From NCBI RefSeq assembly GCF_988243305.1, contig NZ_OZ547136.1: a stretch of 64,000 nt of DNA; one strand, 5' to 3'. The position numbers were made by a program, and so were the translations under genes. The notes below the pieces were generated by a model that did no database searches, was not told where the DNA came from, and saw only the letters and a program-made list of their open reading frames with translations. Positions 1 through 64,000 of this stretch are shown one piece after another. How positions within the stretch are numbered: position 1 is the stretch's first letter; each line of letters starts with the position of its first letter.

Positions 1-288
1 TGTGCCGCGCTTCTGCTCGCCCTCGCCTCACCCGCGGTACTCGCCGCGCCGGGATCCTGTGAGCGCATACAGAGCGATATATCACAGCGCATTATCAATA
101 ATGGCGTACCCGAAAGCAGCTTCACGTTAAGTATTGTACCCAATGACCAGGTTGATCAGCCTGATTCCCAGGTCGTCGGGCATTGCGCTAATGATACGCA
201 TAAAATTCTCTACACCCGCACCACCAGCGGTAACGTCTCTGCTCCCGCGCAGTCTACCCAGGATGGCGCGCCTGCCGAACCGCAGTAA
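1..288 (+). CDS. ynfD: YnfD (DUF1161 secreted protein), 3' part; 5' end outside window
   Basis: Frame 1 is open from base 1 to TAA at 286-288. Translation ...AAPGSCERIQSDISQRIINNGVPESSFTL...APAEPQ* is recognised as E. coli YnfD, and it sits upstream of ynfE as in K-12. Confidence 0.8.
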   Translation, partial: CAALLLALASPAVLAAPGSCERIQSDISQRIINNGVPESSFTLSIVPNDQVDQPDSQVVGHCANDTHKILYTRTTSGNVSAPAQSTQDGAPAEPQ

Positions 289-486
289 TACATTATCGAC
301 TGCACGCCGGATACGACACATCCGGCGATTTGAACATACAACATAATCCCACCTTATTACTCATACCCTTCTATTGATATGGATTAATAATTCTTAACCC
401 AAAATAGGTAGACTCCCTCTATTGTTAGCGCGCTAAATATTCAATATATAAACTTTTATATAACAATAAAGAACAGGGAGTGAGTT

Positions 487-2913
487 ATGTCCAAAAATGA
501 ACAAATGGTGGGCATCAGCCGCAGAACACTCGTTAAATCTACCGCGATAGGTTCTCTGGCGCTGGCTGCAGGCGGTTTTTCTTTACCGTTCACCCTACGC
601 AGTGCAGCGGCAGCGGTACAACAGGCCAGCGAAAAAGTGGTCTGGGGTGCCTGTTCCGTCAACTGTGGTAGCCGCTGTGCACTTCGTCTGCATGTTAAAG
701 ATAATGAAGTGACCTGGGTGGAAACTGACAACACCGGCAGCGACGAGTATGGCAATCATCAAGTACGCGCCTGTTTGCGCGGTCGGTCCATCCGTCGACG
801 TATTAATCATCCCGATCGCTTGAATTACCCAATGAAACGCGTGGGCAAACGCGGCGAAGGCAAATTCGAACGGATTAGCTGGGATGAAGCCCTGGATACT
901 ATCGCCAGTAGCCTGAAAAAAACCGTCGAACAATATGGCAATGAGGCTGTATATATTCAGTACTCTTCAGGGATCGTTGGCGGCAATATGACCCGCTCTT
1001 CGCCATCCGCCTCGGCGGTCAAACGCCTGATGAACTGCTACGGCGGTTCACTCAACCAGTATGGCTCCTACAGCACCGCGCAAATTTCCTGTGCCATGCC
1101 CTACACCTACGGCAGTAATGATGGCAACAGCACCACGGATATTGAAAACAGCAAGCTGGTCGTGATGTTTGGTAACAACCCGGCAGAAACCCGCATGAGC
1201 GGCGGTGGCATCACTTATCTTCTTGAAAAAGCGCGCGAGAAATCGAACGCAAAAATGATTGTTATCGATCCGCGATATACCGATACAGCTGCTGGTCGTG
1301 AAGACGAATGGCTACCTATTCGCCCGGGCACCGATGCCGCGCTGGTTGCGGGTATTGCCTGGGTATTGATTAACGAAAATCTCGTTGATCAACCTTTTCT
1401 CGATAAATACTGCGTCGGCTATGACGAAAAAACCTTACCCGCAGATGCACCAAAAAATGGTCACTATAAAGCCTATATTCTTGGTGAAGGTGACGATAAA
1501 ACAGCGAAAACGCCGCAGTGGGCTTCGCAAATTACCGGTATCCCGGTGGACCGTATCATCAAACTGGCGCGTGAAATTGGCACAGCAAAACCCGCTTATA
1601 TCTGCCAGGGCTGGGGACCGCAACGCCAGGCAAACGGCGAGCTGACTGCACGTGCTATTGCGATGTTGCCTATTCTGACGGGCAATGTCGGCATCAGCGG
1701 CGGGAATAGTGGCGCGCGTGAATCGACCTATACCATTACCATAGAACGCCTACCGGTGCTGGATAATCCGGTCAAAACGTCAATCTCCTGCTTCAGCTGG
1801 ACAGATGCTATCGATCATGGCCCGCAAATGACGGCAATCCGCGACGGTGTCCGGGGCAAAGATAAACTGGATGTGCCCATTAAGTTCATCTGGAACTATG
1901 CGGGAAATACCCTCGTTAATCAGCATTCTGACATCAACAAAACGCATGAAATTCTGCAGGACGAATCGAAATGCGAAATGATTGTGGTCATCGAAAACTT
2001 TATGACCTCATCGGCAAAATATGCCGACATTCTGCTGCCAGACCTGATGACCGTTGAGCAGGAAGATATTATTCCTAACGACTACGCCGGTAACATGGGA
2101 TATCTCATTTTCCTTCAGCCAGTCACCAGCGAAAAATTCGAACGCAAACCGATTTACTGGATCCTGAGTGAAGTCGCGAAACGTCTTGGACCTGAAGTCT
2201 ATCAAAAGTTCACTGAAGGTCGCACTCAGGAACAATGGTTACAACATCTGTACGCCAAAATGCTTGCCAAAGATCCGGCGTTACCGTCTTACGACGAACT
2301 GAAAAAAATGGGTATCTATAAGCGTAAAGATCCCAATGGTCATTTTGTCGCCTACAAAGCATTTCGTGACGACCCCGAGGCAAATCCACTTAAAACGCCT
2401 TCCGGTAAGATTGAAATTTACTCCAGCAAGCTGGCGGAAATTGCCCGTACCTGGGAACTGGAAAAAGATGAAGTGATAAGCCCACTGCCGGTTTATGCCT
2501 CAACCTTTGAAGGCTGGGACTCCCCTGAACGTAGCACCTTCCCACTGCAACTGTTTGGTTTCCATTACAAATCCCGTACTCACTCGACCTACGGCAACAT
2601 TGATGTCCTGAAGGCAGCCTGCCGTCAGGAGGTGTGGATCAACCCTATAGATGCACAGAAACGTGGGATTGCCAACGGCGATATGGTGCGGGTGTTTAAC
2701 CATCGTGGCGAAGTTCGGCTACCAGCCAAAGTGACACCACGCATTCTCCCTGGGGTTAGCGCTATGGGCCAGGGAGCCTGGCACGAGGCCAATATGTCTG
2801 GCGATAAAATCGACCATGGCGGCTGTGTGAATACGCTAACCACTCTGCGCCCTTCACCACTGGCGAAGGGAAACCCGCAGCACACGAATCTGGTCGAGAT
2901 CGAAAAAATATAA
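487..2913 (+). CDS. ynfE: Tat-exported molybdopterin (DMSO/selenate reductase family) catalytic subunit YnfE
   Basis: 808-aa ORF with twin-arginine signal (SRRTLVKS) and N-terminal Cys cluster CSVNCGSRC. Recognised as YnfE, a DmsA paralogue. Confidence 0.96.
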   Translation: MSKNEQMVGISRRTLVKSTAIGSLALAAGGFSLPFTLRSAAAAVQQASEKVVWGACSVNCGSRCALRLHVKDNEVTWVETDNTGSDEYGNHQVRACLRGRSIRRRINHPDRLNYPMKRVGKRGEGKFERISWDEALDTIASSLKKTVEQYGNEAVYIQYSSGIVGGNMTRSSPSASAVKRLMNCYGGSLNQYGSYSTAQISCAMPYTYGSNDGNSTTDIENSKLVVMFGNNPAETRMSGGGITYLLEKAREKSNAKMIVIDPRYTDTAAGREDEWLPIRPGTDAALVAGIAWVLINENLVDQPFLDKYCVGYDEKTLPADAPKNGHYKAYILGEGDDKTAKTPQWASQITGIPVDRIIKLAREIGTAKPAYICQGWGPQRQANGELTARAIAMLPILTGNVGISGGNSGARESTYTITIERLPVLDNPVKTSISCFSWTDAIDHGPQMTAIRDGVRGKDKLDVPIKFIWNYAGNTLVNQHSDINKTHEILQDESKCEMIVVIENFMTSSAKYADILLPDLMTVEQEDIIPNDYAGNMGYLIFLQPVTSEKFERKPIYWILSEVAKRLGPEVYQKFTEGRTQEQWLQHLYAKMLAKDPALPSYDELKKMGIYKRKDPNGHFVAYKAFRDDPEANPLKTPSGKIEIYSSKLAEIARTWELEKDEVISPLPVYASTFEGWDSPERSTFPLQLFGFHYKSRTHSTYGNIDVLKAACRQEVWINPIDAQKRGIANGDMVRVFNHRGEVRLPAKVTPRILPGVSAMGQGAWHEANMSGDKIDHGGCVNTLTTLRPSPLAKGNPQHTNLVEIEKI

Positions 2914-2970
2914 CCCACTACAACCATAAATTCTGGCATGACATTTTGTTTGAAAAGCAATAAGTGAGTA

Positions 2971-5397
2971 ATGATGAAAATCCATACCACAGAGGCGCTC
3001 ATGAAGGCTGAAATCAGCCGTAGAAGTCTGATGAAAACCTCCGCACTTGGCAGTCTTGCGCTGGCAAGCAGTGCTTTCACTCTGCCATTTTCCCAAATGG
3101 TCCGAGCGGCAGAGGCACCGGTAGAAGAGAAAGCGGTCTGGAGTTCCTGCACCGTTAACTGCGGGAGCCGCTGTCTGTTACGTTTGCATGTGAAAGATGA
3201 CACCGTGTACTGGGTGGAGTCTGATACGACAGGTGACGACGTCTACGGTAATCATCAGGTTCGGGCATGTTTACGCGGGCGCTCTATCCGCCGACGGATG
3301 AATCATCCTGACAGGTTGAAATATCCCATGAAGCGCGTCGGCAAGCGCGGTGAAGGTAAATTTGAACGGATAAGTTGGGATGAAGCCCTGGATACCATCA
3401 GTGATAATCTTCGGCGGATCCTTGAAGATTACGGCAATGAGGCTGTACATGTCCTGTACGGAACAGGCGTAGATGGCGGAAACATCACCAACTCGAACGT
3501 CCCGTACCGTCTGATGAACTCTTGCGGTGGTTTTCTCAGTCGCTATGGCAGCTACAGTACCGCTCAAATCAGTGCCGCAATGAGTTATATGTTCGGTGCC
3601 AATGATGGCAACAGCCCGGATGATATAGCCAATACGAAACTGGTCGTTATGTTCGGAAATAACCCGGCAGAAACCCGGATGAGCGGCGGTGGTGTCACTT
3701 ACTACGTCGAGCAAGCCCGAGAACGTTCAAACGCACGCATGATCGTCATCGATCCACGTTATAACGACACTGCTGCCGGGCGTGAAGATGAATGGCTGCC
3801 AATTCGCCCAGGCACCGATGGCGCACTGGCCTGTGCGATTGCCTGGGTACTGATTACTGAAAACATGGTCGATCAGCCATTTCTCGACAAATATTGTGTT
3901 GGTTACGATGAAAAAACGCTGCCCGCCAACGCACCACGTAACGCGCATTATAAAGCCTATATTCTGGGCGAAGGGCCTGACGGCATAGCTAAAACGCCGG
4001 AATGGGCAGCAAAAATCACCAGCATCCCGGCAGAAAAAATTATCCATTTGGCACGAGAGATCGGTTCAGCAAAACCTGCTTATATTTGTCAGGGTTGGGG
4101 GCCACAACGACACTCCAACGGCGAACAAACGTCCCGCGCTATTGCCATGCTTTCCGTTCTCACCGGTAACGTCGGCATAAACGGCGGCAACTCAGGTGTA
4201 CGCGAAGGTAGCTGGGATCTGGGGGTAGAATGGTTCCCGATGCTCGAGAATCCTGTTAAAACGCAGATTTCCGTCTTTACATGGACAGATGCCATCGACC
4301 ATGGTACGGAAATGACCGCGACCCGTGATGGTGTTCGTGGAAAAGAAAAACTGGATGTCCCCATCAAGTTTTTATGGTGCTACGCCAGTAACACATTGAT
4401 CAATCAACATGGCGACATCAATCACACCCATGAGGTGCTTCAGGATGACAGCAAGTGCGAGATGATTGTTGGCATTGACCACTTCATGACTGCCTCGGCT
4501 AAGTATTGCGATATCCTGTTGCCCGACCTGATGCCAACAGAGCAAGAAGACCTTATCTCTCACGAATCTGCCGGGAATATGGGCTATGTGATCCTCGCCC
4601 AACCCGCAACCTCAGCAAAATTTGAACGCAAACCCATCTACTGGATGCTGAGTGAAGTCGCCAAACGCTTAGGACCAGACGTTTATCAAACCTTTACTGA
4701 AGGCCGCAGTCAGCACGAATGGATCAAATATCTCCATGCGAAAACGAAGGAACGTAACCCTGAGATGCCCGACTACGAGGAGATGAAAACGACCGGGATC
4801 TTTAAGAAAAAATGCCCGGAAGAACACTACGTCGCTTTCCGCGCATTCCGTGAAGATCCACAGGCAAACCCGTTGAAAACACCTTCGGGGAAAATCGAAA
4901 TTTATTCTGAACGACTGGCGACGATTGCGGATACCTGGGAATTGAAAAAAGATGAAATTATTCATCCCCTTCCTGCGTATACCCCAGGTTTTGATGGCTG
5001 GGACGATCCCCTGCGGAAAACCTATCCACTGCAGCTAACGGGCTTCCACTACAAAGCGCGTACCCACTCCAGCTACGGCAATATTGATGTGTTACAGCAG
5101 GCCTGCCCACAAGAGGTGTGGATCAACCCTATTGATGCTCAGGCACGCGGTATCCGTCATGGCGATACCGTGCGGGTATTTAACAATAATGGAGAAATGC
5201 TGATTGCCGCAAAAGTGACTCCGCGTATTCTGCCTGGCGTTACCGCCATCGGGCAAGGTGCGTGGCTTAAAGCGGATATGTTTGGTGACCGGGTCGATCA
5301 CGGCGGCAGTATTAATATTCTGACCTCTCACCGCCCTTCACCGCTGGCAAAGGGAAACCCGTCGCACAGCAATCTTGTCCAGATCGAAAAGGTTTAA
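2971..5397 (+). CDS. ynfF: Tat-exported molybdopterin oxidoreductase catalytic subunit YnfF, tandem paralogue of YnfE
   Basis: 808-aa ORF with twin-arginine motif SRRSLMKT and CTVNCGSRC cluster. Collinear similarity to the upstream ORF is visible by eye. The start could be one codon downstream (MKIHTT). Confidence 0.95.
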   Translation: MMKIHTTEALMKAEISRRSLMKTSALGSLALASSAFTLPFSQMVRAAEAPVEEKAVWSSCTVNCGSRCLLRLHVKDDTVYWVESDTTGDDVYGNHQVRACLRGRSIRRRMNHPDRLKYPMKRVGKRGEGKFERISWDEALDTISDNLRRILEDYGNEAVHVLYGTGVDGGNITNSNVPYRLMNSCGGFLSRYGSYSTAQISAAMSYMFGANDGNSPDDIANTKLVVMFGNNPAETRMSGGGVTYYVEQARERSNARMIVIDPRYNDTAAGREDEWLPIRPGTDGALACAIAWVLITENMVDQPFLDKYCVGYDEKTLPANAPRNAHYKAYILGEGPDGIAKTPEWAAKITSIPAEKIIHLAREIGSAKPAYICQGWGPQRHSNGEQTSRAIAMLSVLTGNVGINGGNSGVREGSWDLGVEWFPMLENPVKTQISVFTWTDAIDHGTEMTATRDGVRGKEKLDVPIKFLWCYASNTLINQHGDINHTHEVLQDDSKCEMIVGIDHFMTASAKYCDILLPDLMPTEQEDLISHESAGNMGYVILAQPATSAKFERKPIYWMLSEVAKRLGPDVYQTFTEGRSQHEWIKYLHAKTKERNPEMPDYEEMKTTGIFKKKCPEEHYVAFRAFREDPQANPLKTPSGKIEIYSERLATIADTWELKKDEIIHPLPAYTPGFDGWDDPLRKTYPLQLTGFHYKARTHSSYGNIDVLQQACPQEVWINPIDAQARGIRHGDTVRVFNNNGEMLIAAKVTPRILPGVTAIGQGAWLKADMFGDRVDHGGSINILTSHRPSPLAKGNPSHSNLVQIEKV

Positions 5398-5407
5398 GGA
5401 GTAGCCC

Positions 5408-6025
5408 ATGACCACACAATATGGATTTTTTATCGATTCCAGCCGCTGTACTGGCTGTAAAACCTGCGAACTGGCGTGCAAAGATTTTAAAGATCTTGGC
5501 CCGGAAGTCAGTTTCCGCCGTATTTATGAATATGCTGGCGGCGACTGGCAGGAAGATAATGGCGTCTGGCACCAGAACGTGTTCGCTTATTATCTCTCCA
5601 TCTCCTGTAACCATTGCGATGACCCCGCATGTACAAAAGTCTGCCCCAGCGGCGCAATGCATAAGCGTGAAGATGGCTTTGTGGTGGTTGATGAAGATGT
5701 TTGTATCGGCTGCCGCTACTGCCACATGGCTTGTCCGTACGGCGCGCCACAGTACAATGCTGAAAAAGGGCACATGACGAAGTGCGATGGTTGTTATTCG
5801 CGCGTCGCCGAGGGGAAACAACCCATATGTGTCGAATCCTGCCCGCTGCGTGCACTTGAGTTCGGTCCAATTGAAGAGCTGCGCCAGAAGCACGGCACTC
5901 TGGCTGCCGTCGCGCCACTACCGCGCGCGCATTTCACAAAACCCAATATCGTTATCAAACCTAACGCCAACAGCCGCCCGACCGGCGATACCACTGGTTA
6001 TCTGGCTAATCCGGAGGAAGTGTAA
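5408..6025 (+). CDS. ynfG: 4Fe-4S ferredoxin-type electron-transfer subunit (DmsB paralogue)
   Basis: 205-aa ORF with four CxxCxxCxxxCP-type clusters (CTGCKTCELAC, CNHCDDPAC, CIGCRYCHMAC, CDGC...C). Confidence 0.96.
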   Translation: MTTQYGFFIDSSRCTGCKTCELACKDFKDLGPEVSFRRIYEYAGGDWQEDNGVWHQNVFAYYLSISCNHCDDPACTKVCPSGAMHKREDGFVVVDEDVCIGCRYCHMACPYGAPQYNAEKGHMTKCDGCYSRVAEGKQPICVESCPLRALEFGPIEELRQKHGTLAAVAPLPRAHFTKPNIVIKPNANSRPTGDTTGYLANPEEV

Positions 6026-6026
6026 A

Positions 6027-6881
6027 ATGGGAAATGGATGGCATGAATGGCCACTGGTTATCTTTACCGTATTGGGTCAATGCGTAGTAGGCGCGCTGAT
6101 TGTTAGCGGAATTGGCTGGTTCGCCGCCAATAATGACGCAGACCGTCAGCGTATTGTCCGTGGCATGTTTTTCCTCTGGCTGTTGATGGGCATCGGGTTT
6201 ATTGCCTCTGTCATGCACCTGGGATCGCCACTGCGAGCGTTTAACTCGCTGAATCGAATCGGAGCTTCTGGTCTGAGTAACGAGATTGCTGCCGGTTCAA
6301 TATTTTTTGCCGTTGGCGGATTATGGTGGCTGGTGGCGGTCATCGGTAAAATGCCGCAAGCGTTGGGGAAACTCTGGTTACTTGTCAGCATGGCGCTCGG
6401 CGTCATTTTCGTCTGGATGATGACCGGCGTGTATCAAATCGACACCGTGCCAACCTGGCATAACGGTTACACTACGCTGGCTTTCTTCCTGACAGTATTG
6501 TTGAGCGGTCCAATACTTGCTGCCGCAATTCTGCGGGCAGCCCGCATTACATTTAATACCACACCCTTTGCCATCATTAGCGTTCTGGCGCTGATCGCTT
6601 GTGCCGGGGTGATTGTGCTGCAAGGTTTGTCTCTGGCGTCTATTCACTCATCCGTACAACAAGCCAGCGCACTGGTACCAGATTACGCCTCCTTACAGGT
6701 CTGGCGTGTGGTATTGTTATGCACAGGTCTAGGATGCTGGCTTTGTCCGCTCATTCGTCGCCGTGAACCTCACGTTGCCGGACTTGTTCTGGGGCTAATC
6801 CTCATACTTGGCGGTGAGATGATCGGGCGTGTGCTCTTTTATGGCCTGCACATGACGGTAGGAATGGCTATTGCAGGTTAA
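6027..6881 (+). CDS. ynfH: Membrane anchor subunit (DmsC paralogue)
   Basis: ATG at 6027 (MGNGWHEWPLVIF...) lies 1 nt after the ynfG stop. The product is a 284-aa polytopic hydrophobic protein. The longer 5787 start in the ORF track overlaps ynfG and is rejected. Confidence 0.93.
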   Translation: MGNGWHEWPLVIFTVLGQCVVGALIVSGIGWFAANNDADRQRIVRGMFFLWLLMGIGFIASVMHLGSPLRAFNSLNRIGASGLSNEIAAGSIFFAVGGLWWLVAVIGKMPQALGKLWLLVSMALGVIFVWMMTGVYQIDTVPTWHNGYTTLAFFLTVLLSGPILAAAILRAARITFNTTPFAIISVLALIACAGVIVLQGLSLASIHSSVQQASALVPDYASLQVWRVVLLCTGLGCWLCPLIRRREPHVAGLVLGLILILGGEMIGRVLFYGLHMTVGMAIAG

Positions 6882-6923
6882 CAAATTGGTGCGGGGCAAC
6901 CCGCACATTTCAGGATGTTAGGA

Positions 6924-7538
6924 ATGACCCATTTTTCACAGCAAGATAATTTTTCTGTCGCGGCGCGCGTGTTGGGCGCGCTGTTTTATTACGCTCCAGA
7001 GAGTGCGGAAGCCGCACCTCTGGTTGCGGTACTCACCCGTGACGGCTGGGAAACTCAGTGGCCTCTACCCGAAGCGTCATTAGCGCCGCTGGTGACGGCT
7101 TTTCAGGCACAGAGTGAAGAGACTCGCGCCCAGGCCTGGCAGCGTTTGTTTGTCGGCCCGTGGGCACTGCCGTCACCGCCGTGGGGGTCGGTCTGGCTGG
7201 ATCGCGAATCTGTGCTGTTTGGCGATTCAACATTGGCACTTCGTCAGTGGATGCGCGAGAAAGGCATTCAGTTTGAAATGAAGCAAAACGAACCGGAAGA
7301 TCATTTTGGTTCACTGCTGTTGATGGCTGCGTGGTTGGCGGAGAATGGTCGCCAGACAGAATGCGAAGAATTGCTGGCATGGCACCTTTTTCCGTGGTCA
7401 ATACGTTTTCTTGACGTTTTTATCGAAAAAGCAGAACACCCTTTCTACCGTGCACTGGGTGAACTGGCTCGCTTAACGCTGGCGCAATGGCAATCACAAC
7501 TGTTAATTCCTGTCGCGGTTAAACCACTCTTTCGATAG
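6924..7538 (+). CDS. dmsD: Tat proofreading chaperone DmsD
   Basis: MTHFSQQDNFSVAARVLGALFYY... is recognised as DmsD (204 aa). The start is chosen at the K-12 N-terminus within the 6915 ORF. Confidence 0.93.
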   Translation: MTHFSQQDNFSVAARVLGALFYYAPESAEAAPLVAVLTRDGWETQWPLPEASLAPLVTAFQAQSEETRAQAWQRLFVGPWALPSPPWGSVWLDRESVLFGDSTLALRQWMREKGIQFEMKQNEPEDHFGSLLLMAAWLAENGRQTECEELLAWHLFPWSIRFLDVFIEKAEHPFYRALGELARLTLAQWQSQLLIPVAVKPLFR

Positions 7539-7731
7539 GATCACCGTAATATTGCCGGATGGTGGCGATTACGCGCAATTCGGCAATAATAGGTTACAGT
7601 GTCACGTTTTTTATCTCTTAAAGCACGCACTGCTTTTGCGTCTGGCCTCTTTTGCCGCAAAATAGTCGCCCGTGTTTCATTGCCCATTTCTGCTCATGCA
7701 TCATCTACACATCTATCCGGATCTGCGCACT

Positions 7732-8988
7732 ATGTTCCGCCGTCTGCTTATCGCAACAGTCGTCGGTATTCTCGCGGCCTTTGCCGTTGCCGGGTTTCGT
7801 CATACGATGCTGCTACTGGAGTGGTTGTTCCTCAATAATGACTCGGGCAGTCTGGTCAATGCAGCGACAAATCTTTCCCCGTGGCGACGGCTGCTAACTC
7901 CGGCGCTCGGCGGACTGGCGGCGGGTTTGTTGCTGATGGGCTGGCAGAAATTTACCCAGCAACGCCCTCATGCGCCGACCGATTACATGGAAGCGTTGCA
8001 AACCGATGGGCAGTTTGATTACGCAGCAAGCCTGGTTAAATCGCTTGCCTCTCTGCTGGTAGTAACCAGCGGCAGTGCAATTGGTCGCGAAGGTGCGATG
8101 ATTCTTTTAGCTGCCCTTGCCGCCTCCTGTTTTGCCCAACGTTTTACGCCACGCCAGGAGTGGAAATTATGGATCGCCTGTGGAGCTGCGGCGGGAATGG
8201 CTGCGGCCTATCGCGCCCCGCTTGCTGGCAGTTTATTTATAGCCGAAGTGCTGTTTGGCACTATGATGTTGGCCTCTCTCGGCCCGGTGATTATTTCCGC
8301 CGTCGTGGCGTTGCTGGTTAGCAATCTGATTAATCATAGCGACGCGTTACTCTACAGCGTACAACTCTCAGTGACGATTCAGGCTCGTGACTATGCGCTG
8401 ATTATCAGTACAGGTGTGCTGGCAGGTCTGGGCGGACCACTGTTGTTAACGTTAATGAACGCCTGTCATCGTGGATTTGTAAGTCTCAAACTTGCGCCGC
8501 CCTGGCAACTGGCACTGGGCGGGTTGATCGTGGGTCTGCTTTCCCTGTTCACACCTGCAGTGTGGGGCAACGGCTATAGCACCGTACAATCCTTTTTAAC
8601 CGCCCCGCCACTGTTAATGATCATTGCCGGGATCTTCCTCTGTAAACTGTTTGCCGTGCTGGCGAGTAGTGGTTCTGGCGCGCCCGGTGGTGTCTTTACA
8701 CCGACGCTATTTATCGGTCTTGCCATTGGCATGTTGTATGGTCGTAGCCTGGGATTATGGTTCCCTGATGGCGAAGAAATTACGCTTTTACTCGGATTGA
8801 CCGGGATGGCGACACTGTTGGCGGCAACCACGCACGCGCCGATTATGTCGACGTTGATGATATGTGAAATGACCGGGGAGTATCAGCTACTCCCCGGTTT
8901 ATTGATTGCCTGCGTAATTGCGTCGGTAATTTCGCGGACGTTACACCGTGACTCTATCTACCGCCAGCACACTGCGAAGCATAGCTAA
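7732..8988 (+). CDS. clcB: Voltage-gated ClC-type chloride channel ClcB
   Basis: [17 protein letters not shown]... gives 418 aa from the internal ATG of the 7672 ORF. ClC motifs GSAIGREG and GxFxP (GGVFTP) are present. Confidence 0.93.
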
Positions 8989-9636
8989 GCGGATGTATTG
9001 CCCCAGTTCACGCTGTTCGGCGCGCGGCAGATAAGGCAGTTCACCAATGAGCGGTGCCGGAAGTTTTTTACCGAGCACATCAATGATTTCCGCATAATGC
9101 GCCAGTCCTGGATTGATTCGGTTAGCCACCCAGCCAATGAGCGGTAGCCCGTCGTTGGCGATCGCCTGAGCTGTTAGCAGTGCATGGTTAATGCAACCTT
9201 CCTGAATACCGACAACCATCAACACCGGCAGTTGTTCCTGCACCACCCATTCAGAGAGCGGACGCAAATCATTCATCAGACTGCGCCAGCCGCCAGTCCC
9301 TTCTACCACCACATGATCGACTTTATCGGTCAGGTTTGCCAGGCCGTTTGAAATGAGGGTGTAATTGATTGGGCAACTGTGCGCCACGCTACTTTCTTCT
9401 TCGCTTAACGCGATAGGATTAACTGCTTCATAAGGCAGTTCGATGGTTGAAACACTCTGCAACACCAGGGCATCTTTATTACGCAGCCCTTCGGGTGTCT
9501 CTTTGCTCCCCTTCGCTACGGGTTTATATCCCGCAACCGTTTTTCCCTGGGAGGCTAACGCTTGTAGCAATGCGCGGGAAACCACCGTTTTCCCTACAGA
9601 AGTGTCTGTACCGGTAATAAAGAAACGCTTCAGCAT
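8941..9636 (-). CDS. ynfK: Dethiobiotin synthetase paralogue (BioD2/YnfK)
   Basis: [18 protein letters not shown]-loop N-terminus, 231 aa. The 3' end overlaps the clcB 3' end convergently by 48 nt. Confidence 0.93.
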
Positions 9637-9760
9637 CACTAACTCCACCGTTATGCTTCACAAATATAAACCAGGAAAATAATTAACCTTGAAAGTCTAA
9701 GTTATGCTTTCCTGGCCCAAATTGAGATAGCGCAAATTTTGGTAGAACAGTTAAAAAATG

Positions 9761-10981
9761 TTAACCCTGCAACAGACGAATCAACAAAGAACCGTTATAC
9801 ATCGCGTCTTTTACTAGCGCAGCCCCTGCCATCGTACCCTGGTTAGAAAATTGAGTACTCTCAACGCTAATGTGCTGACTATACGCAGGAAGGGCCTGCT
9901 GACGGATGCTGTCCGAGATGACCGGGAAGAGGATATCTGCCGCTTTACTTAACGGTGAGCCAATCAGTATTTTTTGTGGGTTAAATAAATTCACCATGAT
10001 GGCAAGAATGCGCCCGACATGCGCGCCCACCCCGGTAATGATGTCTTTTGCCAGCAGATCGCCGCGCAATGCCGCCTGACACAATGAATCCACGGTTAAC
10101 GGCTGTCCATGTAACATCGAGCTCATGGATTGATTAAGACGCAGCTGCGCCAGCTCAAGAATACTGTCCACACTGGCGATGGTTTCGAGGCAGCCGTGAT
10201 TCCCGCAATAACAGCGTTTCCCATACGGGTCGACCTGCGTGTGACCTATTTCCACGAGGCTACTGCTGCCTGCGTGTAGCAGATGACCATCGGTAATGAC
10301 GCCCGCCCCCACGTTGTGATCGATAACCACCTGAATCACATCGCGCGCCCCGCGTGAGGCACCAAACAAGGCCTCAGCCATCGTCCATGCGCTGATATCA
10401 TGCTGAATATAAACCGGTACGCCGGTATGCTGCTCCAGCGCCTCGCCGAGCGGCATCTCTTTTACATCCTCGTAGAACGGCATGCGATGTACAATACCAT
10501 TTTCCGTATCAATAATTCCCGGCAAGGTAATGGCAATCGAAGTCAGACGCTCAAGTTTTTTCTGGTGGCGGATAAAAAACTGATCGATATGGGAAATGAT
10601 ACGATCCAGCAATGGCGAGTCATCTTTTAACGCCAGTTCCTGCGACTCCTCCACTACCAGTTTGCTGCTCAGATCGCGCAAAGCAAGGAAAATCTCCCCG
10701 CGACTAATGCGCAGAGAAAGATAGTGCCAGGCTTCAGTTTCAACCACCAGCCCCACTGCCGGACGGCCACGGTTCCCCGCTTCTTTGATTTCCAGCTCTT
10801 GCACCAGGTGTGCTTCGAGCATCTCACGGACAATTTTAGTGATACTGGCAGGAGCCAGCTGCGCCAGACGGGAAAGATCGATACGCGAGACTGGACCAAG
10901 CTGATCAATCAGGCGATAAACCGCGCCCGCGTTGGTCTGCTTTATTTGATCAATGTGCCCAGGCTGATTTTCAGCAACCAC
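9761..10981 (-). CDS. mlc: ROK-family global glucose regulator Mlc (DgsA)
   Basis: 406-aa ORF, MVAENQPGHIDQIKQTNAGAVYRLID..., with ROK Cys motif CYCGNHGCLE. Confidence 0.96.
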   Translation of the reverse strand: MVAENQPGHIDQIKQTNAGAVYRLIDQLGPVSRIDLSRLAQLAPASITKIVREMLEAHLVQELEIKEAGNRGRPAVGLVVETEAWHYLSLRISRGEIFLALRDLSSKLVVEESQELALKDDSPLLDRIISHIDQFFIRHQKKLERLTSIAITLPGIIDTENGIVHRMPFYEDVKEMPLGEALEQHTGVPVYIQHDISAWTMAEALFGASRGARDVIQVVIDHNVGAGVITDGHLLHAGSSSLVEIGHTQVDPYGKRCYCGNHGCLETIASVDSILELAQLRLNQSMSSMLHGQPLTVDSLCQAALRGDLLAKDIITGVGAHVGRILAIMVNLFNPQKILIGSPLSKAADILFPVISDSIRQQALPAYSQHISVESTQFSNQGTMAGAALVKDAMYNGSLLIRLLQG

Positions 10982-11115
10982 CGCATACTCCCTATATTTT
11001 CGCGCTCCGAAATAATCTGTAGGCTATGGTGAAGCACTTCAATACGTGTCGTCAAATTTTTACTTAGGCATGTGATTAACAGCACATTTTTCGGGCTTTT
11101 TCGCTGAAATTTCCC

Positions 11116-12009
11116 TCACCTGAGAGCATTCAGCAGATGAATACGAAAGTTACGCGCAGCCGGACTTTGTTCATGGTGTTTCGGCCAGACCAACCACATT
11201 TCAGAAACCGCATCCTCTTCAGCAATCGGCACCCAGCGCATTTCGTTGAGCTGAACACGTTTAAATGACGCAGGCAAAATTGAAACACCCAGACCAGCGG
11301 AAACCAGACCGATGATGGTCATTGCCTCACCCACCTCCTGAGTGATGACGGGCGTCAAATTGTAACGTCGCATCAGCCCGAGAATATCGTCATACAGCCC
11401 TGTCCCTACGTGCGGATCAAAAAAGACAAAGGGTTCTTTCGCCAGTTCAGCCAGCGTTACACTCGGATTATTTGCCAGGGGATGATCGTGCGGGATCATC
11501 GCCATAAGCGGTTCATGGACGATGACTGCGTGTTCAAGCGTCTCCGGTAACGCTGTGTTACGCAGCAATCCCATATCCAGCGTTCCTTCAATGAGCGGAG
11601 CGATTTGCTCGCGAGTGTTCATTTCGCGGGTTTGTAAATGGACATCGGGATAATCACGGCGAAACAGCGATAACGTATCGGACACCGCCCGAATAAAAGG
11701 AGCGGACGAAGTAAAACCAATGCGCAACTCCCCCGCTTCACCCTGATGCAGTCTTTCAGCGCGAGCGGCAGCGTCATCCACCATAGACAGGATTTGCCGA
11801 CTATCTGCAAGAAACTGTTTTCCTGCTGCCGTCAGCAATACACTGCGATTAGTTCGTGCCAGCAGTCGGGCACCAATTTGTTGCTCCAGCGCCTGAATCT
11901 GCTGACTTAGCGGCGGTTGCGAAATATTCAGGCGGGCAGCGGCGCGCCCGAAATGCAGCTCTTCTGCAACAGCAACAAAGTAACGCAGATGACGAAGTTC
12001 AATATTCAT
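11116..12009 (-). CDS. ynfL: LysR-family transcriptional regulator
   Basis: 297-aa ORF with N-terminal HTH MNIELRHLRYFVAVAEELHFGRAA, divergent from ynfM as in K-12. Confidence 0.94.
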   Translation of the reverse strand: MNIELRHLRYFVAVAEELHFGRAAARLNISQPPLSQQIQALEQQIGARLLARTNRSVLLTAAGKQFLADSRQILSMVDDAAARAERLHQGEAGELRIGFTSSAPFIRAVSDTLSLFRRDYPDVHLQTREMNTREQIAPLIEGTLDMGLLRNTALPETLEHAVIVHEPLMAMIPHDHPLANNPSVTLAELAKEPFVFFDPHVGTGLYDDILGLMRRYNLTPVITQEVGEAMTIIGLVSAGLGVSILPASFKRVQLNEMRWVPIAEEDAVSEMWLVWPKHHEQSPAARNFRIHLLNALR

Positions 12010-12115
12010 ATTTAAAACATCTTATTTGAGATTATTAATATATTAGACAGAACAATTCGATTTTCCTAATCTATTCATAAGCCTGATCCACAGGCATATT
12101 TAGCAAGGATTTCAA

Positions 12116-13369
12116 GTGAGCCGTACTACAACTGTTGATGGCGCTCCGGCAAGCGACACTGACAAGCAAAGCATTTCTCAGCCAAATCAATTTATTAAAC
12201 GCGGTACGCCGCAATTTATGCGCGTCACCCTGGCGCTGTTCTCTGCCGGACTGGCAACCTTCGCACTTCTCTATTGTGTGCAACCTATCCTTCCGGTGCT
12301 TTCGCAGGAGTTTGGCTTAACGCCCGCGAACAGTAGTATTTCACTGTCCATTTCCACGGCGATGTTGGCTATCGGTTTGCTGTTTACTGGCCCGTTATCC
12401 GATGCCATTGGTCGCAAACCAGTGATGGTCACGGCGCTACTGTTGGCCTCCATTTGTACGTTACTTTCGACAATGATGACCAGCTGGCACGGCATTTTGA
12501 TTATGCGCGCCTTGATTGGGCTTTCGTTAAGTGGCGTAGCAGCTGTTGGCATGACTTATCTTAGCGAGGAAATCCACCCCAGTTTCGTGGCCTTTTCGAT
12601 GGGATTGTATATCAGCGGCAACTCAATTGGCGGCATGAGCGGACGCTTAATTAGCGGTGTCTTCACGGACTTTTTCAACTGGCGAATTGCGCTGGCGGCA
12701 ATCGGTTGTTTCGCGCTGGCCTCGGCGTTAATGTTCTGGAAAATCCTCCCTGAATCACGCCATTTTCGCCCGACTTCGCTGCGACCTAAGACGTTGTTTA
12801 TCAACTTTCGTCTGCACTGGCGTGACCGGGGATTACCGTTATTGTTCGCAGAAGGCTTTTTGCTGATGGGGTCGTTCGTCACGCTGTTTAATTACATCGG
12901 CTATCGGTTGATGCTCTCCCCCTGGCATGTCAGCCAGGCCGTGGTTGGCTTATTATCGCTGGCTTATTTGACCGGTACATGGAGCTCACCCAAAGCCGGA
13001 ACCATGACCACCCGCTATGGGCGCGGTCCGGTGATGTTGTTTTCGACGGGGGTTATGCTGTTTGGTTTACTGATGACCTTATTTAGCTCGCTGTGGCTGA
13101 TCTTTGCCGGAATGTTACTCTTCTCAGCCGGATTCTTCGCAGCCCACTCAGTAGCCAGCAGCTGGATCGGCCCCCGCGCAAAACGCGCTAAAGGCCAGGC
13201 CTCCTCGCTGTATCTGTTCAGTTACTATCTGGGGTCGAGTATTGCCGGGACGCTGGGTGGTGTTTTCTGGCATAACTATGGCTGGAACGGCGTCGGCACA
13301 TTTATTGCTCTGATGCTGGTCATTGCTCTGCTGGTCGGGACGCGTTTGCATCGTCGTCTGCACGCCTGA
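12116..13369 (+). CDS. ynfM: MFS transporter YnfM
   Basis: 417-aa polytopic ORF with a GTG start; recognised as the YnfM sequence. Confidence 0.94.
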   Translation: MSRTTTVDGAPASDTDKQSISQPNQFIKRGTPQFMRVTLALFSAGLATFALLYCVQPILPVLSQEFGLTPANSSISLSISTAMLAIGLLFTGPLSDAIGRKPVMVTALLLASICTLLSTMMTSWHGILIMRALIGLSLSGVAAVGMTYLSEEIHPSFVAFSMGLYISGNSIGGMSGRLISGVFTDFFNWRIALAAIGCFALASALMFWKILPESRHFRPTSLRPKTLFINFRLHWRDRGLPLLFAEGFLLMGSFVTLFNYIGYRLMLSPWHVSQAVVGLLSLAYLTGTWSSPKAGTMTTRYGRGPVMLFSTGVMLFGLLMTLFSSLWLIFAGMLLFSAGFFAAHSVASSWIGPRAKRAKGQASSLYLFSYYLGSSIAGTLGGVFWHNYGWNGVGTFIALMLVIALLVGTRLHRRLHA

Positions 13370-13371
13370 AA

Positions 13372-13411
13372 AATAAGTCCGGACTGCGGTAAATACCCAT
13401 CCGGACTTATT
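13372..13411 (+). terminator. Hairpin downstream of ynfM (12-bp stem AATAAGTCCGGA/TCCGGACTTATT)
   Basis: A perfect inverted repeat sits 3 nt after the ynfM stop. There is no strong T-run, so terminator function is uncertain. Confidence 0.45.
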
Positions 13412-13792
13412 GCCTGCTCAAACCAACGTTAATAGCCATCCTAAAATAGACGAAGCGCCAGCCAATTCCCGCAGCGCATCTAGTGTCATCAGGATTATAA
13501 GTACCCAAATAAACGGATTCATTTTGCTGTGTGTCATTTATTACTGATGCGCAGTTATTCTACCGCTTTGTAAGTAGTAAAATAGTTAACCCGATCAAGA
13601 CTACTATTATTGGTAGCTAAATTTCCCTTAAGTCACAATACGTTATTATCAACGCTGTAATTTATTCAGCGTTTGTACATATCGTTACACGCTGAAACCA
13701 ACCACTCACGGAAGTCTGCCATTCCCAGGGATATAGTTATTTCAACGGCCCCGCAGTGGGGTTAAATGAAAAAACAAATTGAGGGTATGACA

Positions 13793-14101
13793 ATGAAAAA
13801 AGTATTAGCTCTGGTTGTTGCCGCTGCTATGGGTCTGTCTTCTGCTGCCTTTGCTGCAGAGACTGCGACCACACCTGCTCCGACTGCGACGACCACCAAA
13901 GCAGCGCCGGCGAAAACCACACATCATAAAAAACAGCATAAAGCAGCACCTGCCCAGAAAGCGCAGGCGGCTAAAAAGCATCATAAAAATGCCAAAGCTG
14001 AACAGAAAGCTCCTGAACAAAAAGCGCAGGCAGCGAAGAAACACGCCAAGAAACACAGCCATCAGCAACCGGCAAAACCTGCTGCACAACCCGCAGCGTA
14101 A
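13793..14101 (+). CDS. asr: Acid shock periplasmic protein Asr
   Basis: [21 protein letters not shown] signal peptide followed by a Lys/His/Ala/Gln-rich low-complexity repeat ([12 protein letters not shown]). The start is taken at the K-12 Met inside the 13766 ORF. Confidence 0.93.
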
Positions 14102-14193
14102 GTTATCAATAGTAATGCTGGCGCGCCCCCTCGCGCCTGAAAATTACGGTGCTAAGCGGATAACGTTTAGCACCGCCTTTAGCGGAGGGTAGT

Positions 14194-14277
14194 ATGGTGG
14201 GCCGTTATCGCTTTGAGTTCATTCTTATCATCCTTATTTTATGCGCACTGATTGCCGCCCGTTTTTATCTTTCCTGA
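14194..14277 (+). CDS. ydgU: Small membrane protein YdgU (27 aa)
   Basis: ATG GTG GGC CGT TAT... encodes MVGRYRFEFILIILILCALIAARFYLS*. It is below the ORF-track cutoff and was read directly from the sequence; it matches the K-12 small protein at this position. Confidence 0.7.
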   Translation: MVGRYRFEFILIILILCALIAARFYLS

Positions 14278-14376
14278 TCGTAGTTATCTGATTTTACTCC
14301 CACTTTCATCCCGTCCCGTCTATAGTATTTATGAGGGTTTGCTTTTAATAATCATAATTACCCACCAGAGTGTGAT

Positions 14377-15198
14377 ATGCGTACAACCATTGCTGTAGTG
14401 TTGGGTGCAATTAGTTTGACGTCTGCTTTTGTGTTTGCAGATAAACCAGACGTTGCCAAATCGGCAAACGATGAGGTCAGCACCCTGTTTTTTGGTCATG
14501 ATGATCGTGTGCCAGTGAATGACACGACCCAATCACCGTGGGATGCGGTTGGCCAACTGGAAACGGCCAGCGGCAATTTATGTACGGCGACGCTGATTGC
14601 ACCCAATCTGGCATTAACGGCAGGACACTGTTTATTGACGCCGCCAAAGGGTAAAGCCGATAAAGCGGTAGCGCTGCGTTTCGTGTCAAATAAAGGTCTT
14701 TGGCGCTATGAGATCCACGACATAGAAGGCCGCGTTGATCCGACACTGGGAAAGCGGTTAAAAGCAGATGGGGATGGTTGGATTGTTCCTCCCGCAGCTG
14801 CGCCGTGGGACTTCGGTTTGATTGTGCTACGTAATCCCCCTTCTGGCATTACACCGTTGCCGTTATTTGAGGGAGATAAAGCCGCGCTTACCGCCGCATT
14901 AAAATCGGCTGGCCGTAAAGTGACTCAGGCAGGATACCCTGAAGATCATCTCGATACGTTGTACAGTCATCAAAACTGTGAAGTGACTGGCTGGGCGCAA
15001 ACGTCGGTGATGTCACATCAGTGCGATACCTTGCCGGGTGACAGCGGTTCGCCTCTGATGTTGCATACCAATGACGGCTGGCAATTAATTGGGGTGCAAA
15101 GTTCGGCTCCTGCCGCGAAAGATCGCTGGCGCGCCGATAACCGGGCCATTTCTGTTACCGGTTTTCGCGACAAGCTGGATCAACTGTCGCAAAAATAA
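14377..15198 (+). CDS. ydgD: Secreted trypsin-like serine protease YdgD
   Basis: 273-aa ORF with signal peptide and catalytic motifs TAGHC and GDSGSP. Confidence 0.94.
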
Positions 15199-15205
15199 TG
15201 TTCAA

Positions 15206-15231
15206 ACGCTGCCCGACAGTGCGGGCAGCGT
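15206..15231. terminator. Bidirectional hairpin between convergent ydgD and mdtI
   Basis: ACGCTGCCCG-acagtg-CGGGCAGCGT, a 10-bp GC-rich stem located between the two stop codons. Confidence 0.6.
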
Positions 15232-15236
15232 GTTCA

Positions 15237-15566
15237 TCAGGCAAGTTTCACCATGATCATTCCAGCCAACAGCAAGACCAGGCCAATCCAGCCTTTACGA
15301 TTTAACCGTTGACCAAACAAGATCCAACCTGCGGCTAACGTGGCGGCAATACCAAACCCGCCCCACAATGCATAAGCGACAGACAAGTCGATCCCTTTAA
15401 CGGCCTGAGAAAGCGCACTAAAGGCAGCCAGCACCGCCGCCAGGGAGAGCAAGCCAAATATTTTGCGACGAAAGCCGTCAGAAAATTTCAAAAAAACGTT
15501 AGCAACGATTTCCAGCACGATTGCCAATGCCAGCCAGGCGGCGTGAACCCATTCAAACTGCGCCAT
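15237..15566 (-). CDS. mdtI: SMR-family spermidine exporter subunit MdtI
   Basis: 109-aa four-[37 protein letters not shown]. Confidence 0.95.
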
Positions 15567-15918
15567 GGTTCACCTCCAGTTCAGGTTTACGCGCTTTACG
15601 GGTACCTGATTTGATCAATACAATCCCGGCCACCAGGGTGGTTAACCCGGCAATTTTCATCAGCGATAAACTTTCGTCGAATAACAAAACGCTAAACAAG
15701 GTAATAAATAAAATACCGATACCTTCCCACAGCGCATAAGCCACGCCTAAGGCGATTTTTTTAACGGCGAAAGAGAGAAATATATACGACAGAGAAATCA
15801 TCACCAGCATTAAAATAAAGCCGCCATTTCCCTCACTGACGCTCGCCCATTTCATTGACAGCGTACCGGTAATTTCCGTAGCAATAGCCAGGCCTAATAA
15901 AATCCAATAAATATACAT
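15553..15918 (-). CDS. mdtJ: SMR-family spermidine exporter subunit MdtJ
   Basis: 121-aa [29 protein letters not shown], overlapping the mdtI start by 14 nt. Confidence 0.95.
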
Positions 15919-16329
15919 TGTCCTTCTCCTGCAAGAGAATTATTTTAATTTTCGCTTATTTCAGCGAAACCAAAGTAAAGTGGTCAAGCCCCGCGCATAG
16001 CGCAAGCTTAGGCAGAAGAAAGGACTAAAGCGCGTTGCGCCAGTGCTGCTCACCTACGAGCAAGATAGTGGATGAGGTACGAAGATGGGTAAATGTAGAA
16101 AATAACGTCCTGAACAAATTGTCCATAATATTACAATTATCCGCAGTGTTGCTTCTCGTCATCGCGGATGATAATTGTCCTCGGTAGTTGAACACGCCTG
16201 ATTTGTATCATAGCTTAAGAATTAACTCAAAATATTTTCACTTCTTTACCTGAGCAGTTTGATTTTCGTTATGATGACGGAGCGAAAAAGACATTATTAT
16301 TAGCAAAGGAAGAAAAAACGGGGACAAGC

Positions 16330-16466
16330 ATGGCAAAGCCGATCATCACGCTCAATGGCCTAAAAATCGTCATTATGTTGGGAATGCTGGTCATTATTCT
16401 CTGCGGTATCCGTTTTGCCGCCGAGATCATCGTGCCGTTTATTCTCGCATTATTTATTGCTGTTAT
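16330..16466 (+). pseudogene. tqsA: tqsA (AI-2 exporter) 5' fragment, codons 1-45, truncated by the insertion
   Basis: [45 protein letters not shown] then runs into island DNA (IYNLFHITR*). The rest of the gene resumes in frame at 31788. Confidence 0.95.
16458..16466 (+). repeat. attL core TGCTGTTAT
   Basis: Identical 9-mer at 31787-31795. Joining the flanks restores the tqsA reading frame (..FIAV|[10 protein letters not shown]..). Confidence 0.85.
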
Positions 16467-16540
16467 ATATAACTTATTTCACATAACACGTTGATTTAAT
16501 TAAATAATTTTCACCGCAAAAAGTGCCAAAAATCGCAAAA

Positions 16541-16606
16541 TGACTACACCAGTGACTACACCGTTCGGTGCACTGTATGAAACAACGTGGAACAAATAGA
16601 CACAAG
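16541..16606 (+). repeat. Left arm repeat: TGACTACACC x2 followed by 10-bp-phased AACAA units
   Basis: TGACTACACCAGTGACTACACC is identical to 31637-31658. The downstream AACAACGTGGAACAAATAGACACAAG resembles 31678-31705. Candidate integrase/excisionase arm sites. Confidence 0.7.
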
Positions 16607-16825
16607 AAATATACAGGCGGATCATCTTTCCAGGGGGAAGCGCACCAATTCATGAGGGGCGTTAATGTCGATATGGGGATCCCCACCTACCGGAATTTTT
16701 TTCCGGTTAAACGTTAATCAGGCTGGTGGGCTTTACCTGTTCGGTAGGTGTTATGATTATCGTAATACCTTTCCCCCAATGGGGTAAAAGCATCAACCGT
16801 AACGAAAGTCGTTATGGTTGCCACT

Positions 16826-16899
16826 GATACCCCAAATTTGGGTATCACGAGTAAGACCCAAAATCTGGGTGTTACTCTTACTACCCAAACTACGGGTAG
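16826..16899. repeat. Three tandem inverted-repeat units of the form ACCC-N5-7-GGGT, starting about 26-30 bp apart
   Basis: GATACCC-caaattt-GGGTATC (16826-16846), ACCCA-aaatc-TGGGT (16856-16870) and CTACCC-aaactac-GGGTAG (16881-16899). They lie in non-coding DNA. Confidence 0.6.
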
Positions 16900-16918
16900 T
16901 TTCCGTAGTTTCATGGTC

Positions 16919-16938
16919 GAGTTGCAGATCTGCAACTC
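16919..16938. repeat. Perfect 20-bp palindrome GAGTTGCAGATCTGCAACTC
   Basis: Read directly; the sequence is its own reverse complement. It lies 20 bp from the third inverted-repeat unit. Confidence 0.8.
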
Positions 16939-17231
16939 CCCCATTAACCACAGGCGAATTTCCGCCTTCGGTCATTCCTTAATCATCTGCGTAATCATAA
17001 TGATTATTCAGCAAGCGCAATTTTGCACTTTGCTTAAAGTTCAGCGAGTTACCGCGCCGACTTCCTCAAATTGAGGTTTCCGAAAATATCAGCGGGTTAG
17101 CGATTAAGCTGATCATTAATTAAACTGCGAAAATTTCGTAGTTTGTGACTGTCTTTCAGGCAGCTTGTTAACAGTCCTCAGAAGCGAGGGATGTAGCCAC
17201 CCATTTTTGGTCCGTCGGGAATATCAACCAG

Positions 17232-17513
17232 TTACCGCCGCAACCGCTCCGGCTTCTTCCAGTGGTACGTTATTTTCTCCTTCTCCCGATACATCTCCAC
17301 GCGGCGACGGTAGGCCAGCAACTCAAGAACTCTGGTTCGTATGTTGCGCATATCCACGCCATTAAGTTCTATACCATCACGGCGCATCACCTCAGCAACA
17401 ACACGCGCATAGTTTTCGGCTGTCACGCTGTCCGGCTGCGTGGCCTGTTCGTCAGCCTGCTGGCTGATTCCGGCAACGCGGCGGATTAATCCCGTTATTT
17501 CGGCTTCTGTCAT
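17232..17513 (-). CDS. Hypothetical protein (93 aa), last gene of the packaging operon
   Basis: ORF directly downstream of terL (13-nt gap). It is charged with a basic C-terminus, and I recognise no family. Confidence 0.55.
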   Translation of the reverse strand: MTEAEITGLIRRVAGISQQADEQATQPDSVTAENYARVVAEVMRRDGIELNGVDMRNIRTRVLELLAYRRRVEMYREKEKITYHWKKPERLRR

Positions 17514-17526
17514 GCTGCTGACCTCA

Positions 17527-19188
17527 TTACACCCCGCTAAATTCTTCCAGTTTCTGGCGGTGGCTGTCGCTTATATCAAAAGCAAAATCCTCATGCTCTG
17601 CCTGGAATGTACCAAACGCCATCAGCGCCGCCACGCTCGGGTCTATCTTGTTCGGTGATTTTTTCTTGTTCGGCTTGATATTGGCGTTCGCGTCACTCTG
17701 CATCACGACGTTACTCATCGACCAGGACAACACCGGATCGCCACGATGCACAATCACCCTGCGGTTAACAAAAACTTCGAACGATTTCGCCGCCGGACTG
17801 AATCTGAGGTAGGTTTGCGGGAACGGCTCCACCTCAAAACCTGCCCCCTGTAATTGCGTTCTGAGATGCGTGGCGTTCCACGTATCAAAGCCCACCAGCC
17901 TGATATTAAATTTCTCCGCGTCCTGCATGATGTCATCTCTGATCCGGTCGTAATCAATGCAGTCGCCAGGCGTTGTGCGTATCCAGCCTGCTTTAGCCCA
18001 CTGACGATAGATGGCGCGGTTTTTATTGGCGGGGTTCTGTAGCTGAAATTCCGGCAGATAGTGACGGGAAACCAGCATAATGGTTTTACCGACCGGAAAG
18101 GCATAGCACACGCTGGAAATATCGCTGGTTGATGATAAGTCCAGCCCCGCGTAACACTCCTGGCCGTGTAAATCTTCCTCCGTGAACGTTCCGGCACACT
18201 CAGCCCATGCGCCGTTACCCATCCACGGGGTAGCCCCCAGGCACCAGATATTAAATCGCTTTGTCATCATCTCCACCCACTGCGACGGAATACCCCGCGC
18301 TTTCTGGATGGTTGAGGCCAGTTTTTCACGATCCACGGAAACATCAATATTAGGGTTCGCCTTTATCCACATCGCCGGATCATCAACCTCGTTTTCGTCG
18401 TCCAGTTCGTAAATCAGTACAAAAATTGAATCGTTGACCTCTTCGCCGTCCAGGATCTGGCAGCAATAATCATAGTGCTGCTTACAGGCTGAAACGACGT
18501 TACTGCCTGATGTGGTAATAGCAAATAACAGCCCTTCGGGACGTGCGCCCATCCCCAGCTCAAGCGCGGAATAAACGCCGTTATCGGGGTGCAAGTGGTA
18601 TTCGTCCACGATGGAAAGGCTGGGGTTTGTTCCCTCGATGGTTGCCGCTTTTGCTGCCAGCGGCTTTAACAGGCTGTTGCTTTTCGGGTGTATCACCTTA
18701 TGCGCCTGAATATTCACCCGCCTGCGTAACGGTCGGGATAAAAGGCACATCTGACGCGCATCATCAAAGACGATCCGCGCCTGGTCACGGCTCACCGCTG
18801 CGGTGTAAATATCCTGCTGACCGTTCTCCATAATCAGAAACCAGTTAGCCAGAATCGCGGCGGTCGTGGATTTCGCATTTTTGCGCGGCACTTCGATAAA
18901 GGCGCTCGTGTATTTGCGCCGTCCGGTGGCCTTAACCTTAAAGCCGAGGATGCACGCAAAGGCGAACTGCTGCCACGGCTCCAGCTCAATGGGTCTGCCA
19001 CGCATCGGCCCTTTTACGTGCGGGCACACCCTGGAAAAGGCAATAAACCGCTCCACAACCTCACGATCGAACGTGTAAAGGGGGCTTTCAAGGTCCGAAA
19101 AGTACCGTTTAACGGCCTGTTTCAGCCGTTTACAGGCCGGAATTTTGCCCGTTTTTACGTCTTCTGCGTACTTATTCCAGGCGGTCAA
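17527..19188 (-). CDS. terL: Terminase large subunit
   Basis: 553-aa ORF with Walker-A-like region VPRKNAKST, DEYH Walker B and a C-terminal nuclease-like half. Its position after TerS is typical of Terminase_1-family TerL. Confidence 0.88.
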   Translation of the reverse strand: MTAWNKYAEDVKTGKIPACKRLKQAVKRYFSDLESPLYTFDREVVERFIAFSRVCPHVKGPMRGRPIELEPWQQFAFACILGFKVKATGRRKYTSAFIEVPRKNAKSTTAAILANWFLIMENGQQDIYTAAVSRDQARIVFDDARQMCLLSRPLRRRVNIQAHKVIHPKSNSLLKPLAAKAATIEGTNPSLSIVDEYHLHPDNGVYSALELGMGARPEGLLFAITTSGSNVVSACKQHYDYCCQILDGEEVNDSIFVLIYELDDENEVDDPAMWIKANPNIDVSVDREKLASTIQKARGIPSQWVEMMTKRFNIWCLGATPWMGNGAWAECAGTFTEEDLHGQECYAGLDLSSTSDISSVCYAFPVGKTIMLVSRHYLPEFQLQNPANKNRAIYRQWAKAGWIRTTPGDCIDYDRIRDDIMQDAEKFNIRLVGFDTWNATHLRTQLQGAGFEVEPFPQTYLRFSPAAKSFEVFVNRRVIVHRGDPVLSWSMSNVVMQSDANANIKPNKKKSPNKIDPSVAALMAFGTFQAEHEDFAFDISDSHRQKLEEFSGV

Positions 19189-19528
19189 GCTCGTCCTCTT
19201 CTTCTGTTTCCGGTGGATTTTTACGGCGGCTTATCGGGTCAAAACCGAGCAAGGAGGCCATTTTTATCATCACCCTTTCAGCGTCGGATTTTGCGCTTAA
19301 TGCGGGGTTTCTGCTCTCGCCGCCCTGACTGTTAACAATGCTGAACCCGCGCGCCGCAAGGTCTGCAACGGCTTTCCGGTAAATGGAGTAGTTGACACAA
19401 TACAGTTCCAGATTGCTCCAGTCGGCGGGGGTCAGGTCTCCCCGTTCCGCAAGCTGCCGCGATTTTTCCCGCCACTGCTTCACGGCGATGTCATCCAGGT
19501 AGGCGGGGGCTTTCGGTGGTCTTGCCAT
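19172..19528 (-). CDS. terS: Terminase small subunit, P27 family
   Basis: 118 aa. MARPPKAPAYLDDIAVKQWREKSRQLAERGDLTPADWSNLELYCVNYSIYRKA...GFDPISRRK matches the P27/Terminase_4 pattern. It overlaps terL by 17 nt. Confidence 0.85.
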   Translation of the reverse strand: MARPPKAPAYLDDIAVKQWREKSRQLAERGDLTPADWSNLELYCVNYSIYRKAVADLAARGFSIVNSQGGESRNPALSAKSDAERVMIKMASLLGFDPISRRKNPPETEEEDELDRLE

Positions 19529-19651
19529 ACTTATTTTTTCGCCAGATTATTTTTCAAAAAATTCCCGTGCATAAAAATTTGAGGAGGCGTTCGGTGCCCG
19601 GCGGGGTCGGGTTTGTCCTGAAAACGCCCCCCACCCCGTCATACAGCCTCA
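19529..19651 (-). other. Putative cos region (GC-rich segment with nested inverted repeats between the HNH-side genes and terS)
   Basis: Non-coding 123 bp containing GGCGTTCGGTGCCCGGCGGGGTCGGGTTTGTCCTGAAAACGCCCCCCACCCCG. The HNH / gap / TerS arrangement is that of HK97-like cos phages. The cleavage site itself cannot be read from the sequence. Confidence 0.35.
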
Positions 19652-19825
19652 TCAGCGATTGCGGAAACATTCCATAACCTCGCGGTCACGGTCGGTTAAT
19701 CGCTTCGCTGTGATGCGTTCTGCGCGTCCTGACGCTTTATCTTTATGCCCTGTTTCCTGTGTCTTCCATGCGTCACGCTGCCTTATAAGTCCACGGATAA
19801 GGCGGTTTTGTTCCCGCTCATTCAT
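19652..19825 (-). CDS. Small basic hypothetical protein (57 aa), start overlapping the HNH stop
   Basis: The ATG lies inside GCTGATGAATGA, overlapping the HNH stop (coupled arrangement). Product MNEREQNRLIRGLIRQRDAWKTQETGHKDKASGRAERITAKRLTDRDREVMECFRNR is Arg/Lys-rich. It is the 3' third of the 134-aa track ORF, whose remainder overlaps HNH. Confidence 0.4.
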   Translation of the reverse strand: MNEREQNRLIRGLIRQRDAWKTQETGHKDKASGRAERITAKRLTDRDREVMECFRNR

Positions 19826-20258
19826 CAGCGTCATACATCCAGTTATTGCGGTTAGCGGACCGTTCTTCCTCTTCACGAAATCCACCTGCGGCACGCTTGC
19901 TTTTTGTTGCCGGATCAAGCCATTTCGTTTTCTGGTTATGACACGCCTGACACAATGGCTGATGGTTCCATTCGGGCCAGAAGAGAACATCATCGCCGCC
20001 ATCGATGGGGATAATGTGATCCACCACCACGGCGGGCGTATATATCCCCTTCTCAAGGCATCGCACGCATAACGGGTTTTTACTCAGATACATGGCGCGG
20101 TATTTGTCCCACTGTCTGGAGTACCCACGCGCGCGGCGGTGTCCTCGTCTGGCATCCTCTGCACGCCATGCCGCCCGCCTGTGCTCCTCACACTTACCGG
20201 ACTTAACGCGCCTGTTACAGCCTGGTTCTGTACATCGTCTTAATGGTTGCCACGGCAT
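19818..20258 (-). CDS. HNH endonuclease (terminase-associated)
   Basis: 146 aa with CxxC...VDHIIP...N...LCxxCH HNH/zinc motifs (CVRC, DHIIPIDGG, CQACHNQKT), adjacent to the terminase genes. Confidence 0.88.
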   Translation of the reverse strand: MPWQPLRRCTEPGCNRRVKSGKCEEHRRAAWRAEDARRGHRRARGYSRQWDKYRAMYLSKNPLCVRCLEKGIYTPAVVVDHIIPIDGGDDVLFWPEWNHQPLCQACHNQKTKWLDPATKSKRAAGGFREEEERSANRNNWMYDADE

Positions 20259-20554
20259 CAGTACACCCCCACATCACGGTAAGCCGTCCAGAGTGCGCCT
20301 ATCGTCATGGGTACGCGCGTTTTTGCGTTATCCGCGACAATCTGGCGATTTTCATACAGGTGAGCGATAAACATCATGCAGCCAATCTTTATGGCTGGCG
20401 TGAACTCCAGCCCGTCATCAAAGCGCCTGCCTATGTGTATCTGGCACGCCTCAAGCGATGCGGCAATGTATCCGCTGATTAACTGGTCTTCATCGTCGCC
20501 ATCGATGCGGCAATGGAGTTTCACTTCTTCCAGGGTGATAAGTTCTTCTGTCAT
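20258..20554 (-). CDS. gp6-like head-tail connector protein
   Basis: 98 aa. MTEELITLEEVKLHCRIDGDDEDQLISGYIAASLEAC... is the typical Phage_connect_1 N-terminus. The stop overlaps the HNH start (TGATG). Confidence 0.8.
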   Translation of the reverse strand: MTEELITLEEVKLHCRIDGDDEDQLISGYIAASLEACQIHIGRRFDDGLEFTPAIKIGCMMFIAHLYENRQIVADNAKTRVPMTIGALWTAYRDVGVY

Positions 20555-20889
20555 TTTTCCGCGCCCTCACGACAAAGAATTTCAAGGCGTGTCCTGGCGG
20601 CATCCGGCAACGGTTGCCCGATGATATTCAGTACACGCCCCGCCAGCGGCCCTGTATTGACCTTTATCCGACTGGTGGCGTTGATGTCCTTCCGGTAGCG
20701 TATCCATATCCTTACCGTTCCAGTCGCCAGCTCTGCACCTGATGAAATGGCCTCCTTGCTGCTGATCATGTTCACGCTTGCCCAGAGTGTGTGACCGTCC
20801 ACCCACGTTTCGAGTATTTCGCCGGTTATATCCCTGGTCTGTTTCAGGGTCTGAATCGTTACCCTGTCACGCAGTCGCCCTATGTTCAT
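20551..20889 (-). CDS. Head-tail joining (head closure/adaptor, gp7-like) protein
   Basis: MNIGRLRDRVTIQTLKQTRDITGEILETWVDGHTLWASV...VRIWIRYRKDI matches the Phage_H_T_join pattern. ATGA overlaps occur at both ends. Confidence 0.8.
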   Translation of the reverse strand: MNIGRLRDRVTIQTLKQTRDITGEILETWVDGHTLWASVNMISSKEAISSGAELATGTVRIWIRYRKDINATSRIKVNTGPLAGRVLNIIGQPLPDAARTRLEILCREGAEK

Positions 20890-22097
20890 TCCGGTTTTTC
20901 TCCCTCGCTGATTTTTACTTCCTGTTTCCATGCCTGGCTGAACTCATCACCACCATCACGCGGGGACAGCCCTTCACGTTCGCGGGCTTCGTTCGGGCAC
21001 ATAACGCCGGATTTGATGCCGCGTTCATAGGTGGCAAAGCGTTCGCCAGGTGTGGCCCGTAACAGGTCCGCGCTGTCAAACTCCACCTGATACCGGATAC
21101 CAGGTACAGGCGAGGCCACCAGCAGGGCGTTTTTTATCTGCTGCTCAAAGTTCGCCAGCCACGGGCGCATCGTCATGGTGAGAAATGCGCGGCTTGCCTC
21201 GCTGAAGTTGCTGTAGGTGCTGTTGCTGTATTCCTGCAAAAAAATCGGCGAGACGTTGAACATTCGGGCGATGTCTTCAATGGTGAAGCGACGGGAGGCC
21301 AGCCATTCGGCATCCTGATTACTCATGCCCAGCTGCTGATAGCTCATCCCCCCTTCAAGGATGGGCGTTTTTCCGGCGTTTCTGGCCCCTTTGTAGCGTT
21401 CCAGTGCGGCTAATGCCTGTTTGCCCTTCACGCCGTCCAGCCATTCGCCTGACGTGATAACCCCTGCCGCCATCATGCCATCACGCATCACGCTCGCGCC
21501 GTGGCGTTGTTGGGCCAGCCCAAGCCCCAGCGATTCGCGGCAGATGGTTACAGGTGAGCGCCCCATAAAACCGTCATCCGTGGAGTAACGAAGGTGGAGA
21601 ACCTCCCACGGTAAATAGTTGCGGGTGTTTCCGGTGTAGGCGTCAGTGATGCAGTAGCGCCAGTTATGATCACCTGTCTGCTCCACGTTCACCGACTGCG
21701 GCGGGTAAGGATGTAAAGCCACCGGAAAACCATCACGCCCCCACTGAATCACCGCATAAGCATTACCGTTTAACAGGCAGTGGCGGATCATCATTCGCTT
21801 AAACTGGTAGGGAGTCTGCCACGCGTTCGGGCGCTCGTTGAGGATGTGATCGACCGGATGAGAATCAAGCCACTCGCGGGCCTCCTTCCCCTTCTCATTG
21901 CGTACCAGGTACAGGTAACACGGCATGGTAGCCACCGCCTCAGAGATGACCGTCACGGCGTTCATGACGGCGGGCAGTGATTCCGCTGTCCCCGATGATA
22001 CGTACTCACCCGCCCCCGTGTTCGATGTGCCAGCCAGCGCCATAAACTCATCAAGCGTCATGCTGCGCTGCTCTTTTTTTCTTCTGAAAGGCCACAT
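20886..22097 (-). CDS. Portal protein, HK97 family
   Basis: 403 aa with typical HK97-type portal features (..ESLPAVMNAVTVISEAVATMP.., C-terminal acidic tail). It lies next to the protease. Confidence 0.88.
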   Translation of the reverse strand: MWPFRRKKEQRSMTLDEFMALAGTSNTGAGEYVSSGTAESLPAVMNAVTVISEAVATMPCYLYLVRNEKGKEAREWLDSHPVDHILNERPNAWQTPYQFKRMMIRHCLLNGNAYAVIQWGRDGFPVALHPYPPQSVNVEQTGDHNWRYCITDAYTGNTRNYLPWEVLHLRYSTDDGFMGRSPVTICRESLGLGLAQQRHGASVMRDGMMAAGVITSGEWLDGVKGKQALAALERYKGARNAGKTPILEGGMSYQQLGMSNQDAEWLASRRFTIEDIARMFNVSPIFLQEYSNSTYSNFSEASRAFLTMTMRPWLANFEQQIKNALLVASPVPGIRYQVEFDSADLLRATPGERFATYERGIKSGVMCPNEAREREGLSPRDGGDEFSQAWKQEVKISEGEKPE

Positions 22098-22098
22098 A

Positions 22099-22671
22099 TC
22101 ACACCCCCGCTAAATCCACCCACCAGCGGCGATTATCCGCACGCGGCATTTTTTCGGGGTGCTGCTCATACAGGGAACGGCGGGCCAGCTCCACGCCGGA
22201 ATCGGGGTAAGCCGGTACCGATGTAACGGTAATTTCGTACAGTTCCGCCACCAGCACGGTGCGCACGCATGGATCTGTTGTGGTATCCCATACATCCTTA
22301 CGGGAGCGAAAGCCAAAGCTCATCCCCGAGATGTCCCCACGCTTAACCAGTTCGATAACGTCGCGCCCTGTACTGGTATCCGGTGGGGTCAGTTCAAAGC
22401 GTAACCCTGTTTCGTCCTCTTCCAGTTTCAGCGTGCCGGAACGGGTGCGCCCCAGTAACATGCTGTGGTCATGCTCATACAGGCCGCGAACGTCATTACC
22501 CGCCGCAAGCCACTCAGTAAACGCCCCCCGCTGGAATTTTTCGTAAAACTCCCCCCATAGCAGTTCTGAAAGCTTATCCCAGCGAACAACGTAGCCCGTC
22601 AGCGTACCGGCTCCGCTGGTAGTGATTTCCGATGACCGGATTTCCATACTCTTCATAATTTTTTCACCCAT
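22099..22671 (-). CDS. Prohead maturation protease, HK97 (S78) family
   Basis: 190 aa. ..GYVVRWDKLSE...RGLYEHDHSMLLGRT...GDISGMSFGF.. is the pattern of HK97 gp4-like proteases. It sits between the MCP and portal genes. Confidence 0.85.
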   Translation of the reverse strand: MGEKIMKSMEIRSSEITTSGAGTLTGYVVRWDKLSELLWGEFYEKFQRGAFTEWLAAGNDVRGLYEHDHSMLLGRTRSGTLKLEEDETGLRFELTPPDTSTGRDVIELVKRGDISGMSFGFRSRKDVWDTTTDPCVRTVLVAELYEITVTSVPAYPDSGVELARRSLYEQHPEKMPRADNRRWWVDLAGV

Positions 22672-22710
22672 AAAACACTAAAGGGGCTTTTAAGCCCCTT
22701 CTGTATGCTG

Positions 22711-23868
22711 TTAATCGTCGTCCTGTGGCAGTTCCAGAATCTTGATCGCGTTCGAATCCACCACGCCACCGCCTAAATATTTCTGCGTGAAAATTTTGAT
22801 GAAGCCCGGCTCTGTGAGGTTGTCCGGTCTGGTGCGAACACCTGTTTCGTGATCAACAATGTAGTAACCGCGTTTGAAGTCACCCAGGGCAATAACGTTA
22901 TCCGGCATAAACTCCAGATATTCGACCGGAAGGCCCAGTAACGTATCAGGATCACCCGCCTGTAAACGGTCGCGCCAGATGTAATCACCGTTCGCGTTCT
23001 TCACCTTCTGAAGTTTTGCCGCCGTCGTGGAGTTAACCACCCAGACCGCGTTTTTGCGGTATTTTTTACGTAATGCAAATTTCAGGTCGATCAGCGGGTC
23101 CGCAGATGTCCACGCCAGAGATTCGGAAGGTTTAATTACCTGCAACGTACCAAAATCACGCTCTTTGTCGTTCTTCTCTGCACGGGGTACGGATAAAAAA
23201 CCTTTTGCTTTTTTGTCACCGTCGCCCACAACCAGATCGCTTTCTTCGGTTTCCGTGAAGGTGTCGCCAATCTCGCCCGTCAGCCATGAAAGGATGTCCA
23301 CATCGGAAAAATCCACGATTTCCTGTGTGGTGCGCGGGTACGCATAGACCGGATACAGCTTAATGCTCACCTCGTTAATCTGCGGGGTGCTGGTCTGTTC
23401 GCGTGTCTTACCCTCTTCACCGTGGTTAACGGTCGCACCGCCAGCGGAAACAAGCTGCTTAAACTCGTTGCTGCTGATTTTCTTCACGGTACAGATGCGG
23501 CGCATGGTGGACTCATCCGCCAGCATTCGCATGATTTCGGTGTTCAGTTCGGGGATAACGGTATAACCACCATCAGCGGGAACGCCTGTACTTAATGCGC
23601 GGGTTTCACCTGTCAGAATGTAGTTGCGTAGTTCTGCGGGGTCAGTGGTCTGGCTGCTTTTACCTGGCTTGCTGCGCTCTTCGTCTGCAATGGCTTCAAG
23701 GCGGGAAATGTCTTTATCGAGGGATTCAGCTTTAGCGCGTAATTCGTCAAATTTTGCGCCCTCAGCATCGTTAAGACTGCGGTTTTCTTTTTCCGCGTTC
23801 TCCAGCATGTCGCGCATCTGATTTTTAATGGCGGTTTTCTGCTGGCGTAATTCGATTATTCTCGGCAT
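22711..23868 (-). CDS. Major capsid protein, HK97 fold, with N-terminal coiled-coil delta/scaffold domain
   Basis: ATG at 23868 (MPRIIELRQQKTAIKNQMRDMLENAEKE...) is preferred over the TTG at 23913. The product is 385 aa with a coiled-coil N-terminus followed by a typical HK97-family body. Confidence 0.88.
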   Translation of the reverse strand: MPRIIELRQQKTAIKNQMRDMLENAEKENRSLNDAEGAKFDELRAKAESLDKDISRLEAIADEERSKPGKSSQTTDPAELRNYILTGETRALSTGVPADGGYTVIPELNTEIMRMLADESTMRRICTVKKISSNEFKQLVSAGGATVNHGEEGKTREQTSTPQINEVSIKLYPVYAYPRTTQEIVDFSDVDILSWLTGEIGDTFTETEESDLVVGDGDKKAKGFLSVPRAEKNDKERDFGTLQVIKPSESLAWTSADPLIDLKFALRKKYRKNAVWVVNSTTAAKLQKVKNANGDYIWRDRLQAGDPDTLLGLPVEYLEFMPDNVIALGDFKRGYYIVDHETGVRTRPDNLTEPGFIKIFTQKYLGGGVVDSNAIKILELPQDDD

Positions 23869-24083
23869 AAAAAAAAGTCCTGGGGTTAAGTAAGGAACTC
23901 CAGGACGCGGCAAACACTCAACCGTTTTTCATAAGGAAATCAGCAATCGCACCGATCGTTTTCCCGCCTGGTAATGAATATTGGCGAGCACATTAACAGG
24001 CGGGAAAGTGGCCCCAGCGTCCTGGCACCACGGGCGAGAATAATCATGATTCAGTTCGGGTAAAATATGCCGATCCGCTCAGT

Positions 24084-24110
24084 GAACAACGTGGAACAAC
24101 CACGAACAAA
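24084..24110 (+). promoter_or_regulatory. Three 10-bp-phased GAACAA units upstream of the capsid operon
   Basis: GAACAAcgtgGAACAAccacGAACAAataa lies 216 bp upstream of the MCP ATG, between the terminator at 24121-24150 and the operon. A 23-nt stretch matches 30289-30311 (inverted) with 2 mismatches. Confidence 0.55.
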
Positions 24111-24120
24111 TAATTTACAA

Positions 24121-24150
24121 AAAATAACAAAAAGCCGGATTGCTCCGGCT
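24121..24150 (-). terminator. Rho-independent terminator (minus strand)
   Basis: On the minus strand, AGCCGGAgcaaTCCGGCT is followed by TTTTTGTTATTTTTT. It lies 20 nt after the stop of the 74-aa gene. Confidence 0.8.
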
Positions 24151-24169
24151 GTATGTGCTGTATGGGTGC

Positions 24170-24394
24170 TCAGTCTCTGATCCCTTTCAGAAATTCTATC
24201 AATGCATCTGTCTGTTCAGGATTTACTGCCAGCATTTCACCGGATAGCGCGCAACGAACAAAACCATGATGATCCTTTTCAATCAGTGCGCCCGTCTCCA
24301 GGAATGCGCGGTAATCATTGATGCTCATCGTCTCCATGTTGTCAGCATGGTATTTATCACGCTGTTTTAATATCTCATCAAATTTCATCGGCAT
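24170..24394 (-). CDS. Hypothetical protein (74 aa), moron-like unit bracketed by twin terminators
   Basis: ATG at 24394 is preceded by AGAGGAAAAAACA. Product is MPMKFDEILKQRDKYHADNMETMSINDYRAFLETGALIEKDHHGFVRCALSGEMLAVNPEQTDALIEFLKGIRD. I recognise no family. Confidence 0.6.
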   Translation of the reverse strand: MPMKFDEILKQRDKYHADNMETMSINDYRAFLETGALIEKDHHGFVRCALSGEMLAVNPEQTDALIEFLKGIRD

Positions 24395-24488
24395 TGTTTT
24401 TTCCTCTGTTGTGTCTGTTTGTTTCAGATAGTAACTATGCCTGACCGTGACGAAAACCCGGTAATGCGCCATACCGTTTCAACTGGTG

Positions 24489-24513
24489 CAAAAAAAGCCG
24501 GATTTCTCCGGCT
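24489..24513 (-). terminator. Rho-independent terminator (minus strand), near-duplicate of 24121-24150
   Basis: On the minus strand, AGCCGGAgaaaTCCGGCT is followed by TTTTTTTG, downstream of the PerC-like gene. Confidence 0.8.
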
Positions 24514-24563
24514 GTGTGATTAGCTGTCCTGGTAATTGCGCCATATTTCATCACCAGCACCAT

Positions 24564-24791
24564 CTATCCCCATTTCGGCATAAGTGCGATCGACTGCCTT
24601 TTCAGGTCTCCGTAATTATCCGGTGGCTCCGGTGGCCTCTGTGCCTTCCTGGAACATTCCAGCCGTCGCATCGTGATGTGATGCCGTTCCTTGTCTGTCT
24701 CCACCAGCAGCATGACTTCACCCCATCGCGCCGACGCCCTCCGGTAAAATCCTTTAGCCTCGAGTTCCTCCGCTATGCGGTCATGTACCAT
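24564..24791 (-). CDS. PerC-family (PerC/Pch-like) transcriptional regulator
   Basis: ATG at 24791 is preceded by GGGGGTGAGG, right after the ssb stop. The 75-aa product MVHDRIAEELEAKGFYRRASARWGEVMLLVETDKERHHITMRRLEC... resembles the PerC N-terminal signature (..AE.LE.KG.WRRAA.RW..). Confidence 0.65.
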   Translation of the reverse strand: MVHDRIAEELEAKGFYRRASARWGEVMLLVETDKERHHITMRRLECSRKAQRPPEPPDNYGDLKRQSIALMPKWG

Positions 24792-24801
24792 CCTCACCCC
24801 C

Positions 24802-25212
24802 TCAGAACGGAATACCGTCACCGTAAGGGTCATCGCCTCCCGCTGGTGGCTGATTACCCTGTGTGCCTGTGGTTTTGCGTCTGTTCCCGCCAGGACGTGC
24901 CGCACGGGCACTGATTACGCTGTCTGCAATAACCTGCCAGCCCTGCCGCGTTTCTCCGTTCTGTCCGGTCCACTGGCTTACCTGCATCGTGCCGGATACG
25001 CTGGCAACATCGCCTTTTTGATGTTTAGCCAGGAAGTCGGCCTGTTTGCCAAATGCGATGACCGATAACCATAACGTCGCCTGTCCGTCCTGTGCCTGGC
25101 TGCATGGCAAAGATACCGCCATACGCGCCAGCGTCATCGGTGTGCCCTTGCTGGTCTGTTTTACCTGCGGGTCGTCCACCAGCCGCCCGTAAGCGGCTAT
25201 CTGTGCCGTCAT
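24802..25212 (-). CDS. ssb: Single-stranded DNA-binding protein
   Basis: 136 aa with an OB-fold-like N-terminus, a Gly/Pro/Gln-rich linker and a C-terminal acidic tip ..GGDDPYGDGIPF, the canonical SSB tail. Confidence 0.85.
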   Translation of the reverse strand: MTAQIAAYGRLVDDPQVKQTSKGTPMTLARMAVSLPCSQAQDGQATLWLSVIAFGKQADFLAKHQKGDVASVSGTMQVSQWTGQNGETRQGWQVIADSVISARAARPGGNRRKTTGTQGNQPPAGGDDPYGDGIPF

Positions 25213-25460
25213 AATTCCACCTCTCCGGTTTTAACGTTGATGGTTGTTACCTGTTCCGCTTCGGCAATCTCCCGTTCTGTCAGCGTGGCAAAGTTTGCCG
25301 CCGCCGTGGTCATGAATGCGCTTATCAGGTCGGGATGTTCCTTCGCGTATCCTTCCCGCGTGTGGCGGTCTATCGTTCTGATTGCCACCTTTAAAGCGTG
25401 CTCAGTCATGTCTAACGCTTTATATTTTGGCTCTGTTCTGTCTCTGCGTTTTTGGGTCAT
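25209..25460 (-). CDS. Hypothetical protein (83 aa)
   Basis: ATG at 25460 (MTQKRRDRTEPKYK...) with GAGAGG upstream is preferred over 25490, which would overlap the iterons. ATGA overlap with ssb. Confidence 0.55.
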   Translation of the reverse strand: MTQKRRDRTEPKYKALDMTEHALKVAIRTIDRHTREGYAKEHPDLISAFMTTAAANFATLTEREIAEAEQVTTINVKTGEVEL

Positions 25461-25472
25461 TTCTCGCAACCT

Positions 25473-25662
25473 CTCACTTTTTCGCCTCACTTTTTCAAGC
25501 GTCTCACTTCGTCGCAGTTGGGATTTTCGGTTTTTCTATGTGTGTGTTTCATAAGTATTTTTTTACCCCTCACTTTTGAGGATGTATACAGGTCGAAAAG
25601 TGAGGGAGAGCGGGCTAATTTTGGCCCTCTTTCTATCCCCCTCGCTTTTGCTCCTCACTTTT
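25473..25662. repeat. Iteron array (CCTCACTTTT x7, one inverted) with AT-rich core: putative origin of replication
   Basis: Copies lie at 25473, 25485, 25502, 25568, 25596 (inverted), 25640 (1 mismatch) and 25653. They flank a T-rich stretch at 25520-25565, directly downstream of the helicase gene. Confidence 0.6.
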
Positions 25663-27061
25663 ATAGCGGCGCTACATCATCCCCATCGATACGAATAACC
25701 CCATCTTTTTCCAGCTTGTACAGCCAGCGCCGGAAGTTTTTCATTTCATACCCCAGTTTTTTCATGTCATCACGTAACAGCGGGATCGTGCACTTGTCGC
25801 CGTTCTGTGTGCGTGAACGGATGCACCCCCATAGCGCGGTATGGTTTTCCGTCTTGTTCCCTGCCTCCTCGATGCGCTCCAGTTCAACAGGAGGGCGCGG
25901 ATCATCCACCACTACCAGCGACGTGATTAATTCACCGTCAGCGTCGGTAAAAAGCTCCACCACGCGTAAGTCATATGCGGCTTCTTTGAGTTCCTCCGCG
26001 TCCTTCATTTTGGTGCATGAGATAACCAGCGCTTCGCTTCCTGCGTCCTCCCTGCGTATCCGGTATTCAGCATCCAGCGAAGCACGAAATGCACTGGAAC
26101 CGCGCGCGCCTTTCGTCTCATCCTTGCCGGAATGGTGAACCACCAGCACCGTGGCCCCTGTGCGTCGTTTCAGTTCGTCACAACCACGGATAAACGCCCC
26201 CATATCACGGGAATCATTTTCATCATTCCCACCAAAGCAACGCGCCAGCGTATCCAGAATAATCATGCGTACAGGTTTACCCGTTTCCCGCTCCACCTGA
26301 CGGGCAGCGATAACCATTTCATCAACATCAAGCGGGGCAGCCGGAAAGATGGGGCGGTTTACCAGATACAGATTTTTCACCTGCTCATCGTGCACAACCT
26401 CCCAGGCTTTTACACGACGCGGAACACCTATACCGCCTTCACCAACCACATAGAGAACCGCACCATGTGCAACCCTGCGGCCTCCCCACTGGCGACCAGT
26501 GGCAACATGGCACGCCCACGATCCGGCAAGGAATGATTTATAGGACCCGCTAGCCCCGTATATGCTGCATAGCGATACCGCCGGAATAATCCCCTTAACC
26601 ACGTAATCCAGTTGCGTGTCGTATCCGGTAGATCCAACGCTCATCGGTAGCGTGGTTTTTCGCTGGTGGTTTTTTTCTTCCACCGGCTCTTTCCCGCGCA
26701 CCCGTTCCAGGTATTCGCGCCAGTTCTCCCGCATATGGCTGTGCATCCCTTCGGGGTAATAATTCGCATCAGTTACACCCGCCGCCGCCAGCTTGTGCGC
26801 AATGGCATTAATATTTGATGGCCTGATGTGGCCTGCCTTGTACAGCCGGACACAATAGCGCCCCTCGTCGATGATTCTCAGGTCTGCCAGTTCATCCAGT
26901 TGATCATCAGCCAGCACAACGGGAGGCACATTATCGCCAGCCAGTCGCCCGTCCTGTTCCTGCCACTGTTTCGCATGTGCCCAGGCATCACTACCCGCAA
27001 AAATAATGACTTCGGTCATCTTGTCGTAAGGCTGTTTTTTTAAGTTCGGTGCGCTTTTCAT
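25661..27061 (-). CDS. Replication protein: RepA/AAA_25 (RecA-like) helicase-type ATPase with extra N- and C-terminal domains
   Basis: 466 aa. Features are P-loop-like GASGSYKS, Walker B MIILDT, LVVHHSGKD and ARGSSAF motifs typical of RepA-like helicases. The C-terminal part looks like a winged-helix domain. Confidence 0.75.
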   Translation of the reverse strand: MKSAPNLKKQPYDKMTEVIIFAGSDAWAHAKQWQEQDGRLAGDNVPPVVLADDQLDELADLRIIDEGRYCVRLYKAGHIRPSNINAIAHKLAAAGVTDANYYPEGMHSHMRENWREYLERVRGKEPVEEKNHQRKTTLPMSVGSTGYDTQLDYVVKGIIPAVSLCSIYGASGSYKSFLAGSWACHVATGRQWGGRRVAHGAVLYVVGEGGIGVPRRVKAWEVVHDEQVKNLYLVNRPIFPAAPLDVDEMVIAARQVERETGKPVRMIILDTLARCFGGNDENDSRDMGAFIRGCDELKRRTGATVLVVHHSGKDETKGARGSSAFRASLDAEYRIRREDAGSEALVISCTKMKDAEELKEAAYDLRVVELFTDADGELITSLVVVDDPRPPVELERIEEAGNKTENHTALWGCIRSRTQNGDKCTIPLLRDDMKKLGYEMKNFRRWLYKLEKDGVIRIDGDDVAPL

Positions 27062-27357
27062 TTCTTGCCCCTGAATCCGTTAATCATGGTTTTCAGCTTC
27101 TGGATGTTTGCCCGTGCCCTGGCGTTGCTGGTGGGCACGTTATGCGGCGCGGTCTGTACCAGAGAAAAATCACGCCGGAACTGATAAACAGGCATCACGC
27201 AATCATATTCGTAACCTTCACGGCGGTAGGTTACGCGCCGTTCTTCCACGCCCTTAATCATTACCGTGCCGCCGTACTGGTCGCGGTAAATATCACCGCG
27301 CGTAAATTTAGGGTGAGTGTTGCCACTGGCAGTTAAGCCAGAATATTTAAGTTTCAT
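27058..27357 (-). CDS. Hypothetical protein (99 aa; possibly DUF4222-like)
   Basis: ATGA overlap with the helicase start. GDIYRDQYGGTVMIKGVEERRVTYRREGYEYDCVMPVYQFRRDF resembles a small prophage family, recalled only loosely. Confidence 0.55.
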   Translation of the reverse strand: MKLKYSGLTASGNTHPKFTRGDIYRDQYGGTVMIKGVEERRVTYRREGYEYDCVMPVYQFRRDFSLVQTAPHNVPTSNARARANIQKLKTMINGFRGKK

Positions 27358-27362
27358 TATTT

Positions 27363-27596
27363 TTATTCTCCGGTGTGCTGTTCTTTATATCTGTCGTGCA
27401 ATAGATCTATTTCTTGCAGTTCCATTATTACAGGCTCAAGAAGCGTTATTAATGCCGTGGCAATTCTTGATTTTTGTTTGTCGCGTTCATTGTCGCCAAG
27501 TGTTTCAAGCCATATGCGCAATATTTCCAGCATGTTTTCACTGTGAGAAAGTGCAAGAAATACGCGGTCTATTGTTTCGTGGTAAATATCACGCAT
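27363..27596 (-). CDS. Hypothetical protein (77 aa)
   Basis: Tightly packed minus-strand ORF (MRDIYHETIDRVFLALSH...) whose start lies 2 nt after the upstream stop. Confidence 0.5.
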   Translation of the reverse strand: MRDIYHETIDRVFLALSHSENMLEILRIWLETLGDNERDKQKSRIATALITLLEPVIMELQEIDLLHDRYKEQHTGE

Positions 27597-27597
27597 A

Positions 27598-27819
27598 TTA
27601 ATCCCCGTCCGTCGTTTTTCTTAAAATAACCTCTGTCACGAAATCAGCATAATCGGCGGCGATATTCAGTACATCAAGCCCCGTTGATTTATATTCTCTC
27701 GTGGAAAGTAAGAAAAAAGCCGCTCTAATAAGTTCTGGCATTGACGAAAGCGCATCAGCCGCATCATCAGGAACGCCGGAAAATTCCTGTTTCAGGGAAT
27801 TAAAACGATCATCACGCAT
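27598..27819 (-). CDS. Hypothetical protein (73 aa)
   Basis: ATG at 27819 lies 2 nt downstream of a G9 run (minus strand). Acidic helical protein, MRDDRFNSLKQEFSGVPDD... Confidence 0.5.
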   Translation of the reverse strand: MRDDRFNSLKQEFSGVPDDAADALSSMPELIRAAFFLLSTREYKSTGLDVLNIAADYADFVTEVILRKTTDGD

Positions 27820-28034
27820 AACCCCCCCCCATTTTCACAATCAGCAACAAGAATATTTTTAGCGTCATTCAGCGACCGCGTTGCGATGTATCGGATACAT
27901 TCCAGGGCGAACTGTGTCCGGTCTTTCTGTTCTTCTCCCTGCGCAAGCTCTGCAGTGCATTCAATATCGATAAGCGCGTGCATCAGCGTAGTGAGCGCGG
28001 CGGCTGCTGCGTCCGGTGTGGTTTTATTGCACAT
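27792..28034 (-). CDS. Hypothetical protein (80 aa)
   Basis: ATG at 28034 is preceded by AGGAGG (MCNKTTPDAAAAALTTLMHALIDIECTAELAQGEEQ...). It overlaps the icd-like 3' end by 11 nt. Confidence 0.55.
   Translation of the reverse strand: MCNKTTPDAAAAALTTLMHALIDIECTAELAQGEEQKDRTQFALECIRYIATRSLNDAKNILVADCENGGGLCVMIVLIP
27822..27830. repeat. Homopolymeric C9 (plus) / G9 (minus) tract
   Basis: Read directly: a CCCCCCCCC a. It lies in the 3' end of the 80-aa ORF and in the RBS position of the 73-aa ORF. Confidence 0.95.
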
Positions 28035-28224
28035 GGCACACCTCCTGACGAATACGGGCGGCGAATACAGCAACACAACCGGACGGGCAACGGCTACGCG
28101 CTTCGCGTTCCGTCCAGGCGGTTACGTGGATGATTTGAGATTCTCCGGCACTTAGTGCCAGAAAACGCCACACAAAGGCCGTTTGTGTGTGTATAAGGCG
28201 TGGTATATGATTTACGGCAACCAT
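28024..28224 (-). CDS. Icd-like (host cell-division inhibitor family) small protein
   Basis: ATG at 28224 is preceded by AGGAG. The 66-aa product ..FVWRFLALSAGESQIIHVTAWTEREARSRCPSGCVAVFAARI.. fits the Icd-like pattern (aromatic core, EREAR, FAAR). It is the only credible part of the 344-aa track ORF. Confidence 0.6.
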   Translation of the reverse strand: MVAVNHIPRLIHTQTAFVWRFLALSAGESQIIHVTAWTEREARSRCPSGCVAVFAARIRQEVCHVQ

Positions 28225-28312
28225 AACGGCTCCTAGTTTACGTTGTTGGTTAGACGCCCCGTATGTGTTCCCAGCACTGCGGGGCGTTGATTTTTGTGTA
28301 ATGGCAAGTACA

Positions 28313-28358
28313 ATGGTAATTACCATGTAGGTATAGTAATGAAGGGTAATTACCATGT
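28313..28358. promoter_or_regulatory. Two copies of GGTAATTACCATGT exactly 30 bp apart (first within perfect 14-bp palindrome ATGGTAATTACCAT): putative operators in a divergent control region
   Basis: Copies at 28315-28328 and 28345-28358; the second covers the start codon of the Arc-like gene. A TATAGT -10-like hexamer at 28332-28337 lies between them. Confidence 0.6.
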
Positions 28359-28528
28359 CAACACCATTAGAAAAACGTTCGCCTCCATACCAAATGCGAT
28401 TACCGGAAGACTTCAGAGCGCAGCTAGAAGAAGCAGCTAAGGCCGATGGCGACACATCTTTAGCCACTTGGATTAAACGCGTTCTCCGCAAAGAATTACA
28501 GCAACGCGGCATAGAGCCAAAAGGTTGA
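28355..28528 (+). CDS. Arc/Mnt-family ribbon-helix-helix DNA-binding protein (57 aa)
   Basis: Read manually because it is below the track cutoff: MSTPLEKRSPPYQMRLPEDFRAQLEEAAKADGDTSLATWIKRVLRKELQQRGIEPKG. The beta-strand (YQMRLP) plus two helices parallel P22 Arc (PQFNLRWPREVLDLVRKVAEENGRSVNSEIYQRV). It is one of only two plus-strand genes in the island. Confidence 0.7.
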   Translation: MSTPLEKRSPPYQMRLPEDFRAQLEEAAKADGDTSLATWIKRVLRKELQQRGIEPKG

Positions 28529-28549
28529 ATTTCAGAAGGAGATAAAATA

Positions 28550-28702
28550 ATGAACTGGCTGTTACATACCCTCCCAGGTCGCATTCTCATTGCACTAATT
28601 ATTTTATGGATTTTGTACCAATTCGGTTTTTTCGATTCGCTTTGGAAGCCTGACTGTTCCGTTAACCCTGGCGATGTACTGAAAGGCTGTAAAAATGGCT
28701 GA
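28550..28702 (+). CDS. Small single-pass membrane peptide (50 aa)
   Basis: AGGAGA RBS lies 6 nt upstream of the ATG. Product MNWLLHTLPGRILIALIILWILYQFGFFDSLWKPDCSVNPGDVLKGCKNG* has one TM helix and a two-Cys C-terminal tail. It is followed by two hairpins (28705-28719, 28735-28749). Confidence 0.6.
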   Translation: MNWLLHTLPGRILIALIILWILYQFGFFDSLWKPDCSVNPGDVLKGCKNG

Positions 28703-29057
28703 TCAGGGTTACTCCCTGTAATGCCTTTAACTGGCCCTCTTAAAGAGGGTTGGTTATCTTCGCAGCTCTCTACGTTTTTCGTCGGAACCTCTGAACCTAA
28801 GCAGTGTTGATGTTCAGGAGAACCCGAATACTGTTCGTGTTCGTTGCTCGCCAATTCTCGCGTTTCGCGATAATCAAAATGATTCAATGGGTTGAGATGT
28901 CCGTACGTTAAACGTACGCGGTTAATTTGTACATGCGAATTTCGTCGGCTCAAATTCTGCGCAACCCTGCTTGAGTTATGCAAATAGCACGCGGCTAACT
29001 CACAAGGATTTGAGCGCCCCCAAACGGGGGAGCGCAAAATTTTAGGCATAAGACGCA

Positions 29058-29771
29058 TCAGCGAATCTCCAACACTGACGATGAAGTGATCAGGCTGGCG
29101 AACGCATCCATACGGCGGGCAACCTCACGCACCGCATCGCCTGGACTCATGTCATTACGCACCGCCTCATTAAAGGCCGCCTGTTCGATTTTCTGCATCA
29201 CTACCAACAGCCCCAATTGCTGTTCGTCTGCGGTACCGCGTTCACCATCAGACAAACCAGCCACGCGGTTTTCAGCGCGGGCCAGATTGATGTAATGGTG
29301 CCGTTGTGCGCCCAGAGCTTTTAATCTGTCGCGGCTTTCGTGATAGCCAGGCAGGTACTCACGGCGGATAGGTTCTGCGGCGCGGCGCTTAGTGAATGCC
29401 TTCGTAACATCCAGTTTGAACTGGTTAATACGCTCAGGATCACGCCCTCGGGTGATACGCAGCAGATAGTCGAGCTGCGGCTCATTCAGCAGATAACTAA
29501 TCTCAGGACGCCCACGCTTTCGGCCGGATTTTCCCGATTTCAAATCGGTTAATTCCTTGAGTGACTGACGAGGCAGTGATCCCAGCTCGCGCAATCTGCT
29601 CTGGTGCGATTTAATCGTCGCGCTTAAGCTTTCATGTTGTATTCCGGCTCGCTCTGAAATAACGCGGGAATCGATACGCGGCTCCGATTTGTGATTAATT
29701 AAAATATCGCTCTGGCTGGCTTCAGGGCGAACGAATCCCCGCCCACGTTCTGGCGTATATTCAATCTTCAT
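29058..29771 (-). CDS. Phage regulatory protein, tentatively Rha/antirepressor-like
   Basis: 237 aa. The N-terminal region IDSRVISERAGIQHESLSATIKSHQSRLRELG resembles the Rha-type HTH region. The functional assignment is weak. Confidence 0.6.
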   Translation of the reverse strand: MKIEYTPERGRGFVRPEASQSDILINHKSEPRIDSRVISERAGIQHESLSATIKSHQSRLRELGSLPRQSLKELTDLKSGKSGRKRGRPEISYLLNEPQLDYLLRITRGRDPERINQFKLDVTKAFTKRRAAEPIRREYLPGYHESRDRLKALGAQRHHYINLARAENRVAGLSDGERGTADEQQLGLLVVMQKIEQAAFNEAVRNDMSPGDAVREVARRMDAFASLITSSSVLEIR

Positions 29772-29828
29772 GGTTATAGCTCTGTGTTCAGATGATTGAT
29801 GTGTGGCGGCTGCGTGCCGCCAGCGTGA

Positions 29829-30017
29829 TTAATGAACTGCCTTGCAGCTATCCTTCCAGGCCAGAACCTCGGATAAAGACCAGCCAACGGAACGACCGCC
29901 AAGTTTACGACGTGATGGGAATTGTCCGGCCTTTTCCAGGCGGTAGCGACACGTACGGCTAAGGCCGGTTAGTTTTTCGCATTCTTTTTCACGTATAAAC
30001 CGATCAGTGCTTAACAC
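29829..30017 (-). CDS. alpA: AlpA-family regulator / excisionase-like protein
   Basis: 62 aa with a GTG start after AAAGGGGG. ..IREKECEKLTGLSRTCRYRLEKAGQFPSRRKLGGRSVGWSLSEVLAW is the classic AlpA/Phage_AlpA signature. Confidence 0.88.
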   Translation of the reverse strand: MLSTDRFIREKECEKLTGLSRTCRYRLEKAGQFPSRRKLGGRSVGWSLSEVLAWKDSCKAVH

Positions 30018-30166
30018 TATTGCCCCCTTTCGTTTCTTAAAGAGTCATCAGGTGTCTTATTGTGTCGTATTGTTCCCGCTAGAGTGATAAATGGCAAATA
30101 CTGAGGATGTATGATTTACAGAAAATGAAACAGTAAGAATAAAATCTTTTAAATTCATGTTAATAC

Positions 30167-30200
30167 AAAGGCATAAAATATTGTTTCATGCCTTTTTTCT
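30167..30200 (+). terminator. Plus-strand intrinsic-terminator-like hairpin in the int-alpA spacer
   Basis: AAAGGCAT-13 nt-ATGCCTTT is followed by TTTCT on the plus strand, antisense to the island's main transcription direction. On the minus strand it lacks a T-run. Confidence 0.45.
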
Positions 30201-30288
30201 CGCTCTTTAAAGAGTGATTCGCTAGTGTATAAAAAACCAGTAACGCATTAAAAATCAGCTACTTATAAATCCGTACGCTTTTTCGCCT

Positions 30289-30342
30289 CTTGTTCGTAGT
30301 TGTTCCACATTGTTGCTCATTGTTGCACGTTGTATCTGTTCG
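30289..30342 (-). promoter_or_regulatory. Five 10-bp-phased TGTT units (complement of the AACA/GAACAA units) between int and alpA
   Basis: tgttcgtagt tgttccacat tgttgctcat tgttgcacgt tgtatctgtt. These have inverted orientation relative to the copies at 16582, 24084 and 31678. Confidence 0.55.
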
Positions 30343-30381
30343 CATATACAGTATGCGCATACTGAAAAAACACGAAAAAAA

Positions 30382-31611
30382 TTATTTTCTTCTGGCTACT
30401 GGTAGCGTGGTTACGTTTTCATGTGTTCCCGCCAGTATCCCTAACCGCTCCGTCCACATATCCAGCGCATTGCGTTTAGCATCCAGATAACGGGAATGAT
30501 TATAAACTCGCTGCATTCCTGGCATCTGGTGGCCTGTAAGCTGCTCCACGACATGCGGATCAACGCCTAAATCGTTCAGCATGGTTGTAAAGGTGCGCCG
30601 GATGTCATGCAGTGACCAGTGAGGATGATTAAGCCTCCTGTGCGCTAATCTTCCATACTGCGATACGCTGGCCTCCTGTTTCACTTCCCCCAGCAATAAG
30701 CCCGTGTGCCTGTTCTGCTCCACCAGCTGCGTGACGAACGGCAGGATCGCTTCCGGTATGGGCCGGAATATTGCGACCTTCGTTTTGCTGTGCTCCTTCG
30801 GAACGGTCCATAGCATTTCCGTAAAATCCCACTCCCCGATCTCCGATAACCTCAGTTCTACCGTTCTGGCTCCGAAGACAATCAGGAGGCGGATTAACGC
30901 GACGTAGTAAGGGGAGAATATTTTTTTGTCCAGTGCCTGCAATAATTCGCCAAGTTCTTTGTTACTTAAGACACGTTCGCTTATATCCGGTTTTTTCCCA
31001 ACGTCCGCCACGTTCAGATCGTCCAGAACGTTGCTGATTGCATAGCGCCGCCTACGGCAGAACTTAAGCGCCTGTTTGCACGCCTGTAGCACGAATCCGG
31101 CAGTAACAGGCGTTCGCTTTGCCACCTGGTCAAAACAGGCCAGCCAGTGCCGTAGCTCGCATTTATCCAGCGGCATAGCACCAATCTGCTGTATTACGTG
31201 ATTATTAAGTCGCCTTTTCAGGGCGATATAATCCACGCGGTTTTCCTTTACGTAATACTCAAGCCAGTAGGTGAGCGCATCGCCAACCGTTACGGGCTTT
31301 AACGCTTCCTGTACGGTGTAATTCATCTCATGACGTGGATTTTTCCCCTCAGCCAGCCATGTGCGACACTGTGCGGCTTTTTCCCTGGCTGCTTTCAGGC
31401 TCAGATCAGGATAACTTCCCAGCTTAATGCGTTCGGGTCGTGTCTCCCTTCCCGTTCCGGCCCTGTATGTGAAATACCAGGTCAATTTCCCTGATGTTAA
31501 ATATTTCACGCTCAGGTTTCCGCCATCACTATAAAACGTGTTTTTCTCCGCTGGCTTACCATGAAGTTTCCTTAGCAAGGTATCGCTCAGTTTGTTCATT
31601 GCTCTGCTCAC
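30382..31611 (-). CDS. int: Tyrosine recombinase/integrase, P4-type (DUF4102 arm-binding N-terminus)
   Basis: 409 aa. The N-terminal ..LSVKYLTSGKLTWYFTYRAG..IKLGSYPDLSLKAAREKA.. is typical of P4-like integrases. Catalytic residues lie in ..HDIRRTF.. and ..HQMPGMQRVYNHSRY. GTG start at 31611 (SD GAGGGGG), or ATG at 31599. Confidence 0.92.
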   Translation of the reverse strand: MSRAMNKLSDTLLRKLHGKPAEKNTFYSDGGNLSVKYLTSGKLTWYFTYRAGTGRETRPERIKLGSYPDLSLKAAREKAAQCRTWLAEGKNPRHEMNYTVQEALKPVTVGDALTYWLEYYVKENRVDYIALKRRLNNHVIQQIGAMPLDKCELRHWLACFDQVAKRTPVTAGFVLQACKQALKFCRRRRYAISNVLDDLNVADVGKKPDISERVLSNKELGELLQALDKKIFSPYYVALIRLLIVFGARTVELRLSEIGEWDFTEMLWTVPKEHSKTKVAIFRPIPEAILPFVTQLVEQNRHTGLLLGEVKQEASVSQYGRLAHRRLNHPHWSLHDIRRTFTTMLNDLGVDPHVVEQLTGHQMPGMQRVYNHSRYLDAKRNALDMWTERLGILAGTHENVTTLPVARRK

Positions 31612-31636
31612 GTTTTACCCCCTCTTTACGAAAAAG

Positions 31637-31705
31637 TGACTACACCAGTGACTACACCGATCGTTGCACAAAGGGCTACAACGTGAAACAAGCTGGAACA
31701 AGGAA
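31637..31705 (+). repeat. Right arm repeat: TGACTACACC x2 followed by 10-bp-phased ACAA units
   Basis: The 22-mer is identical to 16541-16562, followed by acaacgtgaa acaagctgga acaagg. It lies between the int start and the attR core. Confidence 0.7.
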
Positions 31706-31786
31706 AATCACAAATCTGTTGATAATCAAAAACATAATGCACAGCCTGAAACATTATGAAACAGCAAAAAACACTAAATGATAAAA

Positions 31787-31795
31787 TGCTGTTAT
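31787..31795 (+). repeat. attR core TGCTGTTAT
   Basis: Identical to 16458-16466. tqsA codons A44-V45-I46 resume here. Confidence 0.85.
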
Positions 31796-32693
31796 TCTTA
31801 ACCCGCTGGTGCAACACATGGTCCGCTGGCGAGTGCCGCGTGTACTGGCGGTGTCGATTTTGATGACCATCATCGTGATGGCGATGGTGTTGCTGTTAGC
31901 TTATCTGGGTTCCGCACTCAACGAGTTGACGCGGACGTTACCGCAATATCGCAACTCTATTATGACGCCGCTGCAAGCGCTTGAACCGTTGTTGCAACGC
32001 GTAGGGATTGACGTCTCAGTTGACCAACTGGCGCATTACATTGATCCGAACGCGGCGATGACGTTGCTCACCAACTTATTGACGCAGTTATCTAATGCCA
32101 TGTCATCAATCTTTTTATTGCTGCTGACGGTGCTGTTTATGCTGCTCGAAGTGCCACAATTGCCCGGAAAATTTCAGCAAATGATGGCGCGTCCGGTTGA
32201 AGGGATGGCGGCGATTCAGCGTGCGATTGACAGTGTTTCTCATTATCTGGTGCTGAAAACAGCCATCAGCATCATCACCGGCCTGGTCGCCTGGGCGATG
32301 CTCGCCGCACTCGATGTTCGCTTCGCTTTTGTCTGGGGATTGCTGGCCTTTGCGCTTAATTACATCCCGAATATTGGTTCAGTTCTCGCGGCAATCCCCC
32401 CTATCGCTCAGGTATTGGTGTTTAATGGCTTCTACGAAGCGTTGCTGGTGCTGGCGGGATATCTGCTGATTAATCTGGTCTTCGGCAATATTCTGGAGCC
32501 GCGCATCATGGGGCGTGGGCTGGGGCTTTCCACATTGGTGGTATTTCTGTCGTTGATTTTTTGGGGATGGTTGTTAGGACCGGTGGGTATGCTGCTTTCC
32601 GTGCCGTTGACAATTATTGTCAAAATTGCGCTTGAACAAACAGCGGGTGGTCAAAGCATCGCCGTTCTGTTAAGCGATCTCAATAAAGAGTGA
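31787..32693 (+). pseudogene. tqsA: tqsA 3' portion (codons 44-344), separated from its promoter and first 45 codons
   Basis: In-frame continuation ..[30 protein letters not shown]... runs to the K-12 C-terminus LLSDLNKE*. A stop (TAA 31782-31784) lies immediately upstream in frame. Confidence 0.93.
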
Positions 32694-32713
32694 CGGCCTC
32701 CGCAGAGGCCGTC
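32692..32713. terminator. Bidirectional hairpin between convergent tqsA and pntB
   Basis: GACGGCCTC-cgca-GAGGCCGTC lies between the two stop codons. Confidence 0.65.
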
Positions 32714-32717
32714 AGGG

Positions 32718-34109
<1,392 letters not shown>

Positions 34110-34116
34110 TTACCCC

Positions 34117-35712
<1,596 letters not shown>

Positions 35713-36172
35713 TCATGTACGAGCTAAATGTTACTCCGTTAAAATAAATTAGTAACAAACGCCCTATAACGTACTGAAAATTATGCCTGTGATCTAGCGC
35801 CAAAAATCAGTATTTCGGCGTGAACTCGCAAAATATTAACGATTCAGCCGTGATAGTGGGATAAACACCTTAGAACGTTGGATAAAGACTGATAATTGTC
35901 TTCGACGGTCAGGTAAAACGAGACATCGCCCCGGCACGAATCACTACTTAACATTAAATTAACTTATACAATTCAGTTGCTTCAGTAGTATTGATGCTGA
36001 TACGGCTGTTTTTTAAGCATAGACGGTCATTTGAGCAGGATTAAAATTGGCTTAAGGAATGTGATATGAAAAATGACGCAGACAGTTACACCGTTTAAAT
36101 GCAATAATCAGCCACGTTTCTCGTTAATAACAATACCAGTACCTGGTTTGCGCAAGGCGAAGGATTATTTTT

Positions 36173-37117
36173 ATGAAGCTTAAGAACACCCTCCTGGCGT
36201 CGGCACTGCTTTCTGCTACGGCATTCTCCGTTAACGCAGCAACAGAACTGACACCGGAGCAAGCGGCAGCGGTTAAACCTTTTGACCGTGTAGTGGTTAC
36301 CGGTCGTTTTAATGCTATTGGCGAAGCGGTGAAAGCCGTTTCTCGTCGCGCAGATAAAGAAGGTGCCGCCTCTTTTTATGTTGTCGACACTTCTGATTTT
36401 GGTAACAGCGGTAACTGGCGTGTGGTCGCTGACCTCTATAAAGCCGATGCTGAAAAAGCAGAAGAAACAAGTAATCGCGTAATTAACGGTGTTGTCGAAC
36501 TGCCGAAAGATCAGGCTGTTCTGATTGAACCGTTTGACACGGTCACCGTCCAGGGCTTCTATCGTAGCCAGCCAGAAGTCAATGATGCCATCACCAAAGC
36601 GGCAAAAGCGAAAGGTGCCTACTCTTTCTACATCGTTCGTCAAATCGATGCCAACCAGGGCGGCAACCAGCGTATTACTGCATTCATCTATAAAAAAGAT
36701 GCGAAGAAACGTATCGTCCAGAGCCCGGATGTGATCCCGGCAGATTCCGAAGCAGGACGTGCAGCTCTGGCTGCCGGTGGCGAAGCCGCGAAGAAAGTTG
36801 AGATTCCGGGTGTTGCGACTACCGCATCACCAAGCTCTGAAGTCGGTCGCTTCTTTGAAACCCAGTCATCAAAAGGCGGGCGTTACACTGTCACGCTTCC
36901 TGACGGCACTAAAGTCGAAGAACTGAACAAAGCGACCGCAGCGATGATGGTCCCGTTCGACAGCATCAAATTCTCTGGCAACTACGGCAACATGACTGAA
37001 GTCTCCTATCAGGTTGCGAAACGTGCCGCGAAGAAAGGTGCTAAATATTACCACATCACCCGCCAGTGGCAGGAACGTGGTAATAACCTGACCGTCAGCG
37101 CAGATCTGTATAAATAA
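36173..37117 (+). CDS. ydgH: Periplasmic DUF1471-repeat protein YdgH
   Basis: 314 aa with signal peptide MKLKNTLLASALLSATAFSVNA and three YdgH/BhsA-type repeats. Confidence 0.94.
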   Translation: MKLKNTLLASALLSATAFSVNAATELTPEQAAAVKPFDRVVVTGRFNAIGEAVKAVSRRADKEGAASFYVVDTSDFGNSGNWRVVADLYKADAEKAEETSNRVINGVVELPKDQAVLIEPFDTVTVQGFYRSQPEVNDAITKAAKAKGAYSFYIVRQIDANQGGNQRITAFIYKKDAKKRIVQSPDVIPADSEAGRAALAAGGEAAKKVEIPGVATTASPSSEVGRFFETQSSKGGRYTVTLPDGTKVEELNKATAAMMVPFDSIKFSGNYGNMTEVSYQVAKRAAKKGAKYYHITRQWQERGNNLTVSADLYK

Positions 37118-37135
37118 CTATTCAGTTACTCCTAT

Positions 37136-37156
37136 AAGGCGGCTTGATGCCGCCTT
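37136..37156 (+). terminator. ydgH terminator hairpin
   Basis: AAGGCGGC-ttgat-GCCGCCTT followed by TCGCATTTTT. Confidence 0.7.
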
Positions 37157-37302
37157 TCGCATTTTTAGTCACAAATTTCCCCGCGACCATTGCATGCAGA
37201 CACATCTCTTCGTAAAATCCCGCGCTTCAGTGGCAAACTCCATTTTTATGCGTTTTGCCCTAATATTTATTCTTCTTATCACGTTTTAATCACTGGATAT
37301 CG

Positions 37303-38685
37303 ATGGAAAAGAAACTGGGACTGAGCGCACTCACCGCGCTGGTATTAAGCTCAATGCTGGGCGCGGGTGTTTTCAGTCTGCCGCAAAATATGGCAGCAGT
37401 TGCCAGCCCGGCAGCACTGCTCATCGGCTGGGGCATTACTGGCGCTGGCATTTTATTGCTGGCCTTTGCCATGCTGATCCTCACGCGCATTCGTCCCGAA
37501 CTTGACGGCGGTATCTTTACCTATGCCCGCGAAGGGTTTGGCGAGCTAATCGGCTTTTGTTCCGCATGGGGATACTGGCTGTGCGCGGTCATCGCCAACG
37601 TCTCCTATCTGGTGATCGTTTTTTCCGCGTTAAGCTTTTTTACGGACACGCCGGAATTGCGCCTGTTTGGCGATGGTAATACCTGGCAATCGATCGTCGG
37701 TGCATCGGCTTTATTGTGGATTGTTCACTTTTTGATCCTGCGCGGGGTGCAAACCGCTGCCAGCATTAACCTGGTGGCAACACTGGCAAAACTGTTGCCG
37801 CTGGGTCTGTTTGTTGTGTTGGCGATGATGATGTTCAAACTGGATACCTTCAAGCTCGACTTCACCGGACTTGCACTTGGCGTACCCGTTTGGGAACAGG
37901 TGAAAAACACCATGCTGATCACCCTGTGGGTTTTCATTGGTGTGGAAGGTGCCGTGGTTGTTTCTGCGCGTGCGCGTAATAAACGTGATGTTGGCAAAGC
38001 GACACTGCTGGCGGTTCTCTCCGCTCTGGGCGTTTACTTGCTGGTAACGCTGCTTTCGTTGGGTGTGGTGGCACGTCCTGAACTGGCTGAAATTCGTAAC
38101 CCGTCAATGGCCGGTCTGATGGTGGAAATGATGGGACCATGGGGCGAAATCATCATCGCTGCCGGTTTAATCGTTTCCGTTTGCGGCGCGTACTTAAGCT
38201 GGACCATCATGGCGGCAGAAGTTCCGTTCCTGGCCGCCACTCATAAAGCATTCCCGCGCATTTTTGCGCGCCAGAACGCACAAGCTGCGCCATCCGCCTC
38301 ACTGTGGTTGACCAACATCTGCGTGCAAATTTGTCTGGTACTCATCTGGCTGACCGGTTCCGATTACAACACGTTGCTGACCATCGCCTCAGAAATGATT
38401 CTGGTGCCCTATTTCCTGGTCGGCGCGTTCTTGCTGAAAATCGCAACCCGTCCACTGCATAAAGCGGTAGGTGTCGGTGCCTGCATTTATGGCTTATGGT
38501 TATTGTACGCCTCTGGTCCAATGCACTTGCTGTTATCCGTTGTTCTGTATGCACCGGGGCTGCTGGTTTTCCTGTACGCGCGTAAAACGCATACCCATGA
38601 TAATGTACTGAATCGTCAGGAAATGGTGCTGATTGGCATGCTGTTAATTGCCTCAGTTCCGGCGACCTGGATGCTGGTGGGATAA
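37303..38685 (+). CDS. ydgI: APC-family arginine/ornithine antiporter-like transporter YdgI (ArcD)
   Basis: 460-aa polytopic ORF recognised as YdgI. Confidence 0.94.
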   Translation: MEKKLGLSALTALVLSSMLGAGVFSLPQNMAAVASPAALLIGWGITGAGILLLAFAMLILTRIRPELDGGIFTYAREGFGELIGFCSAWGYWLCAVIANVSYLVIVFSALSFFTDTPELRLFGDGNTWQSIVGASALLWIVHFLILRGVQTAASINLVATLAKLLPLGLFVVLAMMMFKLDTFKLDFTGLALGVPVWEQVKNTMLITLWVFIGVEGAVVVSARARNKRDVGKATLLAVLSALGVYLLVTLLSLGVVARPELAEIRNPSMAGLMVEMMGPWGEIIIAAGLIVSVCGAYLSWTIMAAEVPFLAATHKAFPRIFARQNAQAAPSASLWLTNICVQICLVLIWLTGSDYNTLLTIASEMILVPYFLVGAFLLKIATRPLHKAVGVGACIYGLWLLYASGPMHLLLSVVLYAPGLLVFLYARKTHTHDNVLNRQEMVLIGMLLIASVPATWMLVG

Positions 38686-38721
38686 CGTTCATCCCATCGT
38701 TGGATAGCAAAGGAGATAACG

Positions 38722-39444
38722 ATGGGTAAAGCCCAGCCCTTGCCAATATTAATTACTGGCGGTGGTCGTCGCATCGGCCTCGCCCTCGCATGGCATTTCA
38801 TTAATCAAAAGCAACCGGTGATTATCAGCTATCGGACGCACTATCCAGCCATTGATGGACTGATTAACGCAGGTGCGCAGTGTATTCAGGCTGATTTTTC
38901 GACCAACGACGGTGTGATGGCGTTTGCCGATGAAGTACTAAAAAGCACCCATGGCCTGCGTGCTATTTTGCATAACGCCAGCGCGTGGATGGCAGAAAAA
39001 CCAAGTACACCACTGACCGACGTACTGGCTTGCATGATGCAGATCCACGTTAATACCCCATATCTACTCAACCATGCCCTGGAAAGATTACTGCGTGGGC
39101 ACGGACACGCCGCCAGCGATATTATTCACTTTACCGATTATGTGGTGGAGCGCGGTAGCGACAAACATATTGCCTATGCTGCAAGCAAAGCGGCACTGGA
39201 TAATATGACCCGCTCGTTTGCCCGCAAGTTGGCACCGGAAGTGAAAGTGAATTCTATTGCGCCATCGCTGATCCTGTTTAATGAGCATGATGATGCCGAA
39301 TATCGACAACAGGCGCTGAATAAATCACTGATGAAAACCGCGCCTGGCGAGAAAGAAGTGATCGACCTGGTCGATTACTTACTTACCAGCTGCTTTGTCA
39401 CCGGACGCAGTTTCCCTCTTGATGGCGGTCGTCATCTGCGTTAA
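38722..39444 (+). CDS. folM: Dihydromonapterin/dihydrofolate reductase FolM (SDR family)
   Basis: 240 aa with ILITGGGRRIG Rossmann motif and YAASKAAL catalytic motif. Confidence 0.95.
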   Translation: MGKAQPLPILITGGGRRIGLALAWHFINQKQPVIISYRTHYPAIDGLINAGAQCIQADFSTNDGVMAFADEVLKSTHGLRAILHNASAWMAEKPSTPLTDVLACMMQIHVNTPYLLNHALERLLRGHGHAASDIIHFTDYVVERGSDKHIAYAASKAALDNMTRSFARKLAPEVKVNSIAPSLILFNEHDDAEYRQQALNKSLMKTAPGEKEVIDLVDYLLTSCFVTGRSFPLDGGRHLR

Positions 39445-39776
39445 TGCAGCTTTATCCAGCATATAATCAACACCCATGCGCTTATCCCCCAACACGCAAC
39501 AGAACCAACAAAAGCGGCGGGCAAGCGCATCATTCCGGTGAAATACCACAGCGACGCCAGGTAAACAAAATAGGGAATAATCGACCACATGCTAAAAATG
39601 ATGGTTGCGCGTAAGGCTTCAATGCCGCGTTCGCTGGCAACAATATAATGCGCGATGAGCGCAAAGGTCGGGAAAAGTGGGATCAGCCCGGCGATATAAT
39701 AATTTTTCGTTTTTGCTAAAACACCAATCAACAGCACTACCAGCGCACCGAGCGCGGCTTTGATTACCAGCCCCAT
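39441..39776 (-). CDS. ydgC: GlpM-family inner membrane protein YdgC
   Basis: 111-aa hydrophobic ORF, convergent with folM (4-nt overlap). Confidence 0.93.
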   Translation of the reverse strand: MGLVIKAALGALVVLLIGVLAKTKNYYIAGLIPLFPTFALIAHYIVASERGIEALRATIIFSMWSIIPYFVYLASLWYFTGMMRLPAAFVGSVACWGISAWVLIICWIKLH

Positions 39777-39904
39777 CTTTTTACCTTAACACTTCCATAA
39801 CAAGTCATCAGTAGAATACCTGATGAAAACTTGTTTAGAAACGATTGATAGTAAGTAAAAACAGCGCGGTGTATTGTGACGTTTTTATATCTACCGTGAA
39901 TAAT

Positions 39905-40624
39905 ATGAACACTATCGTATTTGTGGAAGATGATGCGGAAGTCGGTTCACTGATTGCCGCGTACCTGGCAAAACATGATATGCAGGTTACCGTAGAGCCG
40001 CGCGGCGACCAGGCCGAAGAAACTATTCTGCGAGAAAATCCGGATTTGGTGTTACTCGACATCATGCTACCAGGCAAGGACGGCATGACCATTTGTCGTG
40101 ATTTACGCGCAAAGTGGTCCGGACCAATTGTTCTTCTAACCTCTCTCGATAGCGATATGAACCACATCCTGGCACTGGAAATGGGAGCCTGCGACTATAT
40201 TCTCAAAACGACGCCCCCTGCTGTTTTGTTAGCGCGTTTACGTTTGCATTTGCGTCAGAATGAGCAAGCCACACTGAGCAAAGGTCTTCAGGAAACGTCT
40301 CTGACTCCCTACAAAGCCCTGCATTTCGGCACGTTGACCATCGATCCTATCAACCGCGTAGTCACCCTGGCTAACACTGAAATCTCGCTCTCGACAGCTG
40401 ATTTCGAATTATTGTGGGAATTAGCTACCCATGCTGGGCAAATCATGGACCGCGATGCATTGCTGAAAAATTTACGTGGCGTCAGTTATGACGGACTGGA
40501 TCGTAGCGTGGACGTGGCTATTTCGCGGTTAAGAAAAAAACTGCTCGATAACGCCGCAGAACCTTATCGCATTAAAACTGTGCGTAACAAAGGCTATCTT
40601 TTTGCGCCTCATGCATGGGAATAA
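39905..40624 (+). CDS. rstA: OmpR-family response regulator RstA
   Basis: MNTIVFVEDDAEVGSLIAAYL... gives 239 aa from the internal ATG of the 259-aa track ORF. Confidence 0.95.
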   Translation: MNTIVFVEDDAEVGSLIAAYLAKHDMQVTVEPRGDQAEETILRENPDLVLLDIMLPGKDGMTICRDLRAKWSGPIVLLTSLDSDMNHILALEMGACDYILKTTPPAVLLARLRLHLRQNEQATLSKGLQETSLTPYKALHFGTLTIDPINRVVTLANTEISLSTADFELLWELATHAGQIMDRDALLKNLRGVSYDGLDRSVDVAISRLRKKLLDNAAEPYRIKTVRNKGYLFAPHAWE

Positions 40625-40627
40625 GCG

Positions 40628-41929
40628 ATGAAAAAACTGTTTATCCAGTTTTACCTGTTATTGTTTGTCTGCTTCCTTGTGATGTCTCTGCTGGTTGGGT
40701 TGGTGTACAAATTTACCGCCGAACGCGCGGGCAAACAGTCGCTGGATGATTTGATGAACAGTTCGCTGTATCTGATGCGCAGCGAATTGCGTGAGATCCC
40801 CCCACACGACTGGGGTAAGACGCTGAAAGAGATGGATTTAAATCTCTCTTTCGATCTGCGTGTCGAGCCACTGAGTAAATACCATCTTGATGATATTTCC
40901 ATGCACCGACTGCGTGGCGGCGAAATTGTCGCCCTGGACGATCAGTACACGTTTTTGCAACGTATCCCGCGCAGCCACTACGTGCTGGCAGTTGGTCCTG
41001 TTCCTTATCTTTATTATCTCCATCAGATGCGATTGCTGGATATCGCCCTGATCGCTTTTATTGCTATTTCCCTCGCCTTTCCGGTGTTTATCTGGATGCG
41101 TCCGCACTGGCAGGATATGTTAAAACTGGAAGCAGCGGCGCAACGATTTGGCGATGGGCATCTCAATGAGCGTATCCACTTTGATGAGGGTTCGAGCTTT
41201 GAACGACTTGGTATCGCATTTAACCAGATGGCGGACAATATCAACGCCTTGATTGCCAGCAAAAAACAGCTTATTGACGGTATCGCTCACGAACTGCGAA
41301 CACCGTTAGTGCGCCTGCGTTATCGACTGGAGATGAGCGATAACCTGAGCGCCGCCGAATCCCAGGCGTTGAATCGTGATATCAGTCAACTTGAAGCTTT
41401 AATTGAAGAGCTGCTGACTTATGCCCGACTCGATCGCCCACAAAACGAGCTTCATCTTAGCGAACCAGACCTGCCGTTGTGGCTGTCAACGCATCTGGCA
41501 GATATTCAGGCAGTAACGCCCGATAAAACGGTACGGATAAAAACGCTCGTGCAAGGCCATTATGCGGCGTTGGATATGCGCTTAATGGAGCGCGTGCTGG
41601 ATAATTTGCTCAATAACGCCCTGCGGTACTGCCATTCAACGGTTGAAACCAGCCTGCTACTGTCGGGGAATAGAGCGACATTAATTGTTGAGGATGATGG
41701 CCCAGGGATTGCCCCAGAAAACCGCGAACATATCTTTGAACCTTTTGTTCGCCTCGATCCCAGCCGGGATCGCTCAACCGGCGGCTGCGGGCTGGGGCTG
41801 GCAATTGTCCACTCTATAGCACTGGCAATGGGCGGTACGGTTAATTGTGACACCAGCGAACTGGGTGGTGCTCGCTTCTCGTTTAGCTGGCCGTTATGGC
41901 ATAACATCCCGCAATTTACCTCTGCCTGA
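40628..41929 (+). CDS. rstB: Sensor histidine kinase RstB
   Basis: 433 aa with HAMP domain, H-box IAHELRTPL and N/G boxes (DDGPGI, GGCGLGLAIV). Confidence 0.96.
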   Translation: MKKLFIQFYLLLFVCFLVMSLLVGLVYKFTAERAGKQSLDDLMNSSLYLMRSELREIPPHDWGKTLKEMDLNLSFDLRVEPLSKYHLDDISMHRLRGGEIVALDDQYTFLQRIPRSHYVLAVGPVPYLYYLHQMRLLDIALIAFIAISLAFPVFIWMRPHWQDMLKLEAAAQRFGDGHLNERIHFDEGSSFERLGIAFNQMADNINALIASKKQLIDGIAHELRTPLVRLRYRLEMSDNLSAAESQALNRDISQLEALIEELLTYARLDRPQNELHLSEPDLPLWLSTHLADIQAVTPDKTVRIKTLVQGHYAALDMRLMERVLDNLLNNALRYCHSTVETSLLLSGNRATLIVEDDGPGIAPENREHIFEPFVRLDPSRDRSTGGCGLGLAIVHSIALAMGGTVNCDTSELGGARFSFSWPLWHNIPQFTSA

Positions 41930-41971
41930 CACTACGCGCACGATGGTCAAGTCACCACCATTGTGCTATAA

Positions 41972-44334
<2,363 letters not shown>

Positions 44335-44476
44335 GGCCTGCTCCTCACCTGATTAATTTTTTCTTTCTGTTTTGCTTTCGTTAAGCAACTTTTAGCTCAC
44401 TCATTATTTACTATTTGATAACAAATGTTTGGTCTTTCGTGCCATGTAAAAAAACCGCCCCGAAGGGCGGCTCTGT

Positions 44477-46123
44477 TTATTTCACACAGCGGGTGCACTG
44501 TGTGAGTTGTATCTGCTGGAAGAAGTCATTTCCTTTATCATCCACAAGGATAAACGCCGGGAAATCTTCCACTTCAATTTTCCAGATGGCTTCCATTCCC
44601 AGTTCCGGATATTCAACACATTCCAGGCTCTTAATGCTTCCCTGCGCCAATACAGCTGCCGGACCACCGATACTACCGAGGTAGAAACCGCCGTGTTTTT
44701 TACAGGCATCCGTCACCTGCTGGCTGCGGTTGCCTTTCGCCAGCATGATCATACTTCCGCCCTGCGCTTGCAGTTGATCGACATAAGAATCCATCCGGCC
44801 GGCGGTCGTTGGGCCAAGAGAACCGGAGGCATAACCTTCCGGCGTTTTGGCCGGACCCGCGTAGTAAATCGGATGATCTTTAATATACTGCGGCAGCCCT
44901 TCGCCGTTATCCATCCGCTCTTTCAGTTTGGCGTGAGCAATATCACGACCAACGATAATCGTGCCATTCAGCGACAAGCGCGTAGAAACGGGATACTGCG
45001 ACAACTGTGCGAGGATCTCTTTCATCGGACGGTTAAGGTCAACGCGCACCGCTTCGCCTTCTCCCGCTTTACGCAGCTCTTCAGGGATATATTTACCTGG
45101 ATTATGTTCCAGTTTTTCGATCCAGATCCCCTGACGGTTGATCTTCGCTTTGATATTACGGTCAGCAGAACAGGAGACGCCCATACCGACCGGGCAGGAT
45201 GCGCCGTGACGTGGCAGGCGAATCACGCGGATGTCGTGAGCGAAGTATTTACCACCAAACTGCGCACCCAGACCAAGATTTTGCGCTTCGATCAGCAATT
45301 CTTTTTCCAGTTCCACATCGCGGAACGCCTGACCGTGCTCATTCCCTTCCGTTGGCAGTTCATCATAGTATTTAGCGGAAGCCAGTTTCACCGTTTTAAG
45401 GTTCGTTTCCGCAGAAGTTCCACCAATCACAAATGCAATATGATAGGGAGGACAGGCTGCCGTACCCAGCGTGCGCATTTTCTCAACCAGGTAATTTTTC
45501 AGTTTTCCCGGCGTCAGTAACGCTTTGGTTTCCTGATACAGATACGTCTTGTTTGCCGAACCGCCACCTTTGGCGATACAGAGGAATTTGTACTCGTCGC
45601 CATCAACGGCATAAAGATCGATCTGCGCCGGCAAGTTGGTGCCGGTATTCACCTCTTTATACATATCCAGCGGCGCGTTTTGCGAGTAGCGCAGATTATC
45701 TTCGATATAAGTGTTATAGACACCGCGCGCCAGCGCCGCTTCATCACCACCACCGGTCCATACACGCTGCCCTTTTTTACCAACAATAATCGCGGTGCCG
45801 GTATCCTGACAGGTTGGCAGAACGCCTTTCGCCGCGATGTCGGAGTTGCGCAGGAATTGCAGCGCCACATATTTATCATTTTCGCTGGCTTCCGGGTCAC
45901 GCAGAATGTCGGCCACCTGTTGTTGGTGAGCCGGACGCAGCATAAATGACGCATCATGAAACGCCTGACGCGCCAACAGAGTTAACGCTTCGGGTGCGAC
46001 TTTCAAAATCTCCTGCCCTTCAAATTCAGATACGCTAACGTGTTCGCTGGTTAGCAGGTAATACTCAGTATCATCTTTTTTGAGTGGAAAAGGAGCCTGA
46101 TAATGAAAGGGTTTGTTTGACAT
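44477..46123 (-). CDS. fumA: Class I (Fe-S) fumarate hydratase
   Basis: 548 aa, [29 protein letters not shown]... Confidence 0.97.
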
Positions 46124-46321
46124 TGTTCTCTCACTTACTGCCTGGTTTGGTTATGCTCTGGGCGGGTGTTCCGTTGCCCTGTTAAAAGCGAGTAACAATA
46201 TCCTACACACTTTTTTAACAAAAACTGAGACTAGTACGACTTTTTGCGGCTCCAGGTTACTTCCCGTAGGATTCTTGCTTTAATAGCGGGATTAATTTCC
46301 ACATATAAACAGGGATTGATC

Positions 46322-47497
46322 ATGCAAAAACTCATTAACTCAGTGCAAAACTATGCCTGGGGCAGCAAAACGGCGTTGACTGAACTTTATGGTATGGAAA
46401 ATCCGTCCAGCCAGCCGATGGCCGAGCTGTGGATGGGCGCACATCCGAAAAGCAGTTCACGGGTGCAGAATGCCGCCGGAGATATCGTTTCACTGCGTGA
46501 TGTGATTGAGAGTGATAAATCGACTCTGCTCGGAGAGGCCGTTGCCAAACGCTTTGGCGAACTGCCTTTCCTGTTCAAAGTATTATGCGCAGCACAGCCG
46601 CTCTCCATTCAGGTTCATCCAAACAAACGCAATTCTGAAATCGGTTTTGCCAAAGAAAATGCCGCAGGTATTCCGATGGATGCCGCCGAGCGTAACTATA
46701 AAGATCCTAACCACAAGCCGGAGCTGGTTTTTGCGCTGACGCCTTTCCTTGCGATGAACGCGTTTCGTGAATTTTCCGAGATTGTCTCCCTACTCCAGCC
46801 AGTCGCAGGTGCACATCCGGCGATTGCTCACTTTTTACAACAGCCTGATGCCGAACGTTTAAGCGAACTGTTCGCCAGCCTGCTGAATATGCAGGGGGAA
46901 GAAAAATCCCGCGCGCTGGCGATTTTAAAATCGGCGCTCGACAGTCAGCAGGGTGAACCGTGGCAAACGATTCGTTTAATTTCTGAATTTTACCCGGATG
47001 ACAGCGGTCTGTTCTCCCCGCTGTTGCTGAATGTGGTGAAATTGAATCCTGGCGAAGCGATGTTCCTGTTCGCTGAAACACCGCACGCTTACCTGCAAGG
47101 CGTGGCGCTGGAAGTGATGGCGAACTCCGATAACGTGCTGCGTGCGGGTCTGACGCCTAAATACATTGATATTCCGGAACTGGTTGCCAATGTGAAGTTC
47201 GAAGCCAAACCGGCTAACCAGTTGTTGACCCAGCCGGTGAAACAAGGTGCAGAACTGGACTTCCCGATTCCTGTGGATGATTTTGCCTTCTCGCTGCATG
47301 ACCTTAGTGATAAAGAAACCACCATCAGCCAGCAGAGTGCCGCCATTTTGTTCTGCGTCGAAGGCGATGCAACGCTGTGGAAAGGTTCTCAGCAGTTACA
47401 GCTTAAACCGGGTGAATCAGCGTTTATTGCCGCCAACGAATCACCGGTGACTGTCAAAGGCCACGGCCGTTTAGCGCGTGTTTACAACAAGCTGTAA
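46322..47497 (+). CDS. manA: Mannose-6-phosphate isomerase
   Basis: MQKLINSVQNYAWGSKTALTELYG..., 391 aa from the internal ATG of the 417-aa track ORF. Confidence 0.96.
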   Translation: MQKLINSVQNYAWGSKTALTELYGMENPSSQPMAELWMGAHPKSSSRVQNAAGDIVSLRDVIESDKSTLLGEAVAKRFGELPFLFKVLCAAQPLSIQVHPNKRNSEIGFAKENAAGIPMDAAERNYKDPNHKPELVFALTPFLAMNAFREFSEIVSLLQPVAGAHPAIAHFLQQPDAERLSELFASLLNMQGEEKSRALAILKSALDSQQGEPWQTIRLISEFYPDDSGLFSPLLLNVVKLNPGEAMFLFAETPHAYLQGVALEVMANSDNVLRAGLTPKYIDIPELVANVKFEAKPANQLLTQPVKQGAELDFPIPVDDFAFSLHDLSDKETTISQQSAAILFCVEGDATLWKGSQQLQLKPGESAFIAANESPVTVKGHGRLARVYNKL

Positions 47498-47597
47498 GAG
47501 CTTACTGAAAAAATTAACATCTCTTGCTAAGCTTATTAAAGGCTTATAACACCTTCAGGCGGCCAGTCCGCCTGATTTCATTTTATGGATAATCATT

Positions 47598-49106
47598 ATG
47601 AATAAATCGCTGGTAGCGGTAGGCGTCATTGTTGCGCTAGGCGTAGTCTGGACAGGCGGCGCATGGTATACAGGCAAGAAGATTGAAACCCATCTCGAAG
47701 ACATGGTCGCGCAGGCGAACGCGCAACTCAAACTGACCGCTCCTGAATCCAACCTGGAAGTGAGTTATCAAAACTATCATCGCGGCGTATTCAGCAGTCA
47801 GCTGCAACTGTTGGTGAAACCCATTGCCGGGAAAGAAAATCCGTGGATTAAAAGCGGTCAGAGCGTCATCTTCAACGAATCGGTTGATCATGGTCCCTTC
47901 CCCCTTGCCCAGCTTAAAAAACTGAACCTGATCCCGTCGATGGCATCAATTCAAACCACGCTGGTTAATAACGAAGTTAGCAAGCCACTGTTTGATATGG
48001 CAAAAGGTGAAACGCCTTTTGAGATTAACTCCCGCATTGGTTACAGCGGAGATTCCAGTTCCGATATTTCGCTCAAGCCACTGAATTACGAGCAAAAGGA
48101 TGAAAAAGTCGCCTTTAGCGGCGGCGAGTTCCAGTTAAATGCAGACAGAGACGGCAAAGCTATCTCCCTTTCCGGGGAGGCGCAAAGTGGTCGGATAGAC
48201 GCGGTTAACGAATATAACCAGAAAGTACAGTTGACCTTTAATAATCTGAAAACCGACGGTTCCAGCACGCTGGCAAGTTTTGGTGAGCGCGTAGGAAATC
48301 AAAAACTATCACTGGAAAAAATGACCATTTCAGTGGAAGGCAAAGAACTGGCACTGCTGGAAGGCATGGAGATCAGCGGTAAATCGGATCTGGTCAATGA
48401 CGGTAAAACGATCAATAGCCAACTGGATTACTCGCTAAACAGCCTGAAGGTACAGAATCAGGATCTGGGCAGCGGCAAGCTGACTTTAAAAGTCGGCCAA
48501 ATTGATGGCGAAGCCTGGCATCAGTTTAGCCAGCAATATAACGCGCAAACTCAGGCGCTGCTGGCACAGCCAGAAATTGCCAACAATCCCGAACTTTATC
48601 AGGAAAAAGTGACGGAAGCCTTCTTTAGCGCCCTGCCGCTGATGTTGAAAGGCGATCCGGTGATTACTATCGCGCCGCTAAGCTGGAAAAACAGTCAGGG
48701 TGAAAGTGCGCTGAATCTGTCGCTGTTCCTGAAAGATCCGGCAACGACTAAAGAAGCGCCGCAAACGCTGGCGCAGGAAGTAGATCGTTCGGTTAAATCT
48801 CTGGATGCGAAACTGACCATTCCGGTGGATATGGCAACTGAGTTTATGACTCAGGTAGCGAAGCTGGAAGGTTATCAGGAAGATCAAGCGAAAAAACTGG
48901 CGAAACAGCAAGTTGAAGGTGCATCAGCAATGGGGCAGATGTTCCGTCTGACCACCTTGCAGGACAATACCATCACCACCAGCCTGCAATATGCTAACGG
49001 TCAGATCACGTTAAACGGGCAGAAAATGCCACTGGAAGATTTTGTTGGGATGTTTGCGATGCCGGCATTAAACGTTCCGGCTGTACCCGCTATTCCGCAG
49101 CAGTAA
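47598..49106 (+). CDS. ydgA: DUF945-family protein YdgA
   Basis: 502-aa ORF with an N-terminal signal/anchor; recognised as YdgA. Confidence 0.94.
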   Translation: MNKSLVAVGVIVALGVVWTGGAWYTGKKIETHLEDMVAQANAQLKLTAPESNLEVSYQNYHRGVFSSQLQLLVKPIAGKENPWIKSGQSVIFNESVDHGPFPLAQLKKLNLIPSMASIQTTLVNNEVSKPLFDMAKGETPFEINSRIGYSGDSSSDISLKPLNYEQKDEKVAFSGGEFQLNADRDGKAISLSGEAQSGRIDAVNEYNQKVQLTFNNLKTDGSSTLASFGERVGNQKLSLEKMTISVEGKELALLEGMEISGKSDLVNDGKTINSQLDYSLNSLKVQNQDLGSGKLTLKVGQIDGEAWHQFSQQYNAQTQALLAQPEIANNPELYQEKVTEAFFSALPLMLKGDPVITIAPLSWKNSQGESALNLSLFLKDPATTKEAPQTLAQEVDRSVKSLDAKLTIPVDMATEFMTQVAKLEGYQEDQAKKLAKQQVEGASAMGQMFRLTTLQDNTITTSLQYANGQITLNGQKMPLEDFVGMFAMPALNVPAVPAIPQQ

Positions 49107-49120
49107 TTCACAGCCAAAAC

Positions 49121-49150
49121 GCCGGAGATTTTTCTCTCCGGCATTTTTTT
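49121..49150 (+). terminator. ydgA rho-independent terminator
   Basis: GCCGGAGA-tttttc-TCTCCGGC followed by ATTTTTTT. Confidence 0.8.
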
Positions 49151-49151
49151 C

Positions 49152-50417
49152 TTACTTCAGCATAAAGTCATACTGAATACTCCTTTTCACATCCCAGTAA
49201 TTCAGGCGATCGCCCAGCGCACTGCCATCGCGCTTTTCCCGCCCTTTATCGGCAGCAAGAAAGAAATTCATCCCTTGTAACGGCCCTTCGCTGACCCGAT
49301 AGTTCATACCACCTAAGATACCCGCGCCTTCAATCCGCACATCTCGTTTACTGGATTCATAGCCGCGAGTCACAATCGGTGCAAATGTCATCGTAAATTG
49401 CGGGGTTAAACGATAATTGACACCCAATTGCCAGGACTGCATTCCTTCACGGTTACGATCAAGACTTAATGAAAAGGGATAGCCAATGTCGGTATCCACC
49501 ACGGCACCATTCATTGCATGGCGCAAATAACCACCACTGCCAAATACGCTTCCCCACGGCGCATTCCAGGTCAATTGTCCACTAACCAACGCCGTTTCAT
49601 TGGGCTGGCTGGTATTACGACTTAAACCTTCAAGTTGCGCGTAAAAGCCGAGCAACTCCCCTTTCAACGTATAATTCGGGTCAAGCGGTATGCTTTTCTC
49701 GAGAATACTTTGTATCTGATTGGAAACATCTTTCTGTACCGATGCCCCCAGAGAATAGCGACTGGTATCATCATGCCAACTGGCGGCTAAAAAAGAACGT
49801 GCGCGATGTTTATCGTATTTTCCCGTCTGGCTGTTATACACCCCTTCATCACGAATACCGGTTGTTGAATCAGTCCATAAAAATACTCGTGAACGCCACA
49901 TTCCCCACAGATCAATATTTGGCGTTAAAGCCCAATAACCTAATGCTCCTTCAGAAACTGTCGGTAATGTACGTTGCGAACTGCCAGCCATTAACGGAAT
50001 ACGATAAGGTAAGCTACCATAACTATAATCCGTCCCGAAGCGACCTAATTTTAGCAGGCTATTTTCACTGGGTTTTATTTTTACTGCCCCCAGGGCAAAG
50101 CCAAAACTTTTATCACCATCAAGATACCACCGGGTACTCATATCAGCACGAGCACCTAATTTATAAACATAATACGCTCCGCCTTCAACGCCAATAATAT
50201 TGGAATAATAACCACTATTGAAATCGAGCAATCCTCCCTGTACCCATGCGTAAATATCTCTTCCCGCGCCAGCACTGGGCTTATCAGCCCTGCGCAATTC
50301 GTTTTTCAGTCTGATGCGTAGTCCCGCTTCATCGTCAGCCAGTTGCGCCGCGTAAGCAGAGGTAAGGCCAGAGGCAGCCGTCAGGCAAATAACGGCCATG
50401 GCCACTATTTTTCTCAT
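49152..50417 (-). CDS. uidC: Outer membrane glucuronide porin UidC
   Basis: 421 aa with a signal peptide and beta-barrel-type sequence ending ..YDFMLK. Confidence 0.94.
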   Translation of the reverse strand: MRKIVAMAVICLTAASGLTSAYAAQLADDEAGLRIRLKNELRRADKPSAGAGRDIYAWVQGGLLDFNSGYYSNIIGVEGGAYYVYKLGARADMSTRWYLDGDKSFGFALGAVKIKPSENSLLKLGRFGTDYSYGSLPYRIPLMAGSSQRTLPTVSEGALGYWALTPNIDLWGMWRSRVFLWTDSTTGIRDEGVYNSQTGKYDKHRARSFLAASWHDDTSRYSLGASVQKDVSNQIQSILEKSIPLDPNYTLKGELLGFYAQLEGLSRNTSQPNETALVSGQLTWNAPWGSVFGSGGYLRHAMNGAVVDTDIGYPFSLSLDRNREGMQSWQLGVNYRLTPQFTMTFAPIVTRGYESSKRDVRIEGAGILGGMNYRVSEGPLQGMNFFLAADKGREKRDGSALGDRLNYWDVKRSIQYDFMLK

Positions 50418-50455
50418 AGTTGCACCTTTGATGTTCTGATTATTTTTATTGAATA

Positions 50456-53688
<3,233 letters not shown>

Positions 53689-54026
53689 TTAACCAATTCT
53701 GTGTTGCACACAGTTATCTGTGAGAAACCCATGGAAGAGAAATGGAAATAAAAAGAACTGACACCGCGATCAAAAAACCAAAAACTGCAATACCCACAGC
53801 GTGATATAGATCGCATTAATCTTTAAAACAGCGTTGACATAAGCCACAAAATAAGCAATCGAACGTTCGTTCGAGCATATTGGGAACGATAAACTCTCAT
53901 GACATATGGCTACAGTGAATATTTGGGGGGAATTCTCCGAACCCAGGAAGGATATTTTTTGCACAGAGAAATTACGATATGAAACGCGGGCTCAGTTGTC
54001 ACCAGCCCGCGGAAAGAGAGAGAGGA

Positions 54027-54617
54027 TCAGGATGCGGTTAAGATACCGCCAATCATCGCGCGTAATCCCTGAGCAAACGACGCTTCACGCGCCAGATCTT
54101 CCGCTTCGATATCGGCCAGTACACCGTAGGTCAGATCCAGCAGTAAACGTGAAGTCATTGCCGTGTTGATGTCTGGGCTTATCTCGCCTTTTTGCTGGGC
54201 ATCACGCATCCGCTGGGCAACAAATTCCGTGATCGTCATATGTTTATTTTTAAGCATGGCGGCGACCTGTGGGTTACGCATCCCTTCCGCCATAATTTCA
54301 ACCACCAGCGCCCGTTGTCCAAAGGCTTCATGGGTGAGAGAGACAATGGACTCGACCATATAGTCAACAAAATGAATCCCTTCAATCGGTTCCCGGAAAC
54401 GGGCCAGCGCCCTCTCCTGGTCCTGTAAGATAATCGCCTGAATCAAGGCTTCTTTGGAGATGAAATGGTGATAGAGCGTCCCGGGACTAATGGCGCAAGA
54501 TTTACAGATGGCTTTCATCGAGGCACTGTGAAATCCATTTTCTGAAAAAATCTCTCTGGCAGCATTGAGGATCCGGGTCCGTGTCGGTTGTGCTTCAGTC
54601 TGCATGTTATCCATCAT
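54027..54617 (-). CDS. uidR: TetR-family repressor of the uid operon
   Basis: 196 aa with an N-terminal TetR HTH. Confidence 0.95.
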   Translation of the reverse strand: MMDNMQTEAQPTRTRILNAAREIFSENGFHSASMKAICKSCAISPGTLYHHFISKEALIQAIILQDQERALARFREPIEGIHFVDYMVESIVSLTHEAFGQRALVVEIMAEGMRNPQVAAMLKNKHMTITEFVAQRMRDAQQKGEISPDINTAMTSRLLLDLTYGVLADIEAEDLAREASFAQGLRAMIGGILTAS

Positions 54618-54845
54618 TAAACCATTATAGTTAGCGTGAATAACTAGTTTACCGCGTTGTCAGGTGAGCGCCTATCATTGCTGTTGAATAGTGCGAAGGT
54701 ACACTCTATTCGTATACTTTTCACCCAACAATTGGTTAACCAATAGCCGTGATTTGGCTGCCAGTTGTTTCGCAGAGACGTTGATGAGTTGTTCACGCTA
54801 TCCCGGTATACAACACGTACGGCTGTTTACCGGTCCGTTAGTGTA

Positions 54846-55613
54846 TTAATTGAGCTCCTGTACCCCACCACCGGAGACGGTGAGAATTTGTCCGCTTACC
54901 CAGCTGGCTGCAGGCGAGCAAAGGAACAGCGCCGCGTTAGCAATATCTTGCGGTTGGCCCAGACGTCTGATCGGCGTGTGTTGTAACATTTTTTGTTCAA
55001 TTTCTGGTGTAATAACGGATTTCAGGGCATCGGTTAATATTGCCCCCGGCGCAATGCCATTTACCCGAATATTTTTTTCACCCAGGTCAAACGCCATATT
55101 TCTGACCAGATGACTGGCCGCAGCTTTAGATGATGCATAGGAAGTCATGTTTATATTTTTATTTTCTGCCGCCATAGAAGTGATGGTCAGAATAACGCCA
55201 CCACCATTTTTTTCCATTTCTGGCGCAACAAGTTGTGACAGATGGAAAAAAGAAAACACATTCAGTTCATAAGCACGGCGAAAATCCGCCATTGGCATAT
55301 CAAACGGTTTAGGACCACCGCCACCGGCGTTGTTAACCAGAATATCAACTTTACCCAGCTTACTGACGGCAAAGTCTGCCAGTGCAGAGAGTTCCTGTTC
55401 GGACGTAATATCACAACGCCAGGCAAATGCCTGACCACCCAGTTGTTGAATTTTGTCTACAACATGGTTAGCTGCGTCGGCGTTAATATCACTGACCACC
55501 ACAGATGCGCCAGCTGTCGCGAATGTAATGGCGATTTCTTTACCAATACCTGCACCCGCACCTGTGATGATGGCGCATTTTCCGTCGAGTCTCAGGTTGT
55601 CAGAATTAAACAC
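54846..55613 (-). CDS. hdhA: 7-alpha-hydroxysteroid dehydrogenase (SDR)
   Basis: 255 aa with TGAGAGIG and YASSKAA motifs. Confidence 0.95.
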   Translation of the reverse strand: MFNSDNLRLDGKCAIITGAGAGIGKEIAITFATAGASVVVSDINADAANHVVDKIQQLGGQAFAWRCDITSEQELSALADFAVSKLGKVDILVNNAGGGGPKPFDMPMADFRRAYELNVFSFFHLSQLVAPEMEKNGGGVILTITSMAAENKNINMTSYASSKAAASHLVRNMAFDLGEKNIRVNGIAPGAILTDALKSVITPEIEQKMLQHTPIRRLGQPQDIANAALFLCSPAASWVSGQILTVSGGGVQELN

Positions 55614-55724
55614 ATAAACCTCCTGTGAACTTCAGTAAAAATAAAAGGCACCGCCTGTGTGCCACATTTTTTATCATTAACCTTGAGGAAAGGACACTAC
55701 CAGGTATAGCAGATAAAGAGAGGA

Positions 55725-58520
<2,796 letters not shown>

Positions 58521-58529
58521 GGATAAGAT

Positions 58530-59702
58530 ATGTTCGATTTTTCAAAGGTCGTGGATCGTCATGGCACATGGTGTACGCAGTGGGATTATGTCGCTGACCG
58601 TTTCGGCACTGCTGACCTGTTACCGTTCACGATTTCAGACATGGATTTTGCCACTGCCCCCTGCATTATCGAGGCGCTGAATCAGCGCCTGATGCACGGC
58701 GTGTTTGGCTACAGCCGCTGGAAAAACGATGAGTTTCTCGCGGCTATTGCCCACTGGTTTTCCACCCAGCATTACACCGCCATTGATACGCAGTCGGTGG
58801 TGTATGGCCCTTCTGTTATCTACATGGTCTCGGAACTGATTCGTCAGTGGTCTGAAAAAGGTGAAGGCGTGGTGATCCACACACCCGCCTATGACGCATT
58901 TTACAAGGCCATTGAAGGTAACCAGCGCACAGTAATGCCCGTCGCTTTAGAGAAGCGGGCTGACGGCTGGTTTTGCGATATGGGCAAGCTGGAAGCCGTG
59001 TTGGCGAAACCAGAATGTAAAATTATGCTCCTGTGTAGCCCACAGAATCCTACCGGGAAAGTGTGGACGTGCGATGAACTGGAGATCATGGCTGACCTGT
59101 GCGAGCGTCATGGTGTGCGGGTTATTTCCGATGAAATCCATATGGATATGGTCTGGGGCGAGCAGCCGCATATTCCCTGGAGTAATGTGGCGCGGGGAGA
59201 CTGGGCGTTGCTGACGTCGGGATCGAAAAGTTTCAATATTCCCGCGCTGACCGGTGCTTATGGGATTATAGAAAATAGCAGCAGCCGTGATGCCTATTTA
59301 TCGGCACTGAAAGGACGTGATGGGCTTTCTTCCCCTTCGGTACTGGCGTTAACTGCCCATATCGCCGCCTATCAGCAAGGCGCGCCGTGGCTGGATGCCT
59401 TACGCGTCTATCTGAAAGATAACCTGACGTATATCGCAGATAAAATGAACTCCGCGCTCCCTGAACTCAACTGGCAGATCCCGCAATCCACTTATCTGGC
59501 CTGGATTGATCTACGTCCGTTGAATATTGACGACAACGCGTTGCAAAAAGCGCTTATCGAGCAAGAGAAGGTCGCGATCATGCCGGGGTATACCTACGGT
59601 GAAGAAGGTCGTGGTTTTGTCCGTCTCAATGCCGGGTGCCCGCGTTCGAAACTGGAAAAAGGTGTTGCTGGATTAATTAACGCCATCCGCGCTGTTCGTT
59701 AA
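58530..59702 (+). CDS. malY: PLP-dependent cystathionine beta-lyase / MalT-regulon modulator MalY
   Basis: 390-aa ORF recognised as MalY. Confidence 0.95.
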   Translation: MFDFSKVVDRHGTWCTQWDYVADRFGTADLLPFTISDMDFATAPCIIEALNQRLMHGVFGYSRWKNDEFLAAIAHWFSTQHYTAIDTQSVVYGPSVIYMVSELIRQWSEKGEGVVIHTPAYDAFYKAIEGNQRTVMPVALEKRADGWFCDMGKLEAVLAKPECKIMLLCSPQNPTGKVWTCDELEIMADLCERHGVRVISDEIHMDMVWGEQPHIPWSNVARGDWALLTSGSKSFNIPALTGAYGIIENSSSRDAYLSALKGRDGLSSPSVLALTAHIAAYQQGAPWLDALRVYLKDNLTYIADKMNSALPELNWQIPQSTYLAWIDLRPLNIDDNALQKALIEQEKVAIMPGYTYGEEGRGFVRLNAGCPRSKLEKGVAGLINAIRAVR

Positions 59703-59805
59703 CCCCAATTGCGCAACGTAAAAAATCGTTGCGCAATCGTGGATTTTTACCCTGCTTTGTTTTTATAATGGTGCGCACTTTTATATCCAGAAAAAGAGTG
59801 CGACC

Positions 59806-60807
59806 ATGATTGATACCACCCTGCCATTAACTGATATCCATCGCCACCTTGATGGCAACATTCGTCCCCAGACCATTCTTGAACTTGGCCGCCAGTATAA
59901 TATCTCGCTTCCTGCACAATCCCTGGAAACACTGATTCCCCACGTTCAGGTCATTGCCAACGAACCCGATCTGGTGAGCTTTCTGACCAAACTTGACTGG
60001 GGCGTTAAAGTTCTCGCCTCTCTTGATGCCTGTCGCCGCGTGGCATTTGAAAACATTGAAGATGCAGCCCGTCACGGCCTGCACTATGTCGAGCTGCGTT
60101 TTTCACCAGGCTACATGGCAATGGCACATCAGCTGCCTGTAGCGGGTGTTGTCGAAGCGGTGATCGATGGCGTACGTGAAGGTTGCCGCACCTTTGGTGT
60201 GCAGGCGAAGCTTATCGGCATTATGAGCCGGACCTTCGGCGAAGCCGCCTGTCAGCAAGAGCTGGAGGCCTTTTTAGCCCACCGTGACCAGATTACCGCA
60301 CTTGATTTAGCCGGTGATGAACTTGGTTTCCCAGGAAGTCTGTTCCTTTCTCACTTCAACCGCGCGCGTGATGCGGGCTGGCATATTACCGTCCATGCAG
60401 GCGAAGCTGCCGGGCCGGAAAGCATCTGGCAGGCGATTCGTGAACTGGGGGCGGAACGTATTGGACATGGCGTAAAAGCCATTGAAGATCGGGCGCTGAT
60501 GGATTTTCTCGCCGAGCAGCAAATTGGTATTGAATCCTGTCTGACCTCCAATATTCAGACCAGCACCGTGGCAGAGCTGGCGGCACATCCGCTGAAAACG
60601 TTCCTTGAGCATGGCATTCGTGCCAGCATTAACACTGACGATCCCGGCGTACAGGGAGTGGATATCATTCACGAATATACCGTTGCCGCGCCGGCTGCTG
60701 GGTTATCCCGCGAGCAAATCCGCCAGGCGCAGATTAATGGTCTGGAAATGGCTTTCCTCAGCGCAGAGGAAAAACGCGCACTGCGAGAAAAAGTCGCTGC
60801 GAAGTAA
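59806..60807 (+). CDS. add: Adenosine deaminase
   Basis: 333 aa with [13 protein letters not shown] metal-binding N-terminus and SINTDDP motif. Confidence 0.96.
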
Positions 60808-60814
60808 CAAAAAT

Positions 60815-60837
60815 GGATGGTGCTAATTGCACCATCC
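60815..60837 (+). terminator. add terminator hairpin
   Basis: GGATGGTGC-taatt-GCACCATCC followed by TCTTTT. Confidence 0.7.
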
Positions 60838-60842
60838 TCTTT

Positions 60843-61883
60843 TCACGCAAGGCACAGCGTCGCGCGATGTTTGGCGGATTCGATGCCCAGCTCAATCAAC
60901 TCCATTACCTGGATTGCCTGACTTGCCGGAACCGGATTTTCACCATCGCCATTTAACGCATCACGAATAGCCGCATAGTAAGCCGGATAATTCCCTGGTA
61001 CTGTCAACAGCGTTTCTTCGACACGTTCCTCACCTTCCACGCGGGTAAGTACGCCATCACGCATATCGTAGCCCCAGTCTTCCTGCGGCAGACGCTCGCC
61101 ATTTTTCAGACGTTCTTCCTGTGGATCGAGGCCATATTTCACATAACTGCCTCGGGATCCATGCACGATATAACGTGCTGACTCAGCGGCTGCCAGCATG
61201 GTGCCGTGTAAAATGACTCGCCGCTGCGGATAGGACAAGATGGCGTGGAAATAATCGGTCGACTGCGCTCCGGGCCGTAACTGTGCCAAATCTACCGTCA
61301 TGCTAACCGGTAAACCAAATAACGTAATGGCCTGATCAAGAAGGTGCGGTGCTAAATCGTACCAGATACCGCTGCCAGGGCCGCCCTGTTCACGCCAACG
61401 ATCGCGCACCTGCGGACGGAAACGGTCAAAATGAGACTCAAAGTAAGCAACTTCACCCAGTACGCCTTCCGCGAGCAAACCTTTTAGCGTCAGGAAATCG
61501 CTATCCCAGCGACGGTTATGGAATACAGACAGCACACGCCCCAGGCTTTTTGCCAGCGCTTCCAGCTCGCGCGCTTGTGACAGTGTCACGGTAAAGGGTT
61601 TATCAACGACCACATGTTTACCCGCCTCAAGCGCCGCTTTGGCTAACGGGAAATGGGTATCGTTGGGTGTAGGAATGACAATCAGGTCTATGTTGGGATC
61701 GTTAAACAGATGCTTCGGCTCAGAGACAACCGTAACCGTTGGCCAGTCGGCTTTTACTTTTGTTTCATCACTGCTGGAGATTACCGCCAGTTCCAGCCCG
61801 GGCGTGCCCGCAATCAGGGGCGCATGGAAGGTTTTGCTCGCATAACCATACCCAATCAACCCAACACGGATGTTGTCGCTCAT
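60843..61883 (-). CDS. ydgJ: Gfo/Idh/MocA-family oxidoreductase YdgJ
   Basis: MSDNIRVGLIGYGYASKTFHAPLI... gives 346 aa from the internal ATG of the 359-aa track ORF. Confidence 0.93.
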   Translation of the reverse strand: MSDNIRVGLIGYGYASKTFHAPLIAGTPGLELAVISSSDETKVKADWPTVTVVSEPKHLFNDPNIDLIVIPTPNDTHFPLAKAALEAGKHVVVDKPFTVTLSQARELEALAKSLGRVLSVFHNRRWDSDFLTLKGLLAEGVLGEVAYFESHFDRFRPQVRDRWREQGGPGSGIWYDLAPHLLDQAITLFGLPVSMTVDLAQLRPGAQSTDYFHAILSYPQRRVILHGTMLAAAESARYIVHGSRGSYVKYGLDPQEERLKNGERLPQEDWGYDMRDGVLTRVEGEERVEETLLTVPGNYPAYYAAIRDALNGDGENPVPASQAIQVMELIELGIESAKHRATLCLA

Positions 61884-62125
61884 GTCATTGCCTCTCATTG
61901 AAGTATGATGGCTATTTGACACTATCCTTTACCCACGCTCAACAGTTTAATAACCTGCCAGCAATAAGGGATGTTGTTTAACTTAAGTCAAAAAAATAGC
62001 GAATTTTCCAACGACAAAAGCTAAATATCGCAAAAACCTCAGTAAAAATCTTGCTGGAGCTATTATTGCTAAGTAACATTTACCCCCTGAAGTTAATGGA
62101 TCAATCAAGAGAGATGTGGGCTGTA

Positions 62126-62251
62126 ATGAATCGTCTTATTGAATTAACAGGTTGGATCGTTCTTGTCGTTTCAGTCATTCTTCTTGGCGTGGCGAGTCAC
62201 ATTGACAACTATCAGCCACCTGAACAGAGTGCTTCGGTACAACACAAGTAA
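62126..62251 (+). CDS. blr: Small membrane protein Blr (41 aa)
   Basis: MNRLIELTGWIVLVVSVILLGVASHIDNYQPPEQSASVQHK* lies within the 66-aa track ORF and matches K-12 Blr. Confidence 0.8.
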   Translation: MNRLIELTGWIVLVVSVILLGVASHIDNYQPPEQSASVQHK

Positions 62252-62523
62252 GCTCTGCACTTGTGGAGCGACATGCTGCCCGTCCGGGTGCATGTTTTCA
62301 CTTGTCGGATATTAAACCAGGAATTTATTATCTTGTTCGATGTTGTTGGTGATTGTCAGGGATAGTAAAGCGCGTTACTCTTTTCAGAGCAGTTTTTCAT
62401 CCCTGAATATTTGCCATCAGCGCATTCTTATTATTGTAATAACACAAGCGTTCACTTTTGGTGAAATTTTATCATCACTAATAATACCTACCCCTTTGGT
62501 ATTAATTATTTTATGGACCTTTT

Positions 62524-62739
62524 ATGACTGTTCAGGACTACTTATTAAAATTTCGCAAAATCAGTTCACTCGAAAGTTTGGAAAAACTCTACGACCATCT
62601 TAATTACACCCTGACGGACGATCAGGAACTGATCAATATGTATCGTGCTGCCGATCACCGTCGCGCAGAGCTGGTTTCTGGCGGGCGTTTGTTTGACCTC
62701 GGCCAGGTACCGAAGTCCGTCTGGCACTATGTCCAATAA
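62524..62739 (+). CDS. cnu: Hha-family H-NS-binding protein Cnu (YdgT)
   Basis: 71 aa, [50 protein letters not shown]... Confidence 0.94.
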
Positions 62740-62824
62740 AGAAAGTAGCGATCGGTTATAAAAGCCTTATAATAACGCCCCTAAAATTAGATTTGCCTGT
62801 TTGCGTCGCTATTCTGGAGAACCT

Positions 62825-63265
62825 ATGACCACCACAACGCCACAACGTATTGGAGGCTGGTTGCTTGGCCCATTGGCCTGGCTTTTAGTCGCTCTGTTAA
62901 GTACGACGCTGGCGTTGTTGCTGTATACCGCTGCGTTATCTTCTCCGCAAACATTTCAAACGCTCGGCGAACAAGCACTGACGACACAAATCTTATGGGG
63001 CGTTTCTTTTATTACCGCTATCGCCATGTGGTATTACACACTGTGGTTGACCATCGCTTTCTTTAAACGTCGGCGTTGTGTTCCTAAACACTATATTATC
63101 TGGCTGCTTATTTCCGTATTGCTGGCAGTAAAAGCGTTCGCTTTTTCACCCGTGGAAGATGGCATAGCCGTTCGCCAGTTACTGTTTACTTTGTTGGCAA
63201 CCGCATTGATCGTCCCCTATTTTAAACGCTCGTCGCGGGTGAAAGCGACGTTTGTGAATCCGTAA
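62825..63265 (+). CDS. ydgK: DUF2569-family inner membrane protein YdgK
   Basis: MTTTTPQRIGGWLLGPLAWLLV... gives 146 aa from the internal ATG of the 154-aa track ORF. Confidence 0.92.
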   Translation: MTTTTPQRIGGWLLGPLAWLLVALLSTTLALLLYTAALSSPQTFQTLGEQALTTQILWGVSFITAIAMWYYTLWLTIAFFKRRRCVPKHYIIWLLISVLLAVKAFAFSPVEDGIAVRQLLFTLLATALIVPYFKRSSRVKATFVNP

Positions 63266-63341
63266 TAACCTTACAGTTAACCTGTTGTCGCCTGCTCTGG
63301 ATTAACGGATAATAGGCGGCTTTTTTATTTCAGGCCGAAAA

Positions 63342-63923
63342 ATGACTGACTACCTGTTACTGTTTGTCGGAACTGTACTGGTCAATAACTTTGTACTGGT
63401 CAAGTTTCTCGGTCTCTGTCCGTTTATGGGGGTTTCCAAAAAGCTGGAAACCGCGATGGGCATGGGGCTGGCTACAACGTTTGTGATGACGCTGGCGTCT
63501 ATTTGCGCCTGGCTTATCGATACGTGGATTTTGATCCCGCTTAATCTGATTTACCTGCGCACCCTGGCGTTTATTCTGGTGATTGCTGTGGTTGTGCAGT
63601 TCACCGAGATGGTGGTGCGCAAAACCAGCCCGGTGCTTTACCGTCTGCTGGGGATTTTTTTGCCGCTTATCACCACCAACTGTGCAGTGCTCGGCGTGGC
63701 GTTGCTGAATATCAATCTCGGGCACAATTTCTTGCAGTCGGCGCTGTACGGTTTTTCCGCCGCTGTCGGTTTCTCGCTGGTGATGGTGCTTTTCGCCGCC
63801 ATCCGCGAACGCCTTGCTGTGGCTGATGTCCCGGCACCTTTTCGCGGTAATGCCATTGCGTTAATTACCGCAGGTCTTATGTCTCTGGCCTTTATGGGCT
63901 TTAGTGGTTTGGTGAAGTTGTAA
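63342..63923 (+). CDS. rsxA: SoxR-reducing (Rnf-type) complex subunit RsxA
   Basis: 193-aa polytopic [39 protein letters not shown]... Confidence 0.96.
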
Positions 63924-64000
63924 TGAATGCTATCTGGATTGCCGTTGCCGCCGTGAGCCTGCTGGGCCTGGCGTTTGGCGCCATTCTGGGTTATGCCTCC
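63923..64000 (+). CDS. rsxB: RsxB, 5' end only (runs off the window)
   Basis: The ATG overlaps the rsxA TAA (TAATG). [26 protein letters not shown].. matches the RsxB N-terminus. Confidence 0.85.

Follow-up and report, generated by a model that had tools for sequence, protein, structure and literature searches.

The 64-kb window (the whole stretch of DNA analysed) contains an island of ~15.3 kb, at about 16458-31796, which is a capsid-forming PICI (cf-PICI) of the EcCIEDL933 type. It combines int, alpA and rep with genes for an HK97-type capsid, protease, portal, connectors, HNH, TerS and TerL within ~15 kb and is devoid of tail and lysis genes, as is characteristic of cf-PICIs. All island genes lie on the minus strand, in the order int, alpA, a Rha-like gene, a DUF4222 gene, a RepA-type replicase gene and SSB, followed by a PerC-family gene, a gene of 74-100 aa, an intrinsic terminator and the HK97-type capsid/packaging operon, in which the MCP gene comes first and TerS/TerL last. 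The int gene (30382..31611, minus strand) encodes a P4-type tyrosine integrase with an N-terminal Arm-DNA-bind_3 domain, and alpA (29829..30017, minus strand, GTG start) encodes a 62-aa protein that matches PF05930 (E 5e-17) and the PHROG annotation 'excisionase and transcriptional regulator'. The early operon, from alpA to orf100, ends at an intrinsic terminator (24133..24150, minus strand), beyond which the MCP gene (22711..23868, minus strand) heads the capsid/packaging operon and is followed by the genes for protease, portal, head completion, connector, HNH, TerS and TerL. In HK97-type systems the cos site is expected between hnh and terS; its location is not given in the cf-PICI literature searched.

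The island splits the host gene tqsA, which encodes an AI-2E transporter. A 9-bp att core repeat, TGCTGTTAT, is present at the left junction within tqsA (16458..16466) and at the right junction (31788..31796), and the AI-2E transporter domain picks up again at 31809. EcCIEDL933 has the same gene order and content, but sits between phoQ and roxA rather than in tqsA and encodes a DUF927 replicase in place of the RepA-type replicase found here. The region upstream of the MCP gene, used as a query, is 96% identical to that of an E. coli O157 island (L008) of equal gene order, and the MCP itself is 99% identical to the MCP of a Shigella flexneri island. The classical PICI EcCICFT073 has the Int/AlpA module, together with the repeat arrays described below, in common with the window island. 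BLAST coverage breakpoints fall at about 24129-24155, that is, at the early-operon terminator (24133-24150), which marks the border at which islands swap modules.

Four loci of the island (arrays A to D), and no others in the 64 kb, carry GAACAA units spaced by exactly 10 bp, and all four arrays are direct repeats about one helical turn apart. Array B (24084..24109, minus strand) has three units, which read GAACAAcgtgGAACAAccacGAACAA on the plus strand and TTGTTCgtggTTGTTCcacgTTGTTC when read with the capsid operon. It lies 216 bp from the MCP ATG (23868) and 24 bp beyond the terminator (24150-24133, minus strand), where the original prediction had placed a phased motif, and a TTGTAA box (24115..24120, minus strand) within TTGTAAATTAT forms a degenerate fourth unit 11 bp upstream of it. 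The int-alpA spacer holds array C1 (30290..30339, plus strand), whose GAACAA reads towards alpA; its units TTGTTC, TTGTTC, TTGTTG, TTGTTG and TTGTAT begin at 30290, 30300, 30310, 30320 and 30330, in agreement with the five 10-bp-phased units noted there (30289-30342). Related phased units had also been noted in both att arms, and these are found as array A (16580..16595, plus strand; AAACAAcgtgGAACAA), in the arm far from int and with a possible third unit GACACA at 16600-16605, and as array D (31677..31701, plus strand; CTACAAcgtgAAACAAgctgGAACAA), in the int-proximal arm. Array D is situated 66-90 bp upstream of the int GTG and, read on the minus strand, points towards int.

The clustering of these units stands out against shuffled and expected backgrounds. 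The 23-mer CAAYGTGGAACAACYACGAACAA, said to be common to the capsid-side and spacer loci in inverted orientation with 2 mismatches, matches solely 24087-24109 (plus strand) and 30290-30312 (minus strand) and was matched in 0 of 100 shuffles. The 16-mer pattern GAACAANNNNGAACAA, with up to one mismatch, has eight matches in the window versus 0.51 expected, six of which correspond to the four island loci, among them 16580 and 31686 in the att arms. At least three [GAC]AACAA units within 45 bp occur only at arrays B and C in the whole window, and a search of the island for any hexamer present in three copies 10-11 bp apart returned only the four arrays and a related GAAACA array near the right core. 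A position weight matrix (PWM) of the 10-bp unit (consensus GAACAAcgtg), trained on classical PICIs only and scored across three phased units, ranked B (34.0 bits), C (31.0), D (29.1) and A (29.0) first to fourth in the window, with the next match at 19.7 bits and a null maximum of 11.1 +/- 3.0 over 200 shuffles (highest value 20.3). The match at 19.7 bits (62329-62358) was discarded, as it lies in chromosomal DNA near blr and inside the null range. A further weak array proximal to alpA, C2 (30046..30075, minus strand; GAACAAtacgACACAAtaagACACCT), 29-58 bp upstream of the alpA GTG, is regarded as tentative because its PWM score of 10.8 bits also falls inside the null range; aligned relatives carry ACACAA units at 10-bp spacing. 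No Rfam family was at or near threshold for the window or for either of the two intergenic regions.

In the att arms, the arrays stand next to tandem 12-mers that are putative Int arm-type sites: AATGACTACACC AGTGACTACACC in the left arm (16539..16562, plus strand) and two copies of AGTGACTACACC in the int-proximal arm (31635..31658, plus strand). Both arms share a 76-nt direct repeat that forms a composite module of array, gap of ~15-20 bp and tandem 12-mer pair, so that each arm array occupies the position beside putative Int arm-type sites that is characteristic of recombination-directionality-factor sites. In a sister lineage (Int 66-76%, AlpA 66-69% identity), both 12-mer copies are altered, with GGTGTAGTCACT changed to GGTGTAGTTAAT or TGTGTGGTCAGT; in the same lineage the TTGTTC arm arrays are unchanged and the AlpA helix and wing are kept as (S/C)RT(C/T)RY...LGGRSVGW. 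The AlpA helix and wing are constant wherever TTGTTC arm arrays are kept, and different in lineages without arm arrays. The satellite P4 follows the same plan: in its attP record, both arms are annotated with 'attP arm sequence repeats', which are 12 bp long and in tandem, as in the window island. Since the 12-mers covary with the Int lineage and the arrays with the AlpA helix, and P4 has this layout, the 12-mers are read as putative Int arm-type sites and the GAACAA arrays of the att arms as candidate sites of an AlpA-type excision factor.

The same arrays recur across related islands. Five classical PICIs, which include EcCICFT073 and have no capsid operon, as well as EcCIEDL933, carry arrays at both arms and in the spacer, with Int 84-92% and AlpA 90-98% identical to those of the window island, and an array in the int-alpA spacer was found in every island with this AlpA type. 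The expected conservation of the motif in related elements holds for these islands at the arms and spacer, and for a second capsid-module lineage at array B. Across six aligned relatives, identity in the spacer DNA drops to 73%, but 3-6 NAACAA units remain in register while the 4-nt spacers between them vary, a pattern that points to the footprint of a hexamer-reading protein. The arm and spacer arrays occur with three unrelated Rep types (RepA helicase, DUF927 and primase family), with or without PerC, and therefore track Int/AlpA rather than replication or cargo genes, which indicates that the att-arm and int-alpA arrays belong to the Int/AlpA module. In AT-rich cf-PICIs with a long-form AlpA, a TTGTYC array upstream of alpA was seen in just two loci that closely resemble each other (L083 and L084), and this pattern is therefore not general. 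PerC, Rha-like and Arc-like proteins were considered as binders and rejected, none being common to all array-bearing islands.

The AlpA protein of the window island is 45% identical to P4 Vis/ORF88, and the closest solved structure is 8c3t, also an AlpA-family protein. AlpA of the EcCICFT073 type activates its own promoter, PalpA, while leaving Pint unaffected (PMC6092414), and AlpA is needed for PICI excision and induction, including in EcCIEDL933 (PMC6092414, PMC11773190, bioRxiv 10.1101/2022.09.08.507074). The premise of the original prediction that AlpA activates the island's operon accords with this autoactivation and with the need for AlpA in excision (PMC6092414, PMC11773190). In the literature searched, no AlpA binding site has been mapped in a PICI and no footprint has been published.

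Array B shows a different pattern of inheritance. Spacers included, it is kept in two enterobacterial capsid-module lineages whose MCPs are 74-76% identical and whose leaders are unalignable; the second of these retains it nearly letter for letter, together with the upstream box TTGTAAATTAT. Its retention where leaders no longer align is strong evidence that array B is functional. No other part of the region is as widely conserved among cf-PICI lineages as the TTGTAA box, which lies 88-90 nt from the first base of the leader hairpin P1 (see below) in three lineages, as counted from the sequences. Array B is also present in islands with an Int of 41-47% identity and a long-form AlpA homologue (92-94 aa, 49-58% identity) that has a different wing and keeps the S-R-x-x-R-aromatic core of the recognition helix, and these islands have no arrays at the arms or at alpA. 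By this distribution, array B travels with the capsid module and not with the AlpA type. Capsid modules associated with different AlpA classes are 96.7-98% identical, which indicates that they were exchanged so recently that a 26-bp site would not have decayed yet, and the presence of B alongside a long-form AlpA therefore weighs only weakly against a role for AlpA. Classical PICIs with 90-98% identical AlpA have no array before their morphogenesis genes, where different repeats, of the TTGCAA/TGCAAT type, are found instead. In distant AT-rich cf-PICIs (MCP 68-71%), only TTGTAAAT and one TTGTYC unit remain, followed by CATGTTT repeats, and array B is absent from Symbiopectobacterium relatives. 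A scan of species genomes with an MCP profile, with narrow peptide patterns, returned five loci only.

The capsid-operon promoter region had been placed at array B, a placement that received no backing from a consensus sigma-70 scan, which predicted no promoter near the array. By eye, a -10 candidate TATTTT (24067-24062) would make the last unit of array B serve as a -35 element, and a second candidate, GATTAT (24045-24040), would put the array at -51 to -76. The -10-like hexamers GATTAT, TATGTT and TATATT were likewise seen by eye 7-8 nt before P1. If transcription starts at P1, the units of B would be centred near -54, -64 and -74, in the range of upstream activators. DNA-filled capsids of cf-PICIs form in non-lysogens, that is, without a helper phage (bioRxiv 10.1101/2025.02.11.637232), which implies that a factor acting at the capsid operon is encoded by the island or the host and that no phage-encoded activator is obligatory. 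For this reason, a late activator of the helper phage at the capsid operon is disfavoured.

The original prediction had the distance between array B and the MCP ATG right at 216 bp, but this interval is no mere spacer, as it contains a conserved, structured leader with a terminator-like hairpin. The leader (23869..24031, minus strand) comprises three hairpins, P1, P2 and P3, followed by U8, and the 195 nt upstream of the MCP ATG have a minimum free energy of -67.1 kcal/mol (z -3.7 versus shuffles). P1 (24031-24008) is closed by a GACG loop, P2 (24007-23960) has an 11-bp outer stem, and P3 (23906-23877) is followed by U8 (23876-23869) right before the AUG. P3 resembles an intrinsic terminator and covers the sole AGGA. 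The P1-P2-P3 layout recurs in six other cf-PICI lineages (z -1.8 to -5.9), where the P1 loop is GACG in five and GGCG in one. P2 sequences are unrelated among lineages, yet always paired, and the inner P1 helix shows three compensatory pairs (CCAG/CUGG versus CUCA/UGAG). The terminator-like combination of P3 and U8 is found only in the window-type leader; in five AT-rich lineages P3 covers GGAAAC near the start codon and has no U-run, and in the L001-type leader P3 pairs differently. In every lineage, part of P1 could base-pair with the 5' side of P3, CCAGGACGC (24025-24017) with GCGUCCUGG (23908-23900) here and AGACGUGA with UCACGUCU in other lineages; when this P1-P3 pairing is imposed, P3 opens, which costs 6-9 kcal/mol. 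No Rfam family matched the capsid leader, which is the more novel and less expected feature of the locus.

Taken with the literature, these patterns lead us to favour, by a modest degree, a model in which the GAACAA/TTGTTC arrays are AlpA operators and the capsid-side copy drives late expression. Its components differ in strength: the arrays are probably AlpA sites, whereas for AlpA acting at array B the chances are about even. The present analysis supplies the sequence pattern together with its conservation and modular linkage, and earlier work supplies AlpA autoactivation, the need for AlpA in excision and helper-independent capsids; we infer AlpA as the binder, where the promoter lies and which way the capsid operon is affected. 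AlpA, a small winged-helix protein of the P4 Vis/TorI kind, would serve in excision and also regulate transcription. When its expression is switched on, it would bind the spacer array and amplify its own expression and that of the early operon, with the five-unit C1 array and the weaker C2 near the start codon mediating the documented positive autoregulation of alpA. AlpA bound to the arm arrays (two to three units, ~15-20 bp from the 12-mers), together with Int on the 12-mers, would shape the excisive intasome and bring about excision. On array B and the TTGTAA unit, ~50-90 bp upstream of the inferred leader start, AlpA would switch on late capsid transcription, and could act in one of two ways: RNA polymerase is drawn to a weak promoter, or it is enabled to pass the terminator-like hairpin that immediately precedes the capsid gene.

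Features of both a directionality factor and a dual-function regulator are present in the island. It encodes a small winged-helix factor whose DNA-reading residues track the motif, and the same type of site occurs at att and away from it (array C at 1.4 kb, array B at 7.7 kb). The original prediction of one protein and one motif serving excision, the protein's own expression and capsid transcription is upheld in part, by this directionality-factor-like layout and by the co-occurrence of the arrays with a constant AlpA helix and wing. It does not describe a general design, given that classical PICIs with 90-98% identical AlpA lack a capsid-side array, and it sits less well with B riding with the capsid module and occurring with a 49-58% identical AlpA in islands that have none of the other arrays. 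Also counting against AlpA as the common regulator, arrays B and C1 are oppositely oriented relative to their downstream genes, array D sits upstream of int although AlpA left Pint of EcCICFT073 unchanged, and in the sister lineage with 66-69% identical AlpA the array upstream of alpA is built of AATATCG, not TTGTTC. In an IMG/VR scan with the exact pattern TTGTTC in three copies, an AlpA-like ORF was found in the examined flanks of PICI loci only, and the scan therefore lends no independent support to a link between AlpA and TTGTTC.

Among the alternatives, the one that fares best, though we consider it distinctly less probable than not, has AlpA bound to the arm and spacer arrays and another capsid-linked island protein or a host factor bound to B, in which case B would resemble the AlpA arrays through common descent or recombination and not through common regulation. 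This would fit the movement of B with the capsid module over at least five AlpA classes, its absence from classical PICIs with the same AlpA, and the TTGTAAAT box, which is the most conserved piece over all cf-PICIs and is absent from the other arrays. Array B and the L006/L007 spacer array, moreover, share identical spacers (CGTG, CCAC), as a copied segment would. Against it, there is no alternative DNA-binding protein common to all B-bearing islands and absent elsewhere: PerC is missing in L001, and the Rha-like gene and Rep types vary. Array B, furthermore, scores highest in the window with a model derived from AlpA-module arrays, and the retention of the recognition-helix core in long-form AlpA, coupled with the recent swapping of capsid modules, also tells against a separate binder.

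It is improbable that the arrays are instead arm-type sites of the integrase N-terminal domain. Int does have an Arm-DNA-bind_3 domain, and arrays are found in both att arms in direct orientation; however, arm-type sites would be confined to the att arms and covary with the Int N-terminal domain, and the arrays do neither. Array B is 7.7 kb away from the att core and array C 1.4 kb, and the arrays stay constant while the N-terminal 100 aa of Int fall to 64-77% identity and the 12-mers change. The annotated arm repeats of P4 are tandem 12-mers, like the 12-mers here and unlike the arrays.

A role as iterons for the island Rep, in the manner of P4 ori/crr, is more improbable again. The P4 type 1 iteron, TGTTCACC/TGTTCACA, has a TGTTC core in common with the arrays, and PICI Rep is distantly related to P4 alpha (PMC6092414), but the arrays neither covary with Rep type nor have their location beside rep, the same arrays occurring with three Rep types. 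Where the Rep is of the DUF927 type, the islands carry P4-like iterons distinct from the arrays, CTGTTCACCACTGTTC, which form an inverted pair (146 bp apart) 1.2-2.3 kb upstream of the MCP gene, and the window island has candidate iterons of its own at 25478-25662, adjoining rep. A chance or low-complexity coincidence without function is negligibly probable, for although TTGTTC arrays of 10-bp period turn up in numerous unrelated viral contigs, mostly with no AlpA-like gene close by, the shuffle controls speak against it, as do array positions that are retained in relatives even where the flanks have diverged and the finding that, within the island, arrays are confined to four control regions between genes.

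With AlpA operators as the favoured reading of the arrays, the overall design would resemble that of P4 Vis, TorI, 186 Apl and P2 Cox, in which a small excision factor regulates transcription via phased direct repeats. Both P4 and the window island are satellites that encode an integrase of the P4 type along with an AlpA-family protein, the two AlpA-family proteins being 45% identical. In P4, a 10-bp repeat occurs three times in tandem 146-175 bp upstream of vis, likewise before the regulator's own gene, but these repeats (CCACTTAAAG, labelled 'ori type 2' in the P4 record) are unlike the window motif. Vis was reportedly found to be needed for P4 excision (Cali et al., 2004) and is said to regulate P4 late promoters (Polo et al., 1996). 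In contrast to the window island, P4 lacks capsid genes and its late promoters are activated by Delta/Ogr, no such activator being evident here. TorI, an AlpA-family excision factor (PMC11773190) of the TorI/IntS-type modules found in prophage KplE1 and also in HK620 and Kapi1, recognises GTTCG-type units, including a block of three at 2-nt intervals, beside the IntS arm sites, and these TorI sites also regulate the promoter PintS (PMC2951348). TorI represses int, whereas PICI AlpA is an activator and leaves Pint of EcCICFT073 unaffected; TorI sites are, in addition, reported on attL only, and none is known at a late operon. Two roles are also combined in 186 Apl and P2 Cox, whose binding sites at att and in a promoter region are direct repeats spaced by one helical turn (PMC7498355, PMC3936717), but these proteins belong to other families, mainly repress the lysogenic promoter and control no capsid operon in cis.

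A further parallel concerns the leader. The Pseudomonas aeruginosa AlpA antiterminator, which bears the same Pfam family name as the window AlpA, acts on operons with an intrinsic terminator directly upstream of the first gene (PMC7969949). The capsid leader here resembles those target terminators in having a hairpin and U8 right before the AUG, and P3 with U8 (23906-23869) thus supplies the intrinsic terminator before the first gene that is typical of an antitermination unit. In contrast, the Pseudomonas AlpA element is a single GGGACGN5GGTA between -35 and -10, whereas the window has a phased array upstream of the putative promoter, and no sequence similarity at E<1 was found between the window AlpA and solved AlpA-RNAP complexes. 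A previously undescribed two-part device for the capsid operon, in which the phased array recruits or loads AlpA and the conserved three-hairpin leader RNA acts downstream of it, is conceivable but unlikely. In such a device, it is equally doubtful that P3 would serve as a terminator and/or hide the ribosome-binding site and be opened by pairing of P1 with its 5' arm, and we hold with similarly little confidence that AlpA would be a processive antiterminator, or the leader an independent riboregulator of helper-independent capsid production. The conserved leader RNA adds a possible layer of control after initiation.

AlpA is the master switch of Gram-negative PICIs, and the four array locations provide a useful and testable prediction of where it may act. 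A defined operator of GAACAA (consensus unit GAACAAcgtg, 10-bp phasing) would make the proposed coupling of excision, autoactivation and capsid production directly accessible to experiment. Linking an island's own capsid operon to excision by means of an excision factor would be a fresh case of an established principle. The motif would offer a sequence signature for annotating the att arms and late promoters of these islands, and could show how recombining capsid modules plug into different regulatory backbones. If the AlpA model is true, it would also explain how cf-PICIs produce capsids without a helper phage.

The attachment arms of the island carry probable integrase-binding sequences. A 76-nt direct repeat present in both att arms contains tandem 12-mers, A[AG]TGACTACACC twice, with one pair per arm (16539-16562 and 31635-31658). 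Because these 12-mers differ between relatives in step with the Int lineage, and mirror the tandem 12-bp arm repeats annotated in the P4 attP, they are probably arm-type sites for Int. The island splits tqsA, which encodes an AI-2E family transporter, with junctions at 16458-16466 and 31788-31796 and part of tqsA at 31809-32693. In contrast, the EcCICFT073 and EcCIEDL933 relatives occupy a site between phoQ and roxA, despite an Int that is 91% identical.

Further elements lie between int and alpA. A perfect 16-bp palindrome, CAGTATGCGCATACTG (30349-30364), separates the int stop codon from the phased array C1 and is kept in closer relatives, but is absent from EcCICFT073. Between C1 and alpA, the minus strand has a hairpin with a T-rich tract behind it, AAAGGCAU...AUGCCUUUGUAUU (30168-30195). 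Relatives conserve this structure with compensating changes, and it is the terminator either of int or of a leader preceding alpA. At the position equivalent to array C, members of the sister lineage with AlpA 66-69% identical to that of the window island carry a different phased array, (A/G)AATATCG in three copies (L016 1959-1986; L047 and L057 1291-1318), while the att arms of this lineage still have TTGTTC arrays. In L016, alpA is also closely followed by a TTGTTC array (2551-2576). A second AlpA/Xis-like gene adjoins int in all six of the loci L002, L055, L058 and L060-L062. In L002, the cf-PICI of the long-form AlpA lineage is flanked by two truncated prophage terminase large-subunit genes, a helper-embedded configuration.

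The gap immediately 3' of the replicase gene holds three copies of TTTTnCnCCTCACTTTT at intervals of 83-85 bp (25478-25494, 25561-25577 and 25646-25662), which represent a candidate replication origin. In related islands, two inverted copies of CTGTTCACCACTGTTC lie at a distance of 146 bp from each other, 1.2-2.3 kb upstream of the major capsid protein (MCP) gene (L016 5985/6131; L022 8151/8297; also L039, L046, L047, L049, L057, L067 and L069). The repeat is very similar to TGTTCACC, the type 1 iteron of P4, and the pair is probably the origin of the islands that carry it. Elsewhere in the window, a small Arc-like gene of the YlcI/YnfO family (28355-28528, plus strand) is transcribed in the direction opposite to the other island genes, and a gene with this annotation occupies the corresponding position in relatives; a 344-aa minus-strand ORF overlapping it (28024-29058) appears spurious.

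Two terminator hairpins that are 93% identical, AAAAAGCCGGATT[GT]CTCCGGCTGT (24129-24155 and 24492-24518), flank a small gene (phrog_1957, 24472-24170), and module boundaries in other genomes coincide with the downstream copy, which together suggest a cassette, delimited by the duplicated terminators, at which recombination may swap modules. The capsid operon itself begins with a three-hairpin 5' leader (23869-24031, minus strand) that matched no Rfam family, in which P1 has a GACG loop, P2 is long and lineage-specific, and P3 with a U8 tract lies directly 5' of the MCP AUG. The 5' arm of P3 is complementary to a segment of P1, and the P1-P2-P3 layout is kept in six other cf-PICI lineages. In the classical PICIs L003 (9252-9507), L004, L006 and L007, the region ahead of the morphogenesis genes contains two terminators and, after them, a set of conserved repeats, TTTGCAAC ... 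ATTGCAC ... AATGCAATC. As these four islands have such repeats there instead of GAACAA arrays, of which none was found upstream of the morphogenesis genes, the comparison points to a late-control input in classical PICIs that would differ from that of islands with array B, the array preceding the MCP gene.

What the first reader, a model, noticed from the sequence alone, without database searches (positions are those of the whole stretch)
25473..25662. Iteron array and AT-rich core next to the helicase gene: candidate island origin of replication
Seen: the decamer CCTCACTTTT occurs seven times in 190 bp. Three tandem copies lie at 25473-25510. An inverted pair CCCTCACTTTT...AAAAGTGAGGG lies at 25567-25606, and two more copies at 25640-25662, the last covering the helicase stop codon. 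They surround a T-rich stretch (25520-25565). Established: in SaPIs and PICIs the ori lies directly downstream of the pri/rep genes and consists of iterons flanking an AT-rich region melted by the Rep helicase. Inference: this is the island ori, recognised by the C-terminal domain of the 466-aa protein.
Basis: partly seen in the sequence, partly recalled or inferred. Interest (0 to 1): 0.5.

Follow-up and report, generated by a model that had tools for sequence, protein, structure and literature searches.

The report
Satellite island replication origin with iterons
The 200 bp after the helicase gene of this E. coli phage-satellite island is very probably the island's replication origin, because its short repeats change in step with one amino acid of the helicase's DNA-binding tail; this is a well-supported example of a known kind of origin, not a new kind.

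Summary
The repeats are real. The rep/downstream-gene intergenic region (25461-25660) holds seven copies of (C/T)CTCACTTTT: 4 exact, 2 with one mismatch, 1 with two. They form a distal trio, a 55-bp A+T-rich tract, an inverted pair around TGTATACA, and two proximal copies reaching the rep stop codon. The island (about 16.47-31.8 kb, inserted in tqsA) has the gene content of a capsid-forming PICI. Rep (25661-27061, minus strand) is a RecA-fold RSF1010-RepA/DnaB-like helicase with a confidently predicted C-terminal winged helix. About 90 related loci across Enterobacterales keep the same layout, but the repeat sequence tracks the residue before the predicted recognition helix: K-N-F with GTGAGG, K-H-F with GTGGG, K-K-F with GTGGGGG, RKSF with GTGCGGC. 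Two E. coli allele pairs have C-terminal domains that differ only, or nearly only, at N/H442; in both, every repeat switches A/G. The repeats follow rep, not the neighbouring genes. I conclude that this is the Rep-dependent ori, with confidence about 0.8; nothing here was tested experimentally. The general design is already published for SaPIs and E. coli PICIs, so this is a new member of a known kind. The possibly new parts are the SF4-type motor and the one-residue/one-base specificity pattern.

The parts
25661..27061 (-). rep: 466-aa initiator-helicase. It has an N-terminal 125-aa domain without a Pfam match, an AAA_25 RecA-fold SF4 core, and a C-terminal winged helix.
   Evidence: Pfam AAA_25, E=2.4e-43. 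Best PDB relative is the RSF1010 RepA hexameric helicase 1g8y, by sequence and by fold. RefSeq name 'helicase RepA family protein'.
25664..25864 (-). Coding region for the C-terminal winged-helix domain (aa 400-466), the predicted iteron reader.
   Evidence: AF2: H405-419, H426-435, H443-452, strands 456-459 and 462-465, pLDDT 83-93. The domain-only model has mean pLDDT 86, and its Foldseek hits are nearly all winged-helix domains: LexA, DtxR/IdeR, BlaI, MarR-type, SelB WH, MCM8 WH. The divergence peak between alleles starts here and runs through the ori.
25736..25738 (-). Codon AAC = Asn442, the N-cap of the predicted recognition helix and the candidate specificity residue.
   Evidence: Read directly from the sequence. 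N442 goes with GTGAG iterons and H442 with GTGGG. L003 vs L088/L089 have identical C-terminal domains except this residue (CAC vs AAC), and all their iterons are switched.
25653..25662 (-). Proximal iteron 1 (rep-sense AAAAGTGAGG), overlapping the rep stop codon.
   Evidence: Exact match. A copy at this position relative to the stop codon is conserved in relatives.
25640..25649 (-). Proximal iteron 2 (AAAAGCGAGG, one mismatch), 13 bp from iteron 1.
   Evidence: The 12-13 bp spacing of the proximal pair is conserved in relatives.
25596..25606 (+). Inverted iteron, the only copy in the opposite orientation. It is the rep-proximal arm of the palindrome.
   Evidence: I2: 11/11 complementary. One inverted copy at about +65-70 from the stop codon is seen in nearly all relatives.
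25583..25590 (.). TGTATACA core at the centre of the inverted iteron pair. It is a candidate nucleation or melting point.
   Evidence: A TGTATACA / TATATAC / CATATATAC-type core lies between the inverted iterons in most loci of all iteron-specificity classes. These columns are invariant in the four E. coli alleles.
25567..25577 (-). Iteron forming the second arm of the palindrome (rep-sense AAAAGTGAGGG).
25512..25566 (.). A+T-rich tract, the candidate DNA-unwinding element.
   Evidence: 33% G+C. The least stable 40-mer, 25526-25565, is in the least stable 1% of the island. An A-rich tract is present at the same place in relatives.
25472..25511 (-). Distal iteron set: 25502-25511 (degenerate, TCTCACTTCG), 25485-25494 (exact) and 25472-25481 (one mismatch). 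Spacings are 17 and 13 bp. The last copy overlaps the Shine-Dalgarno sequence GAGAGG of the next gene.
   Evidence: Distal sets of 2-4 direct copies at +150 to +205 are found in relatives.
25209..25460 (-). Downstream 83-aa gene of unknown function. It marks the boundary of the ori and is not its partner.
   Evidence: RefSeq start in the identical module. The same gene follows unrelated initiators that have unrelated iterons (L005-L007). Similarity to those loci ends at about its start codon (H14-H16).

Best explanation
25461-25660 is the vegetative replication origin of a capsid-forming phage-inducible chromosomal island. Its cognate initiator is the protein encoded immediately upstream.

Proposed mechanism (inferred):
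- After induction and excision, Rep is made from the AlpA-controlled operon.
- Its C-terminal winged helix reads the 10-11-bp iteron AAAAGTGAGG. Asn442, at the start of the recognition helix, contacts the A of GTGAG.
- Rep protomers bind the inverted pair around the TGTATACA core and the direct copies on both sides.
- This concentrates enough subunits to assemble RecA-fold hexameric helicase rings on DNA that opens at the TATA core and the adjoining 55-bp A+T-rich tract.
- Because this Rep has no primase domain, priming is left to host DnaG or to another island or helper factor.

Shown by computation: the repeats and their layout, the conservation of that layout, the winged-helix prediction, the residue/base covariation, and the linkage of the iterons to rep.

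Inferred only: binding, melting, helicase loading and replication.
For: - Position and layout. The whole rep/next-gene intergenic region is filled by iterons around an A+T-rich tract. This is the published PICI/SaPI design. It was functionally tested for EcCICFT073 (PMC6092414) and for SaPI1 and SaPI5 (PMC9371898).
- Conservation. In about 75 loci from Xenorhabdus, Serratia, Pectobacterium, Morganella, Erwinia, Pantoea, Kosakonia, Klebsiella and others, the copies sit at nearly the same offsets from the rep stop codon: about 0-15 and 23-28; an inverted copy at 65-70 and a direct one at 95-100; then 150-205.
- Concerted change. Every copy in a locus carries the same variant, and the variant tracks the K-X-F motif of the C-terminal domain. 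K-N-[FL]: 32 loci, 160 TGAGG against about 9 TGGGG. K-H-[FL]: 16 loci, about 85 TGGGN against 3 TGAGG. K-K-F: 28 loci, 123 TGGGG. RKSF: 8 loci, 44 TGCGG.
- Near-isogenic pairs. L003 (H) vs L088 (N), and L099 (H) vs L090 (N). The last ~225 nt of rep are about 95% identical, the decisive codon is CAC vs AAC, and all 6-7 iterons are G vs A.
- Recognition rules. N with A and H/K with G matches the usual amino-acid/base hydrogen-bond preferences (my own knowledge, not tested here).
- Cassette structure. Divergence between E. coli alleles peaks from about 25860 to 25460, which is the C-terminal-domain coding region plus the ori. It is flanked by near-identical DNA.
- Iterons follow rep. The same downstream genes with D5-type or DUF927-type initiators have GGTAGACA or GCGGGTTA repeats instead. 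The same rep family with different downstream genes keeps its own iterons.
- Episomal relative. A K. pneumoniae 16,971-bp circular record deposited as a plasmid has cf-PICI-like gene content (integrase, capsid, head-tail adaptor, terminases). It carries a rep of this family and an ori of the same layout.
- No competing signals. No sigma-70 promoter match, no rep-sense terminator and no significant fold.
Against: - No experiment supports it: binding, melting and Rep-dependent replication are all untested here.
- Linkage caveat. The C-terminal-domain coding region and the iterons are adjacent, so co-inheritance is expected even without function. Locus counts are also not phylogenetically independent.
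- Exceptions. Three N-type loci have mixed A/G iteron sets (L092, L093, L097), so the N/A rule is not absolute. These may be recombinant or decaying origins.
- A few relatives show no clear iterons (L075, L076, L036).
- This Rep lacks the Zn-ribbon/Toprim primase found in its long relatives, so it is not a self-sufficient replicon by sequence.
- The distal iteron overlaps the ribosome-binding site of the next gene, so a regulatory side-function cannot be excluded.
Confidence: 0.8

Rival explanations
1. The repeats are Rep-binding sites whose main role is regulatory rather than initiation. Rep bound there could act as a roadblock or translational control of the downstream operon (the 83-aa gene, ssb, perC and the packaging genes), or could control copy number by handcuffing. 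In that case initiation would occur elsewhere.
For: - The distal iteron overlaps the Shine-Dalgarno sequence of the next gene.
- Transcription apparently reads through the region, because there is no rep-sense terminator and no promoter match.
- Iterons of plasmids are known to serve in copy control as well as in initiation (general knowledge; PMC4980987).
Against: - No other iteron cluster or comparable A+T-rich/iteron structure exists in the island. Apart from the cluster itself, the near-matches to the decamer are all outside the island.
- The inverted pair plus TATA core plus A-tract layout is conserved whatever the downstream gene is and however far away it lies: 200 to about 480 bp in L088-L097.
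- The experimentally tested PICI and SaPI origins have this same position and design (PMC6092414, PMC9371898).
Confidence: 0.1
2. The repeats are recognised by a different protein, either an island, helper-phage or host regulator or the packaging machinery (a cos/pac-type site). Their association with rep would then be positional only.
For: The region lies between the replication module and the late or accessory genes. Binding is untested.
Against: - The repeat sequence tracks a residue in the Rep C-terminal winged helix, down to single-codon differences.
- It does not track the DUF4222 gene, the 83-aa gene, SSB, PerC or the packaging genes. These occur with unrelated iterons in L005-L007.
- The identical rep-ori cassette (99.7%) sits in an island with a different packaging module (L001).
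Confidence: 0.05
3. The repeats are a chance or slippage-derived low-complexity feature with no function.
For: The motif is T-rich and the third distal copy is degenerate.
Against: - Six matches at one mismatch or fewer fall in 190 bp, against about 0.011 expected.
- Offsets are conserved across families of Enterobacterales.
- All copies change in concert.
Confidence: 0.01

Closest known systems
Replication origins of Gram-negative PICIs (EcCICFT073 pri-rep-ori; Fillol-Salom et al. 2018, PMC6092414)
   Same: - The ori lies immediately 3' of the initiator gene.
- It has two sets of short iterons flanking an A+T-rich region.
- The island type and host are the same, with an AlpA-controlled rightward operon.
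- The paper states that several E. coli PICIs share this layout and that four Pri-Rep allelic variants exist.
   Different: - The tested EcCICFT073 initiator is called pri-rep and is described there as distantly related to P4 alpha. The Rep here is a RecA-fold AAA_25 (RSF1010 RepA/DnaB-like) helicase without a primase domain.
- I could not see Fig. 2a, so I cannot say whether this allele's iterons were already drawn.
- No functional test exists for this allele in what I could read.
SaPI ori with Rep/PriRep self-loading initiator-helicases (Ubeda et al., cited in PMC9371898; Qiao et al. 2022, PMC9371898)
   Same: - A C-terminal winged-helix domain reads 5-6-bp-core iterons placed directly after the rep ORF.
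- An A+T-rich centre is present.
- Iterons occur in opposite orientations.
- The logic is that of an initiator and helicase in one protein.
   Different: - SaPI Reps are SF3 or SF6 AAA+ motors with 3'-5' polarity (PMC9371898). This motor is of the SF4/RecA-fold type.
- Here only one copy is inverted, and it forms a palindrome around a conserved TATA-like core.
- There is no sequence homology of the proteins or the iterons.
T7 gp4-like primase-helicases and the RSF1010 (IncQ) RepA helicase
   Same: - The motor domain family is shared (AAA_25; 1g8y is the best PDB match).
- Long relatives of this Rep carry Zn_Ribbon_Prim + Toprim_3 in front of the same core, as in gp4.
   Different: - gp4 and RSF1010 RepA have no origin-reading domain.
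- RSF1010 uses a separate initiator (RepC) on 20-bp iterons and a separate primase (RepB) (my own knowledge).
- Here a winged helix is fused to the helicase, and neither RepC nor RepB is present.
Satellite phage P4 alpha protein with ori and crr
   Same: A satellite of enterobacterial phages whose multifunctional replication protein binds short repeated sequences through its C-terminal part (PMC6092414 discussion; my own knowledge).
   Different: - P4 alpha is a primase plus SF3 helicase.
- P4 needs two separated repeat clusters, ori and crr. Here there is a single cluster.
Iteron plasmid origins (pSC101, R6K, F, RK2; PMC4980987)
   Same: Repeated initiator-binding sites lie next to an A+T-rich unwinding element, and the initiator is a winged-helix reader.
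   Different: - Plasmid iterons are about 17-22 bp.
- Their origins carry DnaA boxes.
- The helicase is host DnaB, loaded with the help of DnaA and DnaC.
- Here the iterons are 10-11 bp at 13-17-bp spacing, there is no DnaA box and no GATC, and the initiator is itself the helicase.

Membership tests
PICI/SaPI-type origin | Located immediately 3' of the replication initiator (rep or pri-rep) gene of the island | tested here: met
   The iterons run from the rep stop codon (25661-25663) to the ribosome-binding site of the next gene.
PICI/SaPI-type origin | Two sets of short iterons flanking an A+T-rich region | tested here: met
   Distal set 25472-25511. A+T-rich tract 25512-25566 (33% G+C, least stable 1% of the island). 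Then the palindromic pair and the proximal set, 25567-25662.
PICI/SaPI-type origin | At least two iterons on each side of the A+T-rich region pointing in opposite directions (as stated for SaPIs in PMC9371898) | tested here: inconclusive
   At least two copies lie on each side, but only one copy (25596-25606) is inverted. The distal set and the copy at 25567-25577 have the same orientation.
PICI/SaPI-type origin | The initiator carries a C-terminal winged-helix domain that determines iteron specificity | tested here: met
   This holds at the level of prediction and covariation only. Winged helix at aa 400-466. The residue-442 class tracks the iteron base.
PICI/SaPI-type origin | Rep binds the iterons, and the rep-ori segment drives autonomous replication | not testable with these tools
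   There is only circumstantial support. A related element with cf-PICI-like gene content was deposited as a 16,971-bp circular 'plasmid'.
Capsid-forming PICI (cf-PICI) | int, alpA and a replication module, plus its own capsid, protease, portal, connectors, HNH, TerS and TerL, and no tail or lysis genes; size about 15 kb | tested here: met
   Pfam hits for all of these. The island spans about 16.47-31.8 kb between the two halves of tqsA. Helper-dependent induction was not tested.
SaPI Rep / P4 alpha type initiator-helicase (SF3, D5-like, or SF6 Cch-like) | An AAA+ SF3 or SF6 motor domain (D5_N/Pox_D5/DUF5906 or DUF927) | tested here: not met
   Only AAA_25 (RecA-fold) is found. The D5 and DUF927 domains are found instead in the alternative PICI initiators L005 and L006.
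Iteron plasmid origin (RepA/Pi/RepE/TrfA type) | 17-22-bp iterons, DnaA box(es), and an initiator that recruits host DnaB | tested here: not met
   The unit is 10-11 bp at 13/17-bp spacing. There is no DnaA box at one mismatch or fewer. The initiator is itself a helicase.
IncQ (RSF1010) replicon | RepC initiator on 20-bp iterons, RepB' primase with ssiA/ssiB, and RepA helicase | tested here: not met
   Only the RepA-like core is shared. No RepB- or RepC-like gene is among the island ORFs scanned.

The most novel reading that the evidence does not exclude
A single residue at the N-cap of the recognition helix (N442 / H / K / S) sets which origin this initiator-helicase fires: GTGAG, GTGGG, GTGGGGG or GTGCGGC. 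Satellites would then make new, mutually orthogonal replicons by a one-codon change plus a concerted change of all iterons, exchanged as a 400-bp cassette of C-terminal domain plus ori. The family would also be a RecA-fold (SF4, gp4/DnaB-like) helicase that loads itself at a palindromic, TATA-centred origin. That would be a bacterial counterpart of the SV40 T-antigen/papillomavirus E1 logic, built on the opposite-polarity motor. It would raise the question of how a 5'-3' ring helicase is placed on the correct strands without a loader.
Probability: 0.4. Interest if true: 0.6.

Novelty: new member of a known kind. Interest (0 to 1): 0.4.

Why it matters
- Annotation. It fixes the ori and its cognate initiator for a widespread replication module of enterobacterial phage satellites. 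One search found matches in 1,630 of 5,426 complete E. coli genomes, and 582 of them carry most of this module.
- Modularity. The same rep-ori cassette sits in islands with different packaging modules.
- A testable specificity rule. The N/H442 to A/G pattern could explain how several PICIs coexist in one cell without replicon cross-talk. It could also be used to build orthogonal, inducible mini-replicons.
- A mechanistic question. It points to an SF4-type self-loading initiator-helicase, a combination that the SaPI and P4 paradigms do not cover.

Tried and rejected
- Promoter or operator. The sigma-70 scan of 25100-26000 found no promoter. The only terminator-like hairpin in the intergenic region (25612-25627) is on the strand opposite to rep.
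- Structured RNA or DNA. Folding the rep-sense strand gives z = -1.48, which is not significant. Rfam found nothing in 14000-33000.
- DnaA-dependent plasmid-type origin. No DnaA box and no GATC.
- A second repeat cluster like P4 crr. None in the island.
- Downstream 83-aa protein or upstream DUF4222 protein as the iteron reader. Rejected, because both occur with unrelated iterons next to unrelated initiators.
- Identity with EcCIEDL933. Rejected. That island is at another locus and has a DUF927 initiator with GCGGGTTA repeats (L006).
- Phage collection. No phage carries this module.
- Plasmid collection. Most hits look like chromosome fragments; only the 16,971-bp Klebsiella circle is informative.
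- Whole-protein AF2 model. Mean pLDDT is only 63, so only the ATPase-core and C-terminal-domain conclusions were used.
- Literature. Searches for this allele's ori (DUF4222, AAA_25, cf-PICI papers) gave no specific description.

Full report
**Observation**

The plus strand of 25461-25660 is the complete intergenic region between two minus-strand genes. These are the 466-aa ORF 25661-27061 and an 83-aa gene whose ATG is at 25458-25460.

It contains seven copies of (C/T)CTCACTTTT:
- Four exact decamers: 25485, 25568, 25596 (minus strand) and 25653.
- Two copies with one mismatch: 25472 and 25640.
- One copy with two mismatches: 25502.

The cluster is far beyond chance. Shuffles give 3.7 matches at one mismatch or fewer per 64 kb, which is about 0.011 per 190 bp, against 6 observed. 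The 9-mer core occurs only once elsewhere in the window.

The 11-bp inverted pair (25567-25577 / 25596-25606) is perfect. The last copy overlaps the TAA stop codon of the ORF. The tract 25512-25566 is 33% G+C and contains the least stable 40-mer of the neighbourhood, which falls in the least stable 1% of the island.

**Context**

The window is E. coli chromosome; pntAB, mdtIJ, ydgD and asr flank the element.

A roughly 15.3-kb element is inserted inside tqsA. The 5' part of tqsA starts at 16331 and the remainder is at 31809-32693. Imperfect direct repeats lie at 16537-16612 and 31633-31708.

All genes of the element are on the minus strand:
- integrase (30382-31611) and AlpA (29829-30017);
- a Rha-like protein and several small ORFs;
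- DUF4222 (27058-27357) and Rep;
- the iteron region;
- the 83-aa ORF, SSB and PerC;
- HK97-type capsid, S78 protease, portal, head completion and connector proteins, HNH, TerS and TerL.

There are no tail or lysis genes. This is the gene content of capsid-forming PICIs (10.1101/2022.09.08.507074).

It is not the prototype EcCIEDL933. That island sits at another locus and carries a DUF927 initiator.

**The protein**

- Rep has one Pfam domain, AAA_25 (E=2.4e-43).
- Its only PDB relatives are the RSF1010 RepA hexameric helicase, and by fold also DnaB and Rad51/RadA. These are SF4/RecA-fold motors.
- AlphaFold predicts residues 400-466 with pLDDT 83-96 as helix-helix-helix-hairpin.
- Foldseek places this domain among winged-helix DNA-binding domains: LexA, DtxR/IdeR, BlaI, MarR-type, SelB WH and MCM8 WH. 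TM-scores are 0.55-0.68 and probabilities about 0.9. E-values are weak (0.13-0.4), as is usual for 75 residues.
- Longer relatives (about 700 aa; Xenorhabdus, Serratia and others) have Zn_Ribbon_Prim + Toprim_3 in front of the same core. They are therefore gp4-like primase-helicases with the same C-terminal domain.
- The window's protein lacks the primase. Instead it has a 125-aa N-terminal domain without a Pfam match.

**Comparative test 1: do the repeats follow rep or its neighbours?**

E. coli islands with the same downstream genes (the small hypothetical gene and SSB, 92-94% nucleotide identity) but other initiators have different repeats in the same place:
- D5-type primase-helicase: GGTAGACA / GGTAGATA.
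- DUF927/Cch-like: GCGGGTTA, 11 copies.

Conversely, loci with a rep of this family but different downstream genes (a ProQ-like gene or a 257-aa ORF) keep iterons of this family. DUF4222 precedes all three initiator types. The repeats therefore belong to rep.

**Comparative test 2: is the layout conserved?**

In 80 loci from one genome per species and 16 further E. coli, Salmonella and Enterobacter alleles, the copies lie at nearly fixed offsets from the stop codon:
- two direct copies at about 0-15 and 23-28;
- an inverted copy at about 65-70, facing a direct copy at about 95-100;
- an A-rich tract;
- 2-4 direct copies at about 150-205.

Between the facing copies there is a TGTATACA / TATATAC-type core in most loci of every specificity class. 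In the window it is at 25583-25590.

**Comparative test 3: does the repeat sequence track the winged helix?**

It does. The motif K-X-F lies immediately before the predicted recognition helix. Sorted by that motif:

| Motif | Loci | Iteron cores counted |
|---|---|---|
| K-N-[FL] | 32 | 160 TGAGG, about 9 TGGGG |
| K-H-[FL] | 16 | about 85 TGGGN, 3 TGAGG |
| K-K-F | 28 | 123 TGGGG (as GTGGGGGA) |
| RKSF | 8 | 44 TGCGG |

The cleanest cases are near-isogenic pairs:
- L003 vs L088/L089. The C-terminal domains are identical except H vs N at position 442.
- L099 vs L090. The C-terminal domains differ at 442 and at only four other positions.

In both pairs the last ~225 nt of rep are about 95% identical, the codon is CAC vs AAC, and every one of the 6-7 iterons is GTGGG vs GTGAG. 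The window carries N442 (codon 25736-25738) and GTGAG.

Asn with adenine and His/Lys with guanine fit the usual hydrogen-bond preferences; this is my own knowledge and was not tested here.

Sliding identity between the E. coli alleles shows a divergence peak from about 25860 to 25460. That span is the C-terminal-domain coding region plus the ori, flanked by near-identical DNA. This is what one expects for a specificity cassette.

**Caveats**

- The C-terminal-domain coding region and the iterons are adjacent, so linkage alone produces some association.
- Locus counts are not phylogenetically independent.
- Three N-type loci have mixed A/G sets (L092, L093, L097).
- A few relatives show no clear iterons (L036, L075, L076).
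- No binding or replication data exist for this allele in anything I could read.

**Other readings**

- No sigma-70 promoter match, no rep-sense terminator, no significant single-strand fold and no Rfam hit.
- No DnaA box or GATC, and no second iteron cluster in the island.
- A regulatory side-role is possible, because the distal copy overlaps the Shine-Dalgarno sequence of the next gene. However, the layout is kept in loci where the next gene is different and up to about 480 bp away.
- A K. pneumoniae 16,971-bp circular record deposited as a plasmid has cf-PICI-like gene content, a rep of this family (RKSF class) and an ori of the same layout, including TGTATACA. This is circumstantial evidence that such modules sustain an episome.

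**Mechanism (inferred)**

1. Rep protomers bind the iterons through the winged helix.
2. The facing pair around the TATA core nucleates assembly, and the flanking direct copies raise the local concentration.
3. The DNA opens at the TATA core and the adjoining A+T-rich tract, and the RecA-fold rings are loaded.
4. Priming must come from DnaG or another factor, because this allele has no primase.

**Comparison with what is known**

The design (iterons around an A+T-rich region directly 3' of rep, read by a C-terminal winged helix of an initiator-helicase) is established:
- for SaPIs (PMC9371898 and the work cited there);
- for E. coli PICIs, where the rep-ori of EcCICFT073 supported plasmid maintenance (PMC6092414).

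The differences here are:
- the motor class, SF4/RecA-fold rather than SF3/SF6;
- the absence of a primase;
- the single inverted copy forming a TATA-centred palindrome;
- the explicit residue/base covariation.

I could not view Fig. 2a of PMC6092414, so this allele's iterons may already have been drawn there.

**Verdict**

This is a new, well-documented member of a known kind. Interest is moderate (0.4), mainly for the testable one-residue specificity rule and the SF4-type self-loading initiator.

Noticed in passing
window 16331-16470 and 31809-32693: The island is inserted inside tqsA (the AI-2 exporter gene) and splits it after roughly 45-50 codons. Imperfect 76-nt direct repeats (76% identical) lie at 16537-16612 and 31633-31708, near the two ends.
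   Followed up: partly
window 26687-27061 (Rep aa 1-125): The N-terminal 125-aa domain has no Pfam match. Its DNA is 72-85% identical to the start of the D5-type, DUF5906-type and DUF927-type initiator genes of other E. coli PICIs. One N-terminal module is therefore shared by three unrelated helicase classes, always behind a DUF4222 gene. Its function is unknown; one possibility is recruitment of a primase or another partner.
   Followed up: partly
L001 (NZ_CP027544.1 707087-726987): The same rep-ori cassette (99.7% identical over 1.9 kb) sits in a different island, between phoQ and roxA. That island has a capsid/decoration/TerS packaging module instead of the full cf-PICI head module. The replication module is therefore exchanged between satellite types.
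   Followed up: partly
L100 (CP018459.1, K. pneumoniae, 16,971 bp, circular): A record deposited as a plasmid has cf-PICI-like gene content: integrase, a DNA-binding protein, a rep of this family, capsid, head-tail adaptor, TerS and TerL. It also has a gene annotated as 'tape measure protein'. It looks like an excised satellite captured as an episome.
   Followed up: partly
L092, L093, L097: These are hybrid origins. The Rep alleles are N-type but the iteron sets are mixed GTGAG/GTGGG. In L093 the four rep-proximal copies are A-type and the two distal copies are G-type. This suggests recombination breakpoints inside the ori or relaxed specificity of the Asn form.
   Followed up: no
window 28024-29058: A 344-aa minus-strand ORF has no Pfam hit and a composition unlike a typical protein. 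It lies between the Rha-like gene and the small ORFs upstream of DUF4222. The stretch also holds two near-identical 17-nt palindromic motifs, AA(T/G)GGTAATTACCATGT, at 28312-28328 and 28342-28358. It may be non-coding regulatory DNA.
   Followed up: no
window 16581-16615, 24085-24129, 31677-31711: A motif AACAACGTGGAACAA recurs near both island ends and twice in tandem at 24085-24129, upstream of the capsid gene (D1). It could be a binding site for the integrase arm domain, for AlpA, or for packaging.
   Followed up: no
window 24129-24155 and 24492-24518: Two copies (93% identical) of a G+C-rich hairpin-containing 27-mer, AAAAAGCCGGAT..TCCGGCTGT, flank the 100-aa ORF 24170-24472 (D4). They look like terminator or REP-like hairpins.
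   Followed up: no

Follow-up and report, generated by a model that had tools for sequence, protein, structure and literature searches.

What holds the replication operon of an integrated phage satellite low, and what part is played by a small ribbon-helix-helix (RHH) gene that faces this operon? We address this question for an island within a 64,000-nucleotide stretch of contig NZ_OZ547136.1 (NCBI RefSeq assembly GCF_988243305.1), here called the window. In the PICI literature, Gram-negative PICIs have AlpA as their master regulator. The RHH gene and a candidate antisense RNA beside it look like a layer of repression, which such Gram-negative satellites had been believed not to have. From comparison of related loci, we judge it probable that a compact control cassette with 3 promoters heads the replication/packaging operon here and that 2 layers, RHH protein and antisense RNA, hold the operon low.

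By its gene set, the island is a capsid-forming PICI (cf-PICI) of the EcCIEDL933 type, since it combines int (30382-31611) and alpA (Pfam AlpA, 61.8 bits) with a replication module and its own capsid and packaging genes: TerL, TerS, HNH, connector, head-completion protein, portal, S78 protease, and capsid. A scan of ten ORFs, all outside the 15.2-17.5 kb stretch, turned up no tail gene. Identity to an island of O157:H7 is 90-100% across the regulatory and replication genes, except for one small ORF at 51%; the O157:H7 island, which carries the cassette too, is probably EcCIEDL933 itself. The replication operon runs on the minus strand, with an icd-like gene first and then genes for DUF4222, an AAA_25/RepA helicase, SSB, and PerC. 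The sequence-only reading had this operon start at 28224, and the ORF, its SD (AGGAG, 28234-28230), and its family match bear this out. The stop codon of the icd-like gene overlaps the following ATG (28034), which suggests translational coupling. A Rha-like gene lies on the opposite side of the leftward promoter and not downstream of it. It is plausible that the island has only 2 plus-strand genes; the remaining plus-strand ORFs are antisense to annotated or Pfam-supported minus-strand genes.

The first of these 2 genes is, on comparative evidence, a genuine and conserved gene of RHH type, as had been proposed from the letters of the sequence. Its homologues form 93 protein clusters, mostly of 56-58 aa, and span Enterobacterales, Pasteurellaceae, Aeromonadales, and Orbales; the reading frame is intact in all 34 homologous loci. 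In the O157:H7 island, the protein is 100% identical to that of the window and unannotated in RefSeq. Among family profiles, PHROG 228 "Arc-like repressor" is matched at E 1.5e-6. Pfam Arc stays below threshold (E 0.038, 14.3 bits, cut-off 20.4), as does NCBIfam YlcI_YnfO_N (NF041551; 18.7 bits, E 1.4e-3, cut-off 30 bits). When PDB sequences were searched with the RHH profile, nothing beyond designed helical repeats and a weak match to AmrZ (E 0.89) came up. The AF2 monomer (pLDDT 76) has helices at residues 18-31 and 36-50, and its N-terminus is not built as a beta-strand. The Foldseek list from PDB consists almost entirely of RHH proteins (AmrZ, Arc, CopG, ParG, and NikR), yet every E-value exceeds 1, including that of the AmrZ match, with an rmsd of 1.3 Å over 38 columns. 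Database entries for some of the homologues read "HicB family antitoxin."

In RefSeq, the RHH gene is hidden because of a spurious antisense "pseudogene" call. Were that call right, a 344-codon minus-strand ORF (28024-29058) would be the real, Icd-like gene and the RHH ORF an artefact. The frame is open over all 344 codons, its ATG overlaps the stop of the Rha-like gene (TGATG), and PGAP places an Icd-like pseudogene at this position in O157 and in E2865. However, stop codons break the long frame in 14 of the same 34 loci, which rules it out as a real gene, while the RHH family keeps about 60% identity at constant length; furthermore, a promoter, an SD, and operators would be senseless within a coding region. 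We give this reading almost no credence.

The antitoxin labels raise another possibility, in which the RHH protein is an antitoxin and the hydrophobic 50-aa ORF that follows it is the toxin. RHH antitoxins are frequent among the fold matches, and a small membrane peptide does lie 3' of the RHH gene. This ORF, however, is an orphan, with just 2 clusters among 5.8 billion proteins and no family match in Pfam, NCBIfam, or PHROG. It is missing from the O157 island, where homology stops at 28524, and from nearly all of the 66 loci with an RHH relative found in a genome scan; in nearly all of these, the RHH gene stands alone beside alpA or int. EcCICFT073 carries an unrelated basic 57-aa ORF at that position. 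A toxin–antitoxin pair is ruled out by the want of a conserved adjacent toxin gene, and we hold the reading to be very improbable. The 50-aa ORF is variable cargo outside the conserved cassette.

Upstream of the RHH gene, the repeat GGTAATTACCATGT occurs at 28315-28328 and again at 28345-28358, 30 bp apart from start to start by direct reading. A pattern search of the whole 64 kb finds no further exact copy; allowing up to 2 mismatches brings the count to 4, where 0.37 would be expected, and 0 of 100 shuffles reach it. A repeat search also recovers this pair, both as a direct repeat (17 nt, 94% identity) and as a perfect inverted repeat of 12 nt. The first copy is contained in a perfect 14-bp palindrome, ATGGTAATTACCAT (28313-28326), and the second overlaps the ATG of the 57-aa gene at 28355. 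All 3 features had been pointed out by the sequence-only reading, and all 3 stand.

The same reading had described the region as divergent. The layout is not simply so: the best promoter matches on the 2 strands, with predicted starts at about 28321 (plus) and 28326 (minus), make P_R and P_L overlap face to face. The leftward promoter, P_L, is near-consensus, with -35 TTGACA at 28361-28356, a 17-bp spacer, and -10 TACTAT at 28338-28333. Its -35 is the reverse complement of the RHH gene start, ATGTCAA, and is found in 30 of 31 loci; 29 of 31 have, at a spacing of 16-18 bp, a -10 whose second base is A and whose sixth is T. The -10 of the O157:H7 copy reads TGCTAT, which implies that the strength of P_L varies. 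The promoter of the RHH gene, P_R, has -35 TTGATT at 28287-28292, a 16-bp spacer, and -10 TACAAT at 28309-28314. A -10 of the TAnAAT type, abutting the first palindrome, is kept in class-A loci.

These promoters are closely interlaced with the twin repeats, which we designate operators O1 and O2 (Table 1). O1 covers the final 2 nt of the P_R -10 and the start sites of both P_R and P_L. O2 falls within the -35/-10 spacer of P_L, the position of a repressor site, shares 2 bases with the P_L -35 (28356-28357), and also covers the RHH gene's SD and ATG. For the RHH gene, the layout suits autoregulation, with one palindrome on its -10/+1 and the other on its SD/ATG.

Table 1. Coordinates of the predicted and annotated features of the control region.
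Feature	Position	Strand	Support
icd-like first gene of replication operon, 66 aa	28024..28224	-	NCBIfam phage_ICD_like 64.7 bits (cut-off 25)
Extended -10 promoter of antisense RNA (predicted)	28204..28211	+	conservation
Candidate ~77-nt cis-antisense RNA	~28219..28296	+	covariation, folding, conservation
RHH promoter P_R (predicted)	28287..28314	+	promoter scan 9/12, conserved -10
Operator O1 (putative), palindrome ATGGTAATTACCAT	28313..28326	.	sequence, repeat search, conserved position, co-variation with protein class
Leftward promoter P_L of icd-led replication operon (predicted)	28333..28361	-	promoter scan 10/12, conservation
Operator O2 (putative), AGGGTAATTACCATGT, core GGTAATTACC at 28345-28354	28343..28358	.	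sequence, repeat search
Ribbon-helix-helix (Arc-like) regulator gene, 57 aa	28355..28528	+	ORF, homologues, PHROG match
Hydrophobic orphan ORF, 50 aa, strong SD AAGGAG	28550..28702	+	2 clusters, no family match

Across related loci, operator changes follow changes in the N-arm/beta-strand of the RHH protein, in at least 4 classes. Proteins with KRSPQYQMRL are paired with GGTAATTACC, those with KTDQYQIRL with TGTAATTACA, those with SPQFPMRL with GGTATATACC, and those with NPPFQFRL with GTGTCAnTACAC; the YlcI/YnfO-type RHH of EcCICFT073 has its own twin repeats, GGTGTGGCCCAC. The O2 core is GGTAATTACC in 16 of 16 KRSP-class loci that share the register of the window and TGTAATTACA in 8 of 8 KTDQYQ-class loci with a protein beginning MS. 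Two Pantoea loci of the latter class, L053 and L056, contain no clear palindrome. The covariation between operator and protein is suggestive, not statistical, because it comprises only about 4-5 independent specificity switches. Because about 30 diverged loci keep the palindromes at fixed positions with respect to conserved promoter elements, and because the palindromes change along with the N-arm/beta-strand, they are very probably the operators of the RHH protein. Its binding and repression at these sites we infer with good comparative support. The KRSP class also includes O2 core variants such as GGTAAGTACC, GGTAACGACC, and GGTAACTACC.

Between the operators and the icd-like gene lies a candidate conserved cis-antisense RNA, which the sequence-only reading had overlooked. 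Its predicted promoter is an extended -10, with G at 28204 and TATGAT at 28206-28211; it falls within the icd-like gene, at codons 5-7, and lies 7 nt 5' of an invariant A. The T/A/T of this -10 is invariant in 40 of 40 loci, and the G at -14 is present in 36 of 40. These bases coincide with synonymous/wobble positions of a variable N-terminus: codon 6 encodes 7 different amino acids with a T as third base in 38 of 38 loci, and A occupies position 2 of codon 5 and position 1 of codon 7, each in 38 of 38. Over the SD, ATG, and codon 2, complementarity between the predicted RNA and the icd-like mRNA is complete. Its first stem-loop, SL1 (28219-28251), carries the anti-SD in a 12-nt loop, GCUCCUAGUUUA, mirrored by the mRNA leader, where the SD likewise lies in a loop. 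The second, SL2 (28253-28288), is a predicted intrinsic terminator followed by a U-run at 28289-28295; the P_R -35 overlaps this U-tract.

Several lines of evidence argue for a structured RNA on the plus strand. RNAfold gives -33.5 kcal/mol (z -5.1). RNAalifold gives -24.3 kcal/mol for the plus strand, with compensatory changes at 14 of its 21 pairs, against -6.75 kcal/mol and 8 pairs for the minus strand. The fraction of paired cells is 97%, compared with 35-49% when the partners are slid, and 0 of 500 shuffles match the observed values. In the hairpin with the anti-SD loop, for example, pair 15-33 covaries (GC 21, AU 14, CG 4). The flanking alignment columns are just ~59% identical; part of the conservation could be hitch-hiking because the loci share ancestry. 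A covariance model scores 69.9 bits in the window and, outside its seed, 60.2 bits in EcCICFT073 and 55.4 bits in Pasteurella Pmp8. The RNA is present in 58 of the 66 genome-scan loci, always on the strand of the RHH gene and about 60 nt upstream of it wherever measured. From these patterns, we infer that the RNA is expressed.

Other accounts of the structure were weighed. Rfam returned no relevant match, either for the whole window at the gathering score or for 27900-29100 at E up to 10; since this second search gave no C4 match, an immunity RNA of the C4 or P4 CI type is ruled out. A minus-strand leader, an attenuator, or a terminator bypassed by AlpA is likewise ruled out: the T-run is on the plus strand, and the structure is specific to that strand, as its G.U pairs turn into A.C on the other. 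One might also see in the hairpin and T-run a mere terminator or insulator, for instance against stray rightward transcription into P_R, with control left to the RHH protein alone. A hairpin with a conserved T-run directly 5' of the P_R -35 is what such an insulator would look like, but it would have no need of a second covarying hairpin that displays an anti-SD, nor does it account for the invariant extended -10 on wobble positions 7 nt before an invariant A. We consider this simpler account unlikely. A terminator-like hairpin within the icd-like ORF (28169-28189) was taken as chance; it is missing from one homologue compared by eye.

An antisense RNA beside an RHH protein points to control in 2 layers, and the proposed circuit is as follows. 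P_L, a sigma-70 promoter, would drive the leftward operon (icd-like, helicase, SSB, and PerC). The RHH protein, made from the opposing and overlapping P_R, would bind the 2 palindromic operators, about 3 helical turns apart; with O2 in the P_L spacer and O1 on both transcription starts, it would shut P_L and limit its own synthesis. The RNA, constitutive and about 77 nt long, would start opposite codon 2 of the icd-like gene, offer its anti-SD in the hairpin loop, and end at the intrinsic terminator abutting P_R. It would pair with any leftward transcript and block translation of the first gene, and through coupling and polarity the genes behind it would also be expressed less. In this manner, both layers could keep the operon low when the island is integrated and after entry into a new cell. 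AlpA would still trigger induction. The most economical link would be AlpA-dependent upstream transcription that crosses the RHH gene in antisense and enters the operon; such read-through would bypass P_L and out-titrate the antisense RNA. This link is conjecture; motif comparison found neither an AlpA site nor a motif common to the alpA upstream region and the cassette.

The sequence-only reading had gone further and made the RHH protein the best candidate for the island's master switch, which a helper-phage product may target for induction; the protein would then be an analogue of Stl. Operators located in the P_L spacer and over the start site suit a repressor, no protein of the CI, LexA, or Stl type is found among the ORFs of the regulatory region, and the global repressor of Gram-negative PICIs has been called "unclear" in the field (PMC6092414). 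However, AlpA is both necessary and sufficient in EcCICFT073, which has an equivalent cassette: AlpA is required, and its over-expression alone causes excision and replication without a phage (PMC6092414). A requirement for alpA has likewise been published for EcCIEDL933, and helper phages act by raising alpA transcription (PMC6092414). Furthermore, the alpA promoter has no RHH operator nearby, by pattern search with mismatches and by motif comparison, and an RNA layer would be beyond the reach of a protein antirepressor. A single master repressor is thus not supported, and we think it unlikely; the cassette is overridable and not the decision point, because over-expressed AlpA induces EcCICFT073 on its own. 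SaPI/PICI Stl (Rpr), the master repressor of Gram-positive satellites, resembles the RHH gene in that it faces the replication/packaging operon beside int and is presumed to keep the island silent (PMC6092414). Stl is a larger HTH repressor that helper-phage proteins inactivate, whereas here the regulator is a 57-aa RHH protein, an RNA layer is added, and induction goes through AlpA.

The immI region of phage P22, to which the sequence-only reading had also turned, is instructive in another respect. There, the RHH repressors Arc and Mnt act on palindromic operators inside overlapping opposed promoters, one operator lying in a -35/-10 spacer, and a small antisense RNA, sar, targets the controlled gene at its ribosome-binding site. 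Overlapping opposed promoters, a spacer operator, and an RNA against the ribosome-binding site are common to both systems. The analogy fails at the controlled operon: immI governs the antirepressor gene ant, whereas the operon here consists of icd-like, DUF4222, RepA helicase, SSB, and PerC genes. In addition, immI has 2 RHH proteins and the cassette 1, whose match to Pfam Arc is sub-threshold.

In phage P1, C4 precedes icd. The C4 RNA of P1/P7 and the CI RNA of P4 (Rfam family C4) are also small RNAs over an icd-led operon in a phage or satellite. They arise by processing of the sense leader, and their sites of action lie downstream, whereas the RNA of the cassette would come from the opposite strand.

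The closest resemblance in logic may be to plasmids, where a repressor is combined with a countertranscript. Like CopG with RNAII in pMV158 and CopB with CopA in R1, the cassette would join a very small repressor acting on the replication-operon promoter to a short constitutive countertranscript that runs to an intrinsic terminator and pairs with the first essential gene around its translation start (PMC4485353, PMC5717011). It differs in that the repressor has its own opposing promoter, that the antisense RNA is not homologous in sequence to either RNAII or CopA (no Rfam match), and that the host element is an integrated phage satellite, in which an additional activator, AlpA, starts the cycle. 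The likeness invites the view that RHH protein and antisense RNA serve copy-number or establishment control, acting mainly after excision or entry and not in quiescence. As with CopG/RNAII and CopB/CopA, a naive cell would see a burst of replication-gene expression that is then damped. The controlled operon is a replication operon, the architecture matches that of the plasmid systems described in PMC4485353 and PMC5717011, and the cassette is found on plasmids too, as well as ahead of other cargo. On the other side, the island is normally single-copy and integrated, and the RHH gene, unlike copG and copB, is not co-transcribed with the rep genes. We regard establishment control as a serious possibility, although short of an even chance; it is compatible with 2-layer control of the operon as proposed above and does not exclude it.

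The cassette recurs in elements that have been central to work on these satellites. EcCICFT073 carries it with an RHH protein of the YlcI/YnfO type (NF041551), whose position in this and other E. coli PICIs is identical: it lies behind an antisense-RNA cassette of the same kind and faces the icd-like gene. This protein has an RHH-like sequence pattern; its identity to the RHH protein of the window is 24%, and the operators differ. The cassette is therefore present in both experimental prototypes, EcCICFT073 and the O157:H7 island, as well as in a packaged Pasteurella element. We found nothing on it in the literature on PICIs with an RHH repressor or antisense RNA or on YlcI/YnfO, and a prior description elsewhere is possible.

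This recurrence allows a wider and more tentative proposal, that the missing immunity/repressor module, in Gram-negative PICIs as in related P4-like satellites, consists of an RHH protein (or YlcI/YnfO) and the antisense RNA. AlpA would then act by read-through, not by activating the operon's own promoter; the transcription, possibly antiterminated, would switch off the repressor, overwhelm the RNA, and get past the operators. If this is true, leakiness of the module would explain why cf-PICIs package capsids without an inducing phage. If functional, the cassette would provide a concrete, testable account of satellite quiescence, a possible cause of the basal production of capsids, a mechanism by which related satellites could be incompatible or immune to one another, and a handle for engineering PICI-based delivery vehicles. 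In E. coli, 1,191 of 5,426 complete genomes, about a fifth, match the region, and in 484 the match covers most of it, RHH gene included.

The control region of the island appears to be a two-layer control cassette, in which a protein, the 57-aa ribbon-helix-helix (RHH) product, is joined by an antisense RNA. The gene content around it is that of a capsid-forming phage-inducible satellite (PICI): from int and alpA at the right end, the island extends leftwards across the control region, then the replication genes, and on to a module of capsid, protease, portal, head-completion, connector, HNH, TerS, and TerL, and no tail gene was found among the island ORFs scanned. Identity to an Escherichia coli O157:H7 island at roxA/pepT is 90-100% for the regulatory and replication genes, except for one small ORF (51%); EcCIEDL933, the published prototype, originates from serotype O157:H7. 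As proposed in the sequence-only reading, a minus-strand operon starts at 28224. Its first ORF, of 66 aa and with an AGGAG Shine-Dalgarno (SD), clearly encodes an Icd-like protein (64.7 bits in NCBIfam; cut-off 25), and DUF4222, a RepA/AAA_25 helicase, SSB, and PerC follow. The icd-like stop overlaps the ATG of the next gene, which makes coupling of the genes downstream to the icd-like gene likely.

Features of the control region and its surroundings (window positions)
Feature	Strand	Position	Detail
int		30382-31611	
Hairpin between int and alpA		30167-30200	AAAGGCAT...ATGCCTTT, then TTTTCT on plus strand
alpA		29829-30017	
Rha-like regulator gene		29058-29771	Pfam Phage_pRha 25.8 bits, sub-threshold
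50-aa ORF		28550-28702	hydrophobic; strong SD
RHH gene	plus	28355-28528	57 codons; ATG at 28355
344-codon frame	minus	28024-29058	
14-mer, first copy		28315-28328	GGTAATTACCATGT
14-mer, second copy		28345-28358	GGTAATTACCATGT
Perfect palindrome		28313-28326	ATGGTAATTACCAT
P_L, putative operon promoter	minus	28361-28356 (-35), 28338-28333 (-10)	TTGACA, spacer 17, TACTAT; 10/12; inferred start ~28326
P_R, putative RHH promoter	plus	28287-28292 (-35), 28309-28314 (-10)	TTGATT, spacer 16, TACAAT; 9/12; inferred start ~28321
GC-rich hairpin		28253-28288	then plus-strand T-run
Predicted antisense transcript	plus	28219 to ~28296	
TAnnnT element		28206-28211	TATGAT; G at 28204, A at 28219
icd-like gene	minus	28024-28224	
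Terminator-like hairpin in icd-like ORF	minus	28169-28189	CACACAAACGGCCTTTGTGTG then GCGTTTTCTG

Two open frames overlap at the RHH gene. A 344-codon minus-strand frame takes in the RHH gene together with the 50-aa ORF and the spacer, as far as the stop of the Rha-like gene, and RefSeq/PGAP places an 'Icd-like' pseudogene opposite the RHH gene, which is left unannotated (L001, the O157:H7 island, 6347-6940; L002 4379-4972; L072 2699-3214). Of 34 homologues, 14 have stops in the long frame and none has a broken RHH frame, and the long frame was rejected as a real gene on this count. By this comparison the 57-aa ORF is the real gene, the 344-codon ORF a shadow, and the RefSeq call an artefact; pseudogene calling over the RHH gene looks like a systematic one. 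The RHH protein has 93 homologous clusters, nearly all of 56-58 aa, across Enterobacterales, Pasteurellaceae, Aeromonadales, and Orbales. Its residue pattern (beta-strand YQMRL, helix EDFRAQLEEAAK, helix SLATWIKRVLRKELQ) and a match to the PHROG 'Arc-like repressor' (E 1.5e-6) fit a ribbon-helix-helix protein; two curated profiles score below threshold (Pfam Arc, 14.3 bits; NCBIfam YlcI_YnfO_N, 18.7 bits). Both helices are present in an AF2 monomer, whose fold matches almost exclusively RHH proteins, though statistically weakly. The 50-aa ORF downstream has just two clusters in a 5.8-billion-protein collection, and a search for a family match returned none; at the same spot EcCICFT073, the sister PICI in which AlpA was characterised, and locus L070 have a basic 57-aa ORF unrelated to it.

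The repeats noticed at the outset hold up: the 14-mer occurs twice, 30 bp apart, with one copy inside a perfect palindrome, the other on the RHH ATG, and no further exact copy in 64 kb. Allowing up to two mismatches raises the count to 4, where 0.37 would be expected, and 0 of 100 shuffles reach this level. Promoters were taken as the best sigma-70 consensus matches, scored out of 12, and from their inferred starts P_L and P_R overlap face to face. The RHH start, ATGTCAA, is the reverse complement of the P_L -35. Among 31 diverged loci, TTGACA is kept in 30, and a -10 with A2 and T6 at 16-18 bp spacing in 29. In the O157:H7 copy (L001 ~6300-6320) the P_L -10 is TGCTAT, not TACTAT (A2 to G; window 28333-28338), which should weaken P_L in that island. 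Given the predicted promoters, the putative operator O2 fills the P_L spacer, touches the P_L -35, and spans the RHH SD and ATG; O1 spans the two start sites plus the end of the P_R -10. Such placement is that expected of a repressor that shuts P_L and regulates itself. In relatives, O1 and O2 lie 30-31 bp apart centre to centre, about three helical turns, and the DNA between them otherwise varies freely. The operator core appears to track the N-arm and beta-strand of the protein, as direct recognition predicts, over few independent changes. The earlier proposal of an Arc-like repressor with twin operators is, at the level of comparative evidence, well supported.

Operator core by RHH protein class (N-arm/beta-strand)
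Class	Operator core	Loci
KRSP(Q/P)(Y/F)QMRL	GGTAATTACC	16/16 such loci read in the window's register
KRSP(Q/P)(Y/F)QMRL	e.g. GGTAAGTACC, GGTAACGACC	variants also found
KTDQYQ(I/L)RL	TGTAATTACA	8/8 loci beginning MS; two Pantoea loci without clear palindrome
Pasteurellaceae KS(Q/T)QYQ(I/L)RL	(A/T)GTAATTACA	
KRSPQFPMRL	GGTATATACC or GGCGTATACC	
NPPFQFRL	GTGTCA(T/A)TACAC	

What the sequence-only reading missed is a probable second control layer, an antisense RNA encoded between the operators and the icd-like gene, where a GC-rich hairpin is followed by a T-run. In an alignment of 40 non-identical loci, the T, A, and T of a TAnnnT element upstream of the hairpin are present in all 40, a G two bases before it in 36, and the A seven bases after it is invariant. 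These promoter-like bases occupy part of codons 2-7 in the first leftward gene. Its peptide is not conserved: seven different residues occur at codon 6, but T is the third base of codons 6 and 2 in 38/38 each, and A is fixed at codon 5 position 2 and codon 7 position 1 (38/38 each). The constraint therefore acts on DNA, and the constrained bases match a candidate extended -10 promoter firing rightwards. A terminator-like hairpin lies within the icd-like ORF, its right arm overlapping the expected -35 site of the antisense promoter; it is absent from the one homologue compared by eye.

In RNAalifold, the plus-strand consensus reaches -24.3 kcal/mol and has 21 pairs, of which 14 show compensatory changes; the minus strand stops at -6.75 kcal/mol and 8 pairs. 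Many of the pairs on the plus strand are G.U, equivalent to A.C mismatches on the minus strand. Paired cells amount to 97%, versus 35-49% with slid partners, and 0 of 500 shuffles equal the observed covariation. The window RNA folds at -33.5 kcal/mol (z -5.1), and its anti-Shine-Dalgarno lies in a predicted 12-nt loop. In the mRNA leader complementary to it, the SD is predicted to lie in a mirror-image loop; these modelled mirror loops would form the usual layout of loop-loop antisense recognition. A covariance model derived from the alignment locates a single copy per cassette, on the same strand as the RHH gene in every case, and matches 58 of 66 genome-scan loci. Outside its alignment it scores 60.2 bits in EcCICFT073 and 55.4 bits in the Pasteurella 'phage' Pmp8. 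No Rfam family matches the RNA.

In the proposed mechanism, RHH dimers, or dimers of dimers, would sit on O1 and O2, and this occupancy would block the strong P_L and limit P_R. The antisense RNA would be made constitutively, pair with any leftward transcript that escapes and prevent icd-like translation. P22 immI (Arc/Mnt/sar) resembles the cassette in its repressor-plus-countertranscript logic. The same logic is used by pMV158 (CopG/RNAII) and R1 (CopB/CopA) (PMC4485353, PMC5717011). As far as the searchable literature shows, a two-layer cassette has no prior description in PICIs; it should be of good interest to the satellite field, its functional steps being predicted.

The further suggestion, that the RHH protein is the master switch and that a helper phage acts on it, is not supported. 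In EcCICFT073, alpA is necessary and its over-expression sufficient for induction (PMC6092414), which makes the cassette a brake rather than a trigger. Both an RHH operator and a shared motif were sought at the alpA promoter, and neither was found. The simplest link to AlpA that we infer would be AlpA-dependent transcription that crosses the RHH gene in antisense and continues into the operon. The Rha-like gene separates alpA from the RHH gene, and its last 16 codons alone remain in the O157:H7 island (L001 6893-6940); in PICI L069 a BRO-N protein occupies the slot, which is a variable site for antirepressor-like genes.

The arrangement recurs in other elements. EcCICFT073 has the same order: int, alpA, an RHH-like gene, the antisense-RNA element, and an Icd-like gene. 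The RHH-like product there has 59 aa and belongs to the YlcI/YnfO family, and its gene has twin repeats of its own (GGTGTGGCCCAC twice); in other E. coli PICIs a YlcI/YnfO protein of 101 aa takes the position of the RHH gene. The 351-bp region is matched in 1,191 of 5,426 complete E. coli genomes, 484 of which have at least 80% of it covered, RHH gene included. The cargo to its left varies (Icd-like, primase, and others). The 812-aa primase and the 91-aa Icd-like protein of L008 and L052 share the N-terminus MA(D/G)TQH(N/T)QT(R/H)PKFT, so the first ~14 codons move with the cassette, and the recombination boundary lies inside the coding region of the first gene.

RHH relatives turn up in about 120 plasmid records. 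Plasmid copies pair the same RHH-like gene (WP_012600012.1) with the antisense-RNA element in E. coli pPEC408_4 (L071 3471-3817) and a K. pneumoniae IncR plasmid (L075); downstream of one copy lie a hypothetical gene, a WYL-domain protein, and a BREX system. In Photorhabdus (L034-L038, ~2630-2940 and ~3850-4160), two RHH genes stand in tandem 1.2 kb apart, each preceded by its own antisense-RNA element, and could represent adjacent satellites or a duplicated control module. Pasteurella phage Pmp8 (L076, OR544139, 15.3 kb) contains a primase, terminase, excisionase-like regulator, RHH gene (79% identical), and antisense-RNA element; although deposited as a phage, it looks like a packaged capsid-forming satellite. 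At the right end of the present island, the hairpin between int and alpA is terminator-like and points away from both genes.

Follow-up and report, generated by a model that had tools for sequence, protein, structure and literature searches.

A rare optional cassette in the repressor operon of a capsid-forming PICI very probably encodes a small single-pass membrane protein

Introduction

Membrane proteins that are expressed in lysogens and exclude superinfecting phage include HK97 gp15, T4 Imm, lambda RexB and lactococcal Sie2009. Another well-known small membrane protein, MgrB, joins a transmembrane (TM) helix to a periplasmic C-x10-C motif. Among satellites, the capsid-forming PICIs (cf-PICIs) are recognized by genes for an integrase, AlpA and a replication protein together with their own capsid, protease, portal, TerS and TerL, in ~15 kb of DNA (10.1101/2022.09.08.507074). 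Related PICIs use an immunity RNA of the C4/isrK type (PMC10111431). In P4, the immunity region of the left operon is described in PMC10111431, citing Forti et al. (1999 J Bacteriol 181:5225), as running vis, eta/kil and CI RNA, and the same source states that translation of the eta ORF prevents Rho-dependent termination.

Here we analyze a 64,000-nucleotide stretch of Escherichia coli DNA (contig NZ_OZ547136.1, NCBI RefSeq assembly GCF_988243305.1; hereafter the window), in which a 50-codon ORF lies inside a cf-PICI satellite inserted in tqsA. This ORF, carried on an optional cassette, is very probably a genuine if uncommon gene whose product is a small single-pass membrane protein. Its surroundings resemble those of the P4 immunity genes: a gene of the AlpA/Vis family is followed by a long coupled ORF with an internal promoter, and a Kil/Icd-like end with its own start is nested within that ORF. 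In contrast to P4, a search of Rfam (positions 24000-32000, E ≤ 1) returned no CI/seqA-type RNA, that is, no C4/isrK immunity RNA, nor any other RNA family in the regulatory half of the island. Moreover, the strand opposite the eta-like ORF here encodes an RHH protein with putative operators and the peptide gene. The RHH gene also calls to mind Arc and Mnt of P22 immI, with which it shares a small RHH product, paired palindromic operators over face-to-face promoters, and an antirepressor-type (Bro/Rha/Ant) gene in the region. However, its match to Pfam Arc falls under threshold, it lies antisense within another ORF, and its operators are predicted.

The peptide itself can be set beside two groups of described proteins. 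Like the superinfection exclusion proteins, it is a small membrane-anchored accessory product, has its gene within or beside the repressor transcription unit of a temperate element, is dispensable for the cycle of that element, and is patchily distributed. It has no sequence relationship to them (PHROGs, PADLOC and Pfam were negative), and its host is a satellite rather than a phage. Like MgrB-type proteins, it has ~47-50 aa, one TM helix, and a short tail with two conserved cysteines 11 positions apart. Here, however, only the architecture is alike, since the peptide has no match to Pfam MgrB (PF13998) and is encoded by a mobile element.

Results

The island and its antisense leader

The island carries int, alpA, a Bro-type gene, an Icd-like gene and genes for a RepA-type helicase, SSB, PerC, capsid, protease, portal, TerS and TerL; this is the gene set of a cf-PICI, a class that we assign from the genes listed. 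The tyrosine integrase gene (30382..31611, minus strand) belongs to an island that sits in the 5′ part of tqsA. The alpA gene, of the PICI activator/excisionase family, lies at 29829..30017 on the minus strand (Pfam Phage_AlpA, 5.4e-17). Next to it is a Rha-like (Bro-network) regulator gene (29058..29771, minus strand; Pfam Phage_pRha, 1.7e-5, under the cut-off; PHROG 2657, 1.8e-7), which is convergent with the peptide gene.

The long eta-like ORF (28024..29058, minus strand; 344 codons) spans the RHH and peptide genes, to which it is antisense, together with both predicted promoters. This antisense arrangement had gone unnoticed in the initial annotation. In the sequence TGATG, the ATG of the eta-like ORF (29058-29056) shares bases with the stop codon (TGA) of the gene before it, and GGAG lies 8 nt upstream. 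Its C-terminal part is a nested Icd-like (P4 kil-like) reading frame (28024..28224, minus strand) with its own ATG at 28224, preceded by TAGGAG. Residues 295-338 of the eta-like ORF match NCBIfam NF033153 phage_ICD_like (E = 1.1e-16), and PHROG matches are found as well. The Pfam Phage_ASH domain is absent from the eta-like copy in the window and present in that of the related locus L001. Taken together, the long minus-strand ORF and its Icd-like end resemble a nested leader of the P4 eta/kil type, with translational coupling and a shared frame both visible in the sequence. Within the Icd-like gene, a terminator-like hairpin on the minus strand (28189-28169) was weighed as a possible attenuator and discarded, as none like it was found in L006 or L007.

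The eta-like frame is stop-free in all nine related loci examined. In all seven whose contigs reach the upstream end, it is open for 310-432 codons, and the first ATG overlaps or lies within ~17 nt of the upstream stop; where the contig end limits it, the frame is open for at least 250 codons (L002) and at least 327 codons (L005). Shuffles of the upstream segments were rarely stop-free (5/2000 for the window, 12/2000 for L001, 11/2000 for L006, 3/2000 for L012 and 7/2000 for L013; 6% for the shorter segment of L007). It is only from this avoidance of stop codons that we infer that translation of the eta-like ORF may act in anti-termination.

A candidate repressor with paired operators

On the plus strand, the 57-aa predicted RHH (Arc-like) DNA-binding protein (28355..28528, with its TGA stop at 28526-28528) is a candidate immunity repressor of the island. 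It matches PHROG 228, ‘Arc-like repressor’ (E = 1.5e-6). Its matches to NCBIfam YlcI_YnfO_N (0.0014) and Pfam Arc (0.038) are under the cut-offs, and its PDB profile matches, to VapB26 (E = 0.067) and Arc, are weak. In the contig collection, 6,226 indexed blocks contain the exact RHH sequence. A sister RHH has been named ‘HicB family antitoxin’ by PGAP.

A repeat search found a palindromic operator-like sequence (28312..28358) in two copies, ATGGTAATTACCAT and GGGTAATTACCATG, at a distance of 30 nt, and the RHH start codon falls within the second. Other RHH variants have different paired palindromes at the equivalent place, and the operators change together with the N-terminal half of the RHH protein. 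This covariation of paired operators and RHH N-terminal half fits the proposal of the initial annotation that the RHH protein is a putative repressor expressed in the quiescent island. Two σ70 promoters are predicted face to face over the putative operators, each by consensus match only. One would serve the RHH-peptide operon (28287..28314, plus strand; TTGATT-16-TACAAT). The other faces the Icd-like/replication operon (28333..28361, minus strand; TTGACA-17-TACTAT, 10/12 consensus positions), overlaps operator 2 and occupies a position analogous to that of P4 PLE. Promoter predictions of this kind are no more numerous in the native sequence than in shuffles. The RHH-peptide operon is the only rightward unit within the part of the island examined in detail.

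A conserved coding ORF follows the RHH gene

The peptide ORF (28550..28702, plus strand) has 50 codons from its ATG and predicts the single-pass membrane peptide MNWLLHTLPGRILIALIILWILYQFGFFDSLWKPDCSVNPGDVLKGCKNG, a translation identical to that first annotated. The Shine-Dalgarno sequence AGGAGA (28537..28542, plus strand) lies 7 nt 5′ of the ATG; it is also present in L002-L006, and L007 has AAGGGA at the equivalent place. This ribosome-binding site (RBS) had been reported correctly, whereas the distance of 21 nt after the RHH stop that was given for it is in fact that from the stop to the ATG, the RBS beginning 8 nt after the stop. The Shine-Dalgarno sequence is unpaired and optimally spaced. 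Only one pairing could occlude the start, that of 28542-28551 with 28598-28607; masking by this inverted repeat was rejected, because it consists entirely of A-U pairs and is not kept in L006.

An ORF of this length is within chance expectation (106 ORFs of at least 30 aa occur in 9 kb). What lifts it above chance is conservation in diverged islands, which extends from the ORF to its start, stop and RBS. The family consists of three diverged forms, with 100, 84 and 53% identity, across which start, stop, length and RBS are kept. A lack of conservation in related islands had been named beforehand as grounds for abandoning the gene; instead, three lineages retain an intact ORF, at identities as low as 53%. 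Half of the columns (25/50) are invariant: G10 R11, L22 Y23, G26, F28 D S L, P34 D C S, N39 P G D, K45 and C47. The conserved tail thus reads FDSL..PDCS.NPGD..K.C.

The pattern of substitution indicates that the ORF is coding. Between the window and L007, the ORF has 56% nucleotide identity, with 18, 9 and 37 differences at codon positions 1, 2 and 3; synonymous sites are saturated and dN is 0.35. In the plus frame, the two translations give a BLOSUM62 sum of 143 with 26/49 identities (53%), versus 67 with 18/48 identities (38%) in the only other open frame, on the minus strand. Against the copy with 84% identity, dN/dS is 0.34, the lowest among the six frames; the codon-position test comprises two independent divergent comparisons only. 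By these sequence criteria, the peptide ORF is a protein-coding gene, annotated nowhere before, with a product of 49-50 aa, and there is a strong likelihood that it is translated.

The same evidence bears on the alternative that the ORF is not a gene of its own. The cassette would then be a 174-nt, stop-free, in-frame insertion in the eta-like ORF, with the plus-strand ORF as its shadow; in a variant of this explanation, only the length or translation of the RHH transcript would matter, as a cis-regulatory spacer or as antisense cover of the eta mRNA. Indeed, no copy has a stop in the minus frame within the cassette, whose length is divisible by three, and selection for an open minus frame is demonstrable from the shuffles. 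The minus and plus frames also have their third codon positions in common, so that many changes are silent in both, and the overlapping minus-strand ORF could account for part of the nucleotide conservation. However, it is the plus-frame protein that is better conserved, by BLOSUM62 sum and by identity alike, and the least variable nucleotide position is plus codon position 2, which is minus position 1. Residues 12-28 of the peptide remain hydrophobic through I/L/V/F exchanges, while the translation of the minus frame is thoroughly altered. At 56% nucleotide identity, the sequences still share the ATG, the stop and a properly spaced Shine-Dalgarno sequence. We therefore regard a mere shadow ORF as decidedly unlikely.

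The gene lies in an optional cassette of the RHH operon

Alignment with L012 and L013, otherwise homologous E. coli islands, delimits an optional cassette of 174 nt, or 58 codons (28529..28702, plus strand), that consists of the intergenic spacer, the RBS and the ORF. In these two islands, the RHH stop runs directly into CAGGGTTACTCC, which forms the first of two hairpins. Because the cassette junctions share the bases AAAAGGYTGA / AAAAATGGCTGA, the breakpoint can be placed only to within a few bases. On the minus strand, the cassette is also in frame and stop-free. Since the RHH-peptide operon lies antisense inside a selected stop-free ORF, the cassette must be dual-coding, and the locus clearly exemplifies selected dual coding of opposite strands. 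Depending on the island, the slot 3′ of the RHH gene is empty, holds this peptide, or holds a basic ORF of 62-75 aa, which is typical of accessory cargo.

The peptide recurs in PICIs of at least three enterobacterial hosts. Copies downstream of an RHH gene come from metagenomic contigs (L002-L005), from Rahnella perminowiae (L006) and from an enterobacterium other than E. coli (L007-L011). Every copy lies 21-24 nt after an RHH gene, a co-occurrence that had been put forward as a check on the initial proposal. The genome scan for the peptide covered one genome per species with narrow word patterns. Among 5,426 complete E. coli genomes the peptide was not found, and ~700 of these carry the identical 57-aa RHH, all without the peptide; the gene is clearly dispensable. 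A linkage of the peptide to the Rha-like gene was also considered and rejected: L012 and L013 have a homolog of the upstream gene but no peptide, and the neighbors differ in L006 and L007.

Several features argue that the two genes form one operon, as first suggested. Their spacing is 21-24 nt in all copies, no promoter or terminator lies between them, and the 3′ hairpins are shared with islands that lack the peptide. From this arrangement, co-transcription of the peptide gene with the RHH gene appears highly probable. The two stem-loops at the 3′ end of the operon (28704..28756, plus strand) had both been noted before. The first has 5 bp and a 5-nt loop and spans 28704-28718, one base from the coordinates originally given. 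The second is a 13-bp stem at 28728-28756, built around CCCTCT/AGAGGG (28735-28749). For the segment 28695-28800, the folding energy is −34.6 kcal/mol, versus −23.7 ± 3.3 for shuffles (z = −3.3, with 0/200 shuffles as good). Neither hairpin has a canonical U-tract, and neither is listed in the terminator scan.

The order of an RHH gene followed by a small gene resembles that of type II toxin-antitoxin (TA) operons, and the initial annotation had accordingly raised a toxin-antitoxin or addiction module. Under this explanation, the peptide would be a membrane-depolarizing toxin, either paired with the RHH protein as antitoxin or held as an abortive-infection effector until phage attack. The PGAP name of the sister RHH and the weak likeness of the RHH profile to VapB26 point the same way. 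So do the size and the TM-plus-tail shape of the peptide, which recall Hok/Gef-type toxins: ~50 aa, with a TM helix and then a polar tail that contains Cys. The genetic evidence is against it. The identical RHH without the peptide in ~700 complete E. coli genomes argues against a TA pair, as does the occurrence of the peptide with at least five RHH specificity variants and no co-variation between the two. With 57 aa, the RHH protein has no extra toxin-binding domain and no room for such an extension. The peptide matches no Hok/Gef (PF01848), Ldr, TisB or Ibs family and no toxin or defense model in PADLOC. Unlike Hok/Gef genes, the peptide gene has a strong, unmasked Shine-Dalgarno sequence and is the second gene of a protein-regulator operon. 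Opposite it lies a long ORF instead of a dedicated locus for a short antisense RNA. A strong Shine-Dalgarno sequence on a constitutively transcribed repressor operon is an unlikely means of holding a lethal peptide, and we know of no protein antitoxin for small membrane toxins. We thus set the toxin-antitoxin reading aside as very unlikely.

Architecture and relatives of the peptide

The hydrophobic stretch of the peptide comprises residues 12-28, with a mean Kyte-Doolittle value of 2.46. AlphaFold2 predicts a helix at residues 8-24, with pLDDT of ~86 at residues 11-20. The prediction is poor in the tail, with a mean pLDDT of 65 and values below 50 at residues 39-50; this quality is too low to justify a fold search. 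The single TM helix and the two tail cysteines described initially are borne out, and the latter are at positions 36 and 47. One or two K/R residues flank the helix on its N side and two or three on its C side. By the positive-inside rule, this leaves the topology unfixed, so that a periplasmic disulfide loop is just one possibility among others.

The family is tiny. A profile search of 5.8 billion proteins yielded three 90% clusters and nothing beyond these, and P0003 was the sole relative added by an exhaustive HMMER search across 1.84 billion representatives. Three other HMMER matches are not relatives and correspond to TM-like stretches of large proteins. The peptide is absent from NCBI and UniRef, and it has no match in Pfam, PHROG, NCBIfam, PADLOC or the PDB. 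For Pfam, there was no match at E ≤ 0.1 for the window peptide (P0001) and none relevant at E ≤ 10 for the three family members. The PDB sequence search returned integrin alpha-L at E = 0.85, a chance TM match. Searches by tblastn of 50,697 phage records and of a plasmid collection gave no match, in both cases with a low-complexity filter that may mask the TM part, and scans of IMG/VR gave no relative. Across Pfam, PHROGs, NCBIfam, PADLOC, the PDB and the two tblastn searches, the peptide shows no similarity to known exclusion, defense, toxin or regulatory small proteins. In the PICI literature consulted, we found no mention of this RHH protein or of the peptide.

These features could also be those of a small regulatory membrane protein of the MgrB/AcrZ/SgrT kind, which would tune a host sensor kinase, transporter or division protein and have no direct anti-phage role. 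As an example, it might buffer leaky Icd/Kil-like division inhibition, for the benefit of the island or of the host. In support of this explanation, the product has 50 aa, one TM helix, and a short tail with two Cys separated by 10 residues. The invariant helix residues G10, R11, Y23, G26 and F28 suggest a defined partner rather than unspecific membrane damage, and the Icd-like gene adjoins the peptide gene. On the other hand, Pfam gives no match to MgrB or to other small-protein families, islands with the same Icd-like gene can do without the peptide, and no partner can be named. We consider a purely regulatory role unlikely.

Discussion

Our best guess, from the position of the gene and the architecture of its product, is that the peptide is a membrane factor made during quiescence of the island, most likely acting in exclusion or in the modulation of a host envelope protein. 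In the mechanism that we prefer, the RHH protein would bind the two palindromic operators, repressing the leftward Icd-like/replication promoter and controlling its own promoter as well. Peptide and repressor would be produced together in the quiescent island, and the peptide would insert in the inner membrane, where the conserved face of its helix and the Cys-bracketed NPGD loop would bind a host envelope protein. The likeliest outcome would be the exclusion of incoming phage or satellite DNA, in the manner of a lysogenic-conversion ‘moron’, rather than cell killing. Its parts differ in strength. That the peptide acts by binding a host membrane or periplasmic partner may be nearly an even matter, whereas an effect by phage or satellite exclusion is conceivable though doubtful. 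The explanation as a whole, in which a membrane peptide from the repressor operon binds a host envelope protein with exclusion as the likely effect, is offered tentatively.

A more far-reaching version can be stated. The RHH-peptide operon might be a protein-based immunity module of Gram-negative PICIs, lying antisense in the eta-like leader, and the peptide might represent a new kind of exclusion factor encoded by satellites. The inner-membrane peptide would then block DNA delivery by particles with helper-type tails, and in this way a resident satellite would keep out rival satellites or non-helper phages. In a second form of the same proposal, the peptide would sense injection and feed back on the switch. 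We hold this immunity-module version to be quite unlikely.

The locus is of interest for several reasons. First, annotation systematically misses the small membrane proteins of mobile elements, and this peptide is an example. Second, if the peptide does exclude phages or rival satellites, it would be among the smallest such factors, and cf-PICIs would carry cargo in their repressor operon. More broadly, an RHH gene with variant-specific operators, antisense in a P4-eta-like leader, is a concrete and testable candidate. Finally, in some related records the RHH region is annotated as opposite-strand ‘Icd-like’ pseudogene fragments.

Coding status of the peptide ORF

The membrane peptide is encoded at 28550-28702 (+), and the 50-residue sequence given for it in the initial annotation is the exact translation of that interval from its ATG start. 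A Shine-Dalgarno sequence, AGGAGA (28537-28542, +), lies 7 nt 5' of the ATG, and upstream is the ORF for the 57-aa Arc-like RHH protein (28355-28528, +; stop at 28526-28528). The 21 nt earlier assigned to the distance from the RHH stop to the ribosome-binding site is in fact the distance from that stop to the ATG. Residues 12-28 are the most hydrophobic 17-residue window (mean Kyte-Doolittle 2.46), an AlphaFold2 model has a helix at residues 8-24, with moderate confidence in the helix part only, and an NPGD motif is bracketed by Cys36 and Cys47. The positive-inside rule favours neither topology; if the tail is periplasmic, a C36-C47 disulfide would staple the NPGD hairpin.

The size of this ORF is unremarkable, as 106 ORFs of 30 aa or more occur in the 9 kb around it, and its status as a gene was therefore decided by cross-sequence comparison. 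A word-indexed search of 5.8 billion proteins matched only one identical and one 84% identical protein, searching 1.84 billion representatives exhaustively with HMMER brought in a 49-aa relative with 53% identity, and a profile search with the family found no members beyond these forms. None of the relatives has a name, an NCBI accession or a UniRef accession. The encoding contigs are alike everywhere: a small plus-strand RHH gene is followed 21-24 nt on by the peptide gene with its Shine-Dalgarno sequence; divergent Icd-like and replication genes flank the pair at one end, alpA and int at the other. The gene occurs in E. coli (the window), in Rahnella perminowiae (locus L006) and in a non-E. 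coli enterobacterium (locus L007) whose acrEF region is 73% identical to its E. coli counterpart.

Between the window and L007, the peptide genes share only 56% DNA identity. Over 49 codons, differences number 18, 9 and 37 at codon positions 1, 2 and 3, dN is 0.35, and synonymous sites are saturated. The peptide frame scores 143 by BLOSUM62 (26/49 identities), against 67 (18/48) for the sole other open frame. Compared with the 84% copy, the peptide frame has the lowest dN/dS of all six frames, 0.34. Half of the alignment is invariant (25 of 50 columns: G10 R11, L22 Y23, G26, F28-D-S-L, P34-D-C-S, N39-P-G-D, K45 and C47), and substitutions at residues 12-28 are confined to I, L, V, F, A and G. 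From these comparisons we conclude that purifying selection acts on the protein of the plus frame, and its translation is likely. That the ORF is a mere "shadow ORF" is improbable, as the conservation is specific to the peptide frame.

An optional cassette behind the RHH gene

The region through the end of the RHH gene occurs in 705 of 5,426 complete E. coli genomes, and in the contig collection the identical 57-aa RHH sequence was indexed in 6,226 blocks; the DNA at 28529-28692 is missing from all 5,426 genomes, even at blastn sensitivity. In two E. coli islands without the peptide (L012 and L013), the RHH stop is followed at once by the sequence that follows the peptide in the window, giving a clean indel of 174 nt, or 58 codons. 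That sequence begins with two hairpins. The first (28704-28718) had been placed one base off; the second is a 13-bp stem (28728-28756) of which the hairpin originally described is the core. Compared with dinucleotide shuffles, the fold of the segment is better by 3.3 standard deviations, and a canonical U-tract is absent from both hairpins.

Other islands with an identical RHH carry an unrelated hydrophilic ORF of 62-75 aa in the same slot, preceded by a different hairpin (L001 6372-6560; L022 2732-2959; L024 2732-2923). Given the indel and these alternative occupants, the peptide gene is accessory cargo, with the repressor gene on one side and the 3' structure of the operon on the other. The hydrophilic, basic ORFs fill the slot in most identical-RHH E. 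coli islands and may be a second accessory family at this site; that of L001 matches phrog_21027, a PHROG of unknown function, and those of L022 and L024 have ...KFAL..FV.KYPRRLK..KNRPPG in common.

Short similar sequences, AAAAGGYTGA and AAAAATGGCTGA, occur at both indel junctions. The cassette borders are alike (CCAAAAGGTTGA and TAAAAATGGCTGA, at 28517-28528 and 28691-28702), and the final Gly-stop of the peptide resembles the original RHH gene end of cassette-free islands. These resemblances suggest that the cassette was gained or lost by microhomology-mediated recombination.

An antisense eta-like ORF

The initial annotation overlooked a 344-codon minus-strand ORF (29058-28024), whose antisense course takes in the promoter region as well as the RHH and peptide genes. 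Its C-terminal residues 295-338 form an Icd-like domain (NF033153, E = 1.1e-16). The start codon overlaps the stop of the Rha-like gene (TGATG) and is preceded by GGAG at a distance of 8 nt, and the Icd-like part has a separate TAGGAG-ATG at 28224. All nine related loci examined have this frame open. In L002 and L005 it is still open where the contig ends; in the seven loci that contain its upstream end, its length is 310-432 codons and its start coincides with the end of the upstream gene or lies no more than about 17 nt from it. It occupies 28024-29058 (minus strand) in the window, 5465-6694 in L001, 3132-4187 in L006, 5391-6380 in L007, 2491-3501 in L012 and 2506-3366 in L013. The frame stays open although the lineages have unrelated DNA past the peptide. 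In shuffles restricted to parts without plus-strand gene overlap, few sequences were stop-free (5/2000 for the window, 12/2000 for L001, 11/2000 for L006, 3/2000 for L012 and 7/2000 for L013), and the remaining two minus frames contain 4-12 stops. The openness of this frame is far beyond chance.

According to a passage of PMC10111431 citing Forti et al. 1999, P4 eta has an internal promoter and kil at its end, and its translation stops the late-promoter transcript from terminating. The island's ORF has this arrangement and would share the "translation prevents termination" design. Because the frame runs antisense to the cassette, the cassette must be a multiple of three and free of minus-strand stops; both diverged forms are. 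The peptide's risk codons (Tyr, His and Gln) are few, and the last base of the preceding codons avoids a minus-strand stop. The overlap also accounts for inconsistent public annotation: in some records the RHH is uncalled and "Icd-like" or "ash family" pseudogene fragments are annotated in this region, and others name the RHH "YlcI/YnfO family protein", "HicB family antitoxin" or "hypothetical protein". The peptide cassette is in none of the annotated records examined.

L007 has a canonical intrinsic terminator (6344-6373, +; seven G-C pairs and a T-run) 194 nt past the peptide stop and a few bases before the eta-like start codon on the opposite strand, so that the RHH-peptide transcript would cover nearly all of the 5' part of the eta-like mRNA in antisense. 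In the window, a terminator-like hairpin with a T-run (28159-28189, -) lies about 35 nt into the Icd-like coding sequence and could be a translation-sensitive attenuator; L006 and L007 showed no counterpart.

RHH variants, operators and a possible immunity role

The RHH matches PHROG 228, "Arc-like repressor" (E = 1.5e-6), stays under the cut-offs of Pfam Arc and NCBIfam YlcI/YnfO, and, as a ten-variant profile, weakly matches VapB26 and Arc in the PDB. Upstream, ATGGTAATTACCAT occurs twice, 30 nt apart, with the start codon inside the second copy. Other RHH variants diverge chiefly in the N-terminal half, with a common C-terminal ...RKELQQRGIEPKG, and their paired palindromes at this position are different. 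Each N-terminal variant was seen with its own pair, the downstream copy overlapping the RHH start codon (window 28287-28361; L007 5739-5802; L011 5746-5813; L012 2774-2825; L002 4745-4796; L014 2445-2504). Operator type GTACGTACGTAAC accompanies one RHH type whether the peptide is present (L002) or absent (L012). Predicted rightward (28287-28314, +) and leftward (28361-28333, -) promoters from a consensus scan face each other and overlap the operators, although such matches are no commoner than in shuffles.

The RHH would autoregulate and repress the leftward Icd-like/replication operon, and as such would be the island's immunity repressor. The variant-palindrome pairs look like immunity types of a protein repressor serving Gram-negative PICIs, whose global repressor has been called unclear (PMC6092414). 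Related PICIs are reported with P4-type immunity RNAs (PMC10111431); none is detectable in this island, where the RHH and peptide genes within the eta-like ORF appear to replace P4-type RNA immunity. In one E. coli island, L022, two distinct plus-strand RHH modules lie in tandem (2501-2674 and 3179-3358), which may be double immunity or a recombination intermediate.

Possible function of the peptide

The peptide gene is conserved, optional and very probably in one operon with the RHH gene, and its 50-aa product has one membrane-spanning helix. The peptide would be made together with the repressor in the quiescent island, insert in the inner membrane and act through a specific partner; the invariance of certain helix positions and of the entire Cys-bracketed loop speaks for a defined contact and against general damage to the membrane. 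Judged by analogy to membrane proteins that temperate phages express in lysogens, its most likely effect, though a tentative one, is to exclude incoming phage or satellite DNA. Modulation of a host membrane protein for other ends ranks next and is rather doubtful. The toxin-antitoxin pair proposed earlier is very unlikely: the peptide and the RHH show neither co-variation nor obligate pairing, the RHH lacks a domain for toxin binding, the peptide has no match among toxin families, and its strong ribosome-binding site is unmasked on a repressor operon.

Small membrane cargo genes riding on the repressor operon of a temperate element are a familiar kind. No described family matching the peptide was found, and its protein family is new, as is the location of such a gene in a phage satellite. 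Also new is the encoding of RHH and peptide antisense within a selected, presumably translated eta-like ORF, an architecture arguably of greater interest than the peptide itself.

Island and genomic setting

The island extends from about 16 kb to 31.8 kb of the window. Both flanks are E. coli: one is tqsA-pntB at 99% identity; the other holds two small ORFs (15237-15918), which we take to be mdtIJ. On the minus strand are the integrase (30382-31611), AlpA (29829-30017), the Rha-like Bro-network gene (29058-29771), Icd-like, DUF4222, RepA/AAA_25 helicase, SSB and PerC genes, and the genes for major capsid, prohead protease, portal, TerS and TerL. Within 24-31.6 kb, the part examined in detail, RHH and peptide are the sole plus-strand genes found. 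The gene set is that of capsid-forming PICIs, whose prototype is EcCIEDL933 (10.1101/2022.09.08.507074).

Insertion is in the 5' part of tqsA, an AI-2 transporter gene (31600-32693), leaving a 294-codon ORF with a GTG start; in strain 28Eco12, where a related island occupies this site, PGAP flags the equivalent tqsA as "missing N-terminus". The PerC-family gene (24564-24911, -; Pfam E = 1e-30) has a homologue in another E. coli PICI reported to repress LEE expression (PMC11773190).
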